NCBI GenBank assembly: GCA_964508715.1
Contig: CAZDUX010000011.1
Location: 1 to 64,000 of the forward strand
From: an uncultured Anaerolineaceae bacterium
GTDB taxonomy: Bacteria; Chloroflexota; Dehalococcoidia; Tepidiformales; Tepidiformaceae
DNA length: 64,000 bases
Direction: 5' to 3'
Shown here: positions 1-64,000 of the stretch, piece after piece
Numbering within the stretch: the first letter of the stretch is position 1
Layout: the number at the start of each line of letters is the position of its first letter
Notes under the pieces: generated by a model
What the model saw: only the letters and a program-made list of their open reading frames with translations
Told to the model about the DNA's origin: nothing
Database searches by the model: none
Made by a program: the position numbers and the translations under genes

Positions 1-356
1 TCGCGGCCTTCGTGGGCGTCTTGCTGGTGCTGTCGTCATCGCCACAGCCGACGAGTCCGAGGCTCGCCGCGCCAACGCCGGCAACGGCTGCACCGCCAAC
101 AAAGCGGCGGCGGCTGATACGGCTCCCCTGGGCGCGCCTCAGCCAATAATTATCTTCTCTTGCCATAAAAACTGCTTCCCCCCTTGAGCTAATCCAAGCA
201 CAAGTTACCACGGGCAATATGCCATGGCTTTATTGCTGGATTCGGAGGATCATACGGGGAGCGGCAGCAGTGTCAATCACAGACCAAGCTGGTATCGATA
301 CAAGTGACAGTCTCGGATACGCGATGATCGTACTGAATATACGCGACTCGATCATT

Positions 357-2102
357 TCACGTGGCGATGAAATGGGCCTGGGCGTCGGATTCCTGGGTCC
401 AGAAGGGTGCAACCGAGGGGCGGCTGAACCTGGATCGGCGGAAGATCTCGTTTTGCTGGAGGAGCCAGCCGAGTACGCCAGGGCTCCCCGCGGCGAGATG
501 GGAGCGCACCACTGCCCGCACGAGTACTTTGCGGTGGTCGAGGCCGAATTCGAGCGAGAGGCCCCCCAACTCTTCCGGTGCGATGGATGGCAGGCCGAGT
601 GAGCGAGCCGTGGGCCCGTTGGGCAGGAGGGTATCCATGACGTTCCGCGATGGATCCGGAGATGGTATGGGCGGGCCCCACCCAAGCCAGAGTGAGGCAC
701 GGCCACTCCCGTAGTAGCGGTCGAGGGCCTTTGCGGAGATGGCGGTGTACGTGTCCACCGTGGCCCGGAACTCATTCCCAAGCACCTCGGCAAGCAACCC
801 GGGAACGATTGAGCTCGCGCTGTAGAGGGGGTCGAAAATGCTGGGGAAGTCGATAGTGACGGCGCCAAGTGCGGGCCCGCCCGCTGCCTCCCAACGGCGG
901 CGTGCTTCGGCGGCATCGCTGGTGAAATCGGCACGATAGCCAGGGAATTCAGCCAGTTCGGACTCGGAAAGGCCAAATGCCGGGGTGGCCGGGGTCACAA
1001 GCGGCGATGAGGCGGCGGCCCTCCCGGCGAAGAGGCGGCGTGCAAGTTCGCCGCGGTTGAGAGCGCCACTAATGGCGCGGATGAGTTCCGGGTTGTTCCA
1101 GGGAGGGGAGCCCGCGAAGAAGGTGGTGATCACCGGGCTATCCTCGAGCGCCGAGGATTCGGTGAACAGGACCGGGCCCTGGCGGATACGGGGAGCGTCG
1201 CGGCGATCGCGGGCGATGACTTCATCGCGTTCGCCCGCAAGAAAGAGGCTGGCATCGTCGCGGCCGGGGGGCGAAACCACGATTGCATCGAGGGCTGCCG
1301 GCTGATGTCCCTGGCGAAAGGCGGTGAACCGAGCATCATCGCCATCGAAGCCGGTGAAGACGAACGGCCCGGTACCGATGACGCTCTCGGGCCGGAGCTT
1401 CTGCCAGGACCCTCCGAAGGCGTCGACGGCTTCACGCGCCTGAAGGAGTGCAGCAGCGCCGGCGAGCGTTTCGAGGAGGAAGGGATCCGGACGGGAAGTC
1501 TCGATCCGGACGGTGTGGTCGTCGGGAGCGGAGATCTGCGCTATTGCGCTGTAGGCGGCAACGTCCTGTAGCGAGGGGAGCGCCCCGTCGCGCACGAGCC
1601 GAAGCATTCGCTGGAGGTGGAGGGCTGCATCCTGCGCATCGAATGGGCGGCCGGCGACTGGCGGGATGTCGTGCCAGCGGGCGGACGGATGGAGGTGGAG
1701 GACGAGGGTACTGGCATCGGGCTGCTCCCACGAGGTTGCGAGTCCGGGCCCAAGGCGGGGTTCGGTGATGTCGAGCCAGGCGACGAGGCGAGAATGGGTT
1801 CGGCCGAGGATTTCGATGACGGAGCGCTCACCCGTCTGCTGGGCGTCGAAGGTATCGAGGTTCCAGCTGCGGTTGGCGACGAGGTGAGCGACACCGCCGC
1901 GCGGAAACGGTGTCGGTGAGGGCAGGGTGTCCGCCGTTGCGGTTGGCGAAGGGAGGGCGCTGGTGCCAGGTGCAACCCGGGCAGGGGCAGCGCCCTCTCG
2001 TTGCCCAATGAAGAAGGCAACAGCACCGATACCCGCGATACCGGCGGCACCACCGCCCATCGCCAGCACGCGACGGCGGGAGAGCCTGCGGCGTTGGGGC
2101 AC
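357..2102 (-). CDS. ABC transporter substrate-binding protein, family 5 (peptide/nickel/opine type), with twin-arginine-like signal peptide
   Basis: 581-aa ORF; N-terminus RRRLSRRRVLAMGGGAAGIAGIGAVAF is Tat-like; length and motifs typical of SBP family 5; GTG start overlaps stop of upstream CDF gene by 1 nt. Confidence 0.8.
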   Translation of the reverse strand: MPQRRRLSRRRVLAMGGGAAGIAGIGAVAFFIGQREGAAPARVAPGTSALPSPTATADTLPSPTPFPRGGVAHLVANRSWNLDTFDAQQTGERSVIEILGRTHSRLVAWLDITEPRLGPGLATSWEQPDASTLVLHLHPSARWHDIPPVAGRPFDAQDAALHLQRMLRLVRDGALPSLQDVAAYSAIAQISAPDDHTVRIETSRPDPFLLETLAGAAALLQAREAVDAFGGSWQKLRPESVIGTGPFVFTGFDGDDARFTAFRQGHQPAALDAIVVSPPGRDDASLFLAGERDEVIARDRRDAPRIRQGPVLFTESSALEDSPVITTFFAGSPPWNNPELIRAISGALNRGELARRLFAGRAAASSPLVTPATPAFGLSESELAEFPGYRADFTSDAAEARRRWEAAGGPALGAVTIDFPSIFDPLYSASSIVPGLLAEVLGNEFRATVDTYTAISAKALDRYYGSGRASLWLGWGPPIPSPDPSRNVMDTLLPNGPTARSLGLPSIAPEELGGLSLEFGLDHRKVLVRAVVRSHLAAGSPGVLGWLLQQNEIFRRSRFSRPSVAPFWTQESDAQAHFIAT

Positions 2103-3049
2103 TAGATAACGCTCTCGCGGTGGCTATGGCCGGCCGCTTCGAGGCGAGCAGCGTCGGGGCTCGTGCAGCACTCGATTGCCTCGTGGATAGCGGGTGTCTC
2201 GGGCTGGAGCGTGACGTGGCCGATACCGAAGCGCTCACGCATGAGCGACGCGAGGTCGGTCAGGATATGTTCGGTACAGGTGACGTCGGCAAGTTCGACG
2301 TGGGCGCTGAGCGCAGGGAAGCGCGGCGCGATGGACCAGACGTGGACATCGTGGAGGTCGAGGACACCGGGGACGCCGCGGCCGGCTGCGACGATCTCGT
2401 CGGGGTTGAGTCCGGGCGGTGCGCTTTCGAGGAGGATGTCGGCGGACTGGCGGAAGAGGGACCACGCTCGGGGAAGAATGAAGAGGGCGATAGCAAGGCC
2501 AACGAGGGCATCGACGCCGTGCCAGCCACCGAGGGCGATGAAGATCGACGAAAGGAGGACGAGGATTGACCCGGCTGCATCGGCGGTGGCCTCGAGGGTA
2601 GCGGCCTTTGCATTCAGGTTGTCGTGGGAGTGCTCGTGAAGGAGGCGGATGACGGCAATGTTCACGAGAAGGCCGAGGGTGGCGACGACGGTGACGGGGA
2701 GGATATCGATCTCGTGCGAGGCACCGAGGCGCTGGATGGACTCGAAGACGATGTAGCCGGCGATGAGGAGGAGCAGGGCGACATGGAGCGGGACGGCGAG
2801 GACTTCGAATCGCGCATAGCCATAGGTACGGCGGGAGTCGGGGCCGCGGCGGCCAATGGTGGCGGCAGCAAGGGCGAGAAGGAGGCCAGCCGAGTCGGTG
2901 AGCATATGACCGCCATCGGAAACGAGGGCGAGCGAGCCGGCGAACAGGCCGGTCCCGATCTCGACCGCGACGAAGCTGGCGGTGAGCAGCAGGCCAATGA
3001 GCAGCGCGCGCGGTGTTGAACGGCCGTGCTCAGCGTCATGGCTATCCAT
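2102..3049 (-). CDS. cation diffusion facilitator (CzcD-like Zn/Co/Cd efflux)
   Basis: 6 TM helices, HxxxD-type motifs (ALVSDGGHMLTD; HEHSHD), C-terminal cytoplasmic domain; start refined to internal ATG (MDSHDAEH) from longer ORF. Confidence 0.85.
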   Translation of the reverse strand: MDSHDAEHGRSTPRALLIGLLLTASFVAVEIGTGLFAGSLALVSDGGHMLTDSAGLLLALAAATIGRRGPDSRRTYGYARFEVLAVPLHVALLLLIAGYIVFESIQRLGASHEIDILPVTVVATLGLLVNIAVIRLLHEHSHDNLNAKAATLEATADAAGSILVLLSSIFIALGGWHGVDALVGLAIALFILPRAWSLFRQSADILLESAPPGLNPDEIVAAGRGVPGVLDLHDVHVWSIAPRFPALSAHVELADVTCTEHILTDLASLMRERFGIGHVTLQPETPAIHEAIECCTSPDAARLEAAGHSHRESVI

Positions 3050-3099
3050 GGTTCCATCGTACCAGAGGCATGGTACGAATCCGCAGGTTTCGATGTTTG

Positions 3100-3579
3100 C
3101 TAACGGGTGAGTTCGGCGGCGTGCATGTCGAAATGGAGAATGAGGAAGCGGATCATCTCCGGGAGCGGGGTGGGGACGCCGCGGAAGGGCATGGGCCGCT
3201 CGCACTGCTCGGGGGAGAGGCGGCCGAGCAGAGCGACCAGGTTGCCACGGTTGGCGCGCATCTCGGTGAGCAGATCGTCGATCGACTGTCCCGAGCGTTC
3301 ATCGACGCGTGCCTGGTTCCATGTATCTATCTGAAGCTCGGCCGCGTGTTCCTGTTCATCACCGGGTTCGGGGATGCCGGCACCGATACGAATGCGAACG
3401 AGCTGGCGGCGGTCGCTGGAGGCGAGGTGGGCAAGGAGCTGGCGGCGTGTCCAGGCGCCATCACCGGTGTGGATGATGTTGTCCCATGCGCCGGCGGGGA
3501 CCTGGCGGGCGGCGGCCTCGACGCGCAGAACGGCCTGGTCGAGTGCGGAGAGTGCCTGCGCAAGTTCGTCGTCGTTCAT
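3100..3579 (-). CDS. DinB/MDMPI-like (mycothiol-dependent maleylpyruvate isomerase N-terminal domain-like) metal-binding protein
   Basis: 159-aa ORF with WTRRQLLAHL motif typical of DinB_2/MDMPI_N family. Confidence 0.6.
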   Translation of the reverse strand: MNDDELAQALSALDQAVLRVEAAARQVPAGAWDNIIHTGDGAWTRRQLLAHLASSDRRQLVRIRIGAGIPEPGDEQEHAAELQIDTWNQARVDERSGQSIDDLLTEMRANRGNLVALLGRLSPEQCERPMPFRGVPTPLPEMIRFLILHFDMHAAELTR

Positions 3580-3690
3580 GGCCTGGTGAGTATAGGCCGG
3601 GCACGCGCCGAACTCGATTCACTGGTCTACAGTTAACCGGTTGTCCCGTGGCCGGTCGCCCAAACCGGGGTTGGCCGACCGGGACTCGAG

Positions 3691-6600
3691 GTGTTGGTCC
3701 TGCCCAGTGAACTGGTCGGGTTGACCGCGGCTACGGCGGATGTGATTGAGCCCCTCCTGAGAGCCGGGAAGGGTGAACTGCGCCTTGGCGTACCGGAGAC
3801 GGCGAAGGCGCCGGTCGCGGCGGCCATCGCTGCACGGAACGATTGTCCAACGTTATTGCTCGTGCCGACGCCAGCCCGAGCGCAGGCCATCCATGATGAG
3901 ATCGCGCTGTTCCTGCAGGATGTGCCGCTGGCCAGGCTACCAGAACGTGAGGGGCTGCCATACGAGTTCGCGCGCGACGACGTGGTGGTATCGCTCGACC
4001 GGGCCCGGGCCCTGGCATTTCTGCGTGGCGATGAGCGCGCACTCGTCGTGGCGTCGTGGGCGTCGATATCGGAGCACTGTGCCGGGCCGGATGTCCAGGC
4101 GGCGGGCATCGAGTTCGCAACGGGAGATACGATCGACCCCGGAAGCCTCGTGGCACGGCTCGAGGAAGCGGGGTACGAGGTAACCTCGCTCGTCGAGCGG
4201 CCGGGTGCGGTGGCGCGGCGTGGGGGGCTCGTCGATGTGTTCCCGGCGGGGGCCGAACATCCCGTGCGAATTGAGTTCTTCGGGAACCAGGTCGAGAGTA
4301 TCCGGCAGGTGAACCTTTCGACGCAGCGAAGCGTGGGGCGGCTGCAGCGGGTGAACCTGCCGCCGGCAGCAACGGGCACACACGAAGCGCGTGAGGCAGC
4401 CCGGCAGTTGCTCGAACGGGCAGAGGGCACCGGAGAGCACGCGGAGCTCGTGCTCGAACAGCTCGAGTTGCTTGCAGGCGGGCAGCGAAGCGGCTACCAG
4501 GGGTTCTTCGAGCCGCTGCTGTATGAGTCGACTGCGCTGGACCACCTGAACCCGGGAGCCGTGGTCCTGCTCGACGATGACGAAGAGGGTGCACAGCACC
4601 TCGAACGGGCCATAGAGCATGAGGCGCGGTCGCGTGAAGAGCTCGAACGGCGGGAGGCGATCCCATGGGGCCTGCCAGAGCTGCGCGAGCCGGCTGAGAC
4701 TGTGACGGCGAAGCTGAGCGCCGGGCGGCGCCCGATCCGGCTGCAACGATTCGGGAGCGAGGAACTTGGTGCGAAGCGGCTGCCGTTGCAGGTGACGCCG
4801 AGCTTTGCGGGGAAGCTGAAGCCGCTGGCGCAGCAGTCGGCTCGCTGGGCACGGGATGGGCGGTCAGTCGTGATCGCGTCCCAGCAGGCGTTGCGGCTTG
4901 CGGAACTGCTCGACGAGGAAGGGATTGGCGCGCAGCTCAAACGGCAGCTGCCGGAGCGGCCGGAAGACGGGACGATCACGCTCTTGCCGCTCGCTGTGAC
5001 CGGCGGTTTCACGCTCGATGAACGGCTGGTACTCATCACTGACGCCGAGGTTTTCGGCTTTCGGAAGCGGCGGCGGCCGAGCCGGGGGCGGGCGGCGATC
5101 CGTCCCGATCTCGTTTCGGACCTGGAGGTGGGGGACTACCTGGTACACGCCGACCATGGCATCGCGCGCTACGGCGGGCTCATCCGGCGCAGCGTCGAAG
5201 GGGTGGAACGCGAGTACCTCGAACTCCAATACGCGGACTCGGACCGGCTCTACGTTCCGGCCGACCAGCTCGACGCTGTCTCGCGGTATGTGGGGCCAAC
5301 GGACCATCCACCGAGCCTGACCAAGCTGGGATCGATGGACTGGTCGCGGGCGAAGCGGCGGGTGAAGCAGGCGGTCGTGGAGATGGCGCAGGAACTCCTC
5401 GAGCTCTACGCGCAGCGGGAGCTGGCCAGGGGCCATGCATTCGCCGAGGACGGCCCGTGGCAGATGGAGATGGAGGCGGCATTTCCATTCGTGGAGACGC
5501 CGGACCAGTTACAGGCGATCGCGGAAGTGAAATCGGACATGGAGCGTGAGCGGCCGATGGATCGGCTCATCTGTGGCGACGTGGGCTATGGAAAGACCGA
5601 GGTGGCGATCCGCGGGGCGTTCAAGGCGGTGGCCGACGGGAAGCAGGTTGCGGTGCTCGTGCCAACGACCGTGCTCGCCGAGCAACATGGGTCGACCTTC
5701 CGGGAGCGGGTAGCGGGCTTCCCGGTGCACGTGGAGGTGCTCTCGCGGTTCCGGAGCGACGAGGAGCAGAAAGCGATCGTGGCAGGGATCGCGAAGGGCG
5801 AGATCGACATCGCGATCGGGACGCACCGGCTCCTCGGAAAGGATGTCGTCTTCAAGGACCTCGGGCTGGTGGTGATCGACGAGGAGCAGCGCTTCGGTGT
5901 GAGCCACAAGGAGCGGCTGAAGCAGATGCGGGCGGAAGTTGACGTGCTGACGCTCTCGGCGACACCGATACCGCGGACGCTACAGATGTCGCTCGTGGGG
6001 ATTCGCGACATGAGCACCGTGATGTCTCCACCTGAGGAGCGGCTGCCGATCCGGACGTATGTGTTGCAGTGGGACAACGAGATCATCCGGGAGGCGATCG
6101 ACCGCGAGATGGAGCGCGGCGGCCAGGTGTATTTCGTCCACAACCGGGTGCACAACATCGAGCGGATCGTGAGCCGGCTGCGGGAGATCGTCCCGGATGC
6201 ACGCATTTCGATCGGGCACGGGCAGATGCCGGAGGAGCAGCTCGAGCGGGTGATGACGGAGTTCCAGGCGGGCGACTATGACGTGCTCGTGTGCACGACG
6301 ATCATCGAAAGCGGGCTCGACATCCCAAACGCGAACACGATCATCATCAACGACGCCGACCGGCTGGGGCTGGCGCAGCTCTACCAGCTTAGAGGGCGCG
6401 TGGGGCGCGGTGGAAACCGCGCCTACTCGTACCTGTTGTACGACAAGGACAGGACGATGACCGAGCACGCGCAGAAGCGGCTCGAAGCGATCTTCGAAGC
6501 GTCGGAGCTCGGGGCGGGCTTCCAGATTGCACTCCGCGACCTGGAGATTCGTGGTGCGGGGAACGTGCTAGGCAACGAGCAGAGCGGGCACATCGCCGCC

Positions 6601-7125
6601 GTCGGGTTCGACATGTATTCGAAGCTCGTGGCGGAAGCAGTCGATGCGTTGAAGCAGACACTCGCTCCGGAAGCGCCGCGAGGGCCTGCGCCACTTCCGG
6701 CGGCGCCATCGGTGGACCTGCCGCTCAGTGCGCACATCCCGGAGACCTACATCGACGAGATACACGCTCGGTTGGCGGTCTACCAGCGCGTGGCAGATAT
6801 CGAGAGCGCCGAGGGTGTGGCCGAAATGCAGGCGGAATTACGCGATCGTTTCGGCGAGGTGCCACGATCGGTCGAGAACCTGCTCTACGTGGCGCTGGTG
6901 AAGAGCATCGCGCGGCGGGCCCGGGTTGAAGCGATCAAGACGGACGAGCAGATGTTCCACCTGCACGTGCGAGGGGGGACGACACCGAAGCTGCGCGCCG
7001 CCGTTGAAGCGTTGGGATTGAAGACGGTGCTGGTTGGGCCGAACCAGGTGCGCATCAACCGGGTTGGCGTGGGGACGAACTGGATGCCGCTGCTGGTGAA
7101 GGTGTTGCGGGCGATGACCCCGTAG
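3691..7125 (+). CDS. mfd: transcription-repair coupling factor Mfd
   Basis: 1144 aa; UvrB-homology N-terminus, CarD/TRCF RNAP-interacting domain (DLEVGDYLVHADHGIARYGG), superfamily 2 helicase motifs (GDVGYGKTEVA, DEEQRFG, SATPIPRT), TRG motif and C-terminal D7. Confidence 0.92.
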   Translation: MLVLPSELVGLTAATADVIEPLLRAGKGELRLGVPETAKAPVAAAIAARNDCPTLLLVPTPARAQAIHDEIALFLQDVPLARLPEREGLPYEFARDDVVVSLDRARALAFLRGDERALVVASWASISEHCAGPDVQAAGIEFATGDTIDPGSLVARLEEAGYEVTSLVERPGAVARRGGLVDVFPAGAEHPVRIEFFGNQVESIRQVNLSTQRSVGRLQRVNLPPAATGTHEAREAARQLLERAEGTGEHAELVLEQLELLAGGQRSGYQGFFEPLLYESTALDHLNPGAVVLLDDDEEGAQHLERAIEHEARSREELERREAIPWGLPELREPAETVTAKLSAGRRPIRLQRFGSEELGAKRLPLQVTPSFAGKLKPLAQQSARWARDGRSVVIASQQALRLAELLDEEGIGAQLKRQLPERPEDGTITLLPLAVTGGFTLDERLVLITDAEVFGFRKRRRPSRGRAAIRPDLVSDLEVGDYLVHADHGIARYGGLIRRSVEGVEREYLELQYADSDRLYVPADQLDAVSRYVGPTDHPPSLTKLGSMDWSRAKRRVKQAVVEMAQELLELYAQRELARGHAFAEDGPWQMEMEAAFPFVETPDQLQAIAEVKSDMERERPMDRLICGDVGYGKTEVAIRGAFKAVADGKQVAVLVPTTVLAEQHGSTFRERVAGFPVHVEVLSRFRSDEEQKAIVAGIAKGEIDIAIGTHRLLGKDVVFKDLGLVVIDEEQRFGVSHKERLKQMRAEVDVLTLSATPIPRTLQMSLVGIRDMSTVMSPPEERLPIRTYVLQWDNEIIREAIDREMERGGQVYFVHNRVHNIERIVSRLREIVPDARISIGHGQMPEEQLERVMTEFQAGDYDVLVCTTIIESGLDIPNANTIIINDADRLGLAQLYQLRGRVGRGGNRAYSYLLYDKDRTMTEHAQKRLEAIFEASELGAGFQIALRDLEIRGAGNVLGNEQSGHIAAVGFDMYSKLVAEAVDALKQTLAPEAPRGPAPLPAAPSVDLPLSAHIPETYIDEIHARLAVYQRVADIESAEGVAEMQAELRDRFGEVPRSVENLLYVALVKSIARRARVEAIKTDEQMFHLHVRGGTTPKLRAAVEALGLKTVLVGPNQVRINRVGVGTNWMPLLVKVLRAMTP

Positions 7126-7391
7126 GTGACTCCAGGGCTTCCGGGCACCACACCGTGCCGTGAGAACAGCACCCGTGAAGGCCGGGGAGTGCACCACCCG
7201 GCGGTAGAGGGCCGGGGACCGCGGCCCCGAGCGGAGCGTGACAGACCGCCCTCCTTTCGGTCTCGGGTGCCGCTCGTTGCCGGAGGGGCCCGGTTTCGGA
7301 CAGAATGGCGTTCACAATGGGAGGTTCGTTTCTATCATCGTGATAGGACGGCCTGATGGACGGCGGGGCGAGCGAGGAGGAAACGGGTTCG

Positions 7392-8657
7392 ATGGCAGGT
7401 GCATTGGAAGGGATCCGTGTGCTCGATTGCACGCAGATCATCGCAGGGCCGCTGGCGGCATCGCTGCTTTCGGAGATGGGCGCGGATGTGATGAAGGTGG
7501 AGGCGCTCGCGGGAGAACCCTGGCGGCGGCAAGCCGAGATCATCCCGGGAGAGAGCAGGAACTTCCTCGTGCAGAACCGGGGCAAGCGGGGAATGGCGAT
7601 CGACCTGAAGCACCCGGCTTCGGGCCCGGTGCGTGAACGGCTGGTGGAATGGGCTGACGTGGTTCTGACCAACTACCGGCCGGGTGCCGCCCAGGAATTG
7701 GGGCTTGGGTACGAGACGCTCAGGGCGATCAAGCCGGGCATCATCGTCGCGGAGGTGACAGCGTTCGGCGACAAGGGGCCGGATGCCAATCGTCGTGGGT
7801 ACGACATCGTTGCACAGGCGATGAGCGGGGTGACGACATCGAATCCCAACGTAGTAGACGGGCTGCCTCTCCAGGTGGCGTTTGCTCCTTCGGACGTGGT
7901 GACGGGCTTCGCAACGGCGTGGGCAATCACGGCGGCGCTTTACCACCGTGACAGGACGGGCGAGGGCCAGCTCATCAACACCAGCCTGTTGCTCTCGGGG
8001 CTAGCGATCCAGGGGAACTCACGTGAGATCGTGGCGATGGACACGGAGAAGCGGATGCACTGGCTGGAGACGCTGGCGGAGTTGCGTGCGCGCGGGGCCT
8101 CGATCCAGGAGGTCTACCAGGTGCGGCGGGCACAGACGCCGGAACTCGCGGGGAACGTGTACTACCGTTGCTACCAGACAGCCGACGGTCATATCGCGCT
8201 GGGGTGCCTGGGCCCGGGGCCCCGTGAACGCTTCCGGGCGGCACTGGAGATGCACGACCCGCGGTACGAGGAGGGGTTCGATAATTCGCCTGATAACGTG
8301 TTCAAAGTCGGGCGCGAACTCGTGGCGTATTGCGAGGCGCGCTTCCGGGAGAAAACGACGGCGGAGTGGATGGACTACCTGACGTCGTTCGACATCGCAT
8401 GCGGCCCATTGCGCTTCGTGGACGAGTTGTTCGATGACCCACAGGTCGTCGCGAACGAGTACATCGTCGAATATGACCACACACTGCTGGGGCCGTTGCG
8501 CGGGCCGCGGCCGGTGGTGACGATGAGCGCGACACCAACCCGAATCCAGCGGGCATCGCCAGCACTGGGTGAACACACCCTCGAGATGCTCTGTACGCTG
8601 GGGTTCGGGGAGACCGAAATTGATGAACTCAGGAGCGTTGGGGTGATCAATACCTGA
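7392..8657 (+). CDS. CoA transferase family III (CaiB/BaiF family)
   Basis: N-terminal LEGIRVLDCTQIIAGPLAASLLSEMGADVMKVE signature of CaiB/BaiF; about 420 aa. Confidence 0.8.
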   Translation: MAGALEGIRVLDCTQIIAGPLAASLLSEMGADVMKVEALAGEPWRRQAEIIPGESRNFLVQNRGKRGMAIDLKHPASGPVRERLVEWADVVLTNYRPGAAQELGLGYETLRAIKPGIIVAEVTAFGDKGPDANRRGYDIVAQAMSGVTTSNPNVVDGLPLQVAFAPSDVVTGFATAWAITAALYHRDRTGEGQLINTSLLLSGLAIQGNSREIVAMDTEKRMHWLETLAELRARGASIQEVYQVRRAQTPELAGNVYYRCYQTADGHIALGCLGPGPRERFRAALEMHDPRYEEGFDNSPDNVFKVGRELVAYCEARFREKTTAEWMDYLTSFDIACGPLRFVDELFDDPQVVANEYIVEYDHTLLGPLRGPRPVVTMSATPTRIQRASPALGEHTLEMLCTLGFGETEIDELRSVGVINT

Positions 8658-8717
8658 CCGTGCAGGGAGAACTGGCCGGCGTATCATTCGCGGCTACGAA
8701 AGCACACGGGGTGAGGC

Positions 8718-10094
8718 ATGGAACGTAGCGCGATCGAACGAGCGGCAATGCTCGCCGGCGTGGAGCTTGCTCCCGACACGACTCTCACGATCGAGGGTGA
8801 CGACCCGGTACTGGCATCGCCGTTCCACCTGGGTGGGGGTGCGGCAACGGTGCTTGCCCTCGTAGGCCAGGAAGCGAACCGCATCTGGATGGAGCGAGGC
8901 GGCAGCAACCAGTCGCTCTCCGTGAACATCCGGCATGCGGCCGCATCGTTGCACAGCTACATGGTCCTCGAGTGCGAGGGTGCGGCTCCGCTCACGCCGC
9001 GAGCCGGATCAAACGTGACGGCGATCTGGGAATGCGGCGACGGACGGTTCATCCATCTCCACGGCAGCTTCACCCATGGGCCCGGGATCCTGGCGGAGCT
9101 CGGGCTCGGTGCTGATGCCACGGCGGCACAGATAGCGGCGGCGTGCAAGGGTCGCGGAGCGTTCGAGCTCGAGGATGCGCTTGCAGAGAAGGGGCTCTGC
9201 AGCGCGGTCTGCCGCACAAACGCGGAGTGGCTGGCGCATCCCCAGGGGCAGGTGCTGGCAGCGAAGCCGGTGGTCGAAGTAACGAAAGTCGGTGAGGCCC
9301 CGCCAATGCCGTGGACGGCGAGCGACCGGCCGCTTTCAGGCGTGCGTGTGCTCGACCTCACACGGGTACTTGCCGGGCCAACGTGTGCGCGAACACTCGC
9401 GGAGCACGGCGCGGATGTGCTGCACATCGCTTCGCCCAACCTGCCAACGGTTGAGCGATTCGAAATGGATACGGGCCACGGGAAGCGGCAGGCCTACATC
9501 GACCTCAACGAGCCGGCGCAGGCGGAGACGCTGCGGGAATTGGTGCGCAATGCAGATGTCTTCTCCCAGGGGTTCCAGCACCATTCGCTGGAACGAAGGG
9601 AATTCGGAGTAGAGCAGCTCGCCGCACTCCGGCCAGGAATCGTCTACGTGAGCGAGAACGCGTTCGGGCACGACGGACCCTGGCAGGAGCGGCCCGGTTG
9701 GGAGCAACTGGCACAATCGACCACCGGCATCGCGGTGACCCAGGGGGTCGAGCGGCCGACGCTCGCTCCGGCGGCGATGAACGATTACACGACGGGCTAC
9801 TTCGCCGCGCTCGGAGCGATGATCGCACTCAGGAGGCGGGCAGTTGAGGGCGGGTCGTGGTCGGTGCGGGTTTCGCTCTCGCAGACGAGCATGTGGTACT
9901 ACCGGCTTGGGGCGGACCTCGATCCGGCCGCCGCTACGGGGCTCGGAGACTTCTCGTCTTTCATGGAGGAGCGCGCGACTCCATACGGGTACATGAAGCA
10001 CCTGCGGCCAGCGCTGCGCATGTCGCAGACTGACCCGCACTGGAGTCTCCCGACGACCCCGCCGGGGAGCGGACAGGCAGCCTGGGCATCGTGA
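8718..10094 (+). CDS. CoA-transferase family III domain protein with about 200-aa N-terminal extension
   Basis: Internal GVRVLDLTRVLAGPTCARTLAEHGADVLHI signature at residue ~205; good RBS (ggggtgagg) before ATG. Confidence 0.65.
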   Translation: MERSAIERAAMLAGVELAPDTTLTIEGDDPVLASPFHLGGGAATVLALVGQEANRIWMERGGSNQSLSVNIRHAAASLHSYMVLECEGAAPLTPRAGSNVTAIWECGDGRFIHLHGSFTHGPGILAELGLGADATAAQIAAACKGRGAFELEDALAEKGLCSAVCRTNAEWLAHPQGQVLAAKPVVEVTKVGEAPPMPWTASDRPLSGVRVLDLTRVLAGPTCARTLAEHGADVLHIASPNLPTVERFEMDTGHGKRQAYIDLNEPAQAETLRELVRNADVFSQGFQHHSLERREFGVEQLAALRPGIVYVSENAFGHDGPWQERPGWEQLAQSTTGIAVTQGVERPTLAPAAMNDYTTGYFAALGAMIALRRRAVEGGSWSVRVSLSQTSMWYYRLGADLDPAAATGLGDFSSFMEERATPYGYMKHLRPALRMSQTDPHWSLPTTPPGSGQAAWAS

Positions 10095-10462
10095 TGGCAG
10101 TCGTGGTGCAGCGCAGTTTCACCATCGAGCGGGGCACACTGGCGGAGTTCGAACGCCTTTCGAGGGAGGGTATCTGGCCGTACATGGAGGCCCGCGGCTG
10201 CAAGATCCTCGGGCTGTTCACGAACGTGCACGGGGGTCCGAGCGATGAAGTGATCCTGCTGACGGCGTACGCATCGATGGCGCACTGGGAGAATACGCGG
10301 CTTGACCTTCCGCCGCCGGCAGGGTCACCACCGGAGCTGGCAGCGCTCCAGCAGCGCGCCTTCGAGGCGGGCCGTGAGCGGAACAGGCTCACCAGGGTCT
10401 CGAGCACGCGCGTCCTGCGCTCGGTGACGGACTGGACTGACTACGGTGTGCAGAACGGGTGA
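10091..10462 (+). CDS. NIPSNAP family protein
   Basis: 123 aa, start overlaps upstream stop (ATGA); sequence pattern (EFERLSREGIWPYMEARGCKILGLF, MAHWENTR) like NIPSNAP/dimeric alpha-beta barrel proteins. Confidence 0.55.
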   Translation: MMAVVVQRSFTIERGTLAEFERLSREGIWPYMEARGCKILGLFTNVHGGPSDEVILLTAYASMAHWENTRLDLPPPAGSPPELAALQQRAFEAGRERNRLTRVSSTRVLRSVTDWTDYGVQNG

Positions 10463-11092
10463 AGAGAGCTCCGGGGGCGTTGGGCGTGCGTCTGCAGAGG
10501 GTGCCCGGCCTGCCGGGCTGGCTCAGTATCTTCCACAGCCCGGCGGTTTGACCGGGCGATGAGTTCGTGGGAGCAACGCGCGAAGAAGCTGGAGGCAAGA
10601 CGCGGGCGACAGAAGAAGCATGGCCGTTCGCTACTGACTGCCGTGAGGGCGGCCGAAGAGAAGCGCCTGCGCGAGTTGAAAAAACGGGCAGAAGAGCGGG
10701 AGAAGCGGGACTGAGCTGCCACCTGCGCCCACTGATCACGCGGCTTTCGACACGGCAGCCGTCAGCGCTGCCGCGTCAGGCTGGATGACGAACTCTCTTT
10801 CGAGCGGGCGCGCCGTACGGCTGAAGAGCGGCAGACCCGTGAGTGGCGGCAGGGTTCCGAGTTGCGAAAGCAGCGTGGCACGCGTTTCGGATTCACGAAT
10901 GCGGCGGCGGGAGTCGCTGAGCATGAGGTCGAGTTCGAGCATGGCGGTGATGAGTTCCCCCTGTAGCGGGATCCACCGTAGGAGGCCGATGCCGGGGAAC
11001 GCATGGGACTGGCGTCCCATCCCGTGTCGTAGGGAGGAGCATCCTGTGAACGGTTTCACACTCAGTAGCGCAGCGGTACACGGAAGGACGGG

Positions 11093-12703
11093 TTATCGAA
11101 GGGTGCGCAACGTCTGGCGGGCAAGGAGATAGGCTGGCACGGCGCCAACGAGGATGAGGGCGATGCCATAGGGAGCGGCGGAGGTGAAATCGAGCACCTC
11201 ACCATTCGTGGTCTTCCAGAGTTCGGTGGCGAGGGTGTCCTGGCCGGTTGGGTGGAGGAGGAGCGTCGTCGTGAGCTCTTTCCCCACGTTGAGGAGGACG
11301 AGGAGTGCGCCCGTTGCGATAGCAGGCAACGCGATGGGGAGCGTGACATGGAAGAACGTAGGAACGGGGCGCCGGCCGAGCGACCGCGAGACCTCCTCGT
11401 ACTGCGGCGAGGCGTGGTTGATACCGACGACCTGGGCGGCGACGGCGAGCGGCAGGTAGAGGATGACGTAGTCGATGACCAGCATGGTAGTCGACTGGTA
11501 GAGCGGGTAGAGCCAGTGAACGCCGAGGTACACGAGGGCGAGGGCCATGATGATCCCGGGGAGTGAATGAGCTACCCAGACGGCACGCTCGATGAACACC
11601 GAGAGTGGCCCCGGATAGCGGACAGCGAGGAGGCTGACCGGCAGGGCAAGGGCCGTGGCGGCCAGGGCGGCGGCGACGGCGAAGCGTGCGGTGTTGATAG
11701 TGGCGGAGGAGAGGGCCGTCCAGTCGACGCCGCCACCGTCGCCGGAGGCGAGGCCCGTGAGCCCGGCGGCGCTGACGAAGAGGGGGACACCGAGGGCGAT
11801 GAGCACGAGGAGCAGCGCAGCCAGGATGCAGAGCGGGCGAAGCCAGCCGAGGCGCCAGCTCATTGGCACGCGAGCCACGCCACTCCCAACGCGGGTGGGG
11901 TGGATGCTCCCGCGGAGCAGTCGCTCACTTGCGAGGAGGAGGACGGAACCAGCGGCGAGTACGACGGCAAGTGCCCGCGCAGCCTCGGGAGCGCCAAGGA
12001 CGGTGGCACGCTGGACGATGGCCGTGGTGAGGGTGCGGTAGCCAAGGAGCTGGAGTGCGCCATATTCGGCGAACATGTGGAGGGCAATGATGAGCGTGCC
12101 GCCGGCGATCGCGACCCGGAGCTGGGGGAGGGTTATCCGGAGGAAGACGTAGAGTCCGCCGCGGCCGGCGGCACGGCCAGCCTCCTCCTGGGCAGGGTCG
12201 ACACCGCGCAGTGCGGCGACAACGGGCAGGAAGACGTATGGGTAGAGCGCGACGCTGAGGATGAGAACGACACCGGGATAGGTTGAGATGAAGGTGGCGT
12301 CGGGGAAGTAGCGCAGGCTGGCGGCGACCCAGGTATAGGAGGAGACGAACGCCGGCACCCCAAGGGGAAGGATGAAGAGGACCGTCCAGGCGCGGCCAAG
12401 AGGCAGGTCGGTGCGGACGACGAGAACGGCGAGGGCGGTGCCGAGCAACGCACAGACAAGGCTCACGCCGAGGGTGAGCTTGATGGTGTTCATGAGCAGG
12501 GGAACGGTCGAGGGGTTGTCGAGCTCGTGCTGAAGGCGCTGGAGGCTGAACCCTTCGCGGAGAAGGAGGTAGCCAACGGGCATGAGGGAGATAGCCGCAA
12601 TTCCAAGGCCCAGAAGCAGGAGCAGCACCGGGGGCCTCGTGAAGGAGGCCCACCGGCGGGACGGCCAGCGAATGGCCGGTGCTGCTGTGGTTTCCAGGGT
12701 CAT
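11093..12703 (-). CDS. iron(III) ABC transporter permease (FbpB-like, duplicated BPD inner-membrane domains)
   Basis: 536 aa, about 12 TM, two tandem permease domains as in FbpB/ThiP-type permeases; operon with SBP and ATPase. Confidence 0.85.
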   Translation of the reverse strand: MTLETTAAPAIRWPSRRWASFTRPPVLLLLLGLGIAAISLMPVGYLLLREGFSLQRLQHELDNPSTVPLLMNTIKLTLGVSLVCALLGTALAVLVVRTDLPLGRAWTVLFILPLGVPAFVSSYTWVAASLRYFPDATFISTYPGVVLILSVALYPYVFLPVVAALRGVDPAQEEAGRAAGRGGLYVFLRITLPQLRVAIAGGTLIIALHMFAEYGALQLLGYRTLTTAIVQRATVLGAPEAARALAVVLAAGSVLLLASERLLRGSIHPTRVGSGVARVPMSWRLGWLRPLCILAALLLVLIALGVPLFVSAAGLTGLASGDGGGVDWTALSSATINTARFAVAAALAATALALPVSLLAVRYPGPLSVFIERAVWVAHSLPGIIMALALVYLGVHWLYPLYQSTTMLVIDYVILYLPLAVAAQVVGINHASPQYEEVSRSLGRRPVPTFFHVTLPIALPAIATGALLVLLNVGKELTTTLLLHPTGQDTLATELWKTTNGEVLDFTSAAPYGIALILVGAVPAYLLARQTLRTLR

Positions 12704-12719
12704 GGAGCGATCAACGGGG

Positions 12720-13802
12720 TCAGGAGATGCCAGCCTGGATGATCAGGTCCTTGGCGGCGGAGGAATCGGAGAGGCTCCCCTGGTCGAAAGCGGGTGAGGC
12801 GAGGTCCTGGAGGGGCTGAAGCCCGACCTTGCTGGTAACGCCAATTGCGACCGGGTACTGGGCGTTGGAGGAGGAGGCGATGAGGGCCTGGCCGCCATCG
12901 GGCGAGGCAAGCCAATCGATGAACCGCTGGGCTTCAGCCTGGTGGCCACTGGCCTTGAGGACCCCGGCGCCCGAGGCGAAGACCAGCGAACCCGCGTCTG
13001 GCTTCGTGAAGTAGTGGATCTTCGAGGCGATCTTGTCGGGGCCGCCTTTCTGATTGGCGAGGATCCACCAGTAGTAGTGGTTGCTCAGGCCGAAGGCGTG
13101 CTGCCCTGCCTCAACGGTGTCGCGGACTTTACCGTTGGAGCCTTCGTTGACGCCGTTTTCCTTGATGCCCTTGAGCCAGGCGAGTGTGGCATCTTTGCCG
13201 ATTGTATTGATGAGGTAGGTGACGGTGCCGGTGAATGCGCCGCTGGGGGCGTAGGCGAACTTCCCTTTCCACTCCGGTTTCACGAGGTCCATGATGCTGG
13301 TGGGGAGCTGGTTTTCGGCGATGAGCGAGGGGTTGTAATAGATAGCGCGAGCGCGGGCGGCATACGGAATCCAGTTGCCAGTCGAGGGGACGTATTTCTT
13401 ATCGACCCGGGCGAGGCTCGAGGCCGGGACAGGGCTGAGGAGGCCGGCCTTGTCGACCTGAGCAATTGGGCCCGGTTCTTCAGTCATGAAGACGTCTGCC
13501 CTGGTGCGGCTGCCTTCTTCGATGATCTGGTTGGCGAGGTCGGCATCTTTGCCGCTCCGGAGCTCGATCTTGATCCCGGTCTCCTTCTGGAAGGCATCGG
13601 CGAGTGACTGCGTGAGCCCCTCGTGCTGGCCGGAATAGACGGTGAGTGTGACTTTGGAAGGCTGAGCTGTGCCGGCCGCGGACGATGCAGTCGCGTTGGC
13701 GGATGGCTGGTCATCATCGCCACAGGCAGCCGCGGCTCCAAGGACGAGCAATGTGCCTGCGAGTACCGCGGCGGTGCGGGGAAAGAGGAGTCGGAGATTC
13801 AT
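12720..13802 (-). CDS. iron(III) ABC transporter substrate-binding lipoprotein (FbpA/AfuA-like)
   Basis: 360 aa; signal peptide with lipobox-like LGAAAACGDD; SBP family 1 pattern; adjacent to Fbp-type permease/ATPase. Confidence 0.8.
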   Translation of the reverse strand: MNLRLLFPRTAAVLAGTLLVLGAAAACGDDDQPSANATASSAAGTAQPSKVTLTVYSGQHEGLTQSLADAFQKETGIKIELRSGKDADLANQIIEEGSRTRADVFMTEEPGPIAQVDKAGLLSPVPASSLARVDKKYVPSTGNWIPYAARARAIYYNPSLIAENQLPTSIMDLVKPEWKGKFAYAPSGAFTGTVTYLINTIGKDATLAWLKGIKENGVNEGSNGKVRDTVEAGQHAFGLSNHYYWWILANQKGGPDKIASKIHYFTKPDAGSLVFASGAGVLKASGHQAEAQRFIDWLASPDGGQALIASSSNAQYPVAIGVTSKVGLQPLQDLASPAFDQGSLSDSSAAKDLIIQAGIS

Positions 13803-13926
13803 GAGTATCGGGTAACCCCAGGAAAAGGTAGCTCGAGGCTAAATGGATCGCCTCGCCAGGTACACTAGGCTTTCATACTCTAGAAAGCAAGTCTATCCTA
13901 ATTTCTGTACTGTGTTTCCACTAATC

Positions 13927-15036
13927 TCATGGAGATAGTGGCTGCGATTCGGTGCACGGGTAGGCGATAGCGGGGCGGGTTACTTCAACCGAGACGACGG
14001 CGCCGATGACCGGGAGATTGTGGCCGAGTTCGCGGACCGTGACCTGGGGGCCATCACCATCGGCACCCAGGGAGAGGCGGGCGACGCCCTCGTGACCGAA
14101 GAAACGCGTGCTGGTGACGCGCGCGGGGGTGCCGGCCTCGGCGAGCCGAAGGTGTTCGGGCCGCAGCATGACGGTGCAGGCGGTATCGAAGGCTGCGCCA
14201 CTGAACTCAACAGGAATACGGCCAAGGGCACAGTCGGCGAGAGCGACAGACTGGCTTCCGTTCTTCACCAGGACCCCGGGGAGGAGGATGGCATCGCCGA
14301 GGAAGGTTGCGGTCTCGATATCGGCGGGGAGGGCATAGACAAGAGCGGGCGGCCCGGCCTGGACGACGATGCCATCGCGCATGACGGCTACATGGTCGGC
14401 GAGGGAGAGTGCTTCGGCCTGGTCGTGGGTGACCAGGATAGAAGTGGTGCCAAGGGATTGGAGGAGGGCACGAACCTCTTCGCGAAGGTCGATGCGGAGG
14501 GCCGTGTCGATTGCGGAGAAGGGCTCGTCGAGGAGGACGACGCGTGGATTGGGGGCGAGTGCGCGGGCGAGGGCAATGCGCTGCTGTTGCCCCCCTGAGA
14601 GTTCGCCGGGCCAACGGCGCTCGTACCCGGGCAGTCCCACCATGGTGAGGAGTTCGTGGACCCGTTCGCGGCGTTGGCGGCGCGTGCGCGGTGACAGATT
14701 GCCGAGCCATGCTCTACCGAGGCCGAAGGCGATATTTGCTCCGACAGTGAGGTGCGGGAAGAGGGCGCCTTCCTGTGGGACGATACCGATGCGGCGGCGT
14801 TCCGGCGGGACATCGATAGTTGGGGCGACAAGGATCTCCTGGTCGAGGCGTACTTCACCGGAGTCGGGGCGCTCGAAGCCGGCGATGATGCGGAGGAGGG
14901 TACTTTTGCCACAGCCGGAAGCCCCGAGGATCGCTGTCAGGCGGCCGAGCGGGACCTCGAGATCGACACCACGGAGTGCGTGGACAGCGTGCGGGCGCGC
15001 GGGGAATGTCTTCTGAATGCCGGTGATACTGAGCAC
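13927..15036 (-). CDS. ABC transporter ATP-binding protein (FbpC-like, with C-terminal TOBE-type domain)
   Basis: Walker A GASGCGKST, ABC signature LSGGQQQRIALARAL, Walker B VVLLDEPFSA; about 130-aa C-terminal regulatory domain. Confidence 0.88.
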   Translation of the reverse strand: MLSITGIQKTFPARPHAVHALRGVDLEVPLGRLTAILGASGCGKSTLLRIIAGFERPDSGEVRLDQEILVAPTIDVPPERRRIGIVPQEGALFPHLTVGANIAFGLGRAWLGNLSPRTRRQRRERVHELLTMVGLPGYERRWPGELSGGQQQRIALARALAPNPRVVLLDEPFSAIDTALRIDLREEVRALLQSLGTTSILVTHDQAEALSLADHVAVMRDGIVVQAGPPALVYALPADIETATFLGDAILLPGVLVKNGSQSVALADCALGRIPVEFSGAAFDTACTVMLRPEHLRLAEAGTPARVTSTRFFGHEGVARLSLGADGDGPQVTVRELGHNLPVIGAVVSVEVTRPAIAYPCTESQPLSP

Positions 15037-15169
15037 GATTGAACTGACCCAGCTTTGAGGCTAGCCCCTCGGGGGTGATAACGAAACCTCGCGGGAACGG
15101 GGCCGGGCCGGCAGGAAACGTGCCGCGCGCCCGCGGGAGCATGGGGGCGGCGTCCTGTAGGCTACGGGC

Positions 15170-15964
15170 GTGGCAACTGCAGCGGTGAGGATGCGTGCTC
15201 CCGGGAGCCGGAGCCTGCGTAATGCGCTCGAACTGCTCTCGGCACTGACGAGCCGCGACCTGCGCCTGCGCTACCAGGGGAGCATCTTTGGGTGGGCGTG
15301 GACGTTGCTGAGGCCGCTGGCGCTGGGGCTCATCCTGGCGTTTGCCCTGGGGAAGGTGCTGGGAACAGGGATCACGGCGGTGTTCCTGCTTACCGGGCTG
15401 TTCCCATGGTTCTGGTTCCAGGGGGCGGTGCAACAGGCGTCCACGTCGTTCGTCGGGAACGGCGGGCTCCTGAAGAAGGTGCGATTCCCGCGGGCGGTGC
15501 TGCCGATGAGCGTCGTGCTCGGGAACACGCTCCAGTTCGTGCTGGCGATGCCGGTGCTCGCAGCGTTCCTGATCATCGACGGGCACGAGCCGACGCTCGC
15601 GTGGGTGGTTGGCCTGCCGGTGCTGTTCGGGCTGCAGCTGGCGCTCACCTCGGGAATTGCATTATTCGTCGCAAGCGTGACGGTGTTCTTTCGCGATCTC
15701 GAGCACATTGTCGAGGTGCTGCTGAACCTTCTCTTCTATGCGACACCGATCATCTATGCGGCGGGCCAGATTCCCGGCGGATACCGCTGGATCCTCTGGG
15801 TGAACCCGCTGGCGCCGTTGGCCGAAGGCTGGCGGACGGTGCTGCTCGATGGTGAATACCCCGGCGCCGACCTGCTTGGAACGCTCGCGTTGAGCGTGGC
15901 TGCAATTGCACTTGGCTGGTTCGTCTTCAGGCAGACGGAAGACGCCCTCGCGGACGCGATATGA
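15170..15964 (+). CDS. ABC-2 type exporter permease (Wzm/TagG-like polysaccharide/teichoic-acid export)
   Basis: 264 aa, 6 TM, N-terminal LRYQGSIFGWAWTLLRPL motif typical of ABC-2 Wzm. Confidence 0.8.
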   Translation: MATAAVRMRAPGSRSLRNALELLSALTSRDLRLRYQGSIFGWAWTLLRPLALGLILAFALGKVLGTGITAVFLLTGLFPWFWFQGAVQQASTSFVGNGGLLKKVRFPRAVLPMSVVLGNTLQFVLAMPVLAAFLIIDGHEPTLAWVVGLPVLFGLQLALTSGIALFVASVTVFFRDLEHIVEVLLNLLFYATPIIYAAGQIPGGYRWILWVNPLAPLAEGWRTVLLDGEYPGADLLGTLALSVAAIALGWFVFRQTEDALADAI

Positions 15965-16878
15965 GCACGCCATCGGTCCGGGTGAGCCATGTTTCGAAGC
16001 GGTTCGCACCGGTGCAGGGAGGCGAACTGAAGACGATACTGCTGCACCCGGCCCGCGCCTGGCGCGAGCACGGGAAGCGGACACCGACATGGGCCGTGAA
16101 CGACGTGAGCTTCGAGGTGGGGCGAGGCGAGTTCTTCAGCATCATCGGAGCGAACGGGAGCGGGAAAAGCACACTCCTGCGGCTGGTGGCCGGGCTTTCG
16201 AAGCCGACGACAGGCTCGGTCGAGCTTTCGGGGCGGCTGTCGGCACTGCTCGAACTGGGCTCGGGGTTCCACCCGAACGTGAGCGGGCGCGAGAACGCGA
16301 TCATCAACGGGCTGCTCATCGGCATGACACGGGCGGAGATCGAGGTGCTGTTGCCGCGTATCGTGGCGTTTGCGGGGCTGCAGGAGTTCATCGACCAGCC
16401 GATGCGGACGTACTCATCGGGGATGTACGTGCGGCTGGGGTTCGCCATCGCGGCGCACATGGACCCGGAGATCCTGCTGGTGGACGAAGTGCTGGCGGTG
16501 GGCGATGCGAAGTTCCAAGAGAAATGCTACGACCATATCTCGGGGTTACAGGCGCAGGGTGTGACCATCGTGATGGTCTCGCACGATCTCGGGGCGGTGG
16601 AGCGCTTCTCATCGCGTGCGGCACTGATGGAACGGGGGAGGATGATCGCGATCGGCGAGCCGGAACGGATCGTTGCGATGCACCTGGAGCGGCTGGCGGA
16701 GAGTTCGCCGGAGATCAAGCGGGCGATCGGCGAGACGATGGAGGCGAACCCGGAGATGGTCGAAGAGCGGATCGCGAATGACCCGGCCTACAACGCGGCG
16801 TTTTCGAAGGCACTGGAGACGAACCCGGAGTTTCAGCGGGCGATGGCCGAGAAGGCAGTGCGCGAGCGGGGCGAATGA
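15961..16878 (+). CDS. ABC transporter ATP-binding protein (Wzt/TagH-like)
   Basis: Walker A GANGSGKST, signature YSSGMYVRLGFA, Walker B LLVDEVLAVGD; start overlaps permease stop. Confidence 0.88.
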   Translation: MSTPSVRVSHVSKRFAPVQGGELKTILLHPARAWREHGKRTPTWAVNDVSFEVGRGEFFSIIGANGSGKSTLLRLVAGLSKPTTGSVELSGRLSALLELGSGFHPNVSGRENAIINGLLIGMTRAEIEVLLPRIVAFAGLQEFIDQPMRTYSSGMYVRLGFAIAAHMDPEILLVDEVLAVGDAKFQEKCYDHISGLQAQGVTIVMVSHDLGAVERFSSRAALMERGRMIAIGEPERIVAMHLERLAESSPEIKRAIGETMEANPEMVEERIANDPAYNAAFSKALETNPEFQRAMAEKAVRERGE

Positions 16879-17777
16879 GGGAGTGCGCACCACGGGTGGC
16901 GGTGCTGACGGTGACGACGAACGCCGCCGAACACCTGCCGGCCTACCTCGACGCGCTGGCAGCAGTGACCTACCCGGCGATCGAACTCTGGGTGGTGGAC
17001 AACGCATCGGGCGACGATTCGGCGGAGATGGTGGAGGCGCGATGGCCCGCCGCACGGGTGCTTCGCAATGACCGGAACCTGGGATTCACCGGGGCCTGCA
17101 ACCGGGCGATCGAGGTCATCCTGGCGGAGGGGCAGGCCGAGTACGTGCTCTTCCTGAACGACGACACAGAAGTGACACCGGGGTTCCTCGAGCCGCTGGT
17201 AGCCCTCGCGGGGAGGCGGACCCTGGTTGCCCCGAAGACATACCTCGCGGGGCGGCCAGGGATCCTCGACGACGCCGTTGGGACGTTCGACTGGTGGCGC
17301 GGGACGTGGAAACGGCGCGTGCTGGGAAGGCAGGAGGGGCACGGCGACACCTACGCACACCCCGTAGAGACGGCGAACCTGTCGTGCCTGCTCGTGCCAG
17401 CCGGGGCGTTTCGCGAGGCCGGGATGCTCGACGACGCGTTCTTCGTGTATTACGACGACACGGATTTCTGCAGGCGCGTCCGAGAGCGAGGGTTCCGGAT
17501 CCTCTTCGAGCCAGCATCGGTGGTTTTCCATCGGAAGGGGGCGACGCTGGGCGGGCAACTCTCGGCGTTCGGGTGCTATTACCTGGCACGCAACCGGCCG
17601 TACCTCATTCGCAAACACCGGAACCGGCTCCAGTTCGGGGTGTTCTTCGCGTATTTCGTGGCGACGCGCGCGGCACGGATGGTGCTCTGGGTGCGGCAGG
17701 GGCGGCGCGACCTGGTGGCGGCAACGCTTGCGGGGATACGCGACTTCATGCTGGGCCGGATGGGAGCACGGCGCTAA
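16875..17777 (+). CDS. glycosyltransferase family 2
   Basis: VAVLTVTTNAAEHL...LWVVDNASGDDS...FLNDD..V pattern (DxD-like) typical of GT2; overlaps upstream stop. Confidence 0.8.
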   Translation: MRECAPRVAVLTVTTNAAEHLPAYLDALAAVTYPAIELWVVDNASGDDSAEMVEARWPAARVLRNDRNLGFTGACNRAIEVILAEGQAEYVLFLNDDTEVTPGFLEPLVALAGRRTLVAPKTYLAGRPGILDDAVGTFDWWRGTWKRRVLGRQEGHGDTYAHPVETANLSCLLVPAGAFREAGMLDDAFFVYYDDTDFCRRVRERGFRILFEPASVVFHRKGATLGGQLSAFGCYYLARNRPYLIRKHRNRLQFGVFFAYFVATRAARMVLWVRQGRRDLVAATLAGIRDFMLGRMGARR

Positions 17778-19054
17778 TCGCTGCCCGATGCGGACTCCAG
17801 GGAGCGGCGGAGACGCTGGCGGCGATGTTCGAGCGCGCCGGTGCTGGTCTCGCTGCCGGGAGCGCCGGGACGAAGGAGGCCACGCTCGATGAGGCCGAGC
17901 GCGGTCTCGACGAGCATGTACGCTTCTGAGCGGTCATGCGTGCGGTGCTCGGCGATCTTGGCGAGTTCGACGTACGGCAGCACGCGGCGAGAGCGTGGCT
18001 CATTGATGAGGGCGCGCCAGCAGCGGGCAGCGTCGGCATACTGGTGGAGTTTCGTGTAGCAGCGCGCTGCCTTCTCCCAGGCTTCGAGGCGTTCAGCACG
18101 GCCGATGCCCTCATCGATGGCGGATTCGTAATAGCGCGCGGAACTCGCGTAGTCACCTGCATACTCCGCGGCCCGGGCAGCCTGGAGCGGCGAGGCGTCA
18201 CCCTCACAGACAGCGCCGAGGTGGGCGGCGAGGGCAACGAGGCTGAGGACATCCCAGGCGTTGTGGCGAAGGACCGGGAGGATGTGCGTGGGGTCGCTCG
18301 TTCGCTGGAAACGGAAGTACCGCTCGGGGACTTCGGCCGACGGGCAGTCGTCTTCACGTTCAAAGCCAAGCAGCTCAACTTCCATGTGGACGAGGCGGTG
18401 GGAATCGAATGCGCCCTTGAAGAGGCGGCGGTTTGGGTGCAGCAGGTCGAGGTGAGGGAGCTGGCGGAAGAGCGGGCGCTGCCGCGAGAGGATGTAGCGC
18501 GCTTCGAGGAGGGGAAGGTCGAACGACTTGCCGTTGTAGCTGACGAGGGCAGCCGCATGATCGAGATCTTCGGCAAGGCCGCCAAGGAGACCACCTTCGT
18601 AGGCGGGCGACGGGAGGAGGTACTGGCGGAGCTTGAGGAGCGATCCATCGAAACGGGCGACCCCGGCGAGGAAAACCATAGAGCCCGCGCCGCCGAGGCC
18701 CGTCGTCTCGGTGTCGACGTAGAGGAAATCGCGGGGGTGGCATGAGGCGAGGCGCGGATCACGCGTCTGGCCGGCAAGACGAGCAGGGTCGACGGAGATC
18801 GCGCGGTGGAGGGGGATGCGGCCGTGCTCGTGACCCGTTTCGTAGACACTCTCGATGACGTAGCCGGGGCCGTTGGGCGACTGGAACCAGCGGCCGCCGA
18901 GGCCCGAGAGGTCGGTGAGTTCGGTGACGCTTTCGATGCGGGCTGCCGGTGCACGTGCTGGCTGGTGGAGCGCCGCGCGGAGCTTATCGCGGAGAGGCGT
19001 CGGTGCGGGCTGGTCGCCGAACATTTGTGCGAAGGGTGCACGAACCAACGGCAA
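17774..19054 (-). CDS. RNase H-like 3'-5' exonuclease domain protein (YprB/COG3359-like) with C-terminal TPR-like repeats
   Basis: FLYVDTETTGLGGAGSMVFLAGV motif (DxE exonuclease/PolB-exo like); C-terminal helical repeats (YAGDYASSARYYESAI..AARCYTKLHQYADAARCWRAL). Confidence 0.6.
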   Translation of the reverse strand: MPLVRAPFAQMFGDQPAPTPLRDKLRAALHQPARAPAARIESVTELTDLSGLGGRWFQSPNGPGYVIESVYETGHEHGRIPLHRAISVDPARLAGQTRDPRLASCHPRDFLYVDTETTGLGGAGSMVFLAGVARFDGSLLKLRQYLLPSPAYEGGLLGGLAEDLDHAAALVSYNGKSFDLPLLEARYILSRQRPLFRQLPHLDLLHPNRRLFKGAFDSHRLVHMEVELLGFEREDDCPSAEVPERYFRFQRTSDPTHILPVLRHNAWDVLSLVALAAHLGAVCEGDASPLQAARAAEYAGDYASSARYYESAIDEGIGRAERLEAWEKAARCYTKLHQYADAARCWRALINEPRSRRVLPYVELAKIAEHRTHDRSEAYMLVETALGLIERGLLRPGAPGSETSTGALEHRRQRLRRSLESASGSD

Positions 19055-19107
19055 ATGACAAGTGGCAGGCTATGACCGCCACGTTCGAACTCACCTGTTG
19101 CGTGTCG

Positions 19108-19581
19108 TCACAGGCGGCCTTCGTTGACGATGGCTTCGAGGAGGTCGTCCCTGGCAGCGAAGCCGTGACGAGCGTAGAGGGTGCGACTACGGGCAGTGGG
19201 CCAGAGGATAGCGGAGTCGGTGCCGTTTTCGCGGCAGAATGCCATGGCGGTCGAAACGAGCAGTTCGCCGGCCCCCTGTCCGCGGGCGGCGGGAACGACG
19301 AAGACGTTCGTTATGTAGGCGTGACATTCGAGTTCGGGGCCGGGATTCGGGAGCTTTTCAATGAGCTGGAGCCAGAGATTGCCAGCGATGCTCCCGGCAT
19401 CGTCTTGCAGGAGCCAGCAACGCCAACTCGAGCCAGGTTCGAGGCGAACGGCCATCCATTCGGCGCAGCGAGTGATGAACTCCTCTTCCGGTTCGATCGG
19501 TGGCCGCTCGGCTGCTCGAAAGTCGTAGCGAAGCCGGGCGAGAGCCATTGCATCGGCGGGGGTAGCGAGCCGGATGTTCAC
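19108..19581 (-). CDS. GNAT family N-acetyltransferase
   Basis: 157 aa; acetyl-CoA binding motif region (VVPAARGQGAGELL); overlaps upstream hydrolase stop. Confidence 0.75.
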   Translation of the reverse strand: MNIRLATPADAMALARLRYDFRAAERPPIEPEEEFITRCAEWMAVRLEPGSSWRCWLLQDDAGSIAGNLWLQLIEKLPNPGPELECHAYITNVFVVPAARGQGAGELLVSTAMAFCRENGTDSAILWPTARSRTLYARHGFAARDDLLEAIVNEGRL

Positions 19582-20387
19582 ACCGGGAGCGGATGCCGGC
19601 CGAGGAATTCGACGACAGCGGCGGAGGCCTCCTCACGGAACTCGATGAAGAAGCCGTGGCGGCCGCCCTCGATGTACCGCAGCTCGGCGTTCGGAATGCG
19701 GCCGGCGAGGAGCGGCGCGTTCGCCGTCACGTTGATCTGGTCGTTTGTCCCGTGGATGACGAGGACGGGCGCGGCGAGCTCGGGAAGGCGCTCCCAGGCG
19801 TCATGGCCCTCGCTCGCCTGGTAGTGAAGCTTCTGACAGTACGCGGGGATTGGATTGCGGGCGCGCTCACGCATGAACTCCACGTACTCGGGGTGTGCAT
19901 CGAGGTACTCGGGCGAAACCATCTGCCCGGCGAGGAAGCGGAACGCCTCCTCGGGGTCGGTGGGCCGGTTTGCCATCCGTGCGTCGACTTCAGGCGGGCG
20001 GCGGACGCCGTGGGCGTTGCCGGGCGTGGTGCAACCGAGGACGAGCGCGCCAACACGGCCAGGGTGGTCGATACCCAACCACTGGCAGATCCGGCCACCC
20101 ATGGAGATGCCGTAAGCATGCGCACGGCTGATACCGAGGTGGTCGAGCAACGCGACGGCGTCGTGTGCAAACTCGCGGGTGGTATAGCGGCCGGCTTCGC
20201 GGGGTTTGTCACTCTGGCCGGTCCCGATGTGATCGAAGGCGATGACGCGGTAGTGACCGGCAAAATCGTTACGGATGGCATCCCACATGTGGTGGTCGCT
20301 ACCCTGGCCGGCGATGAGGAGGAGCGGCTCACCGGCGCCGGTTTCTTCGTAGTAGAGCGAAAGGCCTCGGGACGGTGCGAACGGCAT
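19578..20387 (-). CDS. alpha/beta hydrolase
   Basis: Start refined to MPFAPSRGLSLYYEETGAGEPLLLIAGQGS; nucleophile elbow YGISMGG; the 439-aa ORF N-terminus is a low-complexity frame extension. Confidence 0.8.
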   Translation of the reverse strand: MPFAPSRGLSLYYEETGAGEPLLLIAGQGSDHHMWDAIRNDFAGHYRVIAFDHIGTGQSDKPREAGRYTTREFAHDAVALLDHLGISRAHAYGISMGGRICQWLGIDHPGRVGALVLGCTTPGNAHGVRRPPEVDARMANRPTDPEEAFRFLAGQMVSPEYLDAHPEYVEFMRERARNPIPAYCQKLHYQASEGHDAWERLPELAAPVLVIHGTNDQINVTANAPLLAGRIPNAELRYIEGGRHGFFIEFREEASAAVVEFLGRHPLPV

Positions 20388-20397
20388 AGCGGGGACG

Positions 20398-20973
20398 TTA
20401 GCGGGCTGGCTCACGCGCGGCAAGTGCTGCCTCGACAAGAAGATCGAGCCCAAATTCAAACCCGGCCCGGTGGTTGGGATTGCTGTGGAACTGCCCGGCG
20501 AGGCGAAGGACGGTGTAGCCGTGGACCATCGCCCAGAGTGCTTCGGCAAGCCATGGGCCGCGTTCGGGGCCGGCCATCTCGGAGGCCAGGGCAATGACGG
20601 GATCCGCCGAGGCAAGGTTGACGTGGAGGTTCGCCGAATCGGTCGCGCAGGGCCCGAACATGAGGGCAAAGAGCTGCGGATTGGCCTCGGCGAAGGAGAT
20701 ATAGGCCCGGGCCATAGCGTGGACACGGTCGCGCACAGTGCCGGGACAAGAGAAGGAGCGCTGCATGGCGGCGCCGAAATCGGCGAAACCGGCTGCGATG
20801 AGGTGTTCGATGATCGCCTCGCGGCTCTCGACGTGGAAATAGAGGGAGGGTGCGGCGACATGGAGTTCGCGGGCGAGGGTGCGCATACCGATCGCATCGG
20901 GTCCGCCGGATTCGAGGAGGCGGCGGGCGGCGGTGAGGATATTGCCGGTGGTGATACGTCGGGGGTGGGGCAT
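20398..20973 (-). CDS. TetR family transcriptional regulator
   Basis: N-terminal HTH (GNILTAARRLLESGGPDAIGMRTLARELHVAAPSLYFHV); start refined to MPHPRR. Confidence 0.85.
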   Translation of the reverse strand: MPHPRRITTGNILTAARRLLESGGPDAIGMRTLARELHVAAPSLYFHVESREAIIEHLIAAGFADFGAAMQRSFSCPGTVRDRVHAMARAYISFAEANPQLFALMFGPCATDSANLHVNLASADPVIALASEMAGPERGPWLAEALWAMVHGYTVLRLAGQFHSNPNHRAGFEFGLDLLVEAALAAREPAR

Positions 20974-20994
20974 ACCTAACAATATAAGGCTTGA

Positions 20995-21004
20995 CCGGTA
21001 CCGG
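20995..21004. promoter_or_regulatory. perfect 10-bp palindrome CCGGTACCGG in TetR/Ddn divergent intergenic region (candidate TetR operator)
   Basis: Seen in sequence between TetR start (20973) and divergent Ddn-like gene; extended dyad TGACCGGTACCGGGG. Confidence 0.35.
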
Positions 21005-21096
21005 GGCCATTTCATATAGTGTTGGGCATCAAGTCTAACGTCGTTCGACTCGACAACGGCGTACTCTCGAGGCAGAGCTCTGGAGGACCGGCAGCC

Positions 21097-21540
21097 ATGA
21101 CCGTGAGCTATTACAGCAAGCCCAACTGGGCGATGAAGCACGTATTGAACCCCGCAATCGAGCTGGTGACGAAGTCGGGATTGAGCCTCCGCGGCTCACG
21201 CGTGCTGGCGGTGCAGGGCCGCAAGAGCGGGAAGTGGTACACCACACCCGTGAACCTGCTGGAGTTCGAAGGCGGGCGTTACCTGGTGGCGCCGCGGGGC
21301 GAGACCGGCTGGGTGAAGAACATCCGCTCGAGCAAGACAGGCATCGTTCGGCTGGGACGGAAGAGCGAGCCCATCGCGGTCGAGGAGGTGGCCGACGACC
21401 AGAAGCTGCCGGTCCTGCGCGAGTACCTGAGGCGCTGGTCTGCAGAGACCGCGGGCATGTTCGGCCTGTCGAAGAAGCCATCGGACGAGCAGATCGCGGC
21501 GATTGTGAGCCGCCACCCGGTGTTCCGAATCGTAGGGTAG
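21097..21540 (+). CDS. deazaflavin(F420)-dependent nitroreductase family protein (Ddn/DUF385-like)
   Basis: PNWAMKHVLNPAIELVTKSG...VLAVQGRKSGKWYTTPVNLLEFEGGRYLVAPRGE.WVKN, hallmark of Ddn/PNPOx-like split-barrel family; divergent from TetR. Confidence 0.75.
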   Translation: MTVSYYSKPNWAMKHVLNPAIELVTKSGLSLRGSRVLAVQGRKSGKWYTTPVNLLEFEGGRYLVAPRGETGWVKNIRSSKTGIVRLGRKSEPIAVEEVADDQKLPVLREYLRRWSAETAGMFGLSKKPSDEQIAAIVSRHPVFRIVG

Positions 21541-21561
21541 GACACCGGGAACTCCTGGAGG

Positions 21562-23595
21562 TTGCCTGGCGTCTGGGGATGTAGACGGGGCGATTCCCGC
21601 ACGGATGACGAGATGGGCGATATCGATGCAGGCATGACGCTGCAGAACGCTGCCGGACGGCTGAGCGAGCCTGAGCAGCGATTATATGCGCTCGCGAAGC
21701 AGCCGATCCCGCTGGCGGAGGTCGCCGTGCGACTGGGCGTGAGTATCGCCGAGGCTGACCGGAGGGTTGGCTTGCTGTGCGCGACGCTCGGGTTCGCGGA
21801 CAGGGCGGCGTTGCAGTTGGGCGCCGTGGCGGCACCCCCGGAAGCGGAGAGCGATGGCGGAGCGGACGTTCCTGAGCGAGTGGCGCGGACGTTCTCGCGG
21901 CGGGCGGTGCTGGTTGCCGCTGGCGCCGGCCTGGCAGCCGTGGCAGCCGGTGGAACCTGGGCCGCATCGTGGCGGGGCACATCGAAGCGGCCAACGGTGG
22001 CAGACGTAACGCCAACGGCCCTTCCAACCGCCGTAGATGAGGGGCGAATCGAGCGGGACGACAGCTGGGAGCGGCGGGACTTCCCGGGGCTATCACCGCT
22101 GCGGTGGCCGGCCGCAGTGTACTTCGTGAAGGTGACCGACGGGTCAGTCGAGGGGTACCAAACCACCCTGGCCGACGCGCCCGCGGTGTTCGCCAATGGA
22201 GAGGTGCTGGCCGCAGGTATCCCCGGGGCAGCGGTTTGCAAGGCCTACCATCGAACGCTGGCGCAGGGATATCGCTGGGCGGGACAGTCGCGCAGCCTGG
22301 TGGCGGCAACCGTGGACTGGATGCTGTTTGAAGAGCTCGGGCCACGGGGCGGAGGCCCGGGCGAGCCAACCGGGAAGTTCCGGATGGTCGGCTACAACCT
22401 GCAGGAGTTGCTGCGATTCGAGACGCCGGGAGGGACGCAATTCCAGCAGCGGGTGCTCGTTTCGCCGGATGGGACGCGGGCCGCGATCTGGAGCCGGACG
22501 AGCACAGAGGCGAGCCTGCTTCGGGTGAACCTCGAGAGCGGGGCCATCGAGACACGGTTCGATCTCGAGCTCCAGCCCCCGCTGCAAGTGTCCTCGACAA
22601 CACCGGTGCAGATCCCGGGGACGAATGACCTGATGTTCGAGATCAACCTGTACGGGGGCCCCAATGCACAGCCGCCGCGGCAGGTCCGGGCGAGGTGGGA
22701 TGGCGACTGGAGCGAGTTGTACGCGTTGCCGGGCGAGCGCATCCACTCGTGGTCGCCTGGCGGGAGGATGAGCCTGGCCGAGGTTGCGCTGCGTGGTTTC
22801 ACCGGTGGTGGGGGCGAAGGCGGGGGTGAAAACTGGCCGGCGACCATCGTCCGAAACAGCGAAGGCCAGATGAGGACGCGCGTACTTTCCGCGGCGCTGT
22901 ATTACGGTGATGGCGTTACGGGCCGCTGGCTTGCTGATGGGTCGGGGTTCGTGGCGCTAGTCGACAATGGGCGGACCGAGGGGCCCGGGTGGGATCGCAT
23001 CGGGTACGCGATATTCAGTCCCAATGGCATCCTCCAGGAACGGTTGCCGCTGCCCGAGTACGATAAGTCGCACCAGACGTGGTGGCGGTCACTGTTCTAC
23101 ATGGGGGCGACGCCGCACCCGACGGACCCGAACCTGCTGGCATTCGGGCGGACGGCGGTCTATAACCGGGCGACGAAGCAGTGGATGCATGTGGACTTCG
23201 ATGACCCCGCGGGGCCAGCACACCTCAATCCCTGGTCGGGGAGGGCGAACGAGATTGTGCTCTCCGTACCACATCTCGGGCACGGCGGGGGAGGAATTCC
23301 GGCGCTGCTGCCGCCAAGGGCGTGGCCGGTCGGTGTCCCCGGCTTCCGTGTCGAAGGGACGGGCGACTGCGTAAACATGCGCGAGTCTCCGTCGTTGCAG
23401 GCGAAGGCGATCACCTGCCTCGTAGATGGCACGTATACTGAGGTCACCACGCCGCCGGGTCCGTCCAGCAACATCTCGTTCATCCGCAACGAAGAGGGCG
23501 CGTGGGCGTACGTGACGACCGGGAGGTTGTCGGGCTGGGTGTCGTCGGCGTACCTGCGGTGGGACGTGCCAGGGCCGGATGACATCGCGCTGTGA
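21562..23595 (+). CDS. membrane-anchored protein: N-terminal sigma-70 region-4/LuxR-like HTH, one TM helix, large extracytoplasmic domain, C-terminal SH3b domain
   Basis: HTH-like LSEPEQRLYALAKQPIPLAEVAVRLGVSIAEADRRVGLL; TM RRAVLVAAGAGLAAVAAGGTWAASW; C-terminal SH3_3-like GDCVNMRESPSLQAKAITCLVDGTYTEV..GWVSSAYL; start uncertain. Confidence 0.55.
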   Translation: MPGVWGCRRGDSRTDDEMGDIDAGMTLQNAAGRLSEPEQRLYALAKQPIPLAEVAVRLGVSIAEADRRVGLLCATLGFADRAALQLGAVAAPPEAESDGGADVPERVARTFSRRAVLVAAGAGLAAVAAGGTWAASWRGTSKRPTVADVTPTALPTAVDEGRIERDDSWERRDFPGLSPLRWPAAVYFVKVTDGSVEGYQTTLADAPAVFANGEVLAAGIPGAAVCKAYHRTLAQGYRWAGQSRSLVAATVDWMLFEELGPRGGGPGEPTGKFRMVGYNLQELLRFETPGGTQFQQRVLVSPDGTRAAIWSRTSTEASLLRVNLESGAIETRFDLELQPPLQVSSTTPVQIPGTNDLMFEINLYGGPNAQPPRQVRARWDGDWSELYALPGERIHSWSPGGRMSLAEVALRGFTGGGGEGGGENWPATIVRNSEGQMRTRVLSAALYYGDGVTGRWLADGSGFVALVDNGRTEGPGWDRIGYAIFSPNGILQERLPLPEYDKSHQTWWRSLFYMGATPHPTDPNLLAFGRTAVYNRATKQWMHVDFDDPAGPAHLNPWSGRANEIVLSVPHLGHGGGGIPALLPPRAWPVGVPGFRVEGTGDCVNMRESPSLQAKAITCLVDGTYTEVTTPPGPSSNISFIRNEEGAWAYVTTGRLSGWVSSAYLRWDVPGPDDIAL

Positions 23596-23722
23596 GGCAA
23601 CGACTGAGTGACGGACTTCACGGTCCCGGCCGCACCCATGCCGCCAGTGTGAAGCGAATGACAGAATTCTCTTAGCCCCGAGCGAGACACTCGTTCCCAG
23701 CGAAATTGCTGGGAGAGAAACC

Positions 23723-24205
23723 ATGGTGTTCACCTGGGACTGGTATCGGGCGCTGCTGTTCGTGCACGTGGCGTCGGTCGTTGTCGCACTGGGCGCGACA
23801 TTCGCGCTGCCGCTGTTACAGCCGATGGGTGCGCGCGGGGGCGTGCGCACGCTGCGGTTCGTCCTCGAGTTCACGCACAGGCTGGAAACGCGGATCGTCG
23901 GGCCGGGGTCAGGAATCGCCTTCCTATCGGGGCTGGCGCTCATCTTCAACGACCGCACGGGGTACAGTGATGACATGCCGCTCTGGCTGACCGTCGCGGT
24001 CGCGTGGTTCCTGGTCGCCGCGGTGGTGGCGAACGTGTTCCAGGCGCCAAACCTGAAGAAGGCGATCATGCTGCTCGATGCGGTACCGGACGAAGGCCCA
24101 ATGCCACGGGGACTCGGCCCACTGGCCAGCCGGATGCGGATCACCGGGCAGATGCTGAGCGTCTCGACCATCGGGGTACTGCTCCTGATGGTCTGGAAGC
24201 CCTGA
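23723..24205 (+). CDS. integral membrane protein (DUF2269-like, 4 TM)
   Basis: 160 aa with 4 predicted TM helices; RBS-proximal hairpin upstream. Confidence 0.55.
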   Translation: MVFTWDWYRALLFVHVASVVVALGATFALPLLQPMGARGGVRTLRFVLEFTHRLETRIVGPGSGIAFLSGLALIFNDRTGYSDDMPLWLTVAVAWFLVAAVVANVFQAPNLKKAIMLLDAVPDEGPMPRGLGPLASRMRITGQMLSVSTIGVLLLMVWKP

Positions 24206-24219
24206 AGGAAGTTGCGAGT

Positions 24220-24246
24220 GCGGCGCCCGGTTGATGCCGGCGCCGC
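24220..24246. terminator. GC-rich hairpin (8-bp stem GCGGCGCC/GGCGCCGC, 10-nt loop) between convergent genes; candidate bidirectional terminator
   Basis: Lies between stop of DUF2269 gene (24205, +) and C-terminal end of flotillin gene (24262, -); followed by T-rich TTCGCGATT. Confidence 0.3.
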
Positions 24247-24261
24247 TTCGCGATTGAGTGA

Positions 24262-24603
24262 CTACGACGGGTTCGGGGCGTTGCCGTTACCGTTCGGTGA
24301 TGCAGGTGCCGAGCCGTTACGGTTCTGCTGGAGGAGTTGGGCGACGAATGCGGTGAAGACGTTGCCGCCGCCGTCGCCATCCCCGCTGACGAGTATATCG
24401 GGGGTGATCTTGAGCGAGGCGCCGGAGACGGACTTCATGACCTCGATTGCGGCGAGGTTGCCCTGTCCGACGGCCGCGACCTGCTTCTCGTAGGCTTCGG
24501 CGGTGGCGTTGCCCACGGCAAGGATGCGCGCACCCTCGGCTGTGCCCTCGACTTCGACAGCGCGGGCGCGGCCCTCGGCTTCGATGATGGTCTTCTGCCT
24601 GGT
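24262..24603 (-). CDS. in-frame continuation of flotillin gene after TAA (flotillin C-terminal domain)
   Basis: Same frame as 24604..26298, separated only by TAA at 24604..24606; translation ...AEAYEKQVAAVGQGNLAAIEVMK...ITPDILVSGDGDGGG matches flotillin C-terminal conserved region. Confidence 0.55.
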   Translation of the reverse strand, partial: TRQKTIIEAEGRARAVEVEGTAEGARILAVGNATAEAYEKQVAAVGQGNLAAIEVMKSVSGASLKITPDILVSGDGDGGGNVFTAFVAQLLQQNRNGSAPASPNGNGNAPNPS

Positions 24604-26298
24604 TTACTCGGCCACCTGGACACCGATCTGGGCGGTTACGAGGTTGATCTGCTGGTTCGCCTGGGCGCGGGTGTTCTCGGTGGCGATGCGCTCCTTTTCG
24701 GCCTTCTGCTGTTCGACGAACATCGCCTGCTGCTGGGCGGCGATGACGCGGCCCTGCTGAATCTCCATGAGTTCGGGCGGGAGGATGATCTGGCTGATGA
24801 GGACGGAGACGCACTCGCAGTGGTACTTCTCGAGTTCTTCGCGGGCGCGGGCCTGCGCTTTGAGCTGTTCCTCGGCGCGGTCCTGCATGAACGCCATCGC
24901 CTCGGATGACGATGCCTGGTTGCGGAAGGAGGAGTCGATCATCGGGTGGATGACATGATCGATGAGGTTCTCGACGGAGCCGATCTTGGCGACCATGAGC
25001 GGCGCCTGGTCGGGGCGGACGCGGATAACGACCTTGACGCTGACGCGCATCTCGAAGCCATCGCGGCTGGTGACGGCAAGCGGGTTGAAAAGTTGCATGC
25101 TCCGTGGCTGGGATGCGACGTCGGGGCCATCATCGGGGACGTTGATAACGCCCTCGTTGGCCCAGTCGATGGTGAGGTTGGTGGTGGGGACGATGTAGGC
25201 GATGTAGGCCCAGCGGTTAAGGTAGTAGACACCCGGGCCAGCGACCTCGGCGAGGATGCCCCGATAGCCGTCGGGGACGACATACCGCTCGAGGCCTTCC
25301 TTGAGGTGGTATTCGTCGGACATCGGCGGCGGTTCCTTGCCAACGTTTGAGACGAGGACGGCAACCTCTCCTCTCTGGATGACGGCGACCTCGTCGAGCT
25401 TCACATCGAAGAGGAGCGGGTTGATGTAGTACGTACCGGGGCGGAGGAGGTCGTACTGTGGGCCACGCTGGCCACCGTTGCGGAGAAACGCCTCGCTGTC
25501 CTGGAAGTCGCTGTGGCCTTCGACATGGATGGCGACGAGTTCACCTTCGGGGAGGGGTTCGCCATCCTTTGCCGTAACCAGTCCGATCTGGTTGGCGGAC
25601 ACGACCGTGGCGCCGCGAGTCTCGACGGCGAACATGTCGGTGTTGATGCGATAGCGGCCGGGGAGGAGGACTTCAATCTGGGGCCCGCGCTGGCCACCAA
25701 GTTCAAGGAACGCCTGCCCGTCCTGGAAGGCGGTGTGGCCTTCGACCCTGCTTGCGAGAAGGCGGCCGGGCGACATGGGGTCGCCATCGCGCGCACTGAC
25801 GACGCCGACCTGGCCGGGTGGGATGGTGATGGCGGGTTCGAGCCGGATGCGGAACAGGTATGTGTTGATGCGGTACTTGCCGGGGGCAAGGATATCGACC
25901 TGCGGTCCCTTCTGACCGCCGTTGCGGAGAAATGCCTCGCCGTCCTGGAAGGTGTCGTGGCTATCGACGTGGCGGCCGAAGATGCGGCCGGGGTCGAGTG
26001 CCCGGCCATCGATAGATTCGACGATGCCGACAGACTCATCGTCGACCAGGATCATGGCGTCCTTCGAGACCTTGTAGAGAAACGGAGGCAGGAAGTGGAG
26101 GCCGGGAGGGAGGACACGAGCCTGGATACCGATCTCGCCTTGCATGGCGATGACACGGCCCTCGGGCAGCCCTTTGCCGACATAGCGGCGTTCGAGAATG
26201 CCGACCTGTTGGCCGCCAATATTGACGAGCATGCGGCCAGCACTGACCAGGATGAGGAATACTGCCAGGATGACGGCAAGGACGATGAGTGCGGCCAT
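24604..26298 (-). CDS. flotillin-like SPFH/band-7 domain protein, N-terminal TM anchor, three to four internal ~65-aa repeats, ends at in-frame TAA
   Basis: N-terminal TM (AALIVLAVILAVFLILV); repeats with GH..FQDGEAFLRNGGQRGPQ..L.PG.YRIN core; SPFH-like segment (FEMRVSVKVVIRV...); flotillin-type Ala/Glu/Gln-rich coiled coil at C-terminus. Confidence 0.85.
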   Translation of the reverse strand: MAALIVLAVILAVFLILVSAGRMLVNIGGQQVGILERRYVGKGLPEGRVIAMQGEIGIQARVLPPGLHFLPPFLYKVSKDAMILVDDESVGIVESIDGRALDPGRIFGRHVDSHDTFQDGEAFLRNGGQKGPQVDILAPGKYRINTYLFRIRLEPAITIPPGQVGVVSARDGDPMSPGRLLASRVEGHTAFQDGQAFLELGGQRGPQIEVLLPGRYRINTDMFAVETRGATVVSANQIGLVTAKDGEPLPEGELVAIHVEGHSDFQDSEAFLRNGGQRGPQYDLLRPGTYYINPLLFDVKLDEVAVIQRGEVAVLVSNVGKEPPPMSDEYHLKEGLERYVVPDGYRGILAEVAGPGVYYLNRWAYIAYIVPTTNLTIDWANEGVINVPDDGPDVASQPRSMQLFNPLAVTSRDGFEMRVSVKVVIRVRPDQAPLMVAKIGSVENLIDHVIHPMIDSSFRNQASSSEAMAFMQDRAEEQLKAQARAREELEKYHCECVSVLISQIILPPELMEIQQGRVIAAQQQAMFVEQQKAEKERIATENTRAQANQQINLVTAQIGVQVAE

Positions 26299-26532
26299 TG
26301 GGGAGTCTCTTTCATTCTTTCTGGGCTATAGAACCGCCCGCTAAGCCCGGTGGACGCCCTGAGCAGCTTTGCGTCCTCCAACCGATCGGCCTCAATCTAC
26401 GCCGGCGCGTGGGCGGGATCCATATGGGAAATCCTGATTTGCGCGTGGCTCGTGAGGCTGCGCCACAACCCGGGTAACGGCCCCGGTACCACTGCTGCGT
26501 GCATGCCTGCGGCAACGCACCCGGCGGGAAGC

Positions 26533-27006
26533 TCACTTCTGTTCGCGGGATATGGTTTTCTTCTCGGGATGATGGACGAGCAGGACGGGGCGGTCGGCCG
26601 CACGGACGACTCCCTCGGCGACGCTGCCGAGGATGACGCGGCGCCAGCCACTGCGGCCATGAGTGCCGATAACGATGACCCCGGCATCCCAGGCTCCTGC
26701 CGCATCGACGATGGTCTGGGGGACGGAGCCTCCGAGACACTCTATGGCTTCCGTCTCTGCCTCGATCCCGGCGTCTCGCGCGGTTGTAGCGGCGGCGGCC
26801 AGGACCTGGCGGGCGGCGGCAAGCAGGGGCCGTTCGATGGCGGCTTCGTCGGCGCCTTCACCGGTGAGGGCGGCGGCAGGTACATCGACGATAGCCACAA
26901 CGCGAACGGACGCGCCAGGCACATGGTTTGCGAGCCGGATGGCTTCGGCGAGCGCTGCGTCGGATGTCTCGGAACCGTCAACTGCAACGAGAATGCGCTG
27001 GTACAC
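26533..27006 (-). CDS. universal stress protein (UspA family)
   Basis: ILVAVDGSETSDAAL...VVIGTHGRSGWRRVILGSVAEGVVRAADRPVLLV ATP-binding Usp pattern. Confidence 0.85.
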   Translation of the reverse strand: MYQRILVAVDGSETSDAALAEAIRLANHVPGASVRVVAIVDVPAAALTGEGADEAAIERPLLAAARQVLAAAATTARDAGIEAETEAIECLGGSVPQTIVDAAGAWDAGVIVIGTHGRSGWRRVILGSVAEGVVRAADRPVLLVHHPEKKTISREQK

Positions 27007-27085
27007 AAACCGCCTCCGCTATGGTGGAGCGGGACAGCAGCGATGCTGTGTCTCCTTTCGATGATAGCGGCAGAGGTGGGCCAGT

Positions 27086-27860
27086 AGCCAAAGGGTAGCG
27101 GCGCGGGCGAGGCTGGGCCCTCCATTACCGCATGGCGGCGATACGGAACGGTATACTGGCGGCATGGCCATCCGAACCCCACGACCGAAACGGCAGGAGC
27201 GGCAGGCGGCTTCGCGCTACCACGGTATGCGCATGACCGAGAAGGAATACCTGGCGCTGCCGGAGGAGAAGCCGTATCTCGAGTACGTCGACGGAGTCGT
27301 GCTGCAAAAACCCATGCCAAACATCGAACACACGCTGCTGACAGGCCATCTGATCATTGAACTTGGGCTTTACGCCCGGCGCACAGGAGGGCACGTGGGC
27401 CCCGAGGCGCGAACACGGTTCACAGATGGTGCGAACTACCGGCTTCCAGACGTCTCGTACTGGACTTCGCCGGGCAGGCCAGCGAACGATTCGGTGCCGA
27501 CCCTCGCAATCGAGGTGCGATCACCGGGCCAAACGATGGGGGAGCTCCGCGAGAAGTGCCGGTTTTTCCGGCGAAACGGAGTCGAGGTGGCGTGGCTCGC
27601 TGACCCGGAGTCCCGCACCGTCGAGGTCTTCGAGGAGGGACGAGACGCGGAAGCCCTCGCGGCCCCGGCCATCCTCACCTCTCCCGCACTTCCAGGGTTC
27701 GCGCTCGACCTCGCCGGTCTGTTTGGGGTGCTCGATTCCTGACGGTTCATCGTAGCCGTGACGGTCCGTGATCGGCAGGCGCGTCATGCGGCGGCCCGGT
27801 CAGTGGTCCACACGGTGAGCGCTCACTCCTGAGAGGCGGGCAGGGTTCCGGTGGGCCGGT
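27086..27860. repeat. tandem direct repeat, copy 1 (about 775 bp, carries Uma2 gene with its upstream region)
   Basis: Near-identical to 27861..28635; period 775 bp from ORF offsets (27164 vs 27939; 27742 vs 28517). Confidence 0.85.
27164..27742 (+). CDS. Uma2 family endonuclease (DUF820, restriction-endonuclease-like fold), copy 1
   Basis: 192 aa; PD-(D/E)xK-like region NYRLPDVSYWTSP...PTLAIEVRSP characteristic of Uma2/DUF820. Confidence 0.8.
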   Translation: MAIRTPRPKRQERQAASRYHGMRMTEKEYLALPEEKPYLEYVDGVVLQKPMPNIEHTLLTGHLIIELGLYARRTGGHVGPEARTRFTDGANYRLPDVSYWTSPGRPANDSVPTLAIEVRSPGQTMGELREKCRFFRRNGVEVAWLADPESRTVEVFEEGRDAEALAAPAILTSPALPGFALDLAGLFGVLDS

Positions 27861-28635
27861 AGCCAAAGGGTAGCGGTGTGGACGAGGCTGGGTGCTTCAT
27901 TATCGCATGGCGGCGATACGGAACGGTATACTGGCGGCATGGCCATCCGAACCCCACGACCGAAACGGCAGGAGCGGCAGGCGGCTTCGCGCTACCACGG
28001 TATGCGCATGACCGAGAAGGAATACCTGGCGCTGCCGGAGGAGAAGCCGTATCTCGAGTACGTCGACGGAGTCGTGCTGCAAAAACCCATGCCAAACATC
28101 GAACACACGCTGCTGACAGGCCATCTGATCATTGAACTTGGGCTTTACGCCCGGCGCACAGGAGGGCACGTGGGCCCCGAGGCGCGAACACGGTTCACAG
28201 ATGGTGCGAACTACCGGCTTCCAGACGTCTCGTACTGGACTTCGCCGGGCAGGCCAGCGAACGATTCGGTGCCGACCCTCGCAATCGAGGTGCGATCACC
28301 GGGCCAAACGATGGGGGAGCTCCGCGAGAAGTGCCGGTTTTTCCGGCGAAACGGAGTCGAGGTGGCGTGGCTCGCTGACCCGGAGTCTCGCACCGTCGAG
28401 GTCTTCGAGGAGGAACGAGACGCGGAAGCCCTCACGGCCCCGGCCGTCCTCACATCTCCCGCGCTTCCAGGGTTCGCGCTCGACCTCGCCGGCCTGTTTG
28501 GGGTGCTCGATTCCTGACGGTTCCTCGTCGCAGGAAGGTTCCGTGATCGGCAGGCACGTAACGGGGCGGCCCGGTCACCAGTACACGAGCGTGCATGGCC
28601 TGTGGCAAGCGCGATGCCGGCCATGATGCTGGCCG
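27861..28635. repeat. tandem direct repeat, copy 2
   Basis: About 98% identical to copy 1 through the coding part; 3' ends diverge. Confidence 0.85.
27939..28517 (+). CDS. Uma2 family endonuclease, copy 2 (4 aa substitutions relative to copy 1)
   Basis: Start refined to MAIRTPRP within 213-aa ORF; differs at EEGRD>EEERD, LAAPAI>LTAPAV. Confidence 0.8.
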   Translation: MAIRTPRPKRQERQAASRYHGMRMTEKEYLALPEEKPYLEYVDGVVLQKPMPNIEHTLLTGHLIIELGLYARRTGGHVGPEARTRFTDGANYRLPDVSYWTSPGRPANDSVPTLAIEVRSPGQTMGELREKCRFFRRNGVEVAWLADPESRTVEVFEEERDAEALTAPAVLTSPALPGFALDLAGLFGVLDS

Positions 28636-28892
28636 AGGGCACGAAGAAGGTGGGGGCGTTGTTGGAGCCTTCCGTGGCTCTCACCGGGTTGCATCCGGCC
28701 CGCCCACGCCGTGTTTACCAGCAGGGCAAGCATTTGTGCCTGGCGCCCCGGGAGACGGCGGGACTGCCCTTCCCGTGATTTGGTTGTTGGCCGGCGTTTC
28801 GCGATACTGGACGTTCGGGCCCGTTCGCGGGTCCGCGTGGAGGCATGCCCACGGGGCAGGCCGTTCGCACACACCACCCCAGGAGAGCCATC

Positions 28893-29315
28893 GTGGCAAA
28901 GAAGGTCCGTGCAGTGGTGACACTGCAAATCCCGGCCGGGAAAGCGAACCCGGCTCCGCCGATTGGCCCGGCACTCGGCCAGCACGGCGTGAACATCATG
29001 GAGTTCTGCAAGGAGTACAACGCTCGCACGCAGAACCAGGTTGGGCAGATCGTGCCGGCCCAGCTCACCATCTTCGAGGACCGTTCGTTCACGTTCATCC
29101 TCAAGACGCCGCCGGCGACCGATATGCTCCGCAAGGCCGCCGGAATCGACAAGGGCAGCGGAAACGTGCGCCTCAACAAGGTCGGCCGCGTCTCGCAGGA
29201 TGATGTCCGGAAGATCGCCGAAACGAAGATGCCGGACCTCAACGCCAACACCGTCGAGGACGCCATCAAGATCATCGAGGGTACCGCGCGCTCGATGGGC
29301 ATCGAGGTGCAGTAG
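28893..29315 (+). CDS. rplK: 50S ribosomal protein L11
   Basis: GTG start giving [44 protein letters not shown]..., 141 aa. Confidence 0.92.
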
Positions 29316-29317
29316 CG

Positions 29318-30031
29318 ATGCCCAAGCACGGTAAGAAGTACCTGGAAGCGGCAAGCAAAGTCGACAAGTCGAAGCTCTATACGGTTGATGAGGCGATCGG
29401 CCTTGCGCGGGAAGTTGCGCCGGCGAAGTTCGATGAGACCGTGGAGTTGCACATCAAGACGGGGCTGGACCCGCGCCACGCAGAGCAACAGATCCGCGGT
29501 AGCACGGTGTTGCCAAACGGCCTGGGCAAGGTGCTGCGCGTGCTCGTCTTCACCGAAGGCGAAGCCGTGGGAGCGGCGCGCGATGCAGGCGCGGATTTCG
29601 TCGGTAGCGACGACCTGATCAAGCAGATCGAGGGCGGCTGGACCGACTTTGATGTCGCCATCGCAACGCGCGAAATGATGGGCAAGGTCGGCCGCCTGGG
29701 GCGTATCCTCGGCCCGCGCGGGCTCATGCCGAACCCGCGGTCGGGGACGGTCATTGGTGCTGAGGACATCGCCAAGACAGTCGCGGAAGCGAAGCAGGGC
29801 CGCGTCGAATTCCGTCTCGACCGCCTCGCGAACATCCACGTTCCGCTCGGCAAGGTGAGCTTCGAAGCGGAGAAGATCCGCGAGAACATGGCCACCCTGA
29901 TCGAAGCCGTGAACGCGGCGAAGCCGAAGGAAGCGAAGGGCCAGTACATCCGCAGCATGACGCTGACGACGACGATGGGCCCCGGCATTCATCTCGACCT
30001 CAGCCAGGCGCTGGCACTCCGCACCGCCTGA
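29318..30031 (+). CDS. rplA: 50S ribosomal protein L1
   Basis: [61 protein letters not shown], 237 aa. Confidence 0.95.
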
Positions 30032-30051
30032 GTCCCTCACGCACCATCGAA

Positions 30052-30082
30052 AACGGGCCTCCTAATAGGAGGCCCGTTTTTG
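30052..30082 (+). terminator. rho-independent terminator after rplA
   Basis: GGGCCTCCT-AATA-GGAGGCCC stem-loop followed by GTTTTTGTT. Confidence 0.85.
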
Positions 30083-30178
30083 TTGTGCGGCAAATGGCAC
30101 CAAGGGGCGAAGAGGCTGCATGCTACTGCAATGAGTGGCAGTTACCTACAATGGCAATGAAGAAGAGCCTGCTGCCAG

Positions 30179-30715
30179 GTGGTGGCAGAGTCCCGCCGTG
30201 CTACGTGGAGTGGAAGGTTGGCAACGTCGTTCCGGCGCCTGGAAGATAGCGAACTGGATGAGGCGCACGCGATCGTTGCTGCCGCGACCGAGTGGCTGAA
30301 CAACCGGGGAATCGTGCAGTGGACGCGCGTGATGCCGCGCGAGATGTACATGGAGCGCCAGGAGCGGGGCGAGAATTATGGGCTGTTCGAGCCCGGCCTC
30401 TCGGCGGTGATGACGCTCAAGGAGCAGGCACCCGAGTACTGGCGAGACCGGGAATACGAAAAACCGTTCCTCTGGCTCTCAACACTCGCCTCACGGCGTG
30501 ACGTGCCGGGCTCGGGCGGGCGCGCCCTCGAGGCGGCCGTGGACTTCACGGCACGTTCGGGGTTCGCCAGCCTCTACCTCGACTGCGTGGATCGGGACGA
30601 TGCGCTGCCATCGTTCTACCGGCGTGCCGGGTTCGAGCAGCTGGAGCGGCGCGAGGTCTGGCCAGGCTGGCCGATGTGCCTCTTCGTGAAGCGGTTTGAC
30701 GGAGAGCAGGCCTAA
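30179..30715 (+). CDS. GNAT family N-acetyltransferase
   Basis: 178 aa; acetyltransferase fold pattern (VPGSGGRALEAAVDFTARSGFASLYLDCV..FYRRAGF); start uncertain. Confidence 0.65.
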   Translation: MVAESRRATWSGRLATSFRRLEDSELDEAHAIVAAATEWLNNRGIVQWTRVMPREMYMERQERGENYGLFEPGLSAVMTLKEQAPEYWRDREYEKPFLWLSTLASRRDVPGSGGRALEAAVDFTARSGFASLYLDCVDRDDALPSFYRRAGFEQLERREVWPGWPMCLFVKRFDGEQA

Positions 30716-31443
30716 GATCGTGCGGCTGTGCCGGGTCTGAGCCACTCGGCGCCATGGTCCTCCGAGGTGATCCGGCCCTTTCGCATGTGGATGACGCGGT
30801 CGGCGGCGGCGGCGACATTCATATCGTGCGTCACGAGCAGGATGGTGAGCTGGCTCTCCTCGCGGATGCGGCGGAAGAGCTCGATGATGCCGAGGGCGGC
30901 CTCCGGGTCGAGGCTGCCAGTCGGTTCGTCGGCGAGGAGCAGGGTAGGGTTGTTGGCGAGCGCCCGGGCGATGGCAACGCGCTGACGTTCGCCACCGGAG
31001 AGTTCGGGTGGCCGGAGGTTGACGCGTTCGGCGAGGCCGACGCCCTCCAGGAGGCCAAGCGCGCGTTTCTTGCTCTCCTTGTTACTGACGCCGGTACCGA
31101 TCGTGGCGATCTGGACGTTCTGGAGTGCGGTGAGGTTCGGCAGGAGGTTGTGGAGCTGGAAAACGAGGCCGACTTCGAGCCGGCGGTAGCGGTCGATGCT
31201 CGGGAGGCCGGGGAGTGCCTTGCCACTGACGCGAATCTCGCCGGAGGTCGGCTCATCGAGCGCGGCGATGAGGTGGAGAAGCGTGGACTTTCCTGAGCCT
31301 GAGGGCCCGGTGAGGGCGACCCACTCACGCCGGTTGATCGCGAACGACACATCTTCGAGGGCGTGGACCTTGCCGCTCTCGTAGATCTTCGAGACGTGGC
31401 TCACTTCGACGGCCGGTTCCTGGGCTGACTGTTGATCATTCAT
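30712..31443 (-). CDS. ABC transporter ATP-binding protein (MacB/LolD/FtsE-like)
   Basis: Walker A GPSGSGKSTL, signature LSGGERQRVAIARAL, Walker B LLLADEPTGSLD. Confidence 0.88.
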   Translation of the reverse strand: MNDQQSAQEPAVEVSHVSKIYESGKVHALEDVSFAINRREWVALTGPSGSGKSTLLHLIAALDEPTSGEIRVSGKALPGLPSIDRYRRLEVGLVFQLHNLLPNLTALQNVQIATIGTGVSNKESKKRALGLLEGVGLAERVNLRPPELSGGERQRVAIARALANNPTLLLADEPTGSLDPEAALGIIELFRRIREESQLTILLVTHDMNVAAAADRVIHMRKGRITSEDHGAEWLRPGTAARS

Positions 31444-32554
31444 GGCGAATCGCCGTCAGCGGCCGAAGCATCGCTGCCCGCAATGCGGGGTAGAGCGCCC
31501 CGAAGGCGGCCATGCCGAAGGTGATGAGCAGGGCACGAAGGAACACGTCGTTGCTGTACACCGGATTGAAGAGTCCCTCCAGCGAGGGCGCACGCTCGAG
31601 TATCTGGATGAGGATGAACCCCAGCCCAATACCGGCCATGCACCCGGACATGGTAACGATAAACGCCTCGCCCAGGACATCGGCGACGATTCGGACGCGA
31701 GACCAGCCGATGGCCCGGAGGACGCCGAACTCGCGCGTCCGCTCGAAGACGGAGAGGCTCATCATGTTGAGGACGGTGACCGCGCCAATGATGAGGGCGA
31801 GTGCCGAAACCCCGGTGTTCGCCGCGCCGAGCAGTTCGAGGTTGCGGTCGACGTGGCCGAAGTCGGTCTCGGAGCGGACGGTGGCGAGTTGGGGCTCGGC
31901 CTTCTCGATCGCCTTCCGAACGGATTCAATATCGTAGCCCTGGGCGACTTTGACGAAGCCAACAGTAATACTGCTCGGCTTCCGCTGAGTGGCCTGGAGG
32001 TGCCGGAGGGGCACCATGGCGGCAGAGTCGCCGAACACCTCGCCGGTCTGGTAGATACCAACGACGGTGTAGTCATTCTTGTCGAGGTGAACGGTGTCGC
32101 CGACCGTCTTGCCGAGGTCGCGGGCGGCCTGGTAGCCGAGCATCGCCTGGTTATCGGCGGCGTCGTCATACGTCTTGCCGACCACGAGGTGGACGCCAAA
32201 CGGCTCCTGGTCGGCGGACTTCATCCCGATGATGAGAAAGAATGGATGCTGTTCATCGAGCTTGAAGCCGGCGACGAGGACACCGATTGAGCTCTCGACA
32301 CCGGGGATCTTGCGGACGGTATCGAGATCGTTCTCATCGATGTTGCTGTAGAGCACATCAGTAGCATTACGCTGGGCAATTGTAAAGTCGGAGCTGCCTG
32401 CCCGAAGAATCGCGACGGCGCTCTCGCGCAGGCTGTGGGTGAGCACACCCATTGCGACGACAGTCATGATGGTGACAGCGATCGCCATGGCGGTGAGCAC
32501 GGAGCGAAATTTCCGGGTATGGACGTTACGCCAGACCAGCAGCGTGAAACTCAC
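31436..32554 (-). CDS. ABC transporter permease, FtsX/MacB-like (4 TM with periplasmic domain)
   Basis: C-terminal FtsX domain (MSLSVFERTREFGVLRAIGWSR...); start refined to GTG preceded by AAGGGAGAGG RBS. Confidence 0.75.
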   Translation of the reverse strand: MSFTLLVWRNVHTRKFRSVLTAMAIAVTIMTVVAMGVLTHSLRESAVAILRAGSSDFTIAQRNATDVLYSNIDENDLDTVRKIPGVESSIGVLVAGFKLDEQHPFFLIIGMKSADQEPFGVHLVVGKTYDDAADNQAMLGYQAARDLGKTVGDTVHLDKNDYTVVGIYQTGEVFGDSAAMVPLRHLQATQRKPSSITVGFVKVAQGYDIESVRKAIEKAEPQLATVRSETDFGHVDRNLELLGAANTGVSALALIIGAVTVLNMMSLSVFERTREFGVLRAIGWSRVRIVADVLGEAFIVTMSGCMAGIGLGFILIQILERAPSLEGLFNPVYSNDVFLRALLITFGMAAFGALYPALRAAMLRPLTAIRHE

Positions 32555-32744
32555 GGCCTCTCCCTTCAGCGGCCAAGCGGCAGCAGCGACTGTTCGGGCG
32601 TAGCATGATTCGGTGCAGGGCGCGCGGCAAGCCCCGCTGGAGACCCCGATTGGCGTTCGATCGGCCCTCGCCGAGGTTGCGATAAATTCGTCACAATACA
32701 CGGTGGCCGAAACGGCCCTGCGGATTCGCACGGGAGAGACGACG

Positions 32745-33290
32745 ATGACGAGATTTGGAACCAGGCATGTGCTCTTCGGCCTTCTTGCTGCCGCGCTCGG
32801 CGGGACCACCCTGGTGGCGGCCGCATGCGGTGGCGGCGACGACCTGGGTGATATCAAGGCGACAGCGACTGCGGCGGCGAAGAATGCACCATCGCCCACA
32901 GCAACCCCGGATCCGGTGCCTGCTTACCGGCAAGCAGCGGACCAGAAGGCGGGTGAACTGGCGACAGCCGTGAAGAAGATCCAGGACGACATGATTGCGG
33001 CATCGACGACCCAGGCCGACCCGAAATGGCCATCGGTGCTCACGGCCGATGCCGACGCAATCACCCAGAAGGCCAACGAGCTCATCGCACTCAAGGCGCC
33101 GAACGCCGACTACCAGCCAGTCGCCGACCAGATGACGACCGCGGCGACAAAGCTCTCCACCGGTGCAGACCTGATGAAGCAGGCAGTGACGAAGCTCTCG
33201 CAGGATTTCGGCATCCAGGGCGCGGCCGCGCTTGACGAGGGTATGAAGCAGCTCGCTACCGCCCGCGAGACACTGGCGAACAAGAAGTAG
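32745..33290 (+). CDS. hypothetical lipoprotein (helical, Ala/Lys-rich)
   Basis: Signal peptide plus lipobox LVAAACGGGDD; start refined to MTRFGTRHV. Confidence 0.5.
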   Translation: MTRFGTRHVLFGLLAAALGGTTLVAAACGGGDDLGDIKATATAAAKNAPSPTATPDPVPAYRQAADQKAGELATAVKKIQDDMIAASTTQADPKWPSVLTADADAITQKANELIALKAPNADYQPVADQMTTAATKLSTGADLMKQAVTKLSQDFGIQGAAALDEGMKQLATARETLANKK

Positions 33291-33456
33291 CGGAGCGAGC
33301 AGGCGCACGATGAAGTGGCTGTTCTATTCCGTGGTGGCTGCGGCGGCGTTACTCGCGGCCATCATCGCGACCGTGCGCATCCGGCGTGGGGGAACGGGTG
33401 CGCCCACCGGGAGCGTGTGAGCAACTGCCGCTTTCTCCAAGCCCCATCGGAGCGAT

Positions 33457-34404
33457 ATGAGCGTGGGCTTCTTGATACCCGGCCCCGCGAGGTGTAGAAG
33501 CGGGCGCATCATGAACGAGAAGCTGAACTCAGACCATCGCATCTTCGTCAGCTACATCGACAAGTCCCGCGAGTACTACCTCGCGCAGGGCTATGGGAAC
33601 CCTTACCGCTGGGCACACTTCGACGAGGTCCCCTTTGGCAGGTTGGCGAGGCCGCTGAGTGAATCGCGAATCGGCCTCGTGACAACGGCAAGCCTCCCCC
33701 AACCGGAACCCGCACCCGATTCATTCGCCATTGCTCCAGTGGTGTACGCGGCCCCGACGGACCCGGCCCCCACAAGCCTCTATACCGACCACCGGTTCTG
33801 GGATAAAGACGCCACGCACACACACGATATCGACTCGTTTGCGCCGATCAACCGGCTGCGCGAAGCCGAAGCGGCGGGCAAGATCGGCAGTCTGTCGCCG
33901 CGGTTCTATGGCATCCCCACCGTTTATAGCCAGCGCCAGACAATGGAATCGGACTGCCCCGCACTCCTCGGGCTTTGCCGCGAAGATGGGGTGGATGCGG
34001 CGATCCTCGTGGCTCTCTGACCAGTCTGTCACCAGACCGTGAGTCTGGCGGCAAGGCACCTCGAAGAAGCGGGTATTCCGACGGTGGTTGTTGGGTCGGC
34101 CCGCGACATCGTGGAGCAATGCGGAGTTGCCCGGTTCCTGTTCACCGACTTCCCGCTTGGCAATCCGTGCGGCGCCCCTTACGACCCGGCGATGCAGACA
34201 GCGATCGTGGGCATGGCGCTGGAATTGCTGGAGTCGGCACGCATGCCCCGCACCACGGTGCAGACACCGTTTCGCTGGCCAAACGATGACTGGCGGCAGG
34301 ACTTCATGCGCTTCGACCATCTCACGGCAGAGGAACTCCGGGAGATGGGTGAGGGCCGCCGCCGGCGCCAGGCCGAACAACACCCGGTACGCGCAAGCGG
34401 ATAG
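33457..34404 (+). CDS. GrdB/PrdB-family (glycine/betaine/sarcosine/D-proline reductase component B-like) selenoprotein; Sec encoded by in-frame TGA at 34018..34020
   Basis: ORFs 33457..34020 and 34039..34404 are in the same frame separated by TGA; joined translation gives ...DAAILVAL-U-PVCHQTVSLAARHLEEAGIPTVVV, matching the U-x-x-C-H...AGIPT active-site region of PrdB/GrdB; upstream region resembles GrdB (INRLREAEAAGKIGSL..FYGIPTVYS); start may be 33511 (MNEKL). Confidence 0.7.
34032..34048 (+). promoter_or_regulatory. candidate bacterial SECIS hairpin (CCAGAC-CGUGA-GUCUGG) starting 11 nt after the UGA
   Basis: 6-bp stem plus 5-nt loop located at +12..+28 from TGA, the spacing used by bacterial SelB-dependent SECIS elements. 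Confidence 0.4.
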
Positions 34405-34412
34405 CGGCGCCC

Positions 34413-35375
34413 TCACCAGCGGTGGCTGGCGAATGCCCACTCGATGATGTTGATGGCGTCCTGGGCGCGGGTAGAGGTGTTGAGAAGGACGGCATAGATA
34501 CGGTGACCGTCGCGCTTCGCCGAGACAACGAAAGTGCGGCCCGCCTGCTCGGTGTAGCCGGTCTTCACGCCATCGACACCGGGCGTGTAGTTCAGAAGGG
34601 GGTTGAGGTTGTAGAGGTCGATATCACGCGACCCCTTCGCAACGTGCTTTTCGGTGCCCACAATCTGCGCGAAGGTCGCGTTCTGCATTGCGTAGCGCGA
34701 GAGGAGGGCGAGGTCGGCGGCAGTGCTGTAGTGGTCCGGCCCCCCGAGGCCGGTGGGTTCTGTGAAATGCGTATCGCGGAGGCCGATGCGGGCAGCCAGG
34801 TCGTTCATGCGGGCAACGAAGTCGGACTGGCTCCATGACGTTGCCTGCATGAGTGCCTCCGCGGCGTCGTTCCCGGAGACGAGCATCATTCCATAGAGGA
34901 GTTCACGGACAGAGAAGCGGTCACCGGGCTCGAGGCCCATGACGGAGCTGTCCTGCTCCCACTCGCGCTGCAGGTTCGGGTTCACGTCGACGACGCGGTC
35001 GAGATCGCCCCCTTCGATGACGACCATGGCTGTTGCAATCTTGGTGAGGCTCGCGGGGGCCATGCGCTGGTGACCGGCACGGTCGAAGAGGATGGTGCCG
35101 GACGCTTCATCCATGACGATGATCGACTGGGCGCTGAGTTGCGGGACCGGGATATCGAGTGCGGCCGGCGGCTTCGGGTCCGGTTGGAGGCTGCGCTGAG
35201 CGGCTGCGACCGGGGCGCCGGGCGGGTGTCCACCATCGAACGGCGAAGTTGTCGTTGGGGTTGCCGTTGGTTCGAACCACCGGGCGAAGGCGGAGTTGTT
35301 GCCGCTGCTCTTGCCGTTGCAGGACGAGAGCAGAATTGCGAAGGCGATAACGCCGATGAGCGTCCGGCTGCTCAT
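34413..35375 (-). CDS. D-alanyl-D-alanine carboxypeptidase (peptidase S11, PBP5/6-like)
   Basis: SxxK (ASLTKIAT), SGN (LVSGNDAAEAL) motifs; signal/lipobox-like N-terminus MSSRTLIGVIAFAILLSSC; start refined. Confidence 0.8.
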   Translation of the reverse strand: MSSRTLIGVIAFAILLSSCNGKSSGNNSAFARWFEPTATPTTTSPFDGGHPPGAPVAAAQRSLQPDPKPPAALDIPVPQLSAQSIIVMDEASGTILFDRAGHQRMAPASLTKIATAMVVIEGGDLDRVVDVNPNLQREWEQDSSVMGLEPGDRFSVRELLYGMMLVSGNDAAEALMQATSWSQSDFVARMNDLAARIGLRDTHFTEPTGLGGPDHYSTAADLALLSRYAMQNATFAQIVGTEKHVAKGSRDIDLYNLNPLLNYTPGVDGVKTGYTEQAGRTFVVSAKRDGHRIYAVLLNTSTRAQDAINIIEWAFASHRW

Positions 35376-35454
35376 GTGGGAGCAAGAATACCGCGCACGT
35401 GGTTTCGAACCAGCGGGGGTAAGCGACGGGCAAAGAGCGCCCGGTCCGGGTGCT

Positions 35455-35961
35455 TCAGGCTGGCAAACGGCCGATACGGCGGAGGGCAATCTCGGACGCG
35501 GTATTGGGCGCGGGCTCGGCGAGAAGCTCGAGGCGAGCGAGCCACTTCACACTGGTGAAACACTCCCCACCGGGGACGAGGAGCCGCACGGGTGCACCAT
35601 GCGCCTGCGGGATCGGCTCACCGTTGAGGGTGAGCGCGAGAAGTGACTGACGGGCTACGTCGACGGGGAGCGGCAGGCTGAAATCGCCGGCGGAGGCCTG
35701 TACCCAGCGGGCGTCGCCAGCAATGCCGGCACGATCGAGCACCTGGCCCATGCGGACGCCACGCCAGCGCAGGCCCGGAACAGTCCAGCCCTCCAGGCAG
35801 GCGAACTCATCGAAGATCTCGTCCTGCGGCATGGCAGCGAGATCCTCGGCGCCGAGCGAGAGCGGCCGCGAAACGAGGCCGTCGATGACGAGCCGGTAGC
35901 CGGCCGCGGGCTCGGGATAGGGATGGATGGGGAGCGATTCGAGGCGCTTGACTTCGGGCAT
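35455..35961 (-). CDS. molybdopterin-dependent oxidoreductase domain protein (sulfite oxidase/MsrP-like)
   Basis: 168 aa; EFACLEGWTVPGLRWRGV and GAPVRLLVPG..CFTSVKWL match the Mo-cofactor binding fold of the sulfite oxidase family. Confidence 0.65.
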   Translation of the reverse strand: MPEVKRLESLPIHPYPEPAAGYRLVIDGLVSRPLSLGAEDLAAMPQDEIFDEFACLEGWTVPGLRWRGVRMGQVLDRAGIAGDARWVQASAGDFSLPLPVDVARQSLLALTLNGEPIPQAHGAPVRLLVPGGECFTSVKWLARLELLAEPAPNTASEIALRRIGRLPA

Positions 35962-35995
35962 GGCGAACTCCTGCCTTCGAATCTAGCGCGGCCGG

Positions 35996-36373
35996 CTACC
36001 GTTCGCCAGCGGAGATATCGAGGTCCACCGCCACGGGGAGCGCTGTCTGCCCCCAGTTCGTAAGGTCACCGCTGTAGCCGGGCTGGTACTTCGCCACGAG
36101 GAGCCGGCGGGCGAGAGCATCTTCCTCGGTGGCGGGGGCGACAAGACGGGCAGTTCCGTGGAACACCTGCCCGGCAATGCGAACGGTCACGGCGGGGATC
36201 TCCCGGATATTCCTCACCCAGTGGGAGTTGTCGCGCCCGCCGCTGAGCAGGTAGAGGGTTATGCCGGCGAGACCGAACCAGATCTCGATCTCACGCGGCT
36301 GGCCGCTCTTGCGGCCCGTAGTCGTGAGGTAGCAGTAGTCGCTCGTGGCGGCGAGGCTGGAGAGGTCCATCAC
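35996..36373 (-). CDS. deazaflavin-dependent nitroreductase family protein (Ddn-like)
   Basis: YLTTTGRKSGQPREIEIWF..LYLLSGGRDNSHWVRNI matches the Ddn/DUF385 family. Confidence 0.7.
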   Translation of the reverse strand: MMDLSSLAATSDYCYLTTTGRKSGQPREIEIWFGLAGITLYLLSGGRDNSHWVRNIREIPAVTVRIAGQVFHGTARLVAPATEEDALARRLLVAKYQPGYSGDLTNWGQTALPVAVDLDISAGER

Positions 36374-36469
36374 GGTACACTCTACGCGGATTGTGGGCGT
36401 GCCAGTTTGCCGGAGCTTGACCCGGCAGGTCGCCTCGAAGCGCTATCTTTGACACCTTTGGTGGCACGC

Positions 36470-36991
36470 ATGTTGAGAAGCTTCGCGATCCTCGCAGTTG
36501 GCATCCTTGGCGCTGGCGCGTTCCTCGTGCAGGCGTTCGCCCAGGAAGGCAGCACTCCGACCCTGCCAAAGCGCGCCATCGTCATCGGGCTAGCCCACGA
36601 CGTCGCACCGCCAACACCAACCCCCACCGTACCGGCGTATCCGCCGCCTCCGCCGCCAGACCCCGCATATTGCGAACCGTCGGGATTCGGGCCGCCCACC
36701 CCGCCGAACGCGGTAATCGGGCTGCTCAGCATCGGCGGAGAGCCAGCCCCGGCTGGCACGCTCATCACCCTAACGTTCGACGGGAAGCGCGGACCCGCAG
36801 CGTATATCCCTGAAGCCGGTGGATATCGGGTCTTCTACGCCGCAGGCGGACAAGGGCACGAACCTCCATGCATCAACCAGGTCGGTTCGGAGCTCGGGGT
36901 GATGGTGAACGGCCAGGCGGTGCAGTCGGGTGTCCGCGTCGGGGATGAGGCATCGCGGTTGGTCTTGAGGTTCGACGTCGCGCTCCCTTGA
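36470..36991 (+). CDS. secreted hypothetical protein with Pro-rich linker
   Basis: Signal peptide MLRSFAILAVGILGAGAFLVQAFA; PPTPTPTVPAYPPPPPPDP linker; start refined from over-extended ORF. Confidence 0.5.
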   Translation: MLRSFAILAVGILGAGAFLVQAFAQEGSTPTLPKRAIVIGLAHDVAPPTPTPTVPAYPPPPPPDPAYCEPSGFGPPTPPNAVIGLLSIGGEPAPAGTLITLTFDGKRGPAAYIPEAGGYRVFYAAGGQGHEPPCINQVGSELGVMVNGQAVQSGVRVGDEASRLVLRFDVALP

Positions 36992-37064
36992 TTCGATTGG
37001 CAGCCGGGTAGTTGTTGGCCCATGCGCAGCGCGTTACAGTCCCGGCACAGCAGCATCGGGAGGG

Positions 37065-37859
37065 ATGGAAATGACGCAGGTGCAGGATCGGGTGAATGTC
37101 CGCGAGGGCGTGGTTTTCGGGACGGGCGGGGGCAGGGAACTCCGTTGCGACATCTTCGAGCCACCAACCGCCGTTGCGAACGGGATCGGGGTGCTGCTCG
37201 TACACGGCGGTGGCTGGAGTGGCGGCGACCGATCGCAGCTGCGCGGATACGGCATTCTTCTCGGGCGGCGCGGCTACTTCTGTGTCGCGAGTGAGTACCG
37301 GCTGACGGGCGAGGCGCTCTGGCCAGCGCAGATCGAGGACGTGAAGGCGGCGATTCGCTACCTGCGCGCAAATGCGGCCGAGTTCGGGATTGATCCCGGG
37401 AAGCTGGTGATCGAAGGGAACTCGGCGGGCGGCCACCTGTCGCTGGTGGCGGCGGGAACAGCGGACGTGCCAGGGTTCGAAGGCAGCGGCGGGAATGCGG
37501 GGGTGAGCACGGAGGTTGCTGCAGCGATCGCCTTCTACCCGCCGACCGGGCTCGAACGGCGGAGCTGGGGCGGGCTCCCGAGTCTCTTTGGCCCGGGCGC
37601 ATCGCAGGAGACACTCAAGACGGCGAGCCCGCTGACGTACGCAACGAAGGGATATCCTCCCACGCTGCTCATCCAGGGGAACGCCGACGACGTGGTTCCC
37701 GCCCGGGAGGCGACGGCGATGTACGACGCGCTCCACGCGGCGGGTGTGCCGGTGGAGATGCACATGTACGCGAACCAGCCGCACGCTTTCGATGCCGACC
37801 CAAAGCTCGGGCGGCAGTGTGCAGAGATCATGGCCTCGTTCATCGAGCGCATGCTCTGA
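37065..37859 (+). CDS. alpha/beta hydrolase (esterase/lipase, fold-3 type)
   Basis: HGGGW oxyanion motif, GNSAGG nucleophile elbow, C-terminal His region. Confidence 0.82.
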   Translation: MEMTQVQDRVNVREGVVFGTGGGRELRCDIFEPPTAVANGIGVLLVHGGGWSGGDRSQLRGYGILLGRRGYFCVASEYRLTGEALWPAQIEDVKAAIRYLRANAAEFGIDPGKLVIEGNSAGGHLSLVAAGTADVPGFEGSGGNAGVSTEVAAAIAFYPPTGLERRSWGGLPSLFGPGASQETLKTASPLTYATKGYPPTLLIQGNADDVVPAREATAMYDALHAAGVPVEMHMYANQPHAFDADPKLGRQCAEIMASFIERML

Positions 37860-37893
37860 GCTGATTCGCCCGGGCCGGCTCACGGGGGAGGAG

Positions 37894-38418
37894 ATGGTAT
37901 TCGAGAGCACGCTCCGGGTGGAAGAGGACGGCGATGGCTACTGGCGCCTTACCGAGGACCTGGTGTACCAGGGGCGGACGGACCGGTTCCTCGTTCCAGC
38001 AGGATTCCGTACCGATTTCGCGAGTGTGCCCCGGCTCTTCACCTGGCTCGTCCCCACGTCCGGGGAGTACACGAAGGCGGCAGTGCTCCACGACTGGCTG
38101 CTCGAGGAATCGGGCATCAGCCGGCACGATGCAGACGGTATCTTCCGGCGGACGATGCGGGAGCTCGGGGTATCGGACCTGCGGCGGTACGTGATGTGGG
38201 GCGCTGTCCGAATCGCAGGGCGGCTCAGGGATTCCAGCATGCCCGAGACACTGCTGATCGTGCTTCTTGCGATATTCGTCGTGCCCGTGGCGCTGCCGGG
38301 CGCGCTCTTTGTCCTAGTCGTCCTCACGCTCCTTTGGGCGGTCGAACTGGGGCTCTGGGGAGCGTTGCGGTTGCTTGGCAAGGAGACGACGAAGCCGCGC
38401 CACTTCTGGTGGAACTGA
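37894..38418 (+). CDS. DUF1353-like protein with C-terminal 2-TM region
   Basis: LVPAGFRTDFASVPRLFTWLVP...AAVLHDWL pattern typical of DUF1353; RBS GGGGGAGGAG before ATG. Confidence 0.6.
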   Translation: MVFESTLRVEEDGDGYWRLTEDLVYQGRTDRFLVPAGFRTDFASVPRLFTWLVPTSGEYTKAAVLHDWLLEESGISRHDADGIFRRTMRELGVSDLRRYVMWGAVRIAGRLRDSSMPETLLIVLLAIFVVPVALPGALFVLVVLTLLWAVELGLWGALRLLGKETTKPRHFWWN

Positions 38419-38459
38419 GCACGAGAGCCTCCCGGGTGCGGACTGTATGATGCCTCTCC

Positions 38460-39182
38460 ATGGCCACGATCGAGCCGATCACTTCGCGGCGGGCTTGGAG
38501 CGACCGGTTGTCGTGGATGGTGCCCGTGGTTCTGCTTGGGGCCGCATTGGCCCTGCTCACCGGAATCGTGGTGGTTTCGCAACGAGTGGGGAGGGAATCC
38601 CAGCGGCCCGATGCACCGCCATTTTCGCCACCGGCGGCGTTTCCCACGAACTACCAGCGGCTCGTGGTGCGGCAGGTTACGGGTTCTGCGATCACGCTGG
38701 GGAGTGATTCATCGAGCGGGCGCCCGGAATCGAAGGCGACGACGTTCGACGCGTCGGCCGGCGCTGTGATCGAGGTCATCTCGCCAGCGACGGCCGCCAG
38801 CCTACAGCCGGGCGAGTGGATGAGCGTGATCGGGATCACGAACAGCGTGCGCAACTTCACCATCCACCAGATCGTCGTGCTGCCAGCGGGGAGCAACGCA
38901 GACGCGGACGGTGTGGCGCGGAGTGCAGCAGGATTTGGCGGATACGAGGCCGCGACAGACGAAAACGACCGCGTCGCGTTTGGGGGCACAATCGCCAAGG
39001 CCGATGGCAACACGGTGACGCTCGATGGCCCGGAGGGGCCGATCACGGTGCAGCTTTCAGACCGGGCACCGCTCTTCCGTCTCGCGGCGGCAACCGCGGC
39101 CGACATCCGCGAGGGGTTCGGGGCGGCAGCGATTCTCGATGCAAGCGGCGGGATGCGGGCGATCCTCTTCCAGCCGCGCTGA
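38460..39182 (+). CDS. hypothetical membrane-anchored protein
   Basis: N-terminal signal-anchor (WMVPVVLLGAALALLTGIVVV); no recognisable domain. Confidence 0.45.
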   Translation: MATIEPITSRRAWSDRLSWMVPVVLLGAALALLTGIVVVSQRVGRESQRPDAPPFSPPAAFPTNYQRLVVRQVTGSAITLGSDSSSGRPESKATTFDASAGAVIEVISPATAASLQPGEWMSVIGITNSVRNFTIHQIVVLPAGSNADADGVARSAAGFGGYEAATDENDRVAFGGTIAKADGNTVTLDGPEGPITVQLSDRAPLFRLAAATAADIREGFGAAAILDASGGMRAILFQPR

Positions 39183-39186
39183 GGTG

Positions 39187-42100
39187 CTACTCGGTACGAA
39201 GGGCTTGAGCTCCCGCCTGGGCGGAGACGGCGCGTGTTGCAGCAACGAGCCCGATGACCACGACCGCAAGCACCGCCGCAATCGCACCACCCACGATGAG
39301 CCACTCCGTCTGGAGGATGAAGCCGGGCTCAACCTTCGCACCCGTTTCGGTGACGTCGAGGAAGGAGAGCATCTGGCGGCCAACGATCACGCCGAGGATT
39401 GCACCAGCGAGTGTGCCCGCGATGGAGACGACGGCGTATTCGAGCGCAAGCATGCGGAAGACCTGGGTGCGTGAGACACCCATCGCGCGCACGACGGCAA
39501 ACTCGACGCGCCGGCGGTTGATGGAGGTGACGAGCGAGACGAGCAACCCCGCGGCGACGAGGGCAAGCACAGCCGCGAAGCTCACGAAGAGGATGCCGCT
39601 GCCCGCCGCGGCGATGAGCGGGTTTTTCAGGTTATCGTTGAGGTCCTCGCTACGGCTCACGAGATGTGGAAGGCCGTATGCCGTGTCATCGAACGCCTCG
39701 ATGATCTGCTTCGAGACGGCCGCCTCGTCGGCGCCGGGCGCGAGTGAAATGAACGCCTCGGTGGGCACGAGGTCGTTTGGATCGGAAAAGCCGGTTGTAT
39801 CGCCCCACGTGGTGAGCTGGTCGCGATTGAAGATGACCGCGGGCCCATCCTTCGTCGCGAGCGTGGGAAAGAGGTCGAACGACGCGACGACACGGATGGG
39901 GACGAGCGTTCCACGGCCAACGACAAGCGTCGTGGTGCCGCCGGGCCGGAGGCCGGTAGAAGCAAGGAACGTCCGGCTGGCGAGGACAGACAGCGGGACG
40001 ATCTGGGGAGTGGTGTACATGCCGCGTGTCTCGCCCGTGTTCCCGGCGCCGAAGGTGAACGTGGCAGCGGCCTTGCCGCCGTGCGGCGCATCGGTTGCAG
40101 CGGCGAGGGTGTCCGGCTTTTGCGCCCGCGAGGGGAACGGTGACCAGCGCATGCCCGTCTCGAAGTCCTCCACCACCACGGCCGATCCATCGGCGAGGGT
40201 TGCGCCGATATCGTCGACGAAGAGCGGCGGATAGTTCGCCAGCGGCCGGTTGGGCGGCAACGTGAAGATGATGGACACGAGGCTCACCGGCTCGGGCCGC
40301 GGTCCGCCAAGGTCGGAGGCAATAGGTGCCGTGCGCCGGGACCAGGCGCCGCCGGTATCAGCGGTGCCGAGTTGAACCGTAAACAGGCGGCCGCTACCGT
40401 CGCGCAGGTGAGCCCAGATACCAATCTCGGAGAGCGCCGAATCGCCCTTGAACCAGACGCTTAGCTGGTTGGTGCCCTGGGGAAGGATGGCGCCCGGGAT
40501 CGCGACGGGAGCAGAGAGGCGGGCGAGGAGGTCGCCGAGTGGCTCGAAGGCGAAGTCGCTACGCCAGTAGATGATGTTCGAGAGCGCCGCAGGGTCGGCG
40601 GCGAGGACCTGGAACGAGCGGCTGACGACCCCTGGAACCGCAACCCCCGCCGTCGTGCGGGTGATGGCCGTCGCGCCGCTCACACCGGGGATGGCTTTCA
40701 GCTTCTTCTCGGTCTCCGGTGGTTCGGGGAGGGTGCGCCCGCCGGGAGCGAGGAGGCGGAGGTCGGCGCCGGTATCGAAGCCGGAGCGGTCACGGTAGGA
40801 GGCATCGGTTGTCTTTGCGTAGCTCGCGGCGAAGCTGCCGACGGCGACGGCCATCATCACGAGGAGGGTGAGACGCGTGTACTGGGCGGAGTTCCGTACG
40901 ACCTGCACCAGGCCGAGGGAGACGCTCGCGCCGGCGGCGGCATCAACACCCTTCGCAATCATCCGGAGGAAGATGGGGTAGAAGCGGAGGACGAGGGCGG
41001 CGGCGGCAGCCATTACCAGCGCGGGCGAGGCGAGGAGTAGCGGGTCGCTGCTGAGGCCGGCGGTAGAGGACGGTTCGTAGACAGAGCCGCGTTGGCGAAG
41101 TTCGAAGAGGGCAACGCCGGCTGCTGCAGCAAGAGCAAGGTCGAGGTAGTAGCGATGGATGACCGACCGGCCGGGGCGCGATTCGGAGCGGCGGGTGCTC
41201 ACCACCCCTCTCCGCGCGACGACGACGGCGGGGATGACGAGCGCCGCGAGTGAGAGGCCAACACCGGCAGCCGCCGCGGCAAACGACATCGGTGGGATGA
41301 TGACGGGGATGAGGCTGCCACCGCTCACATCGCGAAAAACCGGCGTCAGGCCGAGGATGGCAGTAGAACCGGCGGCGAGGAAGGGTGCGAGGATGGCGGC
41401 CGGTAGACCGATGATGAGCCCCTGCCAGAGGTAGATGATGGCGACCTGCATGACGCTCGCGCCACGGCCCCGGAGGAGGGCGATATCGGCAGCCTGCTGC
41501 TCGACGACGATCGCCGACACGATACCGACGTAGAAGAGGGCGATACCGGTGATCTCGAGGAGGAGCACGGTCAGCGGGACCTCGGCGTAGTCTGCATTCG
41601 TGCCGTAGCGCTGGAGCGTATCGCGCAGGGGGCTGAACGCGGTGCCGTTCATCGGTTCGACATCCTTGCCGAGGGCTTCGATGTCACTCCGGGCGATGGT
41701 GAAGTTGTTGCGATTGAGCTTCTCGGGGTTGGCATCGACCCACCAGGAGACGGATGCGTGATAGCCCGGGAACGCGGCGCCGAAGTTGCCGGTCAGGGTG
41801 CGCTCATCGGTGAACGCAGGAAGGATGGGGCCGACGTCGGGGATGTCGAGGCGAAACGGCGAAAAGTAGAGTTCTGCCGGACGCCCCCAGAAGGGGTCCG
41901 CCGGGTCGGCCGGTTCGATGATGCCAACGATGACCGCAGGGATACTGAAGCTCGCATTTGCTGTGGGGTCGCAGGGGGGCGGCGGGGGCGGCGGTTCGCT
42001 GGTGGGAAGGATACGGACACAGGTGTCGAAGGACTCACGGAGTTCGAGGGGCTCGCCGACCTTGAACCGAGAGGCAGCGGCAGACTGCGTGCTGATCGCG

Positions 42101-42567
42101 AGCTGAATTGGATCGCCTTTGGCAGACGGCTGCGGAAGCTGCCCCTGGACAATACGGACGTGTGCGCTGTAGCCCGTGAGTGACTGCGGTCGTGCCTGGA
42201 AGAGGCCCGTCGTCGCCGTGTCGCCCGGGCGGGCAAGGCCGAAGCGGCCGAGCTGGATGTAGCGTGACTGGGCGGCGCGGAACCAGCCGATGCGTTCGTT
42301 GATACGCTGCTCAACCGCCTGGCGAACTGCCTGCCCGGCCTCGGTCTGGAGGGGCACATCGTTGAGGATGACCTGGGTCCCGGCCCCCTGGTGGAGTTCA
42401 CGCCGCACTTTGAAGGTGAGGCCAAGGTCGGCCATTGCGCGCGAATAGATGGGTGCACTGGCGAGGAGGGTGGCCGCCACGAAGACGCCCAGGGCGACGA
42501 CCGCGAGGAGCCCGCGGATCGCAAGGCTCCGGCGAAAGGCCAGGCGCATGGTGCTGAAAGCGCTCAT
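39187..42567 (-). CDS. giant ABC transporter permease, FtsX family (two FtsX modules, about 10 TM, two large extracytoplasmic domains)
   Basis: 1126 aa; FtsX-type C-terminal TM bundles in each half; paralogous to 42666..46043; weak or no SD at start. Confidence 0.8.
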   Translation of the reverse strand: MSAFSTMRLAFRRSLAIRGLLAVVALGVFVAATLLASAPIYSRAMADLGLTFKVRRELHQGAGTQVILNDVPLQTEAGQAVRQAVEQRINERIGWFRAAQSRYIQLGRFGLARPGDTATTGLFQARPQSLTGYSAHVRIVQGQLPQPSAKGDPIQLAISTQSAAASRFKVGEPLELRESFDTCVRILPTSEPPPPPPPCDPTANASFSIPAVIVGIIEPADPADPFWGRPAELYFSPFRLDIPDVGPILPAFTDERTLTGNFGAAFPGYHASVSWWVDANPEKLNRNNFTIARSDIEALGKDVEPMNGTAFSPLRDTLQRYGTNADYAEVPLTVLLLEITGIALFYVGIVSAIVVEQQAADIALLRGRGASVMQVAIIYLWQGLIIGLPAAILAPFLAAGSTAILGLTPVFRDVSGGSLIPVIIPPMSFAAAAAGVGLSLAALVIPAVVVARRGVVSTRRSESRPGRSVIHRYYLDLALAAAAGVALFELRQRGSVYEPSSTAGLSSDPLLLASPALVMAAAAALVLRFYPIFLRMIAKGVDAAAGASVSLGLVQVVRNSAQYTRLTLLVMMAVAVGSFAASYAKTTDASYRDRSGFDTGADLRLLAPGGRTLPEPPETEKKLKAIPGVSGATAITRTTAGVAVPGVVSRSFQVLAADPAALSNIIYWRSDFAFEPLGDLLARLSAPVAIPGAILPQGTNQLSVWFKGDSALSEIGIWAHLRDGSGRLFTVQLGTADTGGAWSRRTAPIASDLGGPRPEPVSLVSIIFTLPPNRPLANYPPLFVDDIGATLADGSAVVVEDFETGMRWSPFPSRAQKPDTLAAATDAPHGGKAAATFTFGAGNTGETRGMYTTPQIVPLSVLASRTFLASTGLRPGGTTTLVVGRGTLVPIRVVASFDLFPTLATKDGPAVIFNRDQLTTWGDTTGFSDPNDLVPTEAFISLAPGADEAAVSKQIIEAFDDTAYGLPHLVSRSEDLNDNLKNPLIAAAGSGILFVSFAAVLALVAAGLLVSLVTSINRRRVEFAVVRAMGVSRTQVFRMLALEYAVVSIAGTLAGAILGVIVGRQMLSFLDVTETGAKVEPGFILQTEWLIVGGAIAAVLAVVVIGLVAATRAVSAQAGAQALRTE

Positions 42568-42665
42568 TCGGAGGCAATCTACAGCCCTGCACGGGAGGCG
42601 GCGAATGGGAAGGGCTTTCCGGGTTCACTGCCCGTCTGTAGGCTTTCGCCACGCGGAGGGGGCGC

Positions 42666-45600
42666 ATGGGCAGTTTCGGCGCCGTGATTCGGATGGTGGC
42701 GCGACGGAGCCTCGGGCACTGGAAGTTGCTCGTAGCCCTCGTCTCGGGGGTGGTCTTGTCGGCGGCGCTGATGTCGAGCGTCTTCCTCTATTCCGACGCA
42801 ATCCGGGATCTCGGGCTGCGCCACGCACTCGATAGCCGCACCCCGCAGGCACTCGATGTCCACGTGACTGTCTCGGGCGGCAAGGTCCAGCAAGAGGATT
42901 ACGAGGCGCGCCGGAAGACCGTCGACGCCCTCATGACGGGCTACGCCAGCGACATCATGACGGGGATCACCCACTCGGGGACGTCGAGCGGATTCTACCT
43001 CACCGCTCCTGGCGAGCCTGTTCCGAACACCGACGACCGGCCACGGTCGCTGTTCGCGTTCCAGGAAGGGCTGATGGACCACGCGAAACTGGTCGAAGGC
43101 GTGATGCCCCCCGAGCCTTCGCCGGGAGTCCCCGGTCAACCGCTTGAAGTCCAGGTGCTGATGGGGAAGGACGCTGCCAAGTCTCTCGGGGTGAAGGTGG
43201 GGCAGGCGTTCGACGTACACTGGCCGATCCGCGAAACGGCACCCATTCGAGTTGTCGTCGCCGGCCTGGTGCAGCCGAACGACATGGGTGAACCGTTCTG
43301 GGCGGGGCACGGCGACCGTTTCCGGCCGAATACGCCCAGTTGGCCGACGTACGCCTTCTTCATGGACGAAGCAGCGCTGGTGAAGAGCGCCGGCGGGTTC
43401 CTCCCGGATATGGACATCTCCGTCGAGACCCTCGGGGCCGTCGACGCGAAGCGGATCGTCAGCGGCAACTCCGATGCAGTGGAGGGGCGCCTCAACGCTC
43501 TCGACTTAGCGCTGAAGCAGCAGGTGCCATTTTCGCGCGTCGAGACGGAGATCCCGGCCGTGATAAAGAACTACCGGGAGAAGCTCTTCTTCACACGGCT
43601 GCCGCTCTTCGCCCTGATGATCCAGGTCGTCGGTATCGTGCTCTTCTACGTGGCGATGGTGGGGAGCATGGTCGTCGACCGGCAGACCGGCGAGATTGCG
43701 CTCTTGAAGAGCCGCGGGGCGAGTAACCGGCAGGTGCTGGGTGTGTTCGCCATCGAGGGGCTTGGCATCGGCATCCTCGCAACCGTTACCGGGCCCATTA
43801 TCGCCATCGCGGCGATCTCGGTGCTCGGGCTCACGCCACCGTTTCACGACCTCAGTGGTGGCGCGCTGCTCCACGTGCCGCTCTCGGGAGGGGCGATCGC
43901 GCTCGCGGGCCTCGGGGCGTTCCTCGCGTTTCTCGCGCTGATCTGGCCGGCGTACCGGGCTTGCCGCTACAGCATCACGCAGTACAAGCAGGAGATCTCG
44001 CGCCCGCCGGTTCAACCGGCGTTCTTCCGCTACCACCTCGACGTCGTCGTCGCGGCGGCTGGCGCGTTCGCCTTCTACCAGCTTCGCCAGAACGACTCAT
44101 TCGCGACGAAGGACCTGTTCGGGGACCTCTCGTTCGACCCCATCCGGCTGGCCACGCCGTCGCTTCTCATCCTGCTCGTGGCGATGGTCTTCTTGCGGCT
44201 GTTTCCACTCGTTCTCGGGGTCGTCTCGTGGGCATCGAAGCCGCTTCCGGGCCCAACCGTTTCGTTCGGGCTCCTGCGAATGGTCCGCAGCCCCGTGCAG
44301 CACAGCCGGCTTATCCTGTTACTGATCCTGACGACGGCCGTGGGGGTTTTTGCAGCGGGATTCCGGGCGACGCTGGAGCAGGGCTACCGGGACCGCGCGG
44401 ACTACCGGGCCGGCGCTGCCGTGCGCATCCAGGATATCCGGCTGCCAGGTCCGACACCGGTCGGACCGTTCAACGACCTCATCGCGAAGGTCACCGGGTC
44501 GCGCGATTTCACGGCCGCAGCGCGCCAGAACGCGTTCGCAAGCCTCGACCGCTTCCAGTCGGAGAGCCTGAACGTTCTTGGCGTAGAGCCGGATGCGTTC
44601 GCCCGGATCGCGGACTGGCGGGGCGACTTCGCCGGGGATTCGCTCGCCGGCCTGCTTTCGCGGTTACCGCGCAAGCCGCAGGAACTCGCCCAGACACCGG
44701 CGATTCCCGGCAACGCGAAGTTCATCGGCGTCTGGGCGAACCTGCCGATCGGGCCGAACGCAGCGAGCCTCGGCATCCGGCTGCGCAACGCGGACGGAAT
44801 TACGTGGGACTACCGGTTGACGCCGGCGGGCACGGCAGTGGCGAACGCGTGGACCTTCTACTACGCCGATCTTTCGAAACCCGTGACGAGCCGCCCGGCC
44901 GAACTCGCGCTGAGTGAACGGCGTATCGACACGATATTCGTCCGCCTCACCTCGCAGCAGCCGCTCATCCCGGAGACCGACACGGCGCTCTTTGACGATC
45001 TCCAGACGACGACGGAAGCGGCAGCCAGCCCTGCGTGGAACGGGAAAGGATTCGTATCGCCGACGGTGGCCGATTCGTTCGACGATATGACCGCGTATGA
45101 ACTGGTGACCGGCGTTTCAACCCTGGGGAACCCGGGCCAGATCACGAGGGGGACAGCGACGAACGGCCGGACAGGAACCGTCGCGAGGCTGACCTTCACA
45201 CGGGGGCCCGGGAGCACGAATGTCGTGGGCTTCCGGCGCCAGACCGACCAGCGCCCTGTACCCGTGGTGGTGGACCAGCAGTTCCTCGACGTCGCAAAGA
45301 AAAAGGTTGGCGACGAGCAACTCGTGTTCGTGAACAACCAGTACGTGAATATGACGATCGTTGGCGCCTACGACCTCTTCCCGACGTATGACCCGCAGGG
45401 CAAGCAGCACCTCTTCATTGCCGACCTGGCGGCACTCCAGGCGAGCGCGAGCCGCACGCCAACCGGCGATACGATCTTCCCGAACGAGGCGTGGCTCAAC
45501 GACAATCCGGGGGGGCTGACGAAGCAGAGCCTGCTCGACAAGGGTGTGAATGCGCAGGAGGTGGCCGACCGCGACGCGATCTTCGCAGCCCAATCGGCCG

Positions 45601-46043
45601 ACCCGCTGGTCGCGGCAAGCTGGCAGGGCATCCTGTTCCTGTGCTTCGCGGCCGTGTTGTTGCTCAGCGGGCTCGGGTTCATCACGCATTCGGGGTTGAG
45701 TGCGCAGGCACGGTCGATGGAGTTCGCCATTCTCCGGACGATGGGGATGTCGGGGCGGCAGATTGTCGGGGTGGTGTCGTTCGAGCAGGTATTCGTGATT
45801 GTCGCCGGGCTTGCGGCGGGGACGATCCTGGGGTTCCCGCTCAGCCGGTTGATGATCGACTCGATGGGCATCACGGAGAGCGGGGTGGCTCCGGTGCCGC
45901 CACTCGTCTCACGGATCGGCTGGGACGCAGTGGTCACGGTCTATTCGCTGCTTGGCATGCTCGTTGGTGCGACGATTGTGGCGCTTTTCCTGCTCTATTC
46001 GCGGATAGGCGTAAGCAAGACACTGAGGATGGGCGAGCTGTGA
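42666..46043 (+). CDS. giant ABC transporter permease, FtsX family (paralog of 39187..42567)
   Basis: 1125 aa; strong SD GGAGGGGG; similar N-terminus (M..RRSL...LL..L...V.....L.S...YS.A..DLGL); followed by two ATPase genes. Confidence 0.82.
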   Translation: MGSFGAVIRMVARRSLGHWKLLVALVSGVVLSAALMSSVFLYSDAIRDLGLRHALDSRTPQALDVHVTVSGGKVQQEDYEARRKTVDALMTGYASDIMTGITHSGTSSGFYLTAPGEPVPNTDDRPRSLFAFQEGLMDHAKLVEGVMPPEPSPGVPGQPLEVQVLMGKDAAKSLGVKVGQAFDVHWPIRETAPIRVVVAGLVQPNDMGEPFWAGHGDRFRPNTPSWPTYAFFMDEAALVKSAGGFLPDMDISVETLGAVDAKRIVSGNSDAVEGRLNALDLALKQQVPFSRVETEIPAVIKNYREKLFFTRLPLFALMIQVVGIVLFYVAMVGSMVVDRQTGEIALLKSRGASNRQVLGVFAIEGLGIGILATVTGPIIAIAAISVLGLTPPFHDLSGGALLHVPLSGGAIALAGLGAFLAFLALIWPAYRACRYSITQYKQEISRPPVQPAFFRYHLDVVVAAAGAFAFYQLRQNDSFATKDLFGDLSFDPIRLATPSLLILLVAMVFLRLFPLVLGVVSWASKPLPGPTVSFGLLRMVRSPVQHSRLILLLILTTAVGVFAAGFRATLEQGYRDRADYRAGAAVRIQDIRLPGPTPVGPFNDLIAKVTGSRDFTAAARQNAFASLDRFQSESLNVLGVEPDAFARIADWRGDFAGDSLAGLLSRLPRKPQELAQTPAIPGNAKFIGVWANLPIGPNAASLGIRLRNADGITWDYRLTPAGTAVANAWTFYYADLSKPVTSRPAELALSERRIDTIFVRLTSQQPLIPETDTALFDDLQTTTEAAASPAWNGKGFVSPTVADSFDDMTAYELVTGVSTLGNPGQITRGTATNGRTGTVARLTFTRGPGSTNVVGFRRQTDQRPVPVVVDQQFLDVAKKKVGDEQLVFVNNQYVNMTIVGAYDLFPTYDPQGKQHLFIADLAALQASASRTPTGDTIFPNEAWLNDNPGGLTKQSLLDKGVNAQEVADRDAIFAAQSADPLVAASWQGILFLCFAAVLLLSGLGFITHSGLSAQARSMEFAILRTMGMSGRQIVGVVSFEQVFVIVAGLAAGTILGFPLSRLMIDSMGITESGVAPVPPLVSRIGWDAVVTVYSLLGMLVGATIVALFLLYSRIGVSKTLRMGEL

Positions 46044-46047
46044 TAGG

Positions 46048-47001
46048 ATGCGGCACCATCACTTGCCGATCCCCGCTTGGAGCGCCTGTGCGCGCTGGAG
46101 CAGCGCTGTGACCCCGGAATCCGAAGTACCGCACATCCAGTGCGAGGACCTCTTCAAGATCTACAAGATCGCCAACCTCGAAGTCGTTGCCCTGCGCGGG
46201 CTCGACCTGAAGGTGCCGCATGGCGAAATCATGGGGATCGTCGGCTCATCGGGATCGGGGAAGAGCACCCTGCTCAACATCCTGGCGGGCCTCGACAAGC
46301 CATCGGCCGGGCGGGCGTTCGTGAACGGGAATGACCTCGTGACGCTCTCCGAGGCAGAGATGGTGGACTACCGGCGCAAGCAGGTCGGCTTTGTGTGGCA
46401 GCAGACGGGCCGGAATCTCATTCCGTATCTCGACGCACTCCAGAACGTGGAGGTGCCGCTCATCCTCGGCGGGGCATCGAAGAAGATGGCCCGTGAACGG
46501 GCGCGCGAGCTGCTCGATGCCGTGGGGCTGAGCGACCGGCTCAACCACCTGCCGAACGAACTCTCGGGTGGGCAGCAGCAGCGGGTCTCGATTGCCGTAG
46601 CGCTCGCGAACAACCCGCCCCTCCTGCTCGCGGACGAGCCCACCGGCGAACTCGACTCGATCGGGGCGACGATGATCTTCGCGCTCTTCGACGATCTCAA
46701 TCGCCGCTACGGGATAACCATCGTCATCGTGACCCACGACCCGGACATCGCCGAGCGCGTGGACCGCGTGGTCGCGATTCGCGACGGGCGCACGAGCACA
46801 GAGACCATTCGCACGCTCGGCCCGGATCCCAACCGGCTGGAGATGACGCACGATGAGTACGTGCTCATCGACTCGGCGGGGCGCCTCCAGATCCCCCGGG
46901 CCTACCTGGACGGGTTGAAGATCACCGAACGGGCCAGGGTGCTTCTTGGCGAGGGGCGGGTTGAGGTGCTGCCCGACCGTGATGAAAGGAGCCGGCGCTG
47001 A
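46048..47001 (+). CDS. ABC transporter ATP-binding protein (MacB/LolD-like) with C-terminal extension
   Basis: Walker A GSSGSGKSTL, signature LSGGQQQRVSIAVAL, Walker B LLLADEPTGELD; possible alternative GTG start at 46108. Confidence 0.88.
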   Translation: MRHHHLPIPAWSACARWSSAVTPESEVPHIQCEDLFKIYKIANLEVVALRGLDLKVPHGEIMGIVGSSGSGKSTLLNILAGLDKPSAGRAFVNGNDLVTLSEAEMVDYRRKQVGFVWQQTGRNLIPYLDALQNVEVPLILGGASKKMARERARELLDAVGLSDRLNHLPNELSGGQQQRVSIAVALANNPPLLLADEPTGELDSIGATMIFALFDDLNRRYGITIVIVTHDPDIAERVDRVVAIRDGRTSTETIRTLGPDPNRLEMTHDEYVLIDSAGRLQIPRAYLDGLKITERARVLLGEGRVEVLPDRDERSRR

Positions 47002-47024
47002 GCGGGGCATCGGTCAGAGCCGAG

Positions 47025-47825
47025 ATGGTGTCGCGGCGTTTCGAACGCGGTGCTGACGAGGTCTGGGCCCTCCGTGACGTTTCGATCTCGGTGAACGCGG
47101 GAGAGGTGATGGCACTCGTGGGGCGCTCGGGGTCGGGGAAGACGACGCTGCTCAATATCCTCGCCGGGCTCGACAAGCCAACGGCCGGGGAGGTGTTCAT
47201 CGATGGCGAACGCATCGACACGATGTCGGAACGCCAGATGACCGAGTTGCGGCGTCGAAAGCTGGGCTTTGTGTTCCAGTCGTTCGGCCTGTTGCCGCTG
47301 CTTTCGGCCCAGGAGAATGTGGAGCTACCAGCGCGGATCGCGGGGTTTGGGCACGGGGAACGTGTCCAGCGAGCGAAGCGTGCGCTCGAGCTCGTCGGGC
47401 TGACGAAGCGGGCACAGCACCGGCCGTACGAGCTTTCGGGTGGTGAGCAGCAACGCGTCGCGATCGCACGTGCGCTCACGTGTGAGCCAGCGCTCATCCT
47501 CGCCGATGAGCCAACCGGGGAACTCGATTCACTGACGGCAAAGGCGGTTTTTGCACTCCTGCGCGACCTGGCTCGCAGCGAGGGGATCACGGTTATCACC
47601 TGCACCCATGACCGCCAGGTGATGGAGATGGCCGACCGCGTGGAGGAGCTCGCCGATGGCCGCATCGTCAAGGGCCACGAGCGCGAAGTCTGGGAGTATG
47701 TGCAGGCGAAGGAGCACCATGTTCCCGAACCGGCCGGGGCGTCGCATCACTGGCCAAAGGGAGAATCAACCCCCGAAGACGAGTCTCCTCCGGCCGAACG
47801 GGCCCAACGGCCATGGGACTGGTGA
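47025..47825 (+). CDS. ABC transporter ATP-binding protein (MacB/LolD-like), second ATPase
   Basis: Walker A GRSGSGKTTL, signature LSGGEQQRVAIARAL, Walker B LILADEPTGELD; C-terminal acidic tail. Confidence 0.88.
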   Translation: MVSRRFERGADEVWALRDVSISVNAGEVMALVGRSGSGKTTLLNILAGLDKPTAGEVFIDGERIDTMSERQMTELRRRKLGFVFQSFGLLPLLSAQENVELPARIAGFGHGERVQRAKRALELVGLTKRAQHRPYELSGGEQQRVAIARALTCEPALILADEPTGELDSLTAKAVFALLRDLARSEGITVITCTHDRQVMEMADRVEELADGRIVKGHEREVWEYVQAKEHHVPEPAGASHHWPKGESTPEDESPPAERAQRPWDW

Positions 47826-47890
47826 GGGCCATGCACCATCCTCAGTCCGGTTCGTTGCCCTGTTCTGAACGTATGGCCGACCTGCGGACT

Positions 47891-48442
47891 TCAGAAGGGG
47901 AGCCCCTTCAAACCCATCAGCGTCCGGGCCAGGCAGACACGGCCGAGGTGTCCGTTCCCGTGGCCGATAAGCCCATGACCGATGGCCTCCATGCGAGGGA
48001 CTTCACCCCAGGGTTGGATAGCCTGGACGGTTGACAGGTAGTCCATGCTCATCGCTTCGATTCGGGGAACAACAGCCTCGGTGACGGCGCGGGTATAACG
48101 GTTGAATTCTCCTGGTTCGGGGAAGCGGAGTGAGTAGGCATCGTCCGGATCCTGGCCAGTGCCCTGGTTGACGCGTGGAAGCCCCCACTGCTGGTCGAAA
48201 CCGTCGCGGAGCCAGACGGGCTGCTCACGTTCGAAGACGAAATGGATGATGTTGTCGACGGTGCGGACGACATGCCAGGTATCCCAGCCAATCGAGTTCG
48301 TCACGCCGCCATGGGTATCGCAGAGCTGCTCGACAGTGAGGTCCTGCACACCCATCTCGCAGTATTGGAGGAGGCGTCTTACAAGGGCGGCGTACTGGGC
48401 GGGCATCGTTGGGGGATTGCCCATGCCGGGGAGGTTGGCCAT
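47891..48442 (-). CDS. DinB family protein
   Basis: Start refined to MANLPGMG; DinB_2-like helical bundle pattern (WDTWHVVRTVDNIIHFV). Confidence 0.6.
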   Translation of the reverse strand: MANLPGMGNPPTMPAQYAALVRRLLQYCEMGVQDLTVEQLCDTHGGVTNSIGWDTWHVVRTVDNIIHFVFEREQPVWLRDGFDQQWGLPRVNQGTGQDPDDAYSLRFPEPGEFNRYTRAVTEAVVPRIEAMSMDYLSTVQAIQPWGEVPRMEAIGHGLIGHGNGHLGRVCLARTLMGLKGLPF

Positions 48443-48459
48443 CGTGGGGCTCCTTCGGC

Positions 48460-49104
48460 TCAGGACCAGCGGTCCCAGCGCATGATCTCGCTCACCGGCC
48501 GGCGGGTGACGGGGCCGAACTTGCCCATCGGATAGCCAACGGGGATGAGGCAGAACGGCTCGATATTCGCGGGGAGGTTGAGGGCTTCCTTCGCGGCGGC
48601 CCGGTCGGCGAGGGCGAACGTGGTGGGGGTTGCCCCGAGCCCCAGGGCGCGGGCGGCGAGCAGGATGTTCTGAACCCCGGGCCAAACGGAGCCACCGGCC
48701 CCGGCGCCGGCGAAGAAGCTGCTCGTGTTGCTGATGGGCGAGCCGAACTCGAGACAGGCGATGATGTGCGCCGGGATCTCGGCGAAGTGCTCCGCCTGCC
48801 AGCGGACAGCGTCGAGGATCCGGGCGCGCTGTTCGGCATCCTGGTGGGGCAACGTGGTTGGCCTGCCCCCACCCGGAGCGGTGTAGGCTGCAAAGGTCTT
48901 CCTATTGAGATCGGCGAGCTTCGCCTTGACGGCGGGGTCGCGGACGACGATGTAACGAGCGTTCTGCTGGTTTGAGCCCGATGCGGCCTGGCTTGCCGCT
49001 TCGATGAGTCTTACGAGCAACTCCTCGGGTAGCGGGTCGGGCTTCAGGCGGCGCATCGCGCGGGTGGTATACATCACCTCAAAGAGGCCTATTTCGTCAG
49101 TCAT
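48460..49104 (-). CDS. nitroreductase family protein
   Basis: MYTTRAMRRLKPDPLPEELLVRLIEAASQAASGSNQQNARYIVV matches NAD(P)H nitroreductase family. Confidence 0.82.
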   Translation of the reverse strand: MTDEIGLFEVMYTTRAMRRLKPDPLPEELLVRLIEAASQAASGSNQQNARYIVVRDPAVKAKLADLNRKTFAAYTAPGGGRPTTLPHQDAEQRARILDAVRWQAEHFAEIPAHIIACLEFGSPISNTSSFFAGAGAGGSVWPGVQNILLAARALGLGATPTTFALADRAAAKEALNLPANIEPFCLIPVGYPMGKFGPVTRRPVSEIMRWDRWS

Positions 49105-49240
49105 CGGGTCCCTCGAATCATGTCCTGGTCAGGGGAGTGTACCGGGTGGGGCGCACGCTGCGCGACGACACGGGCAGGGAGGGCAGAGGGACGGGAACCC
49201 GGTTCTCACCCGGCGGGACAGGCACCCCGGGGGTTACGTC

Positions 49241-49537
49241 TCAGGCGGTGAGGCTGCGGCGGCCCGGGAGGAGACGTTCGCCGCGCTGGACGCGGCCGCG
49301 CGCGAGATAGAGCCCGGTGAAGATGAATGCCGAGAGTTTCGTCCACATAAAGGTGGAGAGGAGGGCGTGCTCGATGCTCATCGCCCCGAACATCATTCCG
49401 GCGCCGAGGGCGACGTAAGTGATCCACGCCCAGGCGCCCACATGGCGTTCCGCGCGGCGCGCACTATGGCGGCCGATGGTCAATGCCAGGGTGGCGACGG
49501 CGGCAACAATGAGGGCCCCGAAGACGTGTGTGTCCAT
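49241..49537 (-). CDS. small membrane protein (2-3 TM)
   Basis: 98 aa from internal Met of an over-extended 321-aa ORF; hydrophobic helices. Confidence 0.4.
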   Translation of the reverse strand: MDTHVFGALIVAAVATLALTIGRHSARRAERHVGAWAWITYVALGAGMMFGAMSIEHALLSTFMWTKLSAFIFTGLYLARGRVQRGERLLPGRRSLTA

Positions 49538-49687
49538 TCCCGGACAGGATGCCCGGAAATAGGAGAATCTGCAATTCGATTCACCTGAATTGACAGGTTC
49601 GTACAGATTCTCTGTCATTTTGGCTTCGTGCGGGGAGATAAACGTTGACGTTCGCGTTAATGTGGGTACACTACAATCGCTTTGTCT

Positions 49688-50173
49688 ATGGAAGCTGAAC
49701 CACCAACCCCGACCCATTATCTCCAGATCGGTGAGGCGGCTGAGCGCGCCCAGCTGACGCAGCGCACGCTTCGCTACTATGAGGAGAAGGGTCTGCTCTA
49801 TCCACCGACGCGGATGGAGGGCGGGTTCCGGCTCTATTCTGATGAGGATATGGAGCGGATCGAACGGATCCGGCAGCTCAAGGATCTCCTCGGGTTCTCG
49901 TTGGCCGAGATCAAGGAGATGCTGGAATCGGACGATGTGCGGCTCCAGGTGCGCGCGGAGTGGCGGCCGGACGCTGACACTGCCGAGAAGGCTGAACGAA
50001 TGGGCAAGGCGCGCGACGCCACCGCCCAGCAACTCGCACTCATCGATCAGAAGATGGCAAAGATGGCATCGATGCGAGAAACGCTGGCGGAGCGGCTCGA
50101 GAAGTACGACGGATGGCTCGCACGATACGCGGCGGAGCAGGCTGGCAAGGCCGCCTCGGGCGTCGGCAACTAA
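49688..50173 (+). CDS. MerR family transcriptional regulator (no Cys; coiled-coil C-terminus)
   Basis: [30 protein letters not shown]; TTGACG -35 at 49645 and TACAAT box at 49673 directly before start. Confidence 0.8.
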
Positions 50174-50235
50174 CTGCTGGCGCAAGTGATATTGCTCATA
50201 GCACACACCCTGCCGGAATCCGCTACGATCGGTGC

Positions 50236-51243
50236 ATGTCTCTGACTGATGCGTTTGGCCGGCCCCTCCGCGATCTCCGGATTTCGGTGACCGACCGCTG
50301 CAACTTCCGCTGTACGTACTGCATGCCGAAGGAGATTTTCGGCCCCGACCACCAGTTTCTCCAGCGCGACGAGCTCCTGAGCTACGAGGAGATTACGCGC
50401 CTGGCGAGGATTTTCGTTGGTCTTGGTGTCGAAAAGATCCGCCTTACCGGGGGCGAACCGCTCGTGCGGCGCGACCTTCACGAGCTCATCGGGCGGCTGT
50501 CGGTGCTCGATGGCCTGAGGGACATCACGCTCACGACGAACGGTTCGCTGCTCAAGAACCAGGCGAAAGCGCTGAAGGAAGCGGGGCTCAAGCGGATCAC
50601 GGTCAGCCTGGATTCGCTCGATGACGCGGTATTCCAGTCGATGAACGACGTTGGTGTGCCCGTGGCGACCATCCTGGGCGGTATCGATGCGGCGGCAGCG
50701 GCGGGGCTCTTCCCGGTCAAGGTCAACGCGGTCGTGAAGCGGGGCGTGAACGACCACACGATTGTCGACCTCGCCCGCCACTTCAAGGGAACGGGCCACA
50801 TCGTGCGCTACATCGAGTTCATGGATGTGGGCGCGACCAACGGCTGGCGGCTCGACCACGTGGTGCCCGCGGCCGAGATCATCGGCAAGGTCAACGCGGA
50901 GATGCCGGTAGAACCGGTGCATGCCAATTACCGGGGTGAAGTAGCCAAGCGCTGGCGCTACCTCGATGGGACTGGCGAGATCGGCGTCATCGCCTCGATC
51001 ACCCAGCCGTTCTGCGGGGATTGCTCGCGCATCCGGCTTTCCCCCGAGGGCGAGCTCTACACCTGTCTTTTTGGCACGCGGGGCTTCGACCTTCGAGCGC
51101 TCATCCGCTCGGGGGCGAGCGACGACGAACTCGCCGAGGCGATCGGCCGGGTCTGGCGGCCGCGCACGGACCGTTATTCGGAGATCCGCTCGGAGGACAC
51201 CGTGGGCCTGCGCAAGGTAGAGATGTCGCACATCGGCGGATAG
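50236..51243 (+). CDS. moaA: GTP 3',8-cyclase MoaA (molybdenum cofactor biosynthesis, radical SAM)
   Basis: [10 protein letters not shown] radical-SAM cluster motif, C-terminal CGDCSRIRL second cluster; start refined to MSLTDAF. Confidence 0.92.
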
Positions 51244-51389
51244 CAGGGGACCTCCCCGCGTGAGTCCAGCGGACTCTCTTGCCAATCCCCGGTGACGGGC
51301 CGTGTTCCGTGCCCGGGCGGCTTCGAGAGCACGCTGCCCCGCGCTCAACCCGCTATGCTTCTGGGCACCGAACACCCAGGAGACAGGAT

Positions 51390-52619
51390 ATGGCAATCGA
51401 CTTCGAGATCCCGCAGGAAGCGAAGGAGATCCGCGAGAAGGTTCGGCGCTTCGTGCAGGAGGAGTGCATCCCGGCCGAGGAGCAGCTCGAGCACCGGCCG
51501 TTCAAAGACGTGCTCTCTGACCTGCGGGCGAAGGCACGGTCGCAGGGGTTGTGGTGTCCCTTCGTGCCGAAGGAGTACGGGGGCATGGGCCTTGGGCCGC
51601 TGGCCAACGCTCTCGTCCAGATGGAACTCGGCGAAAGCCACCTCGGTGCGCTTGCCATGAACACGCAGGGTCCCGATGACGCGACGATGCTGACGCTGCT
51701 CACCTATGGTACCGATTACCAAAAGGAGAAGTTCCTCAAGCCGCTGCTGAATGGTGACAAGCGCATCTGCTATTCGATGACGGAGAAGGCGGCGGGTGCC
51801 GATGCCACCGGCATGCAAACTCGGGCTGTACGCGACGGGGACAACTACATCCTGAACGGCGAGAAGTGGTTCAGCAGTGCGGCAAGCGCGGCCGACATCG
51901 CCGTGGTGATGGCGAAGACCAACCCCGATGCGCCAAGACACCAGCAGTTCAGCACGTTCATCGTCGAACTGCCGAACCCCGGCTATCAGATCACGCGGGA
52001 CATCAAGACGATGGCGGTCGAGAGCCCGCTTTCGCTCGTGATGGGGGGTGGGCACAGCGAGGTCATCATCAAGGACCTCGTTGTCCCGGCGGAGAACCTG
52101 CTCGGCGGCGAGGGGAACGGGTTCAGCATGGGCCAACACCGGCTGGCATATGGCCGGCTTCGCCACGGCATGCACAACATCGCCATGGCACAGCGCGCCC
52201 TCGACATGGCGACGAAGCGGGTGATTGAGCGCTCGACATTCGGCAAGCCCCTGGCGGAGCGCCAGGGTGTGCAATGGATGCTGGCCGACTGCGCCTCGGA
52301 GCTCTACATCGCCCGGCTGATGCTGCTCCACATCGCGTACAAGGCAGAAAAGGGGATGGACCTTCGGCAGGAGAACTCAATCGCGAAGGTGTACCTGGCG
52401 AACATGGTCCACAAGGTGGTGGACACCGCCATCCAGCTCCACGGTGCGCTTGGGTACAGCCAGGACACGCCGCTTGCGCGCTGGTACACGGCGATCCGCT
52501 CGCAGCGGCTGGTGGATGGCCCCGACGAGGTACATCGCTGGACGGTGGGGCGCAATGTCATCAAGGCGTACCGCGAACATGGGACGACGGCCCCGGCAGC
52601 CGGCGGCGACATGATCTAA
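51390..52619 (+). CDS. acyl-CoA dehydrogenase
   Basis: MAIDFEIPQEAKEIREKVRRFVQEE...; ACAD middle beta-domain and C-terminal helical domain patterns; start refined. Confidence 0.85.
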   Translation: MAIDFEIPQEAKEIREKVRRFVQEECIPAEEQLEHRPFKDVLSDLRAKARSQGLWCPFVPKEYGGMGLGPLANALVQMELGESHLGALAMNTQGPDDATMLTLLTYGTDYQKEKFLKPLLNGDKRICYSMTEKAAGADATGMQTRAVRDGDNYILNGEKWFSSAASAADIAVVMAKTNPDAPRHQQFSTFIVELPNPGYQITRDIKTMAVESPLSLVMGGGHSEVIIKDLVVPAENLLGGEGNGFSMGQHRLAYGRLRHGMHNIAMAQRALDMATKRVIERSTFGKPLAERQGVQWMLADCASELYIARLMLLHIAYKAEKGMDLRQENSIAKVYLANMVHKVVDTAIQLHGALGYSQDTPLARWYTAIRSQRLVDGPDEVHRWTVGRNVIKAYREHGTTAPAAGGDMI

Positions 52620-52677
52620 CCCGATTCACCATCGGCCGATGCACGAACCGGCCCCTCTTCGGAGGGGCTGATTTGTC

Positions 52678-53244
52678 TCATGCACTGCGGTTGCCGATTG
52701 GGTCCGGCCCTTTCGATACCAGTTCGCCGCCCACGGGCAGACCATCGACCATCTTCCGCGGTTCCATCTTGCGTTCGCACCAGCGGTCGAGCGTGTCGCG
52801 CTCCTCGCGGAAGTCCATCCGGGGCACTGCATAGCCGCAGGATGTCTGGACCTTCACAACCTCGATGAGGAACGCCTGGCGCACATAGGGATGAAAGTCG
52901 GCGCCGAAAGCGTCGCGGTGGGCGACGATTTCCGGGGCATCGACTTCGAAACGGCGCCCGCGACCGTAGAGCCGGGTTACCCCGGTATTCGCCTCGAAGC
53001 TGCAGAACATGAGGGTGATACGGCCATTTTCAGCCAGGTGGGCCGCGGTTTCGTTGCCGCTACCGGGATAATCGAGGTAGCCCACGAGGTTCGGGCCGAG
53101 TACACGCAGCAGATTGCGACCCTTCGGCGAGATGTTTGGGAAGCCATCTTGGAGGTTGCCTGGCGCGGTGGACACGAAGAAAAGGTGCTGCGCTTCGATG
53201 AAGCGCCTGCGTTCGTCGTCGATATGGTCGTACCAGGTAGCCAT
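52678..53244 (-). CDS. pyridoxamine 5'-phosphate oxidase family protein (PNPOx-like split barrel)
   Basis: LFFVSTAPGNLQDGFPNISPKG...ENGRITLMFCS pattern. Confidence 0.7.
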   Translation of the reverse strand: MATWYDHIDDERRRFIEAQHLFFVSTAPGNLQDGFPNISPKGRNLLRVLGPNLVGYLDYPGSGNETAAHLAENGRITLMFCSFEANTGVTRLYGRGRRFEVDAPEIVAHRDAFGADFHPYVRQAFLIEVVKVQTSCGYAVPRMDFREERDTLDRWCERKMEPRKMVDGLPVGGELVSKGPDPIGNRSA

Positions 53245-53430
53245 CCGTCCCCTCCGTCAGCTGAGTATGTCAGAGAGCCGGCTCGAGCCTCACGTGCCAA
53301 TCACGCTGGCCGCGGCCGTGCTATTGGCACTTCCTTGCGGATGGGAGGCTGGCTGTCGCTCGTTCCCGTCAGCGACATGGGCCGCCTGTTCGCTCGTCAC
53401 TCACCAGTCGCGCCGATACACTTATTCCCA

Positions 53431-54282
53431 ATGTCCACCGCCACCTCCGCACGCTATTCAGTCGACGAACTGCGCGACATCGCGAAGCGCGTCCGCACCC
53501 ACATCGTCCAGATGGTTTTTGATGCCCAGAGCGGCCACCCGGGCGGTTCGCTCTCGGCCGTCGACCTCGGGGTCTCACTCTTCTGGAACCACCTGCGTAT
53601 CGACCCGGCGAACTCGAATGACCCGGACCGTGACCGGTTCTTCCTCTCGAAGGGGCACGCAACACCGTTCTACTACAGCATCCTGGCCGAGCGCGGGTTC
53701 TTCAGCACCGACCTGCTCGGGGGCTTCCGAACGTTGGGAAGCCCACTGCAGGGGCATCCGTCGATGAGCGCCGCACCCGGGATCGAGATGTCGGGCGGAT
53801 CGCTCGGGCAGGGGTTGTCGTTCGCCATCGGGCAGGCGAAAGCGGGCCAACTCGATGGCCGTGGCTATCGCTGCTGGGTGATGATGGGCGACGGGGAGAT
53901 GAACGAGGGCCAGGTGTGGGAGGCTGCGATGGCGGTGCCTCACTTCGGCCTTGGCGACCGGATCATCGCGATCGTCGATCGCAACGGGCTGCAGAACGAC
54001 GGCTTCGGCGACACCATTATGAAGGTCCATCCGCGCGAGATGTGGAGCGGCTTCGGCTGGCACGTCATCGAATGCGATGGACATGACATGGCCGCAGTCG
54101 ACCAGGCGTTGACCGAGGCGGAGCAACCGGATGAGCGGCCTCGGATCGTGGTCGCACACACCACGAAGGGCAAGGGCGTGAGTTTCATGGAGAACAACGC
54201 CGGGTTCCACGGGAAGGCCCCGACCGCAAGCCAGCTCGAAACGGCGCTGGATGAGATCGCCCGAGGGGAGGGTGGGCTGTGA
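53431..54282 (+). CDS. transketolase, N-terminal (TPP-binding) subunit
   Basis: Start refined to MSTATSARYSVDELRDIAKRVR; GHPGGSLS TPP motif, GDGEMNEGQVWEA. Confidence 0.88.
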   Translation: MSTATSARYSVDELRDIAKRVRTHIVQMVFDAQSGHPGGSLSAVDLGVSLFWNHLRIDPANSNDPDRDRFFLSKGHATPFYYSILAERGFFSTDLLGGFRTLGSPLQGHPSMSAAPGIEMSGGSLGQGLSFAIGQAKAGQLDGRGYRCWVMMGDGEMNEGQVWEAAMAVPHFGLGDRIIAIVDRNGLQNDGFGDTIMKVHPREMWSGFGWHVIECDGHDMAAVDQALTEAEQPDERPRIVVAHTTKGKGVSFMENNAGFHGKAPTASQLETALDEIARGEGGL

Positions 54283-55235
54283 CCAGCACAGAACTCGTAT
54301 CGGCAGCCACGCGCGAGGCGTACCCGAAGGCGCTCATCCAGCTCGTCGAGGATGGCGTGGACGTCGTTGCTATCGACGCTGACCTCTCGGTTTCGACGAT
54401 GGGCTACCAGTTCGGCGAGAAGTACCCGGAGCGCTGGATGACGGTGGGCGTGGCCGAGCAGAACATGGTGGGCATCGGCGCTGGCCTGGCGGCCACGGGA
54501 AAGACGGCGTTCATCGCGAGCTTCGCAGCGTTTCTGCCGGGGCGGTGTTTCGATCAGTTGCGGACGTCGGTTGCCCAGCCACGCGGCGGGATGAACGTGA
54601 AGTGCGTTGCAAGCCACGGCGGGATCACGGTCGGCGAAGACGGCATGAGCGCGCAGGCGATCGAAGACCTCGCGCTGGCGACCTCGCTCATCCCGTTCGA
54701 CGTGGTGGTGCCGGCGGACTTCGAGTCCGCGAAGCAGGCGATCGTGGCTGTCGGGAAGACATCGAAGCCGGCATACGTTCGCACGGGGCGGCCCAAAGTG
54801 GCGGGGATCTACGGGAGCGATTACCGCTTCGAACTCGGGAAGGCGACGCAGTTGCGGCAGGGGAACGATGTGACGCTCATCGCCTGCGGGATTCTCGTCG
54901 GGATCGCAGTGAAGGCGGCCGAGCTGCTCGGGAGCGAAGGCGTGTCGGCACGCGTGGTGGACATGGCCACGATCAAGCCGATCGACCGTGATGCGGTCAT
55001 CGCCGCAGCGAACGACACGGGCGCGATCGTAACGGCCGAGGAACACCAGACGACGGGTGGTCTCGGGACGGCGGTTGCCCGGGTGCTGGCGGAGACGGCG
55101 CCCGTGCCTGTGAGCTTCGTGGGTGTCGATCGCTACGGTACGAGTGGCAAATGGGATGAACTGCTCGGGTATTTCGAACTCACACCGCAGCGGGTTGCCC
55201 AGGCCGCGCGCGACGCCATCGCGCGGAAGCGGTAG
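54279..55235 (+). CDS. transketolase, C-terminal (pyrimidine-binding) subunit
   Basis: Overlaps N-subunit stop; EQNMVGIGAGLA...; split-type transketolase. Confidence 0.88.
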   Translation: MTSTELVSAATREAYPKALIQLVEDGVDVVAIDADLSVSTMGYQFGEKYPERWMTVGVAEQNMVGIGAGLAATGKTAFIASFAAFLPGRCFDQLRTSVAQPRGGMNVKCVASHGGITVGEDGMSAQAIEDLALATSLIPFDVVVPADFESAKQAIVAVGKTSKPAYVRTGRPKVAGIYGSDYRFELGKATQLRQGNDVTLIACGILVGIAVKAAELLGSEGVSARVVDMATIKPIDRDAVIAAANDTGAIVTAEEHQTTGGLGTAVARVLAETAPVPVSFVGVDRYGTSGKWDELLGYFELTPQRVAQAARDAIARKR

Positions 55236-55652
55236 CTATTCGGGGAGCAGGGTGAACCGCTCGACGTGGCGCGGGCGGACACGCTCGAAGTGACGGCGGT
55301 CGAGGGTGATGATCGTATCGGCTTTGAGCCGCTCGGCGAGGGCAACGACAGAGGCGTCGGTGCCACCGAGGGGCCAGTCGGCATACTGACGCACGAGTTC
55401 GGCGATCCTGGCCCAGTCTTCGGGTTCGGGAGCGACGACTTCGAAATGCGACAGCCCGGCAAGGAATGTGGCTTCGGCCAGGGGGCCAGCCTTCCGCTCA
55501 ATGAGATACGACGCCTCGGCGACGCAGAGTGCCGGGATGATGAGCAGGAGCCGCGGGTCCTGCAGCGCTGATAGGCATGCGTGATGATGCGGTTCGTCGG
55601 CGATAACCGAAGCGATCAATGGGCCAGCATCGACTATCGCGACCGGCCCCAA
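55236..55652 (-). CDS. type II toxin VapC (PIN domain ribonuclease)
   Basis: PIN pattern LGPVAIVDAGPLIA...D..D; probable TTG start 2 nt after antitoxin stop. Confidence 0.7.
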   Translation of the reverse strand: MGPVAIVDAGPLIASVIADEPHHHACLSALQDPRLLLIIPALCVAEASYLIERKAGPLAEATFLAGLSHFEVVAPEPEDWARIAELVRQYADWPLGGTDASVVALAERLKADTIITLDRRHFERVRPRHVERFTLLPE

Positions 55653-55653
55653 C

Positions 55654-55905
55654 TCAGCCTTCCATACTCTTTTGGATATCGTCTGCCCACGATTCAGCCA
55701 GCATCTCGTGAACCTTCGAGGCGTCGACTGGCTCGCGGCTGCGTGCGACGCCCGCGAAAGGTATCTCCCGCTTCCCATTTGTCAGCCCGAAATACTGCTC
55801 GAGCGCGCGCCGAACGATCTCGGAGGAGGATAGCCGCTTCTGATGTGCATCCCGGTCGAGACGTGCTGCGAGTTCTTCAGACAGGGTGATGGTCGTTCGT
55901 TTCAT
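55654..55905 (-). CDS. ribbon-helix-helix (CopG-like) antitoxin of VapBC pair
   Basis: MKRTTITLSEELAARLDRDAHQKRLSSSEIVRRALEQYF RHH motif. Confidence 0.7.
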   Translation of the reverse strand: MKRTTITLSEELAARLDRDAHQKRLSSSEIVRRALEQYFGLTNGKREIPFAGVARSREPVDASKVHEMLAESWADDIQKSMEG

Positions 55906-56195
55906 CGCTACCTCTGCATATCAGCGGTCTGGTGTGGTAAGTCAGCTCCGGTGGAAAGCGAATTACCCGGGCACGACTCGGGGCTATCGGTTTGGGCGGC
56001 GACTGCACGGGATTGCCCGTGCAGTCGCCGCGTTCATCCGGGTGCATGAACGTGCACTGAGGGCCGCATCGCCTCATACGATCATACTCGCATACCGGGC
56101 GGAATGGGCTCACGACTTCGGGTGGTACCATCGATGGCAAGGACATTCCGCAACCCACATCGTGGCTGCATTCGAATTTGGATAGGAGGCGGCAC

Positions 56196-57356
56196 ATGCG
56201 CGTCGGGGTGCTAACTGGCGGGGGCGATGTTCCCGGGCTGAATCCGTGCATCAAGTCGCTGGTGTATGGCGCAGCCGAGCGCGGCTGGGAGGTGCTGGGT
56301 ATCCGCAGGGGGTGGGCCGGCCTCCTCAATCACAATATTGAGGACGAGCACGCGGGTTCGAGCGAGTGGGTCGAAACGCTGACCCCAAGCGGCGTGCGTA
56401 CCATCGACCGCTATGGCGGAACGCACCTGCACACCTCGCGGACGAATCCCCAGAAGGTGCGGCCGGGTGACCTGCCTGCGTTCCTGGCCGACCGCTACCC
56501 GTTCCAGGACGGGGTAAGGACGGTCGACTGCACTGCGCACGTCCTCTCGGTCATCGAGCGCCTCGGGCTCGACGCGATAGTGGCGATTGGCGGCGATGAC
56601 ACGCTCTCGTATGCCGTACGCCTCCACCGCGAGGGTGTGCCGATGGTGGCCGTGCCCAAGACGATGGACAATGACGTGTTCGGCACCGACTACTGTATCG
56701 GCTTCAGTACAGCCGTGACGCGGAGTGTCGAGGCGATCAATGCCCTTCGCACGCCAACCGGAAGCCACGAACGGATCGCGGTGATCGAGCTTTTCGGGCG
56801 GAACAGCGGGGAGACATCGCTCGTTTCGGCCTACCTGGCGGATGTCGACCGGGCGCTGATCAGCGAGGTTCCGTTCGACGTGGAGCGGCTGGCGGCGATG
56901 CTGGTGGAAGACCGGAAGCGGAACCCGAGCAACTACGCGATTGTCACCGTGTCGGAAGGGGCATCGATGATCGGCGGGCAGGTGGTGGAGTACGGCCAGG
57001 AGGATGCCTACGGGCACCGCAAGCTTGGCGGTATCGGTGTGGTCATTGGCGACGCACTGAAGCACCTCACGGGCATCGATATCGTGAACCAGCAGCTCGC
57101 GTACCTGATGCGGGCAGGGGCACCCGACTCCCTCGATCGGATGGTCGCGACCTCCTACGGGCGCCTCGCTATCGACCTCGTGGCGGAGGGGCACACTGGC
57201 CGGATGGTGGCATTGCAGGGCGGCGTCTACACGACGGTGCCCATCGAGACATCGGGGCTGGGAACGAAGCGGGTGGACGTCGCCGAACTCTATGATGCTG
57301 AACAGTACCGCCCAAAGGTCGGCCACCTGCTCGGCAAACCGATGTTCCTCTATTAG
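56196..57356 (+). CDS. 6-phosphofructokinase
   Basis: [23 protein letters not shown]; GGDDT...[12 protein letters not shown] catalytic motifs. Confidence 0.88.
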
Positions 57357-57360
57357 GAGC

Positions 57361-58149
57361 CTAGAGTGCGCGCCAGTACCGCTTGCCTTCGGTGGCGACA
57401 AAATGACCGAGGCCAGGCGCCGGGAGATGGCTTGCTCCAACGAGCGCGTTCGAAGTGGTGAGGCGTTCCAGCGTGGCGAGGCGGGTCTTCTCGGCGATTG
57501 CGCTGTCACAATCGAACGTGTTCACGAGGGTGGGCTCCGTGGCGTCAATCGGCGAGATAACGACGTCACCGAGAATGAACCCGGCCTCGCCACCCGAGGA
57601 TACCGCGACGCTCGTATGGCCAGGGGTGTGACCAGGCGTTGGGATGGCGGTGAGCGCGGGCGAGATGTTCAGTTCGCCTTCGATGAGACGCATCCGGCCC
57701 GTGGCCTCAAGGGGCACGACATCACGCGTGAACGAGGCAGCTTTCGCCTGCTCGCTGTAGTGCCTCCAGTCGCCCGCGGGGACGAGGTATTCGGCGTTCT
57801 CGAAGACCGGCTTTCCGGTGGCGCGATCGATGTTCCAGCCGGTGTGGTCGCCATGGAGGTGGGTGAAGAGGACGTGCGTGACTGCCGAAGGAGCGACCCC
57901 GGCTTCGCGGAGTTCATCGAGCAGGCGGCCGTTGTATTCAGGGCCCCAGCCGGTGTCGACGAGCAGGGTGACGTTGCCATCGATGGCGAGGAAGCAGCCA
58001 AAGTTCAGGGATACACGGTCCTGGTCGTCGAGGTGCCGGCGATAGGGGACGGGATCGCTGAGCGCGGGATACACACCGGAGAGTGGGTACGCCTGGATGT
58101 TGTCGACCAGGGCTACGACGGAGACATTGCCGACGTTCGTCTTCTGCAT
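57361..58149 (-). CDS. MBL-fold metallo-hydrolase
   Basis: THLHGDHTGW metal-binding motif; start refined to MQKTNVG with GGTGA RBS. Confidence 0.75.
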   Translation of the reverse strand: MQKTNVGNVSVVALVDNIQAYPLSGVYPALSDPVPYRRHLDDQDRVSLNFGCFLAIDGNVTLLVDTGWGPEYNGRLLDELREAGVAPSAVTHVLFTHLHGDHTGWNIDRATGKPVFENAEYLVPAGDWRHYSEQAKAASFTRDVVPLEATGRMRLIEGELNISPALTAIPTPGHTPGHTSVAVSSGGEAGFILGDVVISPIDATEPTLVNTFDCDSAIAEKTRLATLERLTTSNALVGASHLPAPGLGHFVATEGKRYWRAL

Positions 58150-58746
58150 TTCTTCACCTCTGGCGCGACTGTAGGAAGGGTTGGAGCGAGCGGCAAGTCC
58201 GCGTGGCCCCTGAGCTGTAGCCATTCGTGCATGCGCGGGGAGAGCCAGACGCGGCATACTGGATAACAACAGCGCGACGGGGGAACGATAATGACCGCGC
58301 GAACCATCCACATTCGTCACGATGGCGACACCTGAGCGACCTGGACGAACAATGATGACCTCGATCGGCATTCGACGCGGACCGGGGCGCTCCAGTCGGC
58401 ACTACTGTGGGCGTTCGTCTACCGGCCGGCATCGGTTGTGCTCGAGACGGCTGAGGGGCACGAACTCATACAGTATTACCCGGACAGGAGCATCGACCCG
58501 GCACGCATTGCCGGGTCAATCCCGCCGGAATACTACTGAGCGGGCGGCGGCCCGCCCGCCAAAATGGTATCTCGGATCCGATCTGGATTCGTGCTATCGT
58601 AGAGATAACCCCACGAGCTTCGGTGGCCATTTGCGCCCAGGCTGCGAGCTTCGCGCCGGGCAGCGGAGGGTTCGAGCAGCGCGTGAACCAGTTCGCCCTG
58701 CGAATGCCGGCTCGAGACGGTGTTCGTACCAGCCACAGGAGTTGTT

Positions 58747-58968
58747 ATGCCCGCCAAGGCCGATGCCATTGAAGTAGAAGGAACAGTAACCCAGGCGCTG
58801 CCCAACGCCGTCTTCCGGGTCGAGCTCGGAAACGGCCACCTCGTCCTCGCCCATATCAGCGGCAAGATGCGCAAGCACTATATCAAGGTACTCCCCGGCG
58901 ACCGCGTGCTCGTCGAGCTTTCGCCTTACGACCTCACCCGCGGACGGCTCACCTACCGCTTCAAGTAG
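58747..58968 (+). CDS. infA: translation initiation factor IF-1
   Basis: [73 protein letters not shown]. Confidence 0.92.
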
Positions 58969-59189
58969 CAAACCAGCAGGGCGCGGGCTTCACTGCTCCC
59001 GGCCACGCGATAGCGTTTCTCCGTCCGCCAGGCCGCCTCGCGTCGCGTCGCGCTCAACGGCCCAACTGGCGATGGGATAGCGGGTCGCATCTCTCCCATT
59101 TCTGCGGATCCCCGGGGCCCGAGCTCTCTCTTCAGCCTTGCCAGCTACTGGCCGATGCTCCTACCATAGCGAAACACCCGCGAACGTGG

Positions 59190-59306
59190 CCGCGCTTATC
59201 AAGAGTGGGCAGAGGGATCCGGCCCTGCGAAGCCCCGGCAACCTGCCACCATCGGGCAAGGTGCCAACTCCGGTCTCCCGTCGCGGCGGGAGGAAGATGA
59301 GAGCGA
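59190..59306 (+). promoter_or_regulatory. SAM-I (S-box) riboswitch
   Basis: CUUAUCAAGAGUGGGCAGAGGGAUCCGGCCCUGCGAAGCCCCGGCAACC...GGUGCCAACUCC...GGAAGAUGAGAGCG aligns nearly base-for-base with the B. subtilis yitJ S-box core; P1 halves CUUAUC/GAUGAG. Confidence 0.88.
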
Positions 59307-59494
59307 CTCCGCTCCCCACCATTACGGCCCACGCGGAAACGAGGAGTACCAGGATGCCGTCCTCATTGGGCCGTATGGTCATGCGCTAGCCCCTCGCCGA
59401 AGGGGCTTCCCGCTATCCACCCCCGATCCGCACCGATTTTGCGCGTGCCCTGCCGCACCCGCCATCCCGTGCCCATCGAACGCGGAGCATGACC

Positions 59495-60748
59495 ATGTCC
59501 TATGCAACTGCCCTTCGCTGTCGCGAATGTCATCGCGAATACCCACTCGCCGCACAGCATGTCTGCGAGTTCTGTTTCGGCCCCGTCGAAGTCACCTACG
59601 ACTACGACGCTATCCGCCAGGGAGTCACGCGCGAGCGTATCCAGGCCGGCCCGGCCAGCCTCTGGCGGTACCGCGATTTTCTCCCGGTCGACCCCGACGC
59701 CGCCATCGACATCGGCGCCGGCTTCACCCCGCTCGTTCGTGCGCGAAACCTCGGCAAGGCGCTCGGCCTGAACAACCTCTACATCAAGAACGACACGGTG
59801 AACCCAACCTGGTCGTTCAAGGACCGTGTGGTTGCGGTGGCCGCGAGCCGCGCCCGCGAGCTTGGATTCGAGAAACTGGCCTGCGCGAGCACGGGCAACC
59901 TGGCCAACAGCGTCAGCGCCCACGCCGCCGCCGCCGGGATGGAGGCCGTTGTCTTCATCCCCCACGACCTCGAGGCCGGCAAGGTCGTCGGTTCGGCCAT
60001 CTACAATCCGACACTCGTCAAGGTTCGCGGCAACTACGACGCGGTGAACCGGCTCTGCGCGGAGCTCTCTTCCACCTATCCCTGGGCGTTCGTGAACGTG
60101 AACGTGCGGCCCTACTACAGCGAAGGCTCGAAGACGCTCGGGTTCGAGGTCGCCGAGCAGCTTGGCTGGCGGGCGCCGGACCACTGTGTCGTCCCAATCG
60201 CCAGCGGTTCGCTCTTCGTGAAGATCAAGAAGGGGTTCGAAGAGCTGGCGAAGGCGGGCCTCATCGAGCCAACGAAGACGCGCATGAGCGGCGCGCAGGC
60301 CACCGGCTGTTCGCCGGTTGCTACCGCGTGGGAGGAGGGTTCGATGAACTTCCGGCCCCAGCGCCCCGACACCATCGCCAAGTCGCTCGCCATTGGCAAC
60401 CCGGCCGACGGCTACTACTCGCTCGTCCAGCTGCGCGATACGGGCGGCGCCTGCGGCAACGTGAGCGACCCCGAGATCGTGGCCGGGATGAAGCTCCTTG
60501 CCGAGACCGAGGGCATCTTCGCCGAAACTGCCGGCGGCGTGACCGTTGCCTCGCTCAAACAGCTTGCCGAACAGGGTAGAATTGGGCCCGACGAGGTGAC
60601 GGTGGCGTTCATCACCGGGGCCGGCTTCAAGACCATCGAGGCCGTCACCGGGGCGCTCGAGCCCCCGCTCGAGATCGACGCCACCGTCAGCAGCTTCGAG
60701 CACGCCTTCGAGGCGCGCGGCGCGGCTGCACTCGTGGGTGCGAACTAA
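59495..60748 (+). CDS. threonine synthase homologue (PLP fold-type II) with N-terminal C4 zinc ribbon; candidate MetM-like homocysteine synthase
   Basis: CRECH...CEFC zinc ribbon; NPTWSFKDR PLP-Lys motif, CASTGN, IGNPA, TGAGFK as in ThrC; start chosen at second ATG, 7 nt after GGAG. Confidence 0.85.
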   Translation: MSYATALRCRECHREYPLAAQHVCEFCFGPVEVTYDYDAIRQGVTRERIQAGPASLWRYRDFLPVDPDAAIDIGAGFTPLVRARNLGKALGLNNLYIKNDTVNPTWSFKDRVVAVAASRARELGFEKLACASTGNLANSVSAHAAAAGMEAVVFIPHDLEAGKVVGSAIYNPTLVKVRGNYDAVNRLCAELSSTYPWAFVNVNVRPYYSEGSKTLGFEVAEQLGWRAPDHCVVPIASGSLFVKIKKGFEELAKAGLIEPTKTRMSGAQATGCSPVATAWEEGSMNFRPQRPDTIAKSLAIGNPADGYYSLVQLRDTGGACGNVSDPEIVAGMKLLAETEGIFAETAGGVTVASLKQLAEQGRIGPDEVTVAFITGAGFKTIEAVTGALEPPLEIDATVSSFEHAFEARGAAALVGAN

Positions 60749-61014
60749 TGCCCGAACGGAGTGGCCCATCCATGGCGACCAATCGCGTCCGCTTCACCTT
60801 TCCCGAAGAGCAGATCAAGGAACCGGTGATCTACCGCATCGGCCATGAATTCAACGTCATCACGAACGTCCGCATGGCCGACGTCGATGAGCAGACCGGC
60901 TGGGTGCTGCTCGAAATCGAAGGCGAACCCGCCGAAATCCAGCGCGCCATCGCCTGGGCGCAGGAACATGGCGTTCGCGTCGACCCCGTGGCCGGCGACA
61001 TGGTCGAGGGTTAG
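60748..61014 (+). CDS. stand-alone NIL-domain protein (MetN C-terminal-like ferredoxin-fold domain)
   Basis: TAATG coupling to upstream gene; AIAWAQEHGVRVDPV resembles MetN C2/NIL domain (AIAWLQEH.V.VE). Confidence 0.6.
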   Translation: MPERSGPSMATNRVRFTFPEEQIKEPVIYRIGHEFNVITNVRMADVDEQTGWVLLEIEGEPAEIQRAIAWAQEHGVRVDPVAGDMVEG

Positions 61015-61068
61015 ACCCATCCCCTGCTGAGTGCCGTCCCTGGCGACTCGCAACCAGCAACCCGCATC

Positions 61069-61368
61069 TTGCAACTCCGGAGGACTTCCGTGCCCGTTAC
61101 TGTCCGTATCCCGCAGCCCCTTCGCAACCTGACCGGCAACCAGCCGACCGTGCCCGCCGGTGGCGACACCCTCGCCGCCTGCATCACCGACCTCGAAGCG
61201 AAGTACCCCGGCTTCCGTGAGCGGATGATGGATGACGGCGGCCAGCTTCGCCGCTTTGTCAACGTTTATGTCAATGGCGACGATGTGCGCTTCATCGATG
61301 GCCTCGCCACGGCGCTCAAGGATGGCGACGAGGTCAGCATCGTGCCGGCGGTTGCGGGCGGAGCGTAG
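61069..61368 (+). CDS. MoaD/ThiS-family sulfur carrier-like protein (C-terminus ...AVAGGA)
   Basis: About 93-99 aa beta-grasp pattern (VNGDDV..DG..T.LKDGDEVSIVPAVAGG); probable GTG start at 61090 after GGAGGA RBS. Confidence 0.65.
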   Translation: MQLRRTSVPVTVRIPQPLRNLTGNQPTVPAGGDTLAACITDLEAKYPGFRERMMDDGGQLRRFVNVYVNGDDVRFIDGLATALKDGDEVSIVPAVAGGA

Positions 61369-61376
61369 GAGCCGCG

Positions 61377-62399
61377 CTACCGCCGCCGGTCGGGCCAGGC
61401 GAGGACGAGCCAGATCGCGAGCAGTCCGCCGGCAATCACGATGAGCGGCGAAACCGTATGGCCGCCTCCACGCTGAACGAGGACGCCCGAACCCGTCGAT
61501 GGTGCGAGCGGTGTCGCGTTCGCGCCGGGCGTGCGAGCACCTGCCGCCGTGCTCATGGGGGTTGGGCTCGGCGCCGGCGTGGGGGTCGCGGTTGGCTCGG
61601 CGGGCTTCGCGGGCACGACCGTGGGTGTCGGTGTCGAGACGATACTCGGCCGGCTCCCGGACGTGCCCGTAGACTGCGTCGCGGTTGGCCTGGGCCCCTC
61701 AGTCGCGGTCGGGGTGGGGGTTTCGAACTCCTGGTTCTCATCATCGAGGTCTGGCGGCACGATCTCGATGCGGTAGGTCGCGTTCTCCTTCGCCGGTTGC
61801 AGGACGACGACGAAGAGCGGGCAGACGAACGTGTCGCCCGGAGCGATGGTGTAGCGGAGCCCCGGGCCGGTGAGTGTCGCGGGCCCGCTGCAGAACTGGC
61901 CAACCTCCGCAGCGGTGCGCCCGCCTGCGACGATGTCGATATCGGAGCGCTGGCAGCCACTGACATTGCACGTGGCGGTCGCGTTCGCTTCGAGCGAGCC
62001 CAGGTCGACCCGGATCGGGTTCGAGCCGGTGTTGGAGACGCCGAGGAAGTAGACACACCCGGCGTAGGGATAGCCGTTGCCCACATTCAGCTCGACGGTG
62101 GCCGGCTGCATCGTCGCGGCACAGGTGACGAGCGGGGGCATCGGCGGCACGAGGTCCGGGCCGGCGTAGACGTACGTGTCGAGCGCATCGGTCGGGCCGG
62201 CCGCTGCAAACGAGACGATCTCGTAGCCGCCGCTCCCGCCCGGAGTGCCCACGACGAAGGGCGTGGTGTTAGCCCGGTTGTAGATGCTCCATGTCGCTTC
62301 GAGGGGGGCGGCCGAACCCGCCTGGAAGCCGACACCGCCGACGAGCGAGACAACGATCGCGATTGCGGCCGCGAGGGTCCAGCGCACTGATCGCGTCAT
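61377..62399 (-). CDS. secreted protein with SipW-cognate-like N-terminal signal, Pro/Thr-rich linker and C-terminal TM anchor plus RRR tail
   Basis: N-terminus MTRSVRWTLAAAIAIVVSLVGGVGFQA resembles the TasA/CalY-type signal (ALGLALVGGGT); C-terminus GGGHTVSPLIVIAGGLLAIWLVLAWPDRRR. Confidence 0.5.
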   Translation of the reverse strand: MTRSVRWTLAAAIAIVVSLVGGVGFQAGSAAPLEATWSIYNRANTTPFVVGTPGGSGGYEIVSFAAAGPTDALDTYVYAGPDLVPPMPPLVTCAATMQPATVELNVGNGYPYAGCVYFLGVSNTGSNPIRVDLGSLEANATATCNVSGCQRSDIDIVAGGRTAAEVGQFCSGPATLTGPGLRYTIAPGDTFVCPLFVVVLQPAKENATYRIEIVPPDLDDENQEFETPTPTATEGPRPTATQSTGTSGSRPSIVSTPTPTVVPAKPAEPTATPTPAPSPTPMSTAAGARTPGANATPLAPSTGSGVLVQRGGGHTVSPLIVIAGGLLAIWLVLAWPDRRR

Positions 62400-62527
62400 T
62401 GGCGTGCCCCGCCCTTCCCGGTCTGCCGCGGGAGCCCGGCGGGAGCTCTCCGCGGCAACCGGGATGCACACCTCCGCGGGTCGAGCGCGGATGTGGCGTG
62501 CGTCTCGAGTACGCCCTGCTCCGCCAT

Positions 62528-63589
62528 CTACCTGCCACCTCCGCCCGGGTTGGGAGTCGAAGGGAACTTGAGGATGCCGATGGATTCGCCCGGCTTATTG
62601 ACCACTTTGGGCGTTGGCATCGCCGTTGGCGTGCTGGTTGGCCGGGGTGTGGCCGTTGGCTCGGCATCGATGGACTTCGCGGCTTCCTCATCGTTCGATG
62701 GCGAGGCGTCGACGGTAACGATGGGGTTGCTGGTGCTGGCTGGCGGGCGGGCTCCCAGCGTCGTCCGCAGCGGCGCGGCACAGCTGGCGGGCTTTGGAAC
62801 AGCGACCGTGCCCGCGCCCAGCGGGCCGCTGCCGGAGACCTCCATGTATTTCGCGGTCACATTCTCGGTGGGGATGCCCGTGCCGGTGAGGGTGATGCTG
62901 AACTCGAGGGCGTTGAACGGGCCGTGGCCGGCGTTGGTGGCCTTCCACTTCACGAGCTTGCCCGCGGTATCGGGCGCGTAGGCCCAGGATGAGACGGGAT
63001 TCGTTCCCGGTGCGGGGTGCGTCTCGCTTTGCACCACGGCGTTGAGGGCGGGGTCGAAGCAGACGGGGAGCGCGATGTAATCGATGTTCTTTGCGCACGT
63101 TGGCCCGGCGATTCCCCCGCCCGAGAAGGTGTACGTGTAGGTCGTTTTCCCGCCTGCTTCGACCGGCGCCGACTTCAGGGCGATGACGTAGGGCTGGCAG
63201 GCGAACGAGCCGGTGCCGACGGAGCTCGAAAGCTGGAGCTCCTGGTACCAGAGGGTGTTCGCCGATTGCATGCGGACGAGCGCGAAGACGGAGAGCGCGA
63301 GCCCGAGGACGAGCGGCACCGCCGCGACCTGTGTCCGCCGTGCGAGCCGCCGGCCGGCCCCCGCGGGGATGCCGAAGCGCCCGGTGCGGTGGGTTCGCAG
63401 CCGCCGGGGCATGGGTGCCGGCGAGGGAGCGGTGGCAGCCGCCGGGGCAGCCGCATCGAGCGTATGGAGCGGAGCGCCGCCGTTCGTGGCATCGATCGTG
63501 AAGCCGGGGTCGGTTGTCCAGGTGGCATCGATGAGGAAGCCATCGGGCAGGGCCAGGTGCTGGAAGGGGTCGCGGAACGTGTCGTTCAT
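62528..63589 (-). CDS. secreted/anchored protein with SipW-cognate-like signal region (...RRTQVAAVPLVLGLALSVFALV...), Thr/Pro-rich C-terminus
   Basis: ATGA overlap with upstream signal peptidase gene; alternative internal start at 63412 (MPRRLRTHR) would give a classical signal peptide. Confidence 0.5.
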   Translation of the reverse strand: MNDTFRDPFQHLALPDGFLIDATWTTDPGFTIDATNGGAPLHTLDAAAPAAATAPSPAPMPRRLRTHRTGRFGIPAGAGRRLARRTQVAAVPLVLGLALSVFALVRMQSANTLWYQELQLSSSVGTGSFACQPYVIALKSAPVEAGGKTTYTYTFSGGGIAGPTCAKNIDYIALPVCFDPALNAVVQSETHPAPGTNPVSSWAYAPDTAGKLVKWKATNAGHGPFNALEFSITLTGTGIPTENVTAKYMEVSGSGPLGAGTVAVPKPASCAAPLRTTLGARPPASTSNPIVTVDASPSNDEEAAKSIDAEPTATPRPTSTPTAMPTPKVVNKPGESIGILKFPSTPNPGGGGR

Positions 63590-64000
63590 TGTGTCCGTCC
63601 CAACAGCTCGTTGAACTTGATGGGGATCCAGCCGACCTTGGGGAAGCGGCCGATGTACGAACCGATGAGCTGCTTGTCGGTCACCGGCATCAGGTCTTCG
63701 GTATTGTTGTTGTCGCCCTTGAAGACGAACTGGCGCTCGCCGTTCTCGCTCTTCTGGATGGCGACGACGCGGTGGAGGACGCGCTGGCGGTTGGGCAGTT
63801 CGTAGAGAATGATGTCGCCGACCTTGACGGTATCGGGGTCGACGCGGCCGACGAGGACGACGTCGCCCTGGTTGATGCGCGGCTCCATGGAGTGGCTGGG
63901 GACGAAGGCGGGCCGGTAGCCGAAGAAGCCGAAGCTGAACCAGAAGATGCCGAGGGCGATGACGGCGGTGAGTACCCAGGCGACCGATGGGAGCCGGAAG
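63586..64000 (-). CDS. signal peptidase I, ER/archaeal (SipW-like, S26B) type; N-terminus runs off window
   Basis: Frame continues upstream of the ORF-track Met (…FWFSFGFFGYRPAFVPSHSMEPRINQGDVVLV…): catalytic Ser in SHSMEP box, His in VLHRVVAI box (Ser/His dyad of ER-type SPases), GDNN box. Confidence 0.7.
   Translation of the reverse strand, partial: FRLPSVAWVLTAVIALGIFWFSFGFFGYRPAFVPSHSMEPRINQGDVVLVGRVDPDTVKVGDIILYELPNRQRVLHRVVAIQKSENGERQFVFKGDNNNTEDLMPVTDKQLIGSYIGRFPKVGWIPIKFNELLGRTQ

Follow-up and report, generated by a model that had tools for sequence, protein, structure and literature searches.

SPFH cages (HflK/C, prohibitin, stomatin, erlin and flotillin) share a Band_7 domain that is preceded by a membrane helix at the N terminus and followed by long helices and a conserved segment at the C terminus, and in the solved cages the C-terminal domains form a cap. 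The bacterial flotillin-like proteins YqiK and FloT (COG2268) are built in a similar order of transmembrane helix, SPFH domain, helical region and C-terminal segment. The major vault protein (MVP), which has been treated as a further SPFH-family cage (PMC12624060), proceeds from small β-sheet repeats through an SPFH-like shoulder to a long helix and a C-terminal region; the bacterial MVP homologues of an earlier report belong to other phyla and share >50% identity with eukaryotic MVP (10.1101/872010). Here we analyse a gene from an uncultured Tepidiformales/Dehalococcoidia (Chloroflexota) bacterium that is predicted to encode a membrane-anchored SPFH-domain protein of ~678 residues and that is interrupted by one in-frame stop. 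It lies on a 64-kb stretch of DNA, hereafter the window.

Architecture and family of the encoded protein

The truncated coding sequence (24607–26298, minus strand) was delineated from the open reading frame (ORF) list, its translation and Pfam, and comprises an N-terminal hydrophobic helix, β-rich tandem repeats, the SPFH/Band_7 domain and a first long helix. The hydrophobic helix (residues 2–20, AALIVLAVILAVFLILVSA; 26239–26295, minus strand) is a presumed membrane anchor and falls within the best-predicted blocks of an AF2 model (pLDDT 89 and 78). Pairwise local alignments identify three tandem repeats of ~74 residues (residues 89–310; 25369–26034, minus strand), with 34–36 identical residues per pair and two weakly similar units flanking them; each repeat is predicted to be a small β-sheet module (AF2 strands with pLDDT about 60–83). 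Pfam Band_7 (PF01145) covers residues 342–535 (24694–25275, minus strand), aligning profile positions 4–174 of 176 with 82 bits against a cut-off of 23.6 (E 6.9e-23), and is matched by 36 of 36 aligned family members, which places the family within the SPFH proteins. Three helices are predicted thereafter (508–554 and, after a break, 565–626 and 647–660), with residue 565 starting the second long helix in a model whose mean pLDDT is 58. That model was built from a low-diversity alignment of 36 sequences, none less than 70% identical to the first; its SPFH core and residues 550–565 score below 50, and we took from it only secondary structure and coarse fold matches.

Foldseek searches with this low-confidence model return MVP together with the SPFH cage subunits prohibitin, HflK/C, stomatin, erlin and flotillin. 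The best match is MVP (E 1e-11), and the repeats match crystal structures of MVP R1–R7 (E 4e-5, TMt about 0.38, but TMq about 0.22 from the low-confidence model). The family's best structural matches are to MVP, whose order of domains it shares in the model, a resemblance that derives from the low-confidence model and carries TM-scores of ~0.2; the query protein differs from MVP in having an N-terminal membrane anchor, and none of the 36 members matches Pfam Vault or MVP_shoulder at E≤10. Matches to the cage subunits follow at E 2e-7 to 3e-4, with low TM-scores and the same mean pLDDT of 58. Unlike those cages, the protein carries ~310 extra residues of tandem β repeats between the anchor and the SPFH domain, and sequence searches of the PDB, run both with the family profile and with the 678-residue sister-strain protein P0001 alone (E up to 10), matched no chain.

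The initial annotation had called the gene flotillin/SPFH. The SPFH half of that name is supported by Band_7, whereas flotillin in particular is not supported: only the generic Band_7 model was matched, no flotillin or vault Pfam model hit any of the 36 family members at E≤10, and none for flotillin hit the 113-residue region beyond the stop at E≤1, where a flotillin-specific C-terminal domain would be expected. In the structure search, again from the low-confidence model, the flotillin chains (9l3g and 9bq2) rank only 39th–47th (E 1e-4 to 3e-4), behind MVP, prohibitin, HflK/C, stomatin and erlin. NCBIfam gives only a sub-threshold HflC match. Beyond Band_7, SutA-RBD is the only family matched by two members (E 1.3), the others being single-member matches at E 0.05–9. 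JGI annotators have labelled several orthologues "uncharacterized membrane protein YqiK", and others are labelled HflC. The family, with its membrane anchor, three to five β repeats, SPFH domain and long helices, is of more interest than the mutation described below. Members occur in Chloroflexota, Nitrospirota and Bacteroidales.

An in-frame stop within a longer gene

The SPFH ORF starts at an ATG and runs for 564 codons on the minus strand (26298–24607) to a TAA at 24604–24606; ORF list and translation agree with the initial annotation on these coordinates. One-frame translation of 26298–24259 (minus strand) reveals that the frame then stays open for 113 further sense codons, where about 114 had been proposed, up to a TAG at 24262–24264. 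This TAG is the ancestral stop of a full-length gene of 678 codons, as the 678-aa P0001 stops at the corresponding place. Past the TAA the sequence still has a coding appearance (GC3 of 0.82 versus 0.81 for the upstream part), and the 113-codon tail alone matches the C terminus of orthologue P0005 with 78% identity (E 2e-52); the frame does not continue here by chance. Translation, the P0005 match, conservation and AF2 together define this remnant of the ancestral C-terminal region (24265–24603, minus strand) as a second long helix, a conserved LKITPD segment, a short helix and a variable Gly/Asn/Pro tail.

Within the remnant lies the GTG-initiated ORF that had been listed at 24516; it is present as described, with 84 residues (24262–24516, minus strand), and is called as a gene, without a Pfam match, in Logan contigs. 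All orthologues carry its sequence as an in-frame part of the SPFH gene, and the nearest purine-rich GAGGG, read from the sequence, sits ~15 nt upstream of the GTG, a poor spacing for a ribosome-binding site. The 84-aa ORF is a by-product of the interruption and no independent gene. The appropriate annotation is a single, interrupted SPFH gene with an internal stop at codon 565, and neither a 564-aa gene plus an 84-aa hypothetical gene nor a recoding candidate. Beyond annotation, the significance of the stop is small.

Two other places in the window were considered as further interrupted genes and rejected: 20995–21540 and 21541–23595 are two separate genes, also called separately in the sister strain described below, and at 54255–55235/55236–55571 the downstream stretch has no Pfam match. 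A probable selenoprotein gene of PrdB/GrdB type (33457–34404), with a selenocysteine TGA at 34018, is also present in the window.

The stop is derived and reproducible

We compared the stop site across the 120 best homologues (659–714 aa, from Dehalococcoidia/Tepidiformales MAGs), all of which span it. Column 565 holds a sense codon, Gln, in 120/120, and every one of these proteins continues for 102–121 residues past it. Mean column conservation across the set is 0.84 after the stop versus 0.83 in the N-terminal part, in line with the earlier proposal that the continuation is a conserved C-terminal segment. A stop at this column occurs in none of the 120 orthologues and in none of 78 species-representative loci. 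The alternative in which orthologues end here and carry the tail as a gene of its own is rejected, since none ends at this position, none has a separate tail gene and the tail is never split off.

A sister strain, represented by five assemblies (GCA_009612875.1, GCA_009612915.1, SRR27217539, SRR27217540 and SRR9827768), shares 98.95% DNA identity across the gene. Codon-by-codon comparison with this strain (L001) gives CAA where the window has TAA, and a more distant cluster member (P0123) also has Gln; the stop here is therefore a derived CAA>TAA transition, which on the plus strand reads as G>A at 24606. Codons 1–564 of the two strains differ by 17 synonymous changes and 1 non-synonymous change, indicating that the gene was under purifying selection until recently, and the 113 post-stop codons differ at only 4 positions.

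The TAA haplotype was recovered with 100% identity over 2.7–5.6 kb in per-run Logan contigs L006 (five samples) and L007 (one sample). Their sources are SRR22956013 (the same contig in five samples) and SRR22956010; the six runs possibly belong to one project or culture and need not be independent biologically. The 564-aa product is also recorded from a 113-kb NCBI contig, and an identical product is called in the Logan assemblies. Recurring as it does in separately assembled contigs, the TAA is no one-off error. No record holds the window haplotype with Gln, the four members of its 90% cluster included. An exact-pattern scan of metagenome contigs that allowed any base (N) at the mutated position recovered just WBZR01004885.1, a CAA contig known already, and added no allele counts, and a literature search on the run and assembly accessions (SRR229560.., WBZR/WBZO, JAIXKQ and others) found no relevant paper.

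A probable recent nonsense allele and its alternatives

These observations are best explained by a genuine, recent and lineage-specific nonsense allele, which we consider very probable; it would be loss-of-function or strongly hypomorphic, and effectively an incipient pseudogene. A recent nonsense mutation was among the options raised by the initial annotation, and it gains support from the Gln found in every orthologue, the CAA of a strain ~98.9% identical and the TAA of separate per-run assemblies. On this account a C>T transition turned the invariant Gln565 codon, CAA, into the ochre stop TAA. Translation would end at codon 565, and the 339 nt between the TAA and the original stop, which a hairpin follows, would be left as a 3′ tail that is not translated; this tail would still look coding because too little time has passed for further decay.

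The product, if stable, would be 564 residues long and would keep the membrane anchor, the β repeats, the SPFH domain and the first long helix, losing the second long helix and the conserved C-terminal segment. The AF2 model tentatively places the stop at a hinge between the helices and, by analogy with solved cages, the missing part may correspond to the cap. The truncated protein would be expected not to form a normal closed oligomer, and it is this expected failure that suggests a loss-of-function or strongly hypomorphic allele; a product of 564 residues could nevertheless still function.

Programmed stops (selenocysteine UGA or readthrough) likewise lie in frame and are flanked on either side by homologous coding sequence. 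The stop here differs from these in being a TAA, in being conserved in none of the orthologues and in having no recoding element. Programmed readthrough, in which a suppressor tRNA or an altered code would insert an amino acid at the TAA and so produce the full 678-aa protein, can draw on the intact and conserved downstream frame, on the different programmed stop that the same window apparently holds (the selenoprotein TGA) and on the fact that near-cognate insertion of Gln at UAA would restore the ancestral residue. UAA is, however, the least leaky bacterial stop, and a recoding site would be expected to be conserved, whereas this column is Gln in all 120 orthologues and in the sister strain; the intact frame is fully explained by a young mutation between strains ~1% apart. 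Some seven other coding-like ORFs in the window also end in TAA, which argues against reassignment of this codon. No tRNA genes were found in the 64-kb window, and Rfam at gathering threshold gave, over the whole window, only a distant SAM riboswitch (59193–59303). With TAA ending other genes, an unconserved stop and no tRNA in the window, programmed readthrough or a code change is very unlikely. Functional gene fission, whereby the 564-aa N-terminal protein and an 84-aa C-terminal protein from the GTG at 24516 are both made and reassemble, appears extremely unlikely: the in-frame ORF does exist and automatic gene callers annotate it in Logan contigs, but the split is seen in no orthologue, 29 conserved residues (566–594) would be lost, no convincing Shine–Dalgarno sequence stands at the proper distance from the GTG and the 84-aa piece matches nothing in Pfam. 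A sequencing or assembly artefact, the true sequence being CAA and the gene intact, is distinctly improbable. In its favour, only one base differs, the assembly derives from a metagenome and its organism is uncultured, and interrupted copies turn up in 3 of the 78 species-representative loci (L037, L042 and L081), of which at least L042 looks like a single-base indel error; the change here is instead a substitution with no homopolymer indel, separately assembled contigs of six runs show the same TAA at 100% identity, as does the NCBI contig, and a Gln version of the window haplotype is absent from the records.

Other lesions in the same part of the gene bear on a further reading, in which the truncation is tolerated or favoured and the species or family repeatedly sheds its C-terminal cap to leave a functional "capless" SPFH scaffold. 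A sister-lineage MAG (L087) has two 4-nt deletions, at codons 514–515 and 520–521, L037 has an in-frame stop at the position of the invariant E534 and L042 has a frameshift near codon 571; the excess of synonymous over non-synonymous differences in the N-terminal 564 codons can be counted on the same side. Against this, the tail is conserved as strongly as the rest across the 120 orthologues, a sign that it is needed. There are only a few lesions, the codon range was picked post hoc, and MAG errors probably account for some of them, L037 and L081 having N-terminal lesions as well and L042 coming from an indel-prone assembly. Nonsense mutations moreover have slightly more to hit in the Q/E/K-rich helical region, which makes up 8.6% of the length and contains 13% of the stop-adjacent sites. 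Clustering of lesions at codons 514–571 across MAGs was rejected on these grounds (too few events, chosen post hoc, partly errors and stop-prone Q/E/K codons), and a tolerated truncation is unlikely. A broader version, which we regard as quite unlikely, would see the TAA, the L087 frameshift (codons 514–521) and the L037 stop (codon 534) as independent sheddings of the cap in a repeat-bearing, vault-like bacterial SPFH family; in some populations the resulting scaffold, open and capless at the membrane, would be tolerated or favoured by selection, and rare Gln readthrough at the UAA would possibly give a few full-length subunits.

The recent nonsense allele, by comparison, is an ordinary strain-level event of a known kind. 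As in other nonsense alleles and incipient pseudogenes, one transition has produced a premature stop where orthologues have an invariant sense residue, the downstream frame is intact and homologous, and a close sister strain keeps an intact gene. Nothing substantive sets it apart; slightly unusual are the other lesions of the same gene in the sister lineage (an upstream IS and a frameshift in one MAG). This natural C-terminal truncation and its intact sister allele 1% away form a pair with which one could ask whether assembly in this uncharacterised SPFH family depends on the C-terminal helix and cap segment.

Flanking features

Inverted-repeat and folding analyses identify a G+C-rich hairpin (24220–24246) within the 56 nt that separate the SPFH gene from the convergent DUF2269 gene. 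Its 8-nt arms (24220–24227 and 24239–24246) are 100% complementary across an 11-nt loop, with a minimum free energy of −25.9 kcal/mol on the minus strand (z −4.3) and −33.7 kcal/mol on the plus strand (z −4.6), and it is the ancestral stop, rather than the premature one, that it follows. The initial annotation listed it as a candidate bidirectional terminator. The hairpin is real, with perfect arms and a stable fold; the terminator fared less well, as a T/U tract is absent and the terminator consensus scan does not call it. Consensus scans for sigma-70 promoters and intrinsic terminators over 23600–26800 found nothing. Given the missing U tract, the hairpin is a candidate bidirectional transcription stop.

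At the other end of the gene, the window carries an empty target site, (C)TTAG, 43–47 nt upstream of the ATG (26341–26345), the stretch in which the L087 breakpoints given by blastn overlap. The sister lineage has an IS5-family element of 1.26 kb at the equivalent position, between a Usp gene and the SPFH gene; the L087 copy has the ends GGATTCGCTGAT and ATCAGCGAATCC and encodes a transposase with a DDE_Tnp_1 domain.

A conserved SPFH-domain gene with an in-frame stop

On the minus strand, the SPFH ORF runs from an ATG at 26298 through 564 codons to a TAA at 24604..24606, after which the frame stays open for 113 sense codons up to a TAG at 24262..24264; an 84-residue entry of the ORF list starts in the same frame at GTG 24516. 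All three had been described in the initial annotation and were recovered here. GC3 is 0.82 after the stop versus 0.81 before it, a codon-position GC pattern like that of real genes (window G+C 65%). The post-stop stretch alone aligns with the orthologue C terminus (78% identity, E 2e-52), and column conservation averages 0.84 over residues 566–650 versus 0.83 over residues 1–564, upholding the earlier view of the continuation as the conserved C-terminal segment. Searching with the fused 678-residue protein (stop masked) returned >5,000 relatives, the best 120 of which span 659–714 residues and each cover 91–100% of the query; these come from MAGs of Dehalococcoidia, Tepidiformaceae and other Chloroflexota under differing source names ('SPFH domain-containing protein', 'YqiK', 'HflC'). 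The window species is not among GTDB representatives, the proteins of the nearest genomes being 78–82% identical (Tepidiformales, Tepidiformaceae, Thermoflexaceae), and full-length homologues occur in Nitrospirota and Bacteroidales (50–56% identity).

Pfam Band_7/SPFH matches residues 342–535 of the 564-residue part (82 bits, cut-off 23.6) and the superfamily assignment is solid; the sole NCBIfam match is HflC, below threshold. The 'flotillin' half of the original SPFH/flotillin label fared less well and is not established as an identity, with Pfam flotillin-specific, Vault and MVP-shoulder models all failing to match any of 36 aligned members, even at E<=10. A sequence search of the PDB matched no chain. 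The AlphaFold2 model, of low confidence (mean pLDDT 58), predicts a hydrophobic helix (2–20), beta-rich modules to ~residue 310, an alpha/beta core, a long helix (508–554), a break (555–564), a second long helix (565–626) of which residue 565 would be the first, coil around a conserved LKITPD motif and a short helix (647–660). Three tandem 74-residue beta-rich repeats (residues 89–310; 25369..26034, minus strand; 34–36 identities per pair, ~47% identical) separate the membrane anchor from the SPFH domain and are flanked by two degenerate units. Foldseek comparison of this low-confidence model with the PDB ranks major vault protein chains first (E ~1e-11; R1–R7 crystal structures E 4e-5), then prohibitin, HflK/C, stomatin, erlin and, lower down, flotillin (E 2e-7 to 3e-4), TM-scores being low for all matches. 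The modelled domain order (repeats, SPFH 'shoulder', long helix) would be that of major vault protein; this tentatively vault-like architecture is among the most interesting by-products of the analysis.

A probable recent nonsense allele

On the best reading, Q565>ochre is an ordinary mutation, a nonsense allele that arose recently at strain level in this conserved gene; recoding is very unlikely. In an alignment with the window protein, the stop column is Gln in all 120 homologues, each with 102–121 residues beyond it, so the orthologue comparison proposed in the initial annotation returns a sense codon throughout. The 90%-identity cluster has four members: the intact 678-residue orthologue of a sister strain (P0001), the 564-residue window product, a frameshifted 657-residue MAG protein (P0122) and a more divergent, intact 678-residue protein with Gln at the site (P0123). 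Five contigs (GCA_009612875.1, GCA_009612915.1, SRR27217539, SRR27217540 and SRR9827768) encode P0001; over the gene they share 98.95% identity with the window, and their codon at the site of the TAA is CAA. Gln in all orthologues and CAA in so close a strain show the stop to be a recent, derived C>T transition (G>A at 24606 on the plus strand), younger than the ~1% divergence separating the two strains; of the possibilities first put forward, a recent nonsense mutation is the one that these comparisons favour. Codons 1–564 differ between window and P0001 strain by 17 synonymous and 1 non-synonymous changes, the post-stop stretch by 2 synonymous and 2 non-synonymous, the latter both in a variable Gly/Asn/Pro tail, and the gene had previously been under purifying selection.

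A sequencing or assembly error, also raised initially, is very improbable. The exact 564-residue product recurs in two Logan (per-run) assemblies: that of SRR22956013, whose 27-kb contig is recorded in 5 samples, and that of SRR22956010. Both contigs match the window at 100% identity, over 5.6 and 2.7 kb, and the product is also known from a 113-kb NCBI contig; no record of the window haplotype carries Gln. These runs may stem from one project, but a random consensus error would not turn up again in different runs and with different assemblers, and the two alleles differ by a substitution, not a homopolymer indel. Programmed readthrough would predict a maintained stop, and the absence of a stop here from every orthologue is the reverse of that pattern; TAA also closes ~7 other coding-like ORFs of the window, so reassignment is very unlikely. 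The 64-kb window holds no tRNA genes, and its sole Rfam match at gathering threshold is a distant SAM riboswitch (59193..59303). Because the mutation is recent, the open downstream frame needs no special explanation. Fission into two functional proteins, with the tail initiated at GTG 24516, is unlikely: that codon shows no well-spaced ribosome-binding site on reading the sequence, residues 566–594 would be dropped, and no orthologue is split with its tail as a separate gene, the arrangement initially named as evidence against an interrupted gene. The locus is best annotated as a single interrupted gene.

Stops or frameshifts occur in 3 of 78 species-representative loci of the family, so interrupted copies are not rare in this data type; some of these lesions are probably MAG errors. 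In L037 a stop aligns with E534 and the frame also changes in the N-terminal part; L042 shifts frame near codons 95 and 571, and L081 has a stop at Y75 as well as frame changes. Several lesions among interrupted copies fall within the helical region 514–571, in small numbers.

Consequences and related lesions

In solved SPFH assemblies the cage cap is made by C-terminal domains (PMC12624060). The 564-residue product would retain the anchor, repeats, SPFH domain and first helix, and would miss the region expected to close the oligomer and make it stable. This region is conserved as much as the rest, so function is most likely lost or strongly reduced; that a 'capless' form is tolerated or selected seems improbable. 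The transcript would still be ended by a hairpin beyond the ancestral stop, and DUF2269 (23723..24205), the gene that follows, is oriented convergently, so no polar effect is expected. This inverted repeat (24220–24227/24239–24246), initially proposed as a candidate bidirectional terminator, lies where it was reported and forms a stable fold on either strand (−25.9 and −33.7 kcal/mol, z ~−4.3 and −4.6), but has no T tract and was missed by a terminator consensus scan.

The sister lineage carries a 1.26-kb IS5-family element (L087:1691-2953 and L003:1-470) between the Usp gene and the SPFH gene, 43–47 nt upstream of the ATG of the latter. It encodes a 321-residue transposase (DDE_Tnp_1), its termini are 12-bp inverted repeats GGATTCGCTGAT, and the target (C)TTAG is duplicated. 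The window has the empty site (26341..26345), the lineage with the element has the intact CAA codon, and four other sister-lineage contigs break inside or at the element. In one sister-lineage MAG (L087:3001-4974; GCA_026928315.1, JAIXKQ010000401.1), two 4-nt deletions (codons 514–515 and 520–521, in CAGCAG/GCCGCC contexts) plus one substitution shift the frame, giving a 657-residue product (MCZ2110887.1); this is either a second real disruption or a local assembly error. Together with the TAA, the insertion and deletions indicate that the gene has been struck in more than one lineage of the species, though the events are few and the L087 lesion may be an assembly error. Such damage could mean that selection is relaxed in the habitat sampled, or that losing the C terminus is tolerated.

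Other features of the window

A probable selenoprotein gene (33457..34404, plus strand) with in-frame TGA (34018..34020) is also among the most interesting by-products. Its ORF 33457..34017 matches Pfam GRDB to the last profile position; after the TGA the frame stays open for 127 more codons with coding-like GC3, and the joined protein, with Cys in place of the TGA stop, matches both NCBIfam PrdB (E 2.7e-27) and the selenoprotein B subfamily across the TGA, where the local motif is L-U-P-V-C. A hairpin ~11 nt past the TGA (CCAGAC-CGUGA-GUCUGG) is a possible SECIS with a fold z of only −1.5. The SAM riboswitch (RF00162, plus strand, full length, 79.9 bits) is followed after 87 nt by a gene for a PLP-dependent enzyme (Pfam PALP, 452 residues, 59390..60748). 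Two adjoining Uma2-family (putative restriction endonuclease-like) genes (27164..27742 and 27819..28517, both plus strand) are each preceded by one copy of an 84-nt segment (27075-27158 and 27850-27933), the copies being 90% identical.

What the first reader, a model, noticed from the sequence alone, without database searches (positions are those of the whole stretch)
27086..28635. Exact ~775-bp tandem duplication carrying an Uma2-family endonuclease gene and its promoter region
Two head-to-tail copies (period 775 bp from ORF offsets) are ~98% identical across the gene. Only four amino-acid differences separate the two 192-aa Uma2 (DUF820, PD-(D/E)xK-like) proteins. Identity decays over the last ~100 bp of each unit. 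There are no transposase genes or terminal inverted repeats. The array sits immediately upstream of the rplK-rplA operon, which here lacks its usual secE-nusG neighbours. This suggests a recent rearrangement or insertion at the site. Uma2 proteins have been proposed as restriction-endonuclease-like enzymes of unknown role, and the tandem amplification could reflect gene-dosage selection.
Basis: seen in the sequence. Interest (0 to 1): 0.55.

Follow-up and report, generated by a model that had tools for sequence, protein, structure and literature searches.

The report
Old Uma2 gene pair, centre homogenised
Two neighbouring copies of a nuclease-like gene of unknown role look like a fresh duplication, but relatives show an old, conserved gene pair whose distinct middle section has here been overwritten by its neighbour's sequence (or merged by the assembler); this is an ordinary kind of locus.

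Summary
The repeat is real. Two head-to-tail units with a 775-bp period each carry a 192-aa Uma2 (PF05685) gene and its own -10 box. It is not exact. A 484-bp perfectly identical core (27129-27612 = 27904-28387) sits between edges that differ at 26 sites. The proteins differ at three residues, not four.

It is not a recent duplication. A metagenome contig about 97% identical to the window (WBZR01003742.1) has the same pair, with the same spacing, upstream of rplK. There, residues 54-110 of copy B are only 41% identical to copy A. Window copy 2 keeps B-type variants on both flanks and carries an A-type centre. That is a gene-conversion patch of 187-484 bp, or an assembler collapsing an equal-length A/B bubble; I could not separate these two.

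Eleven tandem Uma2 pairs from Chloroflexota contigs share this architecture: near-identical ends and a divergent central cassette, with cassette types older than the lineages compared. Dispersed paralogues on one contig are not homogenised.

Tandem Uma2 genes were already described in 2005 and 2009, and their function remains unknown. There is no transposase and no terminal inverted repeat. The pair lies at the rplK-side end of about 28.7 kb that separates rplK from its ancestral neighbour in this lineage. Interest is low to moderate.

The parts
27075..27802 (+). Repeat unit 1. It is truncated at its 5' end: the first ~47 bp of the ancestral 775-bp unit are missing.
   Evidence: Offset-775 comparison and the repeat finder family D1. 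Four-way alignment with the WBZR contig shows the unit extends further left there.
27803..28577 (+). Repeat unit 2, the complete 775-bp unit.
   Evidence: Window 27811-27849 is homologous to the sequence upstream of copy A in L008.
27164..27742 (+). Uma2 copy 1 (192 aa, A-type cassette).
   Evidence: ORF list. Pfam PF05685 at 97.7 bits. 98% identical to P0001. AF2 model with pLDDT 86.7 matches DUF820 structures 3OT2 and 1WDJ at TM 0.72-0.81.
27939..28517 (+). Uma2 copy 2 (192 aa). It sits in the B slot by its flanks but carries an A-type cassette.
   Evidence: Pfam at 99 bits. Ancestry string along the copy reads B...A...B.
27152..27157 (+). TATACT -10-like box ending 6 nt before the ATG of copy 1. 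No Shine-Dalgarno sequence, so a leaderless transcript is inferred.
   Evidence: All 18 Uma2 genes in 9 tandem pairs have TAnnnT at this position. The consensus promoter scan found no full -35/-10 match.
27927..27932 (+). TATACT -10-like box of copy 2.
27129..27612 (+). Copy-1 side of the 484-bp perfectly identical core (the donor, if conversion is real).
   Evidence: No differences between 27128 and 27613.
27904..28387 (+). Copy-2 side of the identical core. This is the maximum extent of the conversion tract.
28098..28284 (+). Minimum conversion tract: the central cassette region. Copy 2 is A-type at nearly all of the ~95 sites that distinguish A from B in the relative.
   Evidence: sites 27323-27509 in copy-1 coordinates, plus 775. 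Alignment.
27075..27079 (.). Junction of a 1155-bp deletion relative to WBZR/WBZO contigs. The deletion removed a cupin gene, a MarR gene and the 5' end of unit 1. Microhomology is 4-5 nt.
   Evidence: L008 123-861 aligns with window 26341-27079 and L008 2017-13239 with 27075-38297. Junction sequences. A third contig, L092, also has cupin-MarR-Uma2A.
28884..30031 (+). rplK-rplA, the downstream context (not part of the repeat).
   Evidence: Pfam Ribosomal_L11_N/L11 and Ribosomal_L1.
26533..27006 (-). Universal stress protein gene, the upstream context.
   Evidence: Pfam Usp at 111 bits.

Best explanation
This is an old, conserved tandem pair of Uma2-family genes (PD-(D/E)xK fold, 'PD-EXR-K' active-site variant). 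Each gene is its own promoter-proximal, probably leaderless, transcription unit. In relatives the two genes have ends kept nearly identical by local gene conversion, and two distinct central cassettes, A and B (residues ~54-110: helix 1 plus the first strands of the nuclease core). In the window's lineage a non-crossover conversion patch of 187-484 bp copied the A cassette of copy 1 over the B cassette of copy 2. That produced an A-A pair with a 484-bp identical core inside older, diverged flanks.

Shown: the repeat, the family and fold, the orthology of the flanks, the A/B architecture in relatives, and the concerted evolution of the ends. Inferred: that the A-A state is biological rather than an assembly product, that transcription is leaderless, and any nuclease activity. 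What the proteins do is unknown. The most likely role, by family precedent only, is a selfish or defence-type DNA endonuclease.
For: 1. WBZR01003742.1 (L008) is 97.3% identical to window 27075-38297. It has Uma2-A and Uma2-B at the same 775-bp spacing upstream of rplK.
2. A and B there are 98-100% identical in residues 1-53, 93% in residues 111-192, and 41% in residues 54-110.
3. Of the 26 sites that differ between the window copies, 16 show copy 1 = GCA-A and copy 2 = GCA-B. Along copy 2 the ancestry reads B (27877-27897), then A (28098-28284, nearly all of ~95 diagnostic sites), then B (from 28434 on).
4. L009, a more distant contig, has an A-B pair with the same mosaic. B cassettes are 88% identical across loci and A cassettes 75%, against 41-45% for A versus B within a locus.
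5. Within a locus, dS of the ends is 0.055-0.2, against 0.4-1.4 between L008 and L009. Orthologous cassette dN/dS is 0.07-0.16.
6. Eleven tandem pairs from other Chloroflexota contigs show the same identical-ends, divergent-centre pattern. Dispersed paralogues on one 1.64-Mb contig are not homogenised.
7. Every copy has a TAnnnT box ending 6 nt before the ATG.
8. Pfam, PDB sequence and fold matches to DUF820 structures. D96, E117, R119 and K131 are invariant, matching the variant described in PMC551604.
Against: The identical core spans exactly the region where an assembler would merge the two copies if the real genome were A-B, so the pattern alone cannot prove a biological conversion. No reads were available. 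The independent Logan contigs of the same strain stop at 28984 and 29075, inside rplK, and do not cover the repeat. The consensus sigma-70 scan found no full promoter. The L009 pair has a 36-bp spacer rather than 196 bp, so the two pairs may not descend from one single duplication event.
Confidence: 0.62

Rival explanations
1. Assembly artefact. The real genome has an A-B pair like its relative. The A and B cassettes lie between identical shared segments and have equal length, so they form a bubble in the assembly graph. A topology-based bulge remover collapsed the bubble onto the A path, and repeat resolution then wrote the A path twice.
For: The identical core (27129-27612) begins and ends exactly at the first flanking differences. 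A and B cassettes have zero net length difference. The closest relative is A-B. Short-read contigs of this locus break at the shared segment: L092 ends 36 nt into copy 2. How bulge removers behave is from my own knowledge of assemblers and was not tested here.
Against: The source contig is 113 kb and the assembler resolved a 484-bp exact repeat, which suggests linking information was available. In the protein collection no B-type sequence clusters with P0005 apart from the WBZR one. Real conversion predicts exactly the same sequence pattern, and homogenised ends in all other pairs show that conversion is active in these arrays.
Confidence: 0.28
2. One reading: a recent tandem duplication of a single Uma2 gene with its promoter, kept for gene dosage. 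The edges are diverging because they are non-coding.
For: 98.8% nucleotide identity across the CDS and a perfectly identical 484-bp stretch. Both copies are intact and have promoter-like boxes.
Against: 16 of the 26 inter-copy differences are shared with the A/B pair of an independent contig, so they predate the split. Copy 2's flanks on both sides are B-type. The same two-gene locus with a divergent second gene exists in WBZR and, in another context, in L009. Divergence of 15-20% in the unit edges is much more than the 2.7% between the two genomes.
Confidence: 0.05
3. A mobile element (IS or other transposon), or a toxin-antitoxin module that inserted next to rplK.
For: Uma2 genes have been called selfish elements and possible solo toxins (PMC551604, PMC2701414). 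The pair sits at a synteny breakpoint.
Against: There is no transposase or integrase domain in the neighbouring ORFs, no terminal inverted repeats, no tRNA gene and no GC anomaly. No small antitoxin-like partner gene is present, and the unit holds only the Uma2 ORF.
Confidence: 0.03

Closest known systems
Uma2 / COG4636 / DUF820 (PF05685) putative PD-(D/E)xK nucleases, including their known tandem arrays (Feder & Bujnicki 2005, PMC551604; Makarova et al. 2009, PMC2701414)
   Same: Same family by Pfam score, PDB sequence match and fold. Same 'PD-EXR-K' residue set. [quoted passage not shown] No conserved partner genes.
   Different: The host is a Tepidiformaceae-like Chloroflexota, not a cyanobacterium. 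The papers I searched (text search only) do not mention the constant-ends, variable-cassette mosaic or gene conversion; 'gene conversion' has 0 occurrences in PMC551604.
Concerted evolution of neighbouring bacterial paralogues by gene conversion (a general phenomenon; comparison from my own knowledge)
   Same: Within-locus identity of the ends far exceeds between-lineage identity, including at synonymous sites. A short patch is bounded on both sides by paralogue-specific variants.
   Different: Homogenisation normally stops short of a central cassette that stays divergent and is itself under purifying selection. The window is the exception, where the cassette was overwritten.
PADLOC candidate defence system PDC-S03
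   Same: Both A- and B-type proteins match PDC-S03 models (E = 6e-16 and 1e-15).
   Different: PDC-S03 is an untested candidate, and no paper in the library mentions it. The window neighbourhood has no recognisable defence genes.
Insertion sequences / composite transposons
   Same: A repeated DNA segment carrying a nuclease-superfamily gene.
   Different: The repeats are direct and adjacent, with no terminal inverted repeats and no transposase family hit.

Membership tests
Uma2 family (Pfam PF05685, DUF820, COG4636) | Whole-protein score above the Pfam gathering threshold | tested here: met
   97.7 and 99.0 bits against a cut-off of 27; profile covered 3-171 of 172.
Uma2 family (Pfam PF05685, DUF820, COG4636) | Restriction-endonuclease-like fold as in the solved DUF820 structures | tested here: met
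   AF2 model with pLDDT 86.7. Foldseek hits to 3OT2, 1WDJ, 6OKH and 9Y1L with E = 1e-14 to 1e-10; TM normalised by target length 0.73-0.81, by query length 0.58-0.76. phmmer hit to 3OT2 at E = 7e-15.
Uma2 family (Pfam PF05685, DUF820, COG4636) | Active-site residues of the relocated-lysine variant (PD ... E-x-R/K ... K) | tested here: met
   P95-D96, E117, R119 and K131 are invariant in 21 sequences covering both cassette types. The variant is described in PMC551604.
Uma2 family (Pfam PF05685, DUF820, COG4636) | Nuclease activity | not testable with these tools
   None of the papers read here reports an activity; all four PDB entries are labelled uncharacterised or putative.
   Copy 2's flanks match GCA copy B and copy 1's match GCA copy A at 16 of 26 differing sites.
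Gene-conversion patch between paralogues | A donor-type segment bounded on both sides by recipient-type variants, with no change in copy number or spacing | tested here: met
   B-A-B ancestry along copy 2, and a 775-bp spacing identical to the relative. This holds only if the assembly is correct.
Gene-conversion patch between paralogues | The state is present in the DNA molecule (read support) | not testable with these tools
   No reads were available. Logan contigs do not cover 27075-28577.
Insertion sequence / transposon | Transposase gene and terminal inverted repeats | tested here: not met
   No inverted repeat flanks the unit. The only ORF with a family match in the unit is Uma2.
Type II toxin-antitoxin module | An adjacent small antitoxin gene in an operon with the toxin | tested here: not met
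   Each unit holds one supported ORF preceded by its own -10 box. Neighbours differ between loci.
PADLOC PDC-S03 (candidate defence) | HMM match | tested here: met
   E = 6.2e-16. This is a match to a candidate model only; a defence function is untested anywhere I could find.

The most novel reading that the evidence does not exclude
Tandem Uma2 pairs in Chloroflexota may be a two-cassette system. The constant N- and C-terminal parts (kept identical by local gene conversion) would provide a common scaffold or dimer interface. The central cassette (helix 1 plus strands 1-2 of the nuclease core, carrying H56, E81 and D96) would come in old, selectively maintained types that set substrate specificity. 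The homogenised ends would then also act as recombination handles, letting cassettes be swapped, reordered or overwritten between strains. L016 and L017 carry the same cassette in different positions, and the window would be an A-A outcome. The nuclease itself might stimulate these conversions.
Probability: 0.15. Interest if true: 0.6.

Novelty: new member of a known kind. Interest (0 to 1): 0.3.

Why it matters
For the window itself it matters little: this is one more tandem Uma2 locus, a family whose tandem arrays have been known since 2005 and whose function is still unknown.

Two things are worth keeping. First, there is a caution for assemblies. Paralogue pairs with identical ends and equal-length divergent centres are exactly the structure an assembler can flatten, so "near-identical recent duplicates" in MAGs need read-level checks.

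Second, all eleven tandem pairs examined share the same mosaic of homogenised ends and an old, purified central cassette. This gives a concrete handle on an uncharacterised but very abundant nuclease-like family. It says which ~55 residues carry the functional difference between paralogues. It also suggests testing A/B pairs together, as possible heterodimers, rather than as single proteins.

Tried and rejected
- **Tandem Repeats Finder.** It found nothing because its longest period is 500. I used an offset comparison and the repeat finder instead.
- **Exact-protein look-ups.** Look-ups of both Uma2 copies, Usp and L11 found nothing. The source contig (113 kb, NCBI) is in the protein collection but not in the contig index.
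- **Genome-contig scan.** It returned only distant (43-55% identical) relatives.
- **Search for B-cassette fragments from the window's own samples.** A search with an 83-aa B-cassette query returned 3 candidates and did not even recover P0005. The word index is too coarse for short queries, so this test of the artefact hypothesis was uninformative.
- **Logan contigs of the same strain** stop at 28984 and 29075 and do not reach the repeat.
- **Rfam and ARAGORN.** No RNA family or tRNA near the locus.
- **Consensus promoter scan.** No sigma-70 match. The -10 box was found only by comparing loci.
- **Repeats flanking the ~28.7-kb block.** I looked for repeats between its two ends (1-600 against 28400-28950) and found only chance 7-9-mers.
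- **Rejected readings.** IS element, TA module and foreign genomic island: there is no integrase, the block contains mfd, and GC is flat at 0.63-0.68.
- **Literature.** 'PDC-S03' gave 0 papers. Searches for Uma2, DUF820 and COG4636 gave no functional study.

Full report

Yes, with corrections. Shifting the sequence by 775 bp aligns 27075-27802 with 27850-28577. Each unit contains a 192-aa ORF, at 27164-27742 and 27939-28517. Both match Pfam Uma2 (PF05685) at 97.7 and 99.0 bits against a cut-off of 27.

The duplication is not exact. The units differ at 26 of 728 aligned positions, and the differences are not spread evenly. Eight lie in 27083-27128, none in the 484 bp from 27129 to 27612, and the rest lie 3' of 27612, becoming dense after the stop codon. 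The CDSs differ at 7 nt and the proteins at three residues (G158E, A165T, I169V), not four.

No other Uma2 paralogue is present in the 64 kb. There are no flanking inverted repeats, no tRNA genes, and no Rfam family near the locus.

**2. What the relatives show**

The window's two proteins are the closest relatives of P0001 (98% identical). P0001 lies on a 13-kb metagenome contig, WBZR01003742.1 (locus L008), together with a second Uma2 protein, P0005, that is only 79% identical.

L008 is 97.3% identical to window 27075-38297. Its gene order is Usp - cupin - MarR - Uma2-A - Uma2-B - rplK - rplA. The two Uma2 starts are exactly 775 bp apart.

The A and B proteins of L008 compare as follows:

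| Residues | A vs B identity |
|---|---|
| 1-53 | 98-100% |
| 54-110 | 41% |
| 111-192 | 93% |

A four-way DNA alignment and a site-by-site tally show three things.
- Of the 26 sites that differ between the window copies, 16 have copy 1 = GCA-A and copy 2 = GCA-B. These differences therefore predate the split of the two genomes.
- At the sites that distinguish A from B in L008, window copy 2 is B-type at 27877-27897. It is A-type at nearly all of the ~95 diagnostic sites between 28098 and 28284, and B-type again from 28434 onward.
- In L008 the units abut as complete 775-bp repeats. The window's copy 1 lacks the first ~47 bp because the window has a 1155-bp deletion (cupin + MarR) with its junction at 27075-27079. 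A third contig (L092, WBZO01041870.1) also has cupin-MarR-Uma2A, and it breaks 36 nt into the second copy.

So the window's copy 2 is the orthologue of a B-type gene whose centre is now A-type. That is a patch of at least 187 bp and at most 484 bp.

**3. The same architecture elsewhere**

*A more distant A-B pair.* A JGI contig (L009) carries an A-B pair in a different neighbourhood, with a 36-bp spacer. Its ends are 95-98% identical within the locus but only 80-92% identical to the window or L008. Its B cassette is 88% identical to the L008 B cassette, and its A cassette is 75% identical to the window's.

*Synonymous sites.* Third-position identity of the C-terminal part is 85-95% within a locus and 45-52% between L008 and L009. 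Nei-Gojobori dS of the ends is 0.055-0.2 within loci, against 0.4-1.4 between them. Orthologous cassettes have dN/dS of 0.14-0.16 (A) and 0.07 (B). Both cassette types are therefore functional and old, while the ends evolve in concert.

*Wider sample.* A metagenome scan added 80 loci. Every pair examined shows near-identical ends and a divergent centre. Related samples carry the same cassette in different positions (L016 against L017).

*Dispersed paralogues.* On one 1.64-Mb contig, dispersed paralogues are not homogenised with the pair: 42-72% identity in the ends, against 91-96% within the pair. Homogenisation is therefore a local process between neighbours, and gene conversion fits that.

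**4. Anatomy**

*Promoter.* Every Uma2 gene in nine pairs has a TAnnnT hexamer ending 6 nt before its ATG, and none has a Shine-Dalgarno sequence. In the window these boxes are TATACT at 27152-27157 and 27927-27932. I infer that each gene is a leaderless transcription unit. The generic -35/-10 scan found nothing, so this rests on comparison between loci only.

*Structure.* An AlphaFold2 model (pLDDT 86.7) places the variable cassette on helix 54-74, strands 77-100 and the following loop. That is the first half of the PD-(D/E)xK core. The model matches the DUF820 crystal structures 3OT2, 1WDJ, 6OKH and 9Y1L, with TM 0.73-0.81 when normalised by target length.

*Conserved residues.* H56, E81 and D96 lie inside the cassette. 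E117, R119, S120, Q123 and K131 lie in the constant part. All are invariant across both cassette types. This is the 'PD-EXR-K' variant described by Feder and Bujnicki (PMC551604).

**5. Genomic setting**

The L1 protein is 85-88% identical to those of Tepidiforma species, so the organism is a Tepidiformaceae-like member of the Dehalococcoidia.

In Tepidiforma flava, in two other Tepidiforma-like assemblies and in a closer relative (L096, L1 93% identical), the order is rpmG-secE-nusG, then two ABC permeases and an SBP gene on the other strand, then rplK-rplA. The SBP gene start and rplK are 276-290 bp apart. Two conclusions follow.
- secE-nusG were already about 4 kb away from rplK in this family.
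- rplJ-rplL do not follow rplA in any of these loci.

In the window, the minus strand of positions 2-154 encodes the N-terminus of the orthologous SBP, 76% identical to that of L096. About 28.7 kb therefore now separates it from rplK. This block includes mfd, a CDF transporter, CoA-transferases, ABC transporters and a glycosyltransferase. It has no integrase and no GC anomaly. It looks like a chromosomal rearrangement rather than a foreign island.

The Uma2 pair lies at the rplK-side end of the block. Similarity to relatives resumes at about 28800, in the rplK leader. But the rearrangement is shared with the WBZR lineage, and the data do not show that the Uma2 genes caused it.

**6. How the window's state arose**

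*Best explanation: conversion.* A non-crossover gene conversion copied the A cassette over the B cassette. Conversion is demonstrably active in these arrays (section 3), and the B-A-B ancestry with unchanged spacing is its signature.

*Main rival: assembly artefact.* The A and B cassettes have equal length and lie between identical shared segments. An assembly graph would see them as a bubble. Collapsing it and then resolving the repeat would yield exactly the observed 484-bp identical core. This part is my own reasoning about assemblers.

*Why this stays open.* I could not get reads. The Logan contigs of the same strain end inside rplK. A search for B-cassette fragments was uninformative.

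I put the four readings at about 0.62 (conversion), 0.28 (artefact), 0.05 (fresh duplication kept for dosage) and 0.03 (mobile element or TA module). The fresh-duplication reading is contradicted.

**7. Comparison with what is known**

Tandem COG4636/Uma2 genes were listed by Feder and Bujnicki in 2005. They proposed that these genes are selfish nucleases that stimulate recombination. [quoted passage not shown]

None of the papers read or searched here reports a function. PADLOC lists the family only as candidate PDC-S03.

The locus is therefore a new member of a known kind. The constant-ends, variable-cassette mosaic is not mentioned in the papers I could search, and it is the one observation that might repay follow-up.

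**8. Verdict**

The locus is an old Uma2 pair whose centre has been homogenised, by conversion or by the assembler. It is not a recent amplification. Interest is 0.3.

Noticed in passing
window 1-28883 (SBP gene start at <=154 on the minus strand; rplK at 28884): About 28.7 kb separates the orthologue of the peptide-transporter SBP gene from rplK. In Tepidiforma flava and in contig L096 the two are 276-290 bp apart. The block contains mfd and ordinary metabolic and transport genes, with no integrase and a flat GC profile, so it looks like a chromosomal rearrangement with one breakpoint between 28578 and about 28800.
   Followed up: partly
window 27075-27079; L008 862-2016: A 1155-bp deletion relative to two related contigs (WBZR, WBZO) removes a cupin gene, a MarR gene and the first ~47 bp of repeat unit 1. 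The junction has 4-5 nt of microhomology (GGTGG/GGCGG).
   Followed up: yes
window ~28800-28883: The rplK 5' leader is conserved with L096 and Tepidiforma flava. It has a GATACT/CACAAT -10-like box about 75 nt upstream and a 'GTGGAGGC...hairpin...GCCGYTYGSACAC' element just before the Shine-Dalgarno sequence. This may be the L1-binding autoregulatory site. No Rfam family matched.
   Followed up: partly
window 59193-59303 (+): SAM riboswitch (RF00162, 79.9 bits) upstream of a 419-aa ORF at 59489-60748.
   Followed up: no
window 25500-25992 (inside the SPFH/Band-7 gene 24604-26298, minus strand): Three direct repeats with a 222-bp period (72-81% identical), that is, a 74-aa unit repeated in the N-terminal half of a 564-aa SPFH-domain protein.
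   Followed up: no
window 30045-30085 and 30179-30715: A 20-nt-arm hairpin lies directly after rplA and is a likely terminator. An extra ORF of 165-178 aa with no Pfam or NCBIfam match lies between rplA and the ABC ATPase gene. This ORF is absent from L096, where the gap is 70 bp.
   Followed up: partly
L016 33-1229 and L017 5001-6203 (related JGI metagenome samples): The same Uma2 cassette (96% identical) is the second gene of the pair in L016 and the first gene in L017, each time with a different partner cassette. The ends are 90-99% identical across all four genes. This suggests cassette reshuffling between strains.
   Followed up: partly
L005 and L006 (Logan contigs of SRR22956013 and SRR22956010): Independent assemblies 100% identical to the window end at window 28984 and 29075, inside rplK. 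That is about 400-500 bp downstream of the repeat, not at its edge. The reason for the breaks is unknown; strain variation is possible.
   Followed up: no
window 17774-19054 (-): A 426-aa protein with an RNase_H_2 (PF13482) domain. It is the only nuclease-superfamily gene besides Uma2 in the upstream 15 kb.
   Followed up: no

Follow-up and report, generated by a model that had tools for sequence, protein, structure and literature searches.

A 'PrdB-like' selenoprotein very probably encoded by one gene across an in-frame UGA codon in a Dehalococcoidia population

Described relatives of the gene analyzed here include PrdB of D-proline reductase (Clostridium sticklandii, C. difficile) and GrdB of glycine reductase. 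The redox motif is UxxC in PrdB and UxxCxxC in GrdB (PMC13188914). Selenoprotein sequences designated PrdB, plus Cys homologs, were also reported in environmental surveys, 42 of them from the Sargasso Sea (Zhang, Fomenko & Gladyshev 2005, PMC1088965) and 235 from the GOS dataset (Zhang & Gladyshev 2008, PMC2398784), and in both surveys this family ranked high in abundance among selenoproteins. The two studies accepted the PrdB name as such and left the absence of PrdA unaddressed. In the papers searched, we found no discussion of the function of the stand-alone PrdB-like form.

In a 64-kb window (the whole stretch of DNA that was analyzed, 64,000 nucleotides), two ORFs, 33457..34020 and 34039..34404, lie in the same frame and are separated by a TGA codon (34018-34020) and six sense codons (CCA GTC TGT CAC CAG ACC, P V C H Q T) that link the TGA to a GTG at 34039. 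This layout had been proposed in a sequence-only reading and was confirmed on the raw sequence and the ORF list. The translation across the TGA that was first claimed, ...GVDAAILVAL-U-PVCHQTVSLAARHLEEAGIPTVVVGSARDIV, was reproduced, and the peptide spanning the Sec site in the joined protein reads ...DAAILVAL-U-PVCHQTVSLAAR. Very probably, 33511..34404 (+ strand) is one gene for a cytoplasmic, stand-alone PrdB-like selenoprotein of 297 residues that shares homology with PrdB and with the C-terminal half of GrdB. The CDS has 297 codons and a TAG stop, with Sec as codon 170, in agreement with the short GrdB-like protein of ~300 aa that had been expected. The idea of a single selenoprotein gene split by the TGA was thus retained, but not its start at ATG 33457. 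Full-length homologs of ~290 aa with 50-70% identity extend across the TGA, and their N-termini agree with ATG 33511 (MNEKLNSD...), which is the likely start codon. The in-frame extension upstream of it, to the first ATG (33457..33510, + strand; MSVGFLIPGPARCRSGRI), is probably not translated; the sole N-terminal extension matching it was a truncated ORF called by a gene finder in the same population (P0012).

The TGA (34018..34020, + strand) is predicted to encode U170 of a U-P-V-C-H motif, which continues at 34027..34032 (+ strand) with TGT for Cys173, presumed to be the resolving cysteine, and CAC for His174. More than 5000 full-length homologs were found, and 22 full-length ones were aligned at the TGA site; all 22 had Cys exactly at the TGA column (L-C-P-V-C-H-Q-T). 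Cys occupied this column in at least 90% of 117 homologs, and residues P171, V172, C173, H174 and Q175 were invariant in 118 sequences. In these alignments, the UGA occupies the position of the invariant Cys of the homologs, and orthologs with Cys and orthologs with Sec at this position were both found. The Sec-x-x-Cys-His motif suggested earlier is of the PrdB type, UxxC followed by His. It is not the GrdB-type motif, as U-P-V-C-H-Q-T lacks the third Cys of UxxCxxC.

Were the TGA a true stop, the locus would represent a pseudogene or two small genes, for an N-terminal protein of 169-187 aa and a C-terminal protein of 121 aa. This is how the locus is annotated, gene callers having split the gene at the TGA in all assemblies examined, and the GTG six codons past the TGA would provide a start for the second gene. 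However, the PVCHQT stretch that separates the TGA from this GTG is the most conserved in the family. The same codon split recurs without decay in at least 120 species-level genomes of many phyla, in which the frame is open and conserved on both sides. These TGA carriers belong to Proteobacteria, Acidimicrobiia, Chloroflexota, Rokubacteria, Methylomirabilota, Binatia, Myxococcota, Spirochaetes and Verrucomicrobia. Sec forms occur, for example, on the closed MAG chromosomes OZ244981.1 and NZ_OZ257251.1, in OZ241346.1 and in Enhydrobacter aerosaccus (NZ_FUWJ01). Orthologs with the TGA do not end there: in 120 other genomes the frame runs on, with a median of 128 open codons 3' of U. Conservation is higher after the TGA, median identity among 114 Sec forms being 58% after U versus 43% before it. 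The reading frame downstream of the UGA is conserved across these genomes. Strain variants differ mostly by synonymous changes 3' of U (5 synonymous, 3 non-synonymous), and no frameshift falls within the domain. In addition, an AF2 model of the joined protein predicts one confident domain (pLDDT 89.8, pTM 0.90) with the TGA position internal to it.

The nucleotide sequence that follows the UGA also argues against a true stop. A bacterial SECIS element was assigned to 34021..34057 (+ strand) from folds, covariation and the contrast between Sec and Cys forms; strain variants show zero substitutions in this stretch. Its apical hairpin consists of a 6-bp stem, 34032-34037 (CCAGAC) paired with 34043-34048 (GUCUGG), and a loop at 34038-34042 (CGUGA), and in the lower stem roughly 34024-34030 pairs with 34050-34057. 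The hairpin begins 11 nt past the UGA and is itself near-invariant among Sec forms. An apical hairpin ~11 nt from the UGA is the rule of the minimal SECIS element of E. coli fdhF, and G/U is expected in the loop of a bacterial SECIS. The 6-bp stem was intact in 103 of 119 Sec forms versus 3 of 114 Cys forms. Among the 119 Sec forms, stem pair 15:31 was CG in 77 and UA in 29, and stem pair 18:28 was GC in 102, AU in 10 and GU in 7, with no unpaired case. The Ser codon was AGT in 110 of the 119 Sec forms and AGC in 87 of the 114 Cys forms, and the window gene has the codons ACC-GTG-AGT-CTG, a set specific to Sec forms and missing from Cys forms.

The significance of this hairpin comes from comparison with other sequences and not from the fold of a single one: folded alone, the 71-nt stretch was not better than shuffles (z-score -0.78). 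Owing to a minority SECIS variant among the aligned sequences, RNAalifold retained just 4 of the stem pairs. No Rfam model matches the SECIS hairpin, and a permissive Rfam search of 33800-34300 returned nothing. At the gathering threshold, a SAM riboswitch was the sole Rfam match. In the aligned genes, the hairpin is conserved at the nucleotide level and its covariation is confined to UGA-containing members, such that the hairpin noticed earlier at SECIS spacing proved real, Sec-specific and covarying.

Sec insertion machinery was sought within the window. E. coli SelA, SelB and SelD had no tblastn match in the 64-kb window or in ~250 loci, all of which are part-genome sequence, and a tRNA scan of the window, itself a part of the genome, found zero tRNAs and hence no tRNA-Sec. 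The missing machinery within the window would fit a true stop, but it carries no information about the rest of the genome. Taken with the evidence against it given above, from conservation across the TGA, the hairpin and the predicted single domain, we regard a true stop as highly improbable. The class Dehalococcoidia is documented to include selenoprotein-rich members, with 46-49 selenoproteins recorded in some MAGs. When the window was scanned crudely for further in-frame TGA candidates, the output was too noisy at 65% GC and nothing convincing emerged.

Given that TGA is one base from TGC or TGT and that Cys forms are common, the codon might instead reflect a sequencing or assembly error, or TGA might be reassigned to a standard amino acid. 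The identical TGA was, however, present in 10 contigs that come from separate metagenome assemblies or sequencing runs, and an erroneous Cys codon would not be expected to sit in the Sec-specific codon context described above. TGA is also the ordinary stop of the neighboring genes (33418-33420, + strand; 34413-34415, minus strand), consistent with their Pfam domains. Error or reassignment is almost certainly not the explanation, and a Sec codon within a single gene is by far the better reading.

At the level of sequence, this gene is a member of the environmental 'PrdB' selenoprotein family catalogued in 2005 (PMC1088965). The window protein is 58% identical over 175 residues (E = 5e-76) to the Sargasso Sea 'proline reductase PrdB' selenoprotein AACY01093821, and the supplement of PMC1088965 contains 14 occurrences of 'PVCHQ'. 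In common with the Sargasso and GOS family, it has U-P-V-C-H-Q-T with the UxxC redox motif and the GIPTV and FTDFPLGNP blocks. There is no essential difference; the window copy is from Dehalococcoidia and not from marine Proteobacteria. Its population (Dehalococcoidia, Chloroflexota) was sampled in a terrestrial or other metagenome. A near-identical Dehalococcoidia fragment in the same cluster, MCZ2111644.1, is named 'selenoprotein B family' at NCBI.

Profile searches with the joined protein revealed clear similarity to PrdB and GrdB, as had been anticipated, but under all curated cut-offs. The top match was the PrdB profile TIGR04483 (E = 2.7e-27, positions 20-233 of 238), with 95.7 bits versus an equivalog cut-off of 300. 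GrdB, GrdF and GrdH models matched with E values of 1e-9 to 1e-10 at profile positions ~205-422 of 431, and scores missed the cut-offs of PF07355 GRDB (21.3 versus 22), TIGR01918 (39.1 versus 65.45) and TIGR01917 (36.5 versus 602). The resemblance to the C-terminal half of GrdB had been noted for the upstream part; it is present, but the entire protein corresponds to that half, Sec site included. The window protein (297 aa) lacks the N-terminal half of GrdB, which has a two-part architecture of ~430 aa. Homology to PrdB covers nearly the full profile, with Sec at the same place in UxxC, and the two are similar in size (33 kDa for the window protein, 26 kDa for PrdB); ~40 additional N-terminal residues and a C-terminal helix distinguish the window protein.

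Genes for reductase partners were not observed around the PrdB-like gene. The locus is preceded by an ORF for a putative lipoprotein of 181 aa (32745..33290, + strand), with a lipobox-like N-terminus (...TLVAAAC), and by a hydrophobic 36-aa peptide ORF that ends in TGA (33310..33420, + strand). Both were recognized by reading the sequence, as in the initial description, and neither had a Pfam match. It is followed by a convergent D-alanyl-D-alanine carboxypeptidase gene (34413..35375, minus strand), for which Pfam bore out the first assignment (Peptidase_S11, E = 7.9e-59). The putative lipoprotein was a called gene in two loci (L001 and L249) and was not a conserved neighbor in 240 loci. An operon with the upstream lipoprotein, the peptide or an amino-acid transporter was ruled out, as neighborhood clustering showed no conserved partner. 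A promoter and terminator scan found none. The lack of grdA, grdE and prdA partners reported earlier was borne out and extended: neither prdA nor grd genes (grdA, grdE, grdC and grdD of GrdB systems among them) occurred in the 64-kb window, nor prdA or grd genes within ~10 kb in the window's population, and clustering of 240 loci detected no PrdA, GrdE, GrdA or any other conserved neighbor. prdC and other prd genes were likewise absent nearby in these loci.

These observations bear on whether the protein might be the B component of a true D-proline or glycine/betaine/sarcosine reductase whose pyruvoyl partner (PrdA or GrdE) and electron-transfer partners would be encoded at other genomic sites. 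Several features fit such a role, including the PrdB profile as top match over nearly its full length, the PrdB-type UxxC motif, and the names of homologs at NCBI and JGI, 'D-proline reductase PrdB' or 'glycine reductase'. On the other hand, the score lies far below the PrdB cut-off and the GrdB-type cut-offs were missed too, and the absence of any conserved neighbor in 240 loci differs from the grdA-grdB and prdB-prdC operons (PMC13188914). In addition, unlike PrdB, the family is also abundant in surface-ocean metagenomes and present in taxa named after the known aerobes Bradyrhizobium (which carries a Cys form), Reyranella and Pseudohongiella, where Stickland fermentation is not expected. 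Overall, a reductase B component with distant partners is very unlikely. With scores under all curated cut-offs and no PrdA, GrdE or GrdA partner in the 240 loci, the stand-alone protein falls outside canonical PrdB and GrdB.

The AF2 model places U170 between a strand (163-167) and a helix (172-186). Fold searches gave generic Rossmann-like matches alone: Foldseek found no match in PDB at E < 0.01, and querying PDB sequences with the family profile gave chance matches alone (E > 0.3), none of them to a PrdB or GrdB structure. If Sec insertion follows the route established in bacteria, SelB-GTP-Sec-tRNA(Sec) would bind the bSECIS element on the translating mRNA, and Sec would be inserted at codon 170. 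In the modeled Rossmann-like alpha/beta domain, U170 and C173 would lie in the loop and first helix turn after a beta-strand. If the chemistry resembles that of GrdB and PrdB, Sec may serve as the attacking nucleophile and Cys173 may resolve the adduct, yielding a selenenylsulfide that a cellular thiol system could re-reduce. The D-proline or glycine Stickland reaction is probably not performed by this family, because neither a PrdA/GrdE pyruvoyl partner nor another conserved partner gene accompanies it in the 240 loci.

Genome annotations should join the two ORF fragments as a single Sec-containing CDS, and the clean difference of Sec from Cys forms across the SECIS region is a possible basis for a family-specific SECIS model. 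The window contributes a further copy of a selenoprotein that is very widely distributed; the question of its substrate predates this copy, which adds no functional clue. Cultured carriers, Enhydrobacter aerosaccus ATCC 27094 and Rhodospirillaceae bacterium CCH5-H10, offer an experimental entry point. The reductase label is doubtful as to substrate, because neither a pyruvoyl partner nor a conserved operon was found and the family also occurs in hosts not expected to ferment amino acids. We tentatively propose, at a little under even confidence, that the family may be an autonomous Sec/Cys-dependent enzyme with undescribed chemistry, working without a pyruvoyl partner and not as a proline or glycine reductase component, that is widely used by aerobic and oligotrophic bacteria, the setting in which it ranks high in abundance among selenoproteins. 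If this is true, the 'PrdB / glycine reductase' label in thousands of database entries would be a systematic misannotation.

The ORFs at 33457..34020 and 34039..34404 (+) share one frame and are separated by an in-frame TGA (34018-34020, +) and six sense codons (CCA GTC TGT CAC CAG ACC). Translation across the TGA reads ...EDGVDAAILVAL*PVCHQTVSLAARHLEEAGIPTVVVGSARDIV... and ends at TAG 34402-34404. The sequence-only reading had described these split ORFs and a hairpin downstream of the TGA, and the window sequence, the ORF list and RNAfold showed this description to be accurate. The gene probably starts at ATG 33511 (MNEKLNSD...) rather than at ATG 33457; N-termini of homologues fit the former, which gives a product of 297 residues and makes Sec residue 170. 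Reassignment of TGA in the genetic code was rejected as an explanation because TGA is the ordinary stop of adjacent genes (33418-33420; 34413-34415, -). An antisense ORF of 239 aa (33721-34440, -) covers most of the selenoprotein gene, and a naive GC-frame gene caller chose it over the split sense ORFs. This antisense ORF is a typical high-GC artefact, able to mislead annotation.

For profile searches, Cys was put in at the TGA of the joined protein. The NCBIfam PrdB model TIGR04483 matched with E = 2.7e-27 (residues 42-255 on profile positions 20-233 of 238), and the NCBIfam models for GrdB, GrdF and GrdH matched through their C-terminal halves (E ~1e-9 to 1e-10); Pfam GRDB was borderline (21.3 bits, cut-off 22). 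A search of 5.8 billion proteins gave >5000 matches, the best full-length ones being ~290 aa long and 50-70% identical. Cys occupied the TGA column in 22/22 full-length homologues aligned, and the P-V-C-H-Q that follows was invariant in an alignment of 118 sequences. The sole truncated match, P0012, was a 187-aa gene-caller product from the window's population. AlphaFold2 predicted a single confident domain for the joined sequence (pLDDT 89.8, pTM 0.90), Rossmann-like alpha/beta in type, with the TGA-encoded residue between strand 163-167 and helix 172-186 and with U170-x-x-C173-H174 at the helix start. Fold searches with this model returned generic Rossmann-like matches only, and no solved structure of the PrdB-like family was found by PDB sequence search.

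Species-dereplicated genomes were scanned for Sec forms with an exact degenerate pattern, TGA followed by P-V-C-H-Q-[TS]-x-S-L-x-x-R-x-L-E; chance matches to this whole pattern were estimated at well under one. At least 120 loci matched. Sec forms among the matches listed came from Alpha-, Beta-, Gamma- and Deltaproteobacteria, Myxococcota, Acidimicrobiia, Rokubacteria, Methylomirabilota, Binatia, Spirochaetales and Limisphaerales, and those from Chloroflexota included Dehalococcoidia and one 'Anaerolinea sp.' MAG. Two cultured carriers were also listed, Enhydrobacter aerosaccus ATCC 27094 and Rhodospirillaceae bacterium CCH5-H10. At the Sec-form loci the frame stayed open, and its coding was conserved, both before and after the TGA; median identity to the window protein was 58% after the TGA versus 43% before it (114 Sec forms). 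The TGA also recurred within the population to which the window belongs, on ten contigs that stem from different metagenome assemblies or sequencing runs. A strain variant differed from the window gene after the TGA by 5 synonymous and 3 non-synonymous changes, with the hairpin region unchanged and the domain free of frameshifts. At the extreme C-terminus, an indel between strain variants (window 34380-34404, and 9330-9389 of L001, a locus of the same population) changes the tail and gives second ORFs of unequal length (121 aa versus 135 aa), with no effect on the domain.

A hairpin, CCAGAC-CGUGA-GUCUGG (34032-34048, +), begins 11 nt after the UGA, which is also the spacing of the E. coli fdhF minimal SECIS; RNAfold extended it by a lower stem (~34024-34030 paired with 34050-34057, +). 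Its loop, CGUGA, contains G/U, which is typical of SelB-binding apical loops. The single-sequence fold was no better than that of shuffled sequence (z = -0.78), and the hairpin therefore needed comparative support. We aligned 60 nt from the TGA onward in 119 distinct Sec forms, numbering positions from the TGA. Pairs 16:30, 17:29 and 20:26 were invariant, the T-V-S-L codons were ACC-GTG-AGT-CTG in ~92% of sequences, and RNAalifold recovered the core of the apical stem. Pair 15:31 was C-G in 77 Sec forms and U-A in 29; where the His codon changes synonymously, the first base of the codon five positions downstream changes with it. Similarly, pair 18:28 was G-C in 102, A-U in 10, G-U in 7 and never unpaired, with Gln CAG to CAA matched by Leu CUG to UUG. 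As a control, 114 distinct Cys forms with the same pattern and TGY were collected from metagenomes. The 6-bp stem was fully paired in 103/119 Sec forms but in only 3/114 Cys forms; Ser was encoded by AGT in 110/119 of the former and by AGC in 87/114 of the latter, Val by GTG in 108/119 and 17/114, respectively, and U-A at pair 15:31 occurred in 29 and 1. By this contrast in stem and codons, the hairpin is an RNA element under selection and linked to the UGA, as expected of a bacterial SECIS. It is not covered by any Rfam model. In a minority of Sec forms (~6: loci L015, L017, L024, L043, L096 and L124), Q-S-V-S-L (CAG TCG GTC AGT TTG) replaces Q-T-V-S-L and a different hairpin with a 3-nt loop forms ~5 nt further downstream, a second SECIS solution inside the same family.

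Gene anatomy suggests that Sec would be inserted as is standard in bacteria, with SelB recognising the SECIS. The 64-kb window, which covers a part of the genome, contained no tRNA genes in a tRNA scan and no SelA, SelB or SelD homologues by tblastn with E. coli queries or by Pfam analysis of ~50 ORFs. The host is a Dehalococcoidia (Chloroflexota) population, a class in which some MAGs have 46-49 predicted selenoproteins (BSepDB paper). One cluster member, MCZ2111644.1, is named by NCBI 'glycine/betaine/sarcosine/D-proline family reductase selenoprotein B, partial [Dehalococcoidia bacterium]'. In PrdB and GrdB, Sec attacks the alpha-carbon of the substrate on the pyruvoyl subunit and Cys resolves the adduct (PMC13188914). 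Nucleophilic selenols or thiols with a resolving Cys usually sit as U170-x-x-C173-H174 is predicted to, at a helix start in a Rossmann-like alpha/beta domain. Most likely, Sec170 would serve as nucleophile in a redox cycle of the PrdB/GrdB kind, a Cys173-Sec170 selenenylsulfide would form, and a thiol system would re-reduce it.

The window protein stands apart from canonical PrdB and GrdB. It falls under every curated cut-off of the PrdB and GrdB models and, unlike GrdB, lacks both the N-terminal half and the UxxCxxC motif. When all ORFs within ~5 kb were clustered at 240 loci (120 Sec and 120 Cys forms), no neighbour proved to be conserved; the biggest non-self cluster comprised 26 loci from closely related genomes, and adjacent same-strand partners recurred in at most 8 loci. 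None of the neighbours in the window is informative, either the immediate ones (a putative lipoprotein, a 36-aa peptide and a convergent D,D-carboxypeptidase) or those farther away (a molybdopterin oxidoreductase-domain gene, an F420H2 quinone-reductase-like gene, an ABC/FtsX pair and rplK-rplA).

Several other loci were observed in the window. Two F420H2-dependent quinone-reductase-like genes (35996-36373, -; 21019-21540, +), one adjoining a small molybdopterin-binding oxidoreductase-domain gene (35455-35961, -), are a hint that this Dehalococcoidia population has F420-dependent redox metabolism. Two divergent permease genes of ~1125 aa each (39187-42567, -; 42666-46043, +), matched only by a C-terminal FtsX domain, are followed by two ABC ATPase genes (46048-47825, +), and rplK-rplA are closely preceded by two tandem Uma2-family (putative restriction endonuclease-like) genes (27164-27742 and 27876-28517, +). 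A SAM riboswitch (Rfam RF00162, 79.9 bits; 59193-59303, +), listed together with 59489-60748 (+) and 61069-61368 (+), lies upstream of a gene for a 419-aa PLP-dependent (PALP) enzyme; on a related contig the PALP gene is followed by a NIL-domain gene and, after it, a ThiS-family sulfur-carrier gene. These look like a SAM-regulated methionine/sulfur-carrier cluster.

Environmental relatives have been reported previously. The Sargasso Sea study listed 42 'proline reductase PrdB' UxxC selenoproteins as the third most abundant family (Zhang, Fomenko & Gladyshev 2005, PMC1088965), and the GOS analysis counted 235 PrdB selenoproteins and 110 Cys homologues (PMC2398784). Sequences in the 2005 supplement show the same ...LVPL-U-PVCHQTV...GIPTV...FTDFPLGNP... 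signature as the window protein (PMC1088965), and Sargasso AACY01093821 is 58% identical to it over 175 residues (E = 5e-76). The Sargasso 'PrdB' set also holds a second subfamily with U-G-L-C-N-Q-T replacing U-P-V-C-H-Q-T (e.g., AACY01424071; PMC1088965), so the environmental 'PrdB' label spans at least two distinct groups. Later reviews (PMC13188914 among them) give the family simply as D-proline reductase, and no discussion of the stand-alone form or its function was found in the literature searched. The proposal that the split gene encodes a selenoprotein is supported by the Cys column, the Sec forms in other genomes and the SECIS contrast. Both the Sec/Cys variation of the family and its UxxC site have been on record for two decades. 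The window offers no clue to the role of partner-less PrdB-like proteins, which is a question for the family as a whole; the gene is a routine member of this known and very widespread selenoprotein family.

Follow-up and report, generated by a model that had tools for sequence, protein, structure and literature searches.

Within the window (the whole 64,000-nucleotide stretch of DNA that was analysed), genes for two permeases, A and B, are arranged head to head, and the permease B gene is followed on the plus strand by genes for two ATPases. The features of the cluster are as follows.

38460..39182, plus strand: u240, 240 aa, convergent with permease A across a 4-nt gap
39187..42567, minus strand: permease A, 1126 aa, YbbP-like fused double-FtsX permease
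39595-40815, minus strand: predicted extracytoplasmic domain 2 of permease A (~aa 585-991)
41575-42453, minus strand: predicted extracytoplasmic domain 1 of permease A (~aa 39-331)
42576..42584, minus strand: extended −10-like box CTGTAGATT for permease A, ending 8 nt before the ATG
42636..42644, plus strand: extended −10-like box CTGTAGGCT for permease B
42655..42662, plus strand: Shine-Dalgarno sequence GGAGGGGG of permease B, 3 nt before the ATG
42666..46043, plus strand: permease B, 1125 aa, YbbP-like 10-TM permease
42834-43550, plus strand: extracytoplasmic domain 1 of permease B (~aa 57-295)
aa 296-432 of permease B, plus strand: FtsX bundle 1
aa 453-523 of permease B, plus strand: linker helices
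44412-45602, plus strand: extracytoplasmic domain 2 of permease B (aa 583-979)
44721..45245, plus strand: extra beta-sandwich within that domain (~aa 686-860)
aa 980-1124 of permease B, plus strand: FtsX bundle 2
46048..47001, plus strand: ATPase 1, 317 aa, MacB/LolD-type nucleotide-binding domain (NBD) with all catalytic motifs intact
46777..46998, plus strand: conserved C-terminal tail of ATPase 1, ~70 aa
47025..47825, plus strand: ATPase 2, 266 aa, distinct MacB/LolD-type NBD at aa 1-218
47679-47822, plus strand: tail of ATPase 2 (aa 219-266), low-complexity and, judged from sequence only, apparently disordered

The coordinates and strands given for the permease and ATPase ORFs in the first-pass annotation of this DNA were exactly borne out, and the next gene past the 3' end of permease A (38460..39182) indeed lies on the other strand. 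The intergenic region between the two permeases, 42568..42665, is 98 bp long on recounting, not 99 bp as had been given. The two permeases had been described as giant paralogues, each with two FtsX-type regions and two large extracytoplasmic domains. They align over their full lengths with 29% identity (E 1e-98), Pfam finds two FtsX stretches in each, and both domains are present.

Comparison of orthologous loci revealed that the cluster is kept in Tepidiformia and related Chloroflexota. The same gene order is repeated in dozens of distinct genomes, and the arrangement is thus not due to chance. Divergent permease A was present in 50 of 57 informative loci, both ATPases were kept with permease B in 64 of 65, and u240 homologues adjoined permease A in 38 of 49. 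Permease A was not adjacent in at least 7 of the 57 loci; of these, L024, L061, and L069 at the least still have permease B and both ATPases. This check of conserved synteny, which had been proposed at the outset, agrees with the claim that permease A has no ATPase of its own and that the four genes form one module; the possibility that the ATPases belong to unrelated transporters is countered by their occurrence with permease B in 64 of 65 loci. Across related loci, conservation extends neither to the other flanking genes (DUF1353, DinB_2) nor to the gene for a BD-FAE/Abhydrolase_3 esterase at 37065-37859. No hydrolase gene, and no SGNH/TesA-like gene, is conserved in the cluster, and neither the window flanks nor the related loci examined contain a co-encoded two-component system, histidine kinase, or response regulator.

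No gene for an HlyD/MFP adaptor or an outer-membrane factor was found in the flanks, and none of the HlyD type in the related loci examined. The earlier statement that no adaptor is present therefore holds for HlyD-type proteins, but it overlooked the conserved fifth gene, u240, as a candidate partner. The u240 product has one hydrophobic segment (residues 21-39, by hydropathy) and is predicted to be anchored in the membrane by its N terminus, with a beta-rich portion outside the cytoplasm; its AlphaFold model is poor (pLDDT 38). Profile searches returned no Pfam family at threshold, no HlyD-family match, and no recognisable enzyme domain, with weak OB-fold hints only. It is a candidate accessory partner of the permeases by virtue only of its conserved adjacency and convergent orientation.

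The AlphaFold model of permease B (pLDDT 83) contains 10 TM helices and two extracytoplasmic domains. Its best full-length structural match is YbbP (9ge6_A / 9ge7_A; Foldseek E 1.5e-18), while BceB is matched at E ~1e-9. Hydropathy, the model, and Foldseek agree on a single-chain 10-TM layout with extracytoplasmic domains between TM1-2 and TM7-8. The hallmarks of Type VII systems were found: FtsX-type four-helix TM bundles, each with a large Porter/Sabre-like extracytoplasmic domain inserted between its first two helices and a putative cytoplasmic coupling helix after its TM2, and MacB/LolD-type NBDs. In BLAST comparisons between permeases A and B, N half matches N half at E 1e-45 and C half matches C half at E 1e-41, but no similarity between N and C halves is recognisable. 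Conserved motifs follow TM2 and TM8 in both permease families, and these differ between the halves in the same way in each family: VERQxxEIALLxxRGAS in the N half vs RRxxEFAxLRxxGxS in the C half. By their position and likeness to YbbP, the motifs would correspond to coupling helices.

Both ATPases contain Pfam ABC_tran and have canonical-looking catalytic sites; their best NCBIfam matches are LolD and MacB, below the equivalog cut-offs. They are 52% identical over the NBD, in keeping with the earlier description of two distinct MacB/LolD-like ATPases after permease B, and the C-terminal extensions noted on both are conserved in kind among orthologues. Tails of ATPase 2 orthologues carry the short motifs ERSPFAA, LSSLIGAD, and a C-terminal RWARP; these motifs are shortened here. 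The ATPase 1 tail is highly conserved in 69 sequences. Assignment to the MraZ/AbrB superfamily was taken to require a significant family-model match and a beta-beta-alpha-beta-beta unit. The tail itself matches Pfam MraZ at E 0.033, below the gathering score, and a PDB profile search gave MraZ at E 0.39 together with spurious SRP54 motif matches. P0392, a relative retrieved by searching with the tail (E 2e-4), has three tandem copies and passes the MraZ gathering score (25.9 vs 23). The ATPase 1 tail is probably a single MraZ/AbrB-like swapped-hairpin unit, of which some relatives carry two or three in tandem. Swapped-hairpin domains of the AbrB/MraZ kind need two units for folding, and a single half-barrel suggests pairing of two ATPase 1 molecules.

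Anaerolineae and their relatives have the two ATPases fused into a single protein of ~545 aa. The order ATPase 1, conserved ATPase 1 tail, ATPase 2 was observed in 84 of 84 fused proteins. Over these fusions, the N half is 59.6% identical to ATPase 1 vs 47.5% to ATPase 2, and the C half is 52.5% identical to ATPase 2 vs 43.8% to ATPase 1. In two of the five genomes with context examined, the fused ATPase is encoded in an operon with two double-FtsX permeases; it is the last gene there, and the operon genes overlap. u240 is absent from these Anaerolineae two-permease operons. Both the fusions and the operons in which a single fused ATPase accompanies two permeases lend strong support to the earlier idea of shared or heteromeric ATPases. 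In a neighbor-joining tree (simple distances, unrooted), the Anaerolineae permease pair was grouped apart from A and B with 100% bootstrap, and the permease duplication therefore appears to have been independent in Tepidiformia and Anaerolineae.

As had been noted, permease B has a strong Shine-Dalgarno sequence (GGAGGGGG) and no such sequence is seen upstream of permease A. The absence does not signal weak or unusual expression of permease A: the −10-like box TAnnnT ends 7-9 nt before the permease A start codon in 36 of 57 orthologues, a positional peak, which points to a leaderless mRNA and with which the missing Shine-Dalgarno sequence fits. The CTGTAGATT box, which is one arm of inverted repeat I1, is thus probably the promoter of such an mRNA. 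For permease B, 38 of 66 orthologues have a TAnnnT box whose end lies 11-15 nt ahead of the start codon. A CTGTAGnnT-type box is common to both divergent promoters.

Among characterised systems, E. coli YbbAP is a 2:1 complex of NBDs to a 10-TM permease, with YbbP coupling helices between TM2-3 and TM8-9 and extracytoplasmic domains of Porter/Sabre fold (PMC12646458). Like YbbAP-TesA (PDB 9ge6/9ge7), the system described here has single-chain 10-TM permeases with two linker helices joining two FtsX bundles, extracytoplasmic domains at TM1-2 and TM7-8, a pair of coupling helices, and MacB/LolD-type NBDs on separate proteins. However, identity to YbbP is only 12%, with no family match at the sequence level; the permeases are ~320 aa longer, and the extra beta-sandwich has no counterpart in YbbP. 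Moreover, where YbbAP uses a YbbA homodimer, this cluster has two different ATPases; each ATPase set comes with two paralogous permeases, ATPase 1 has a conserved extra tail domain, and no tesA-like lipase gene is found in the cluster. The first-pass annotation had likened the permeases to the Bce/Yxd type. BceAB shares the 10-TM fused FtsX permease and the separate ATPase, but the first extracytoplasmic domain has been lost from BceB, which coevolved with the BceRS two-component system (PMC5985334). The present permeases have both domains, no genes for a two-component system accompany them, and YbbP is the best structural match, so the comparison was not upheld.

The best sequence matches are LolC/E for the FtsX regions and LolD for the ATPases, at scores below the NCBIfam equivalog cut-offs (lolCE, well short at 35.8 and 45.7 bits vs 362; LolD, 238 and 231 bits vs 308). 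LolCDE is likewise of Type VII and has two different permease units asymmetrically matched to the motor. In LolCDE, however, two separate 4-TM proteins, LolC and LolE, pair as one heterodimer on a LolD homodimer, whereas here each permease is by itself a fused pseudo-dimer and it is the ATPase component that would be heteromeric. The loci examined have no conserved Lol-type partner gene beside the cluster, and Chloroflexota are not known to have an outer membrane to target. The ADOP duplicated-permease model (TIGR03434) scored 22-26 bits vs a cut-off of 622. MacAB-TolC and YknXYZ / Spr0693-0695 share the FtsX fold, the Porter/Sabre-type domain, and the MacB-type ATPase, but are homodimers of 4-TM units with an HlyD-type adaptor, for which no gene is present here. 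Two different NBDs in one transporter are familiar from heterodimeric-NBD ABC exporters, and MsiK/MsmK are "multitask" importer ATPases, one ATPase serving several permeases; the concepts are the same, but these are other ABC transporter types. A literature search (including PMC5985334 and PMC12646458) found no description for Type VII of heteromeric NBDs, of one ATPase for several permeases, or of two permeases with a shared heterodimeric ATPase pair.

We consider it somewhat better than an even chance that the products of the cluster form two related ABC machines of Type VII (MacB/FtsX-type, mechanotransmission) with one motor, and hold to the same degree that this motor is an ATPase 1-ATPase 2 heterodimer, matched to the asymmetric permease halves and common to two alternative permeases. 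Each permease is a YbbP-like single-chain pseudo-dimer and, having two FtsX bundles and two coupling helices, would need two NBDs. One ATPase would dock on the N-terminal half and the other on the C-terminal half; since permeases A and B carry the same half-specific coupling-helix signatures, the pair would be able to drive either. Through binding and hydrolysing ATP, the motor would set the extracytoplasmic domains in motion and so perform work outside the membrane, most likely by extracting or expelling from the outer leaflet a molecule that is hydrophobic or linked to the envelope; we infer this substrate and physiological role entirely from distant relatives (12% identity to YbbP). The two permeases may differ in specificity through the fast-evolving second extracytoplasmic domain with its extra beta-sandwich, and membrane-anchored u240 may act as a partner. 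The two arms would be expressed from back-to-back promoters of the same type, permease A from its leaderless mRNA.

Other readings were weighed against this one. Permease A could be a decaying or silent duplicate, with only permease B and the ATPases functional, a view to which the missing Shine-Dalgarno sequence, a lower conservation of the family (143 vs 276 columns at >=90%), and a frameshift near codon 344 in the MAG KatS3mg062 all lend something. That sole frameshift, however, comes from a metagenome assembly, while permease A gives a single full-length match in 49 of the 50 orthologous loci, diverged down to 42% identity, and both its coupling-helix motifs are kept, as is the −10-like box at leaderless distance from the start codon. 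Permease A, present in 50 of 57 loci and intact in nearly all, is thus not a pseudogene, and a silent duplicate is extremely unlikely. Nor do we give much credence to two independent ordinary transporters, with ATPase 1 homodimers serving one permease and ATPase 2 homodimers the other. Homodimeric NBDs are the rule in characterised Type VII systems (MacB, LolD, FtsE, YbbA, BceA; PMC12646458), and a single swapped-hairpin unit could pair within an ATPase 1 homodimer; but all 84 fusions join ATPase 1-like and ATPase 2-like domains in one chain, such fused ATPases serve two permeases in one operon, L024, L061, and L069 at least keep both ATPases without adjacent permease A, and the marked asymmetry between the permease halves suits two different partners. 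It is very improbable on these counts.

That the complexes are FtsEX-like transmitters of signal or force, activating an extracytoplasmic enzyme or partner (u240, a cell-wall hydrolase) instead of transporting, is conceivable but unlikely, as the best full-length match is YbbP, the domains have the Porter/Sabre fold rather than resembling the smaller FtsX domain, u240 shows no recognisable enzyme domain and is missing from the Anaerolineae operons, and the cluster has no conserved hydrolase gene. A rather less likely reading makes the two permeases obligate partners in one larger assembly, through paired ATPase 1 tails or a joint A/B extracytoplasmic chamber. Gene dosage does not fix stoichiometry, and independent duplication could mean that both permeases are needed together and are not alternatives: two Chloroflexota classes each retain two paralogous permeases for one ATPase pair, the tree suggests that both duplications arose independently and were retained, ATPase 1 has one swapped-hairpin unit where two are needed to fold, and the Anaerolineae operon genes overlap. 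Against this stand the loci without adjacent permease A (at least 7 of 57), among them L024, L061, and L069 with permease B and both ATPases; the weak tail assignment and the simple, unrooted tree; and the precedent of YbbP and BceB, fused 10-TM Type VII permeases that work as single chains with two NBDs (PMC12646458; PMC5985334). The pairing of two ATPase 1 molecules that the single tail unit suggests counts, on the other hand, against the favoured model in its simple form of independent complexes, which does not require it.

If such pairing does occur, a permease A unit and a permease B unit, each with its own ATPase 1 and ATPase 2, might be clamped together in the cytoplasm by paired ATPase 1 half-barrels, a super-assembly that we regard as a long shot. 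Binding of the inverted CTGTAG boxes in the divergent promoter by the paired AbrB-like tails is also conceivable and would link transcription to the state of the transporter. Were the super-assembly real, 20 TM helices, four NBDs, and four extracytoplasmic domains would act together, and the independent permease duplication in two classes would reflect selection for a paired machine.

The four transporter ORFs found in the window coincide exactly with those of the first-pass annotation:

39187..42567 (−), permease A, 1126 aa
42666..46043 (+), permease B, 1125 aa
46048..47001 (+), ATPase 1, 317 aa
47025..47825 (+), ATPase 2, 266 aa

The two permeases are indeed divergent and head to head, but the gap between their start codons is 98 bp rather than the annotated 99 bp. 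In Pfam searches, each permease showed two FtsX stretches, and each ATPase showed an ABC_tran domain. Against NCBIfam, the ATPases were nearest to LolD and MacB, with scores under the equivalog cut-offs, and the permeases gave weak matches to LolC/E and ADOP and nothing stronger. Permeases A and B are paralogues end to end (29% identity, E 1e-98), and ATPases 1 and 2 are 52% identical across the nucleotide-binding domain, with canonical Walker A, Q-loop, signature, Walker B, and H-loop sequences in both. Gene callers place the start of permease A at Met7 (1120 aa) on near-identical assemblies (L090, L091); we favour Met1 (1126 aa), based on the alignment with permease B and on the position of a −10-like box. 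The flanking genes code for an esterase, MoaA, a DUF1353 and a DinB_2 protein, and a 240-aa protein without a family (u240). Among these flanking genes in the window, we found neither a HlyD adaptor nor an outer-membrane factor nor a two-component system, in agreement with the earlier remark that MFP/HlyD adaptor and outer-membrane factor genes are absent.

An ordinary MacB-like pair (30712-32899, −) lies ~6 kb from the cluster and is separate from it:

31436-32899 (−), permease, 487 aa, MacB_PCD plus one FtsX domain
30712-31443 (−), ABC ATPase, 243 aa, follows its permease

The Mfd/TRCF gene occupies positions 3691-7125 (+). GC skew is above zero in nearly all 2-kb bins of the window (1-64000), with cumulative skew up to 3.3; G+C content is 63-68%, and genes are found on both strands despite the one-sided skew.

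Permease B homologues were found in Chloroflexota (Tepidiformaceae and Dehalococcoidia-labelled MAGs), with length tightly kept at ~1120-1140 aa. A scan with one genome per species yielded 134 relatives, and 80 loci, including that of the isolate Tepidiforma flava YIM 72310, were analysed by tblastn with the window proteins, using informative loci as denominators. Divergent permease A was present at 50/57 loci, in 49 of these 50 as a single uninterrupted full-length match; both ATPases were located downstream of permease B at 64/65 loci, and a u240 homologue stood beside permease A at 38/49. An adjacent permease A is missing from some complete genomes, such as OZ241349.1. The module order thus recurs in related genomes, and neither of the counter-readings raised in the first-pass annotation, a decaying minus-strand gene or ATPases that belong to unrelated transporters, agrees with these counts. 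The sole permease A that is not intact, in the Tepidiforma sp. KatS3mg062 MAG (L001/L040, 4560-7917), has a frameshift near codon 344, where the gene caller annotated an opposite-strand ORF; the frameshift may be an assembly error. On the strength of the 49/50 intact loci, a pseudogene status of permease A was rejected. The DUF1353 and DinB_2 neighbours, as opposed to permease A, the ATPases, and u240, are not kept in related loci. Selection therefore acts on a cluster of five genes: both permeases, both ATPases, and u240.

An AlphaFold model of permease B (82 homologues; pLDDT 83, pTM 0.73) has 10 TM helices in total and, as anticipated, two extracytoplasmic domains, one between TM1 and TM2 (aa 57-295) and one between TM7 and TM8 (aa 583-979). 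Sequence searches of PDB with the extracytoplasmic domains gave no match outside the FtsX helices. The N-terminal half of permease A matches the N-terminal half of permease B (E 1e-45) and the C-terminal halves match each other (E 1e-41); no mutual recognition of N- and C-terminal halves was found by BLAST. The motif VERQxxEIALLxxRGAS follows TM2, and RRxxEFAxLRxxGxS follows TM8, in both permease families. These common, half-specific motifs suggest that A and B present the same two distinct docking motifs, as expected if one ATPase 1-ATPase 2 pair fits either permease.

A search with ATPase 1 revealed many ~545-aa proteins from Anaerolineales, Ardenticatenaceae, and Promineifilaceae, in which an ATPase 1-like domain with the conserved tail behind it is joined through a linker to an ATPase 2-like domain. 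The N-terminal half of the fusions was nearer to ATPase 1 in 84/84 cases (mean identity 59.6 vs 47.5%), and the C-terminal half was nearer to ATPase 2, also in 84/84 (52.5 vs 43.8%). Fusion in one chain, always in the same order, argues that ATPases 1 and 2 work together in one complex, and the pairing of unlike halves in all fusions indicates that their divergence is older than the split of these classes. The genomic context was inspected for five fused genes. In two, the fused ATPase gene closes an operon whose first genes encode a pair of double-FtsX permeases (1080-1094 aa and 912-940 aa), and genes in these operons overlap; thus, the combination of two large permeases and a single ATPase pair is found again in another class. 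Shared or heteromeric ATPases, as proposed in the first-pass annotation, are backed both by the fusions and by these operons. In the other three contexts (L086, L087, L089; Ardenticatenaceae-like), there is no FtsX permease within 10 kb, and the fused ATPase is divergent from a family-less 392-396-aa lipoprotein and adjoins a DUF3048 protein. The 396-aa gene was considered as a novel permease and rejected, since it encodes a lipoprotein with one signal-peptide helix.

In a neighbour-joining tree (25 sequences, 1083 columns, 100 bootstraps; unrooted, simple distances), three groups emerged, each supported at 100%: every A sequence, every B sequence, and the four Anaerolineae permeases together. 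Taken at face value, this provisionally suggests that the permease duplicated independently in two classes and that the ATPase pair is older, so that the ancestral machine may have consisted of one asymmetric 10-TM permease and an ATPase heterodimer.

The two ATPases differ in their tails. That of ATPase 1, ~70 aa in length, is nearly invariant in 69 sequences (EYVLVDAAGRLQIPREFLDRLSIxERAKVLLGEGRVEVLPE). It matched Pfam MraZ below the threshold (E 0.033), and its profile retrieved from PDB a short spurious SRP54 'DTAGRL' match and MraZ at E 0.39, nothing more. An exhaustive search with the tail returned 199 relatives. In some of them the module occurs two or three times in tandem, and one relative exceeds the MraZ gathering score (25.9 vs 23). 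The tail is probably a single MraZ/AbrB-like swapped-hairpin unit. Some ABC ATPases (P0392, P0279, P0389, P0390) carry two to three tandem tail modules after the nucleotide-binding domain, and the combination of ABC and MraZ/AbrB-like tandem-tail domains seems to be undescribed. ATPase 2 ends differently:

47679-47822 (+), tail of ATPase 2, low-complexity sequence

This tail looks disordered. Orthologue tails (L005-L083) contain the motifs ERSPFAA, LSSLIGAD, and, after an acidic stretch, C-terminal RWARP; the window tail is shortened, with LSSLIGAD missing and RPWDW at its C-terminus.

The u240 protein (38460-39182, +) is anchored in the membrane by one N-terminal segment, and its extracytoplasmic part is rich in beta structure; in most related genomes its gene adjoins the 3' end of permease A and is transcribed convergently. 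Pfam and PDB searches assigned it to no family; OB-fold hints (Ten1, DUF5666, CusF) were weak matches, with none stronger, and an AlphaFold model from four close homologues was unusable (pLDDT 38). It is a possible partner.

Inspection of start sites bears out the annotated asymmetry in translation signals: a strong SD, GGAGGGGG, is located 3 nt upstream of the permease B ATG, and no SD-like sequence precedes the permease A start in the window. A simple σ70 scan of the intergenic region found no full promoter and did not detect the −10-like boxes, which were identified by orthologue comparison:

42576-42584 (−), permease A −10-like box CTGTAGATT, ends 8 nt before the ATG
42636-42644 (+), permease B −10-like box CTGTAGGCT, of the same type, followed in the window by a short leader with the SD

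The boxes are arms of one inverted repeat. A TAnnnT box ends 7-9 nt upstream of the permease A start codon in 36/57 orthologues, and the permease B box ends 11-15 nt upstream in most orthologues (loci L004-L083). The former distance has the geometry of a leaderless mRNA and, as judged from sequence, implies leaderless mRNAs in this lineage. Conservation of this distance, together with the same box type on both sides, suggests that the missing SD is a conserved design feature and that both arms have the same kind of promoter. In one subclade, an extra ORF of ~237 aa, a candidate NYN-domain protein by eye, lies between the divergent permeases (L060, 9254-9967); the permease-permease gap is 0.8-1 kb in L060 and in about ten related Tepidiformaceae loci.

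The cluster belongs to the Type VII superfamily, every testable defining feature of which it displays. Permeases of this family may be homodimeric, heterodimeric (LolCE), or fused (BceB, YbbP), and their nucleotide-binding domains may stand alone or be joined to the membrane domain; the family-topology review makes no mention of heteromeric or tandem nucleotide-binding domains, or of two fused permeases per motor (PMC5985334). A literature search found no description of this module. Membership in LolCDE, ADOP, or MacAB was ruled out on scores or absent parts. The Bce/Yxd comparison of the first-pass annotation fails, since BceB has no first extracytoplasmic domain and occurs together with BceRS (PMC5985334); BceAB-like peptide sensing is ruled out by the topology of the cluster permeases, in which this domain is present, and by the lack of a two-component system. 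The closest way of working is that of YbbAP, the fourth Type VII system of E. coli, which was solved recently: two YbbA subunits sit on a single 10-TM YbbP, whose coupling helices lie between TM2-3 and TM8-9 (PMC12646458). YbbAP differs from the cluster in its single homodimeric ATPase and its TesA partner.

We lean modestly towards two YbbP-like machines, A-ATPase 1-ATPase 2 and B-ATPase 1-ATPase 2, which would use one common heterodimeric motor. As ATP closes the motor, the coupling and stalk helices would pass the movement on to the extracytoplasmic domains, and a hydrophobic or envelope-anchored molecule would be extracted or expelled from the outer leaflet, by analogy with YbbAP, MacB, LolCDE, and HrtBA. 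Specificity would be set by the variable second extracytoplasmic domain and its beta-sandwich, and u240 might be a partner. Our confidence is fairly high for the YbbP-like architecture and the ATPase heterodimer, moderate for one motor common to A and B, and low for the task.

An FtsEX-like activator role in place of transport is unlikely. Joining of both permeases in one super-assembly, for which the repeated retention of two permeases (A/B and the Anaerolineae pair) is the main argument, strikes us as quite unlikely. Separate homodimeric motors, one ATPase per permease, are highly improbable: both ATPases remain behind permease B in at least three loci that have no permease A next to it (L024, L061, L069). 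We give almost no credence to a silent permease A.

MacB, LolCDE, FtsEX, BceAB, and YbbAP, which are key to envelope work, have so far been described with homodimeric motors. To the Type VII arrangements in the reviews cited above, the cluster would add a motor that is heterodimeric or fused in tandem, a pair of fused 10-TM permeases on one motor, and an extra conserved domain on one ATPase. Its asymmetry offers a natural system for asking if the two Type VII ATP sites differ in job. This is a conserved, testable oddity of ABC architecture, with no bearing on a long-standing question. In Tepidiformia, the cluster appears to be present in single copy and to serve a conserved envelope function; cultured isolates exist in this group, including Tepidiforma flava, and the cluster is therefore experimentally accessible and could show how an envelope polymer, a lipid, or a lipoprotein is dealt with in these Chloroflexota.
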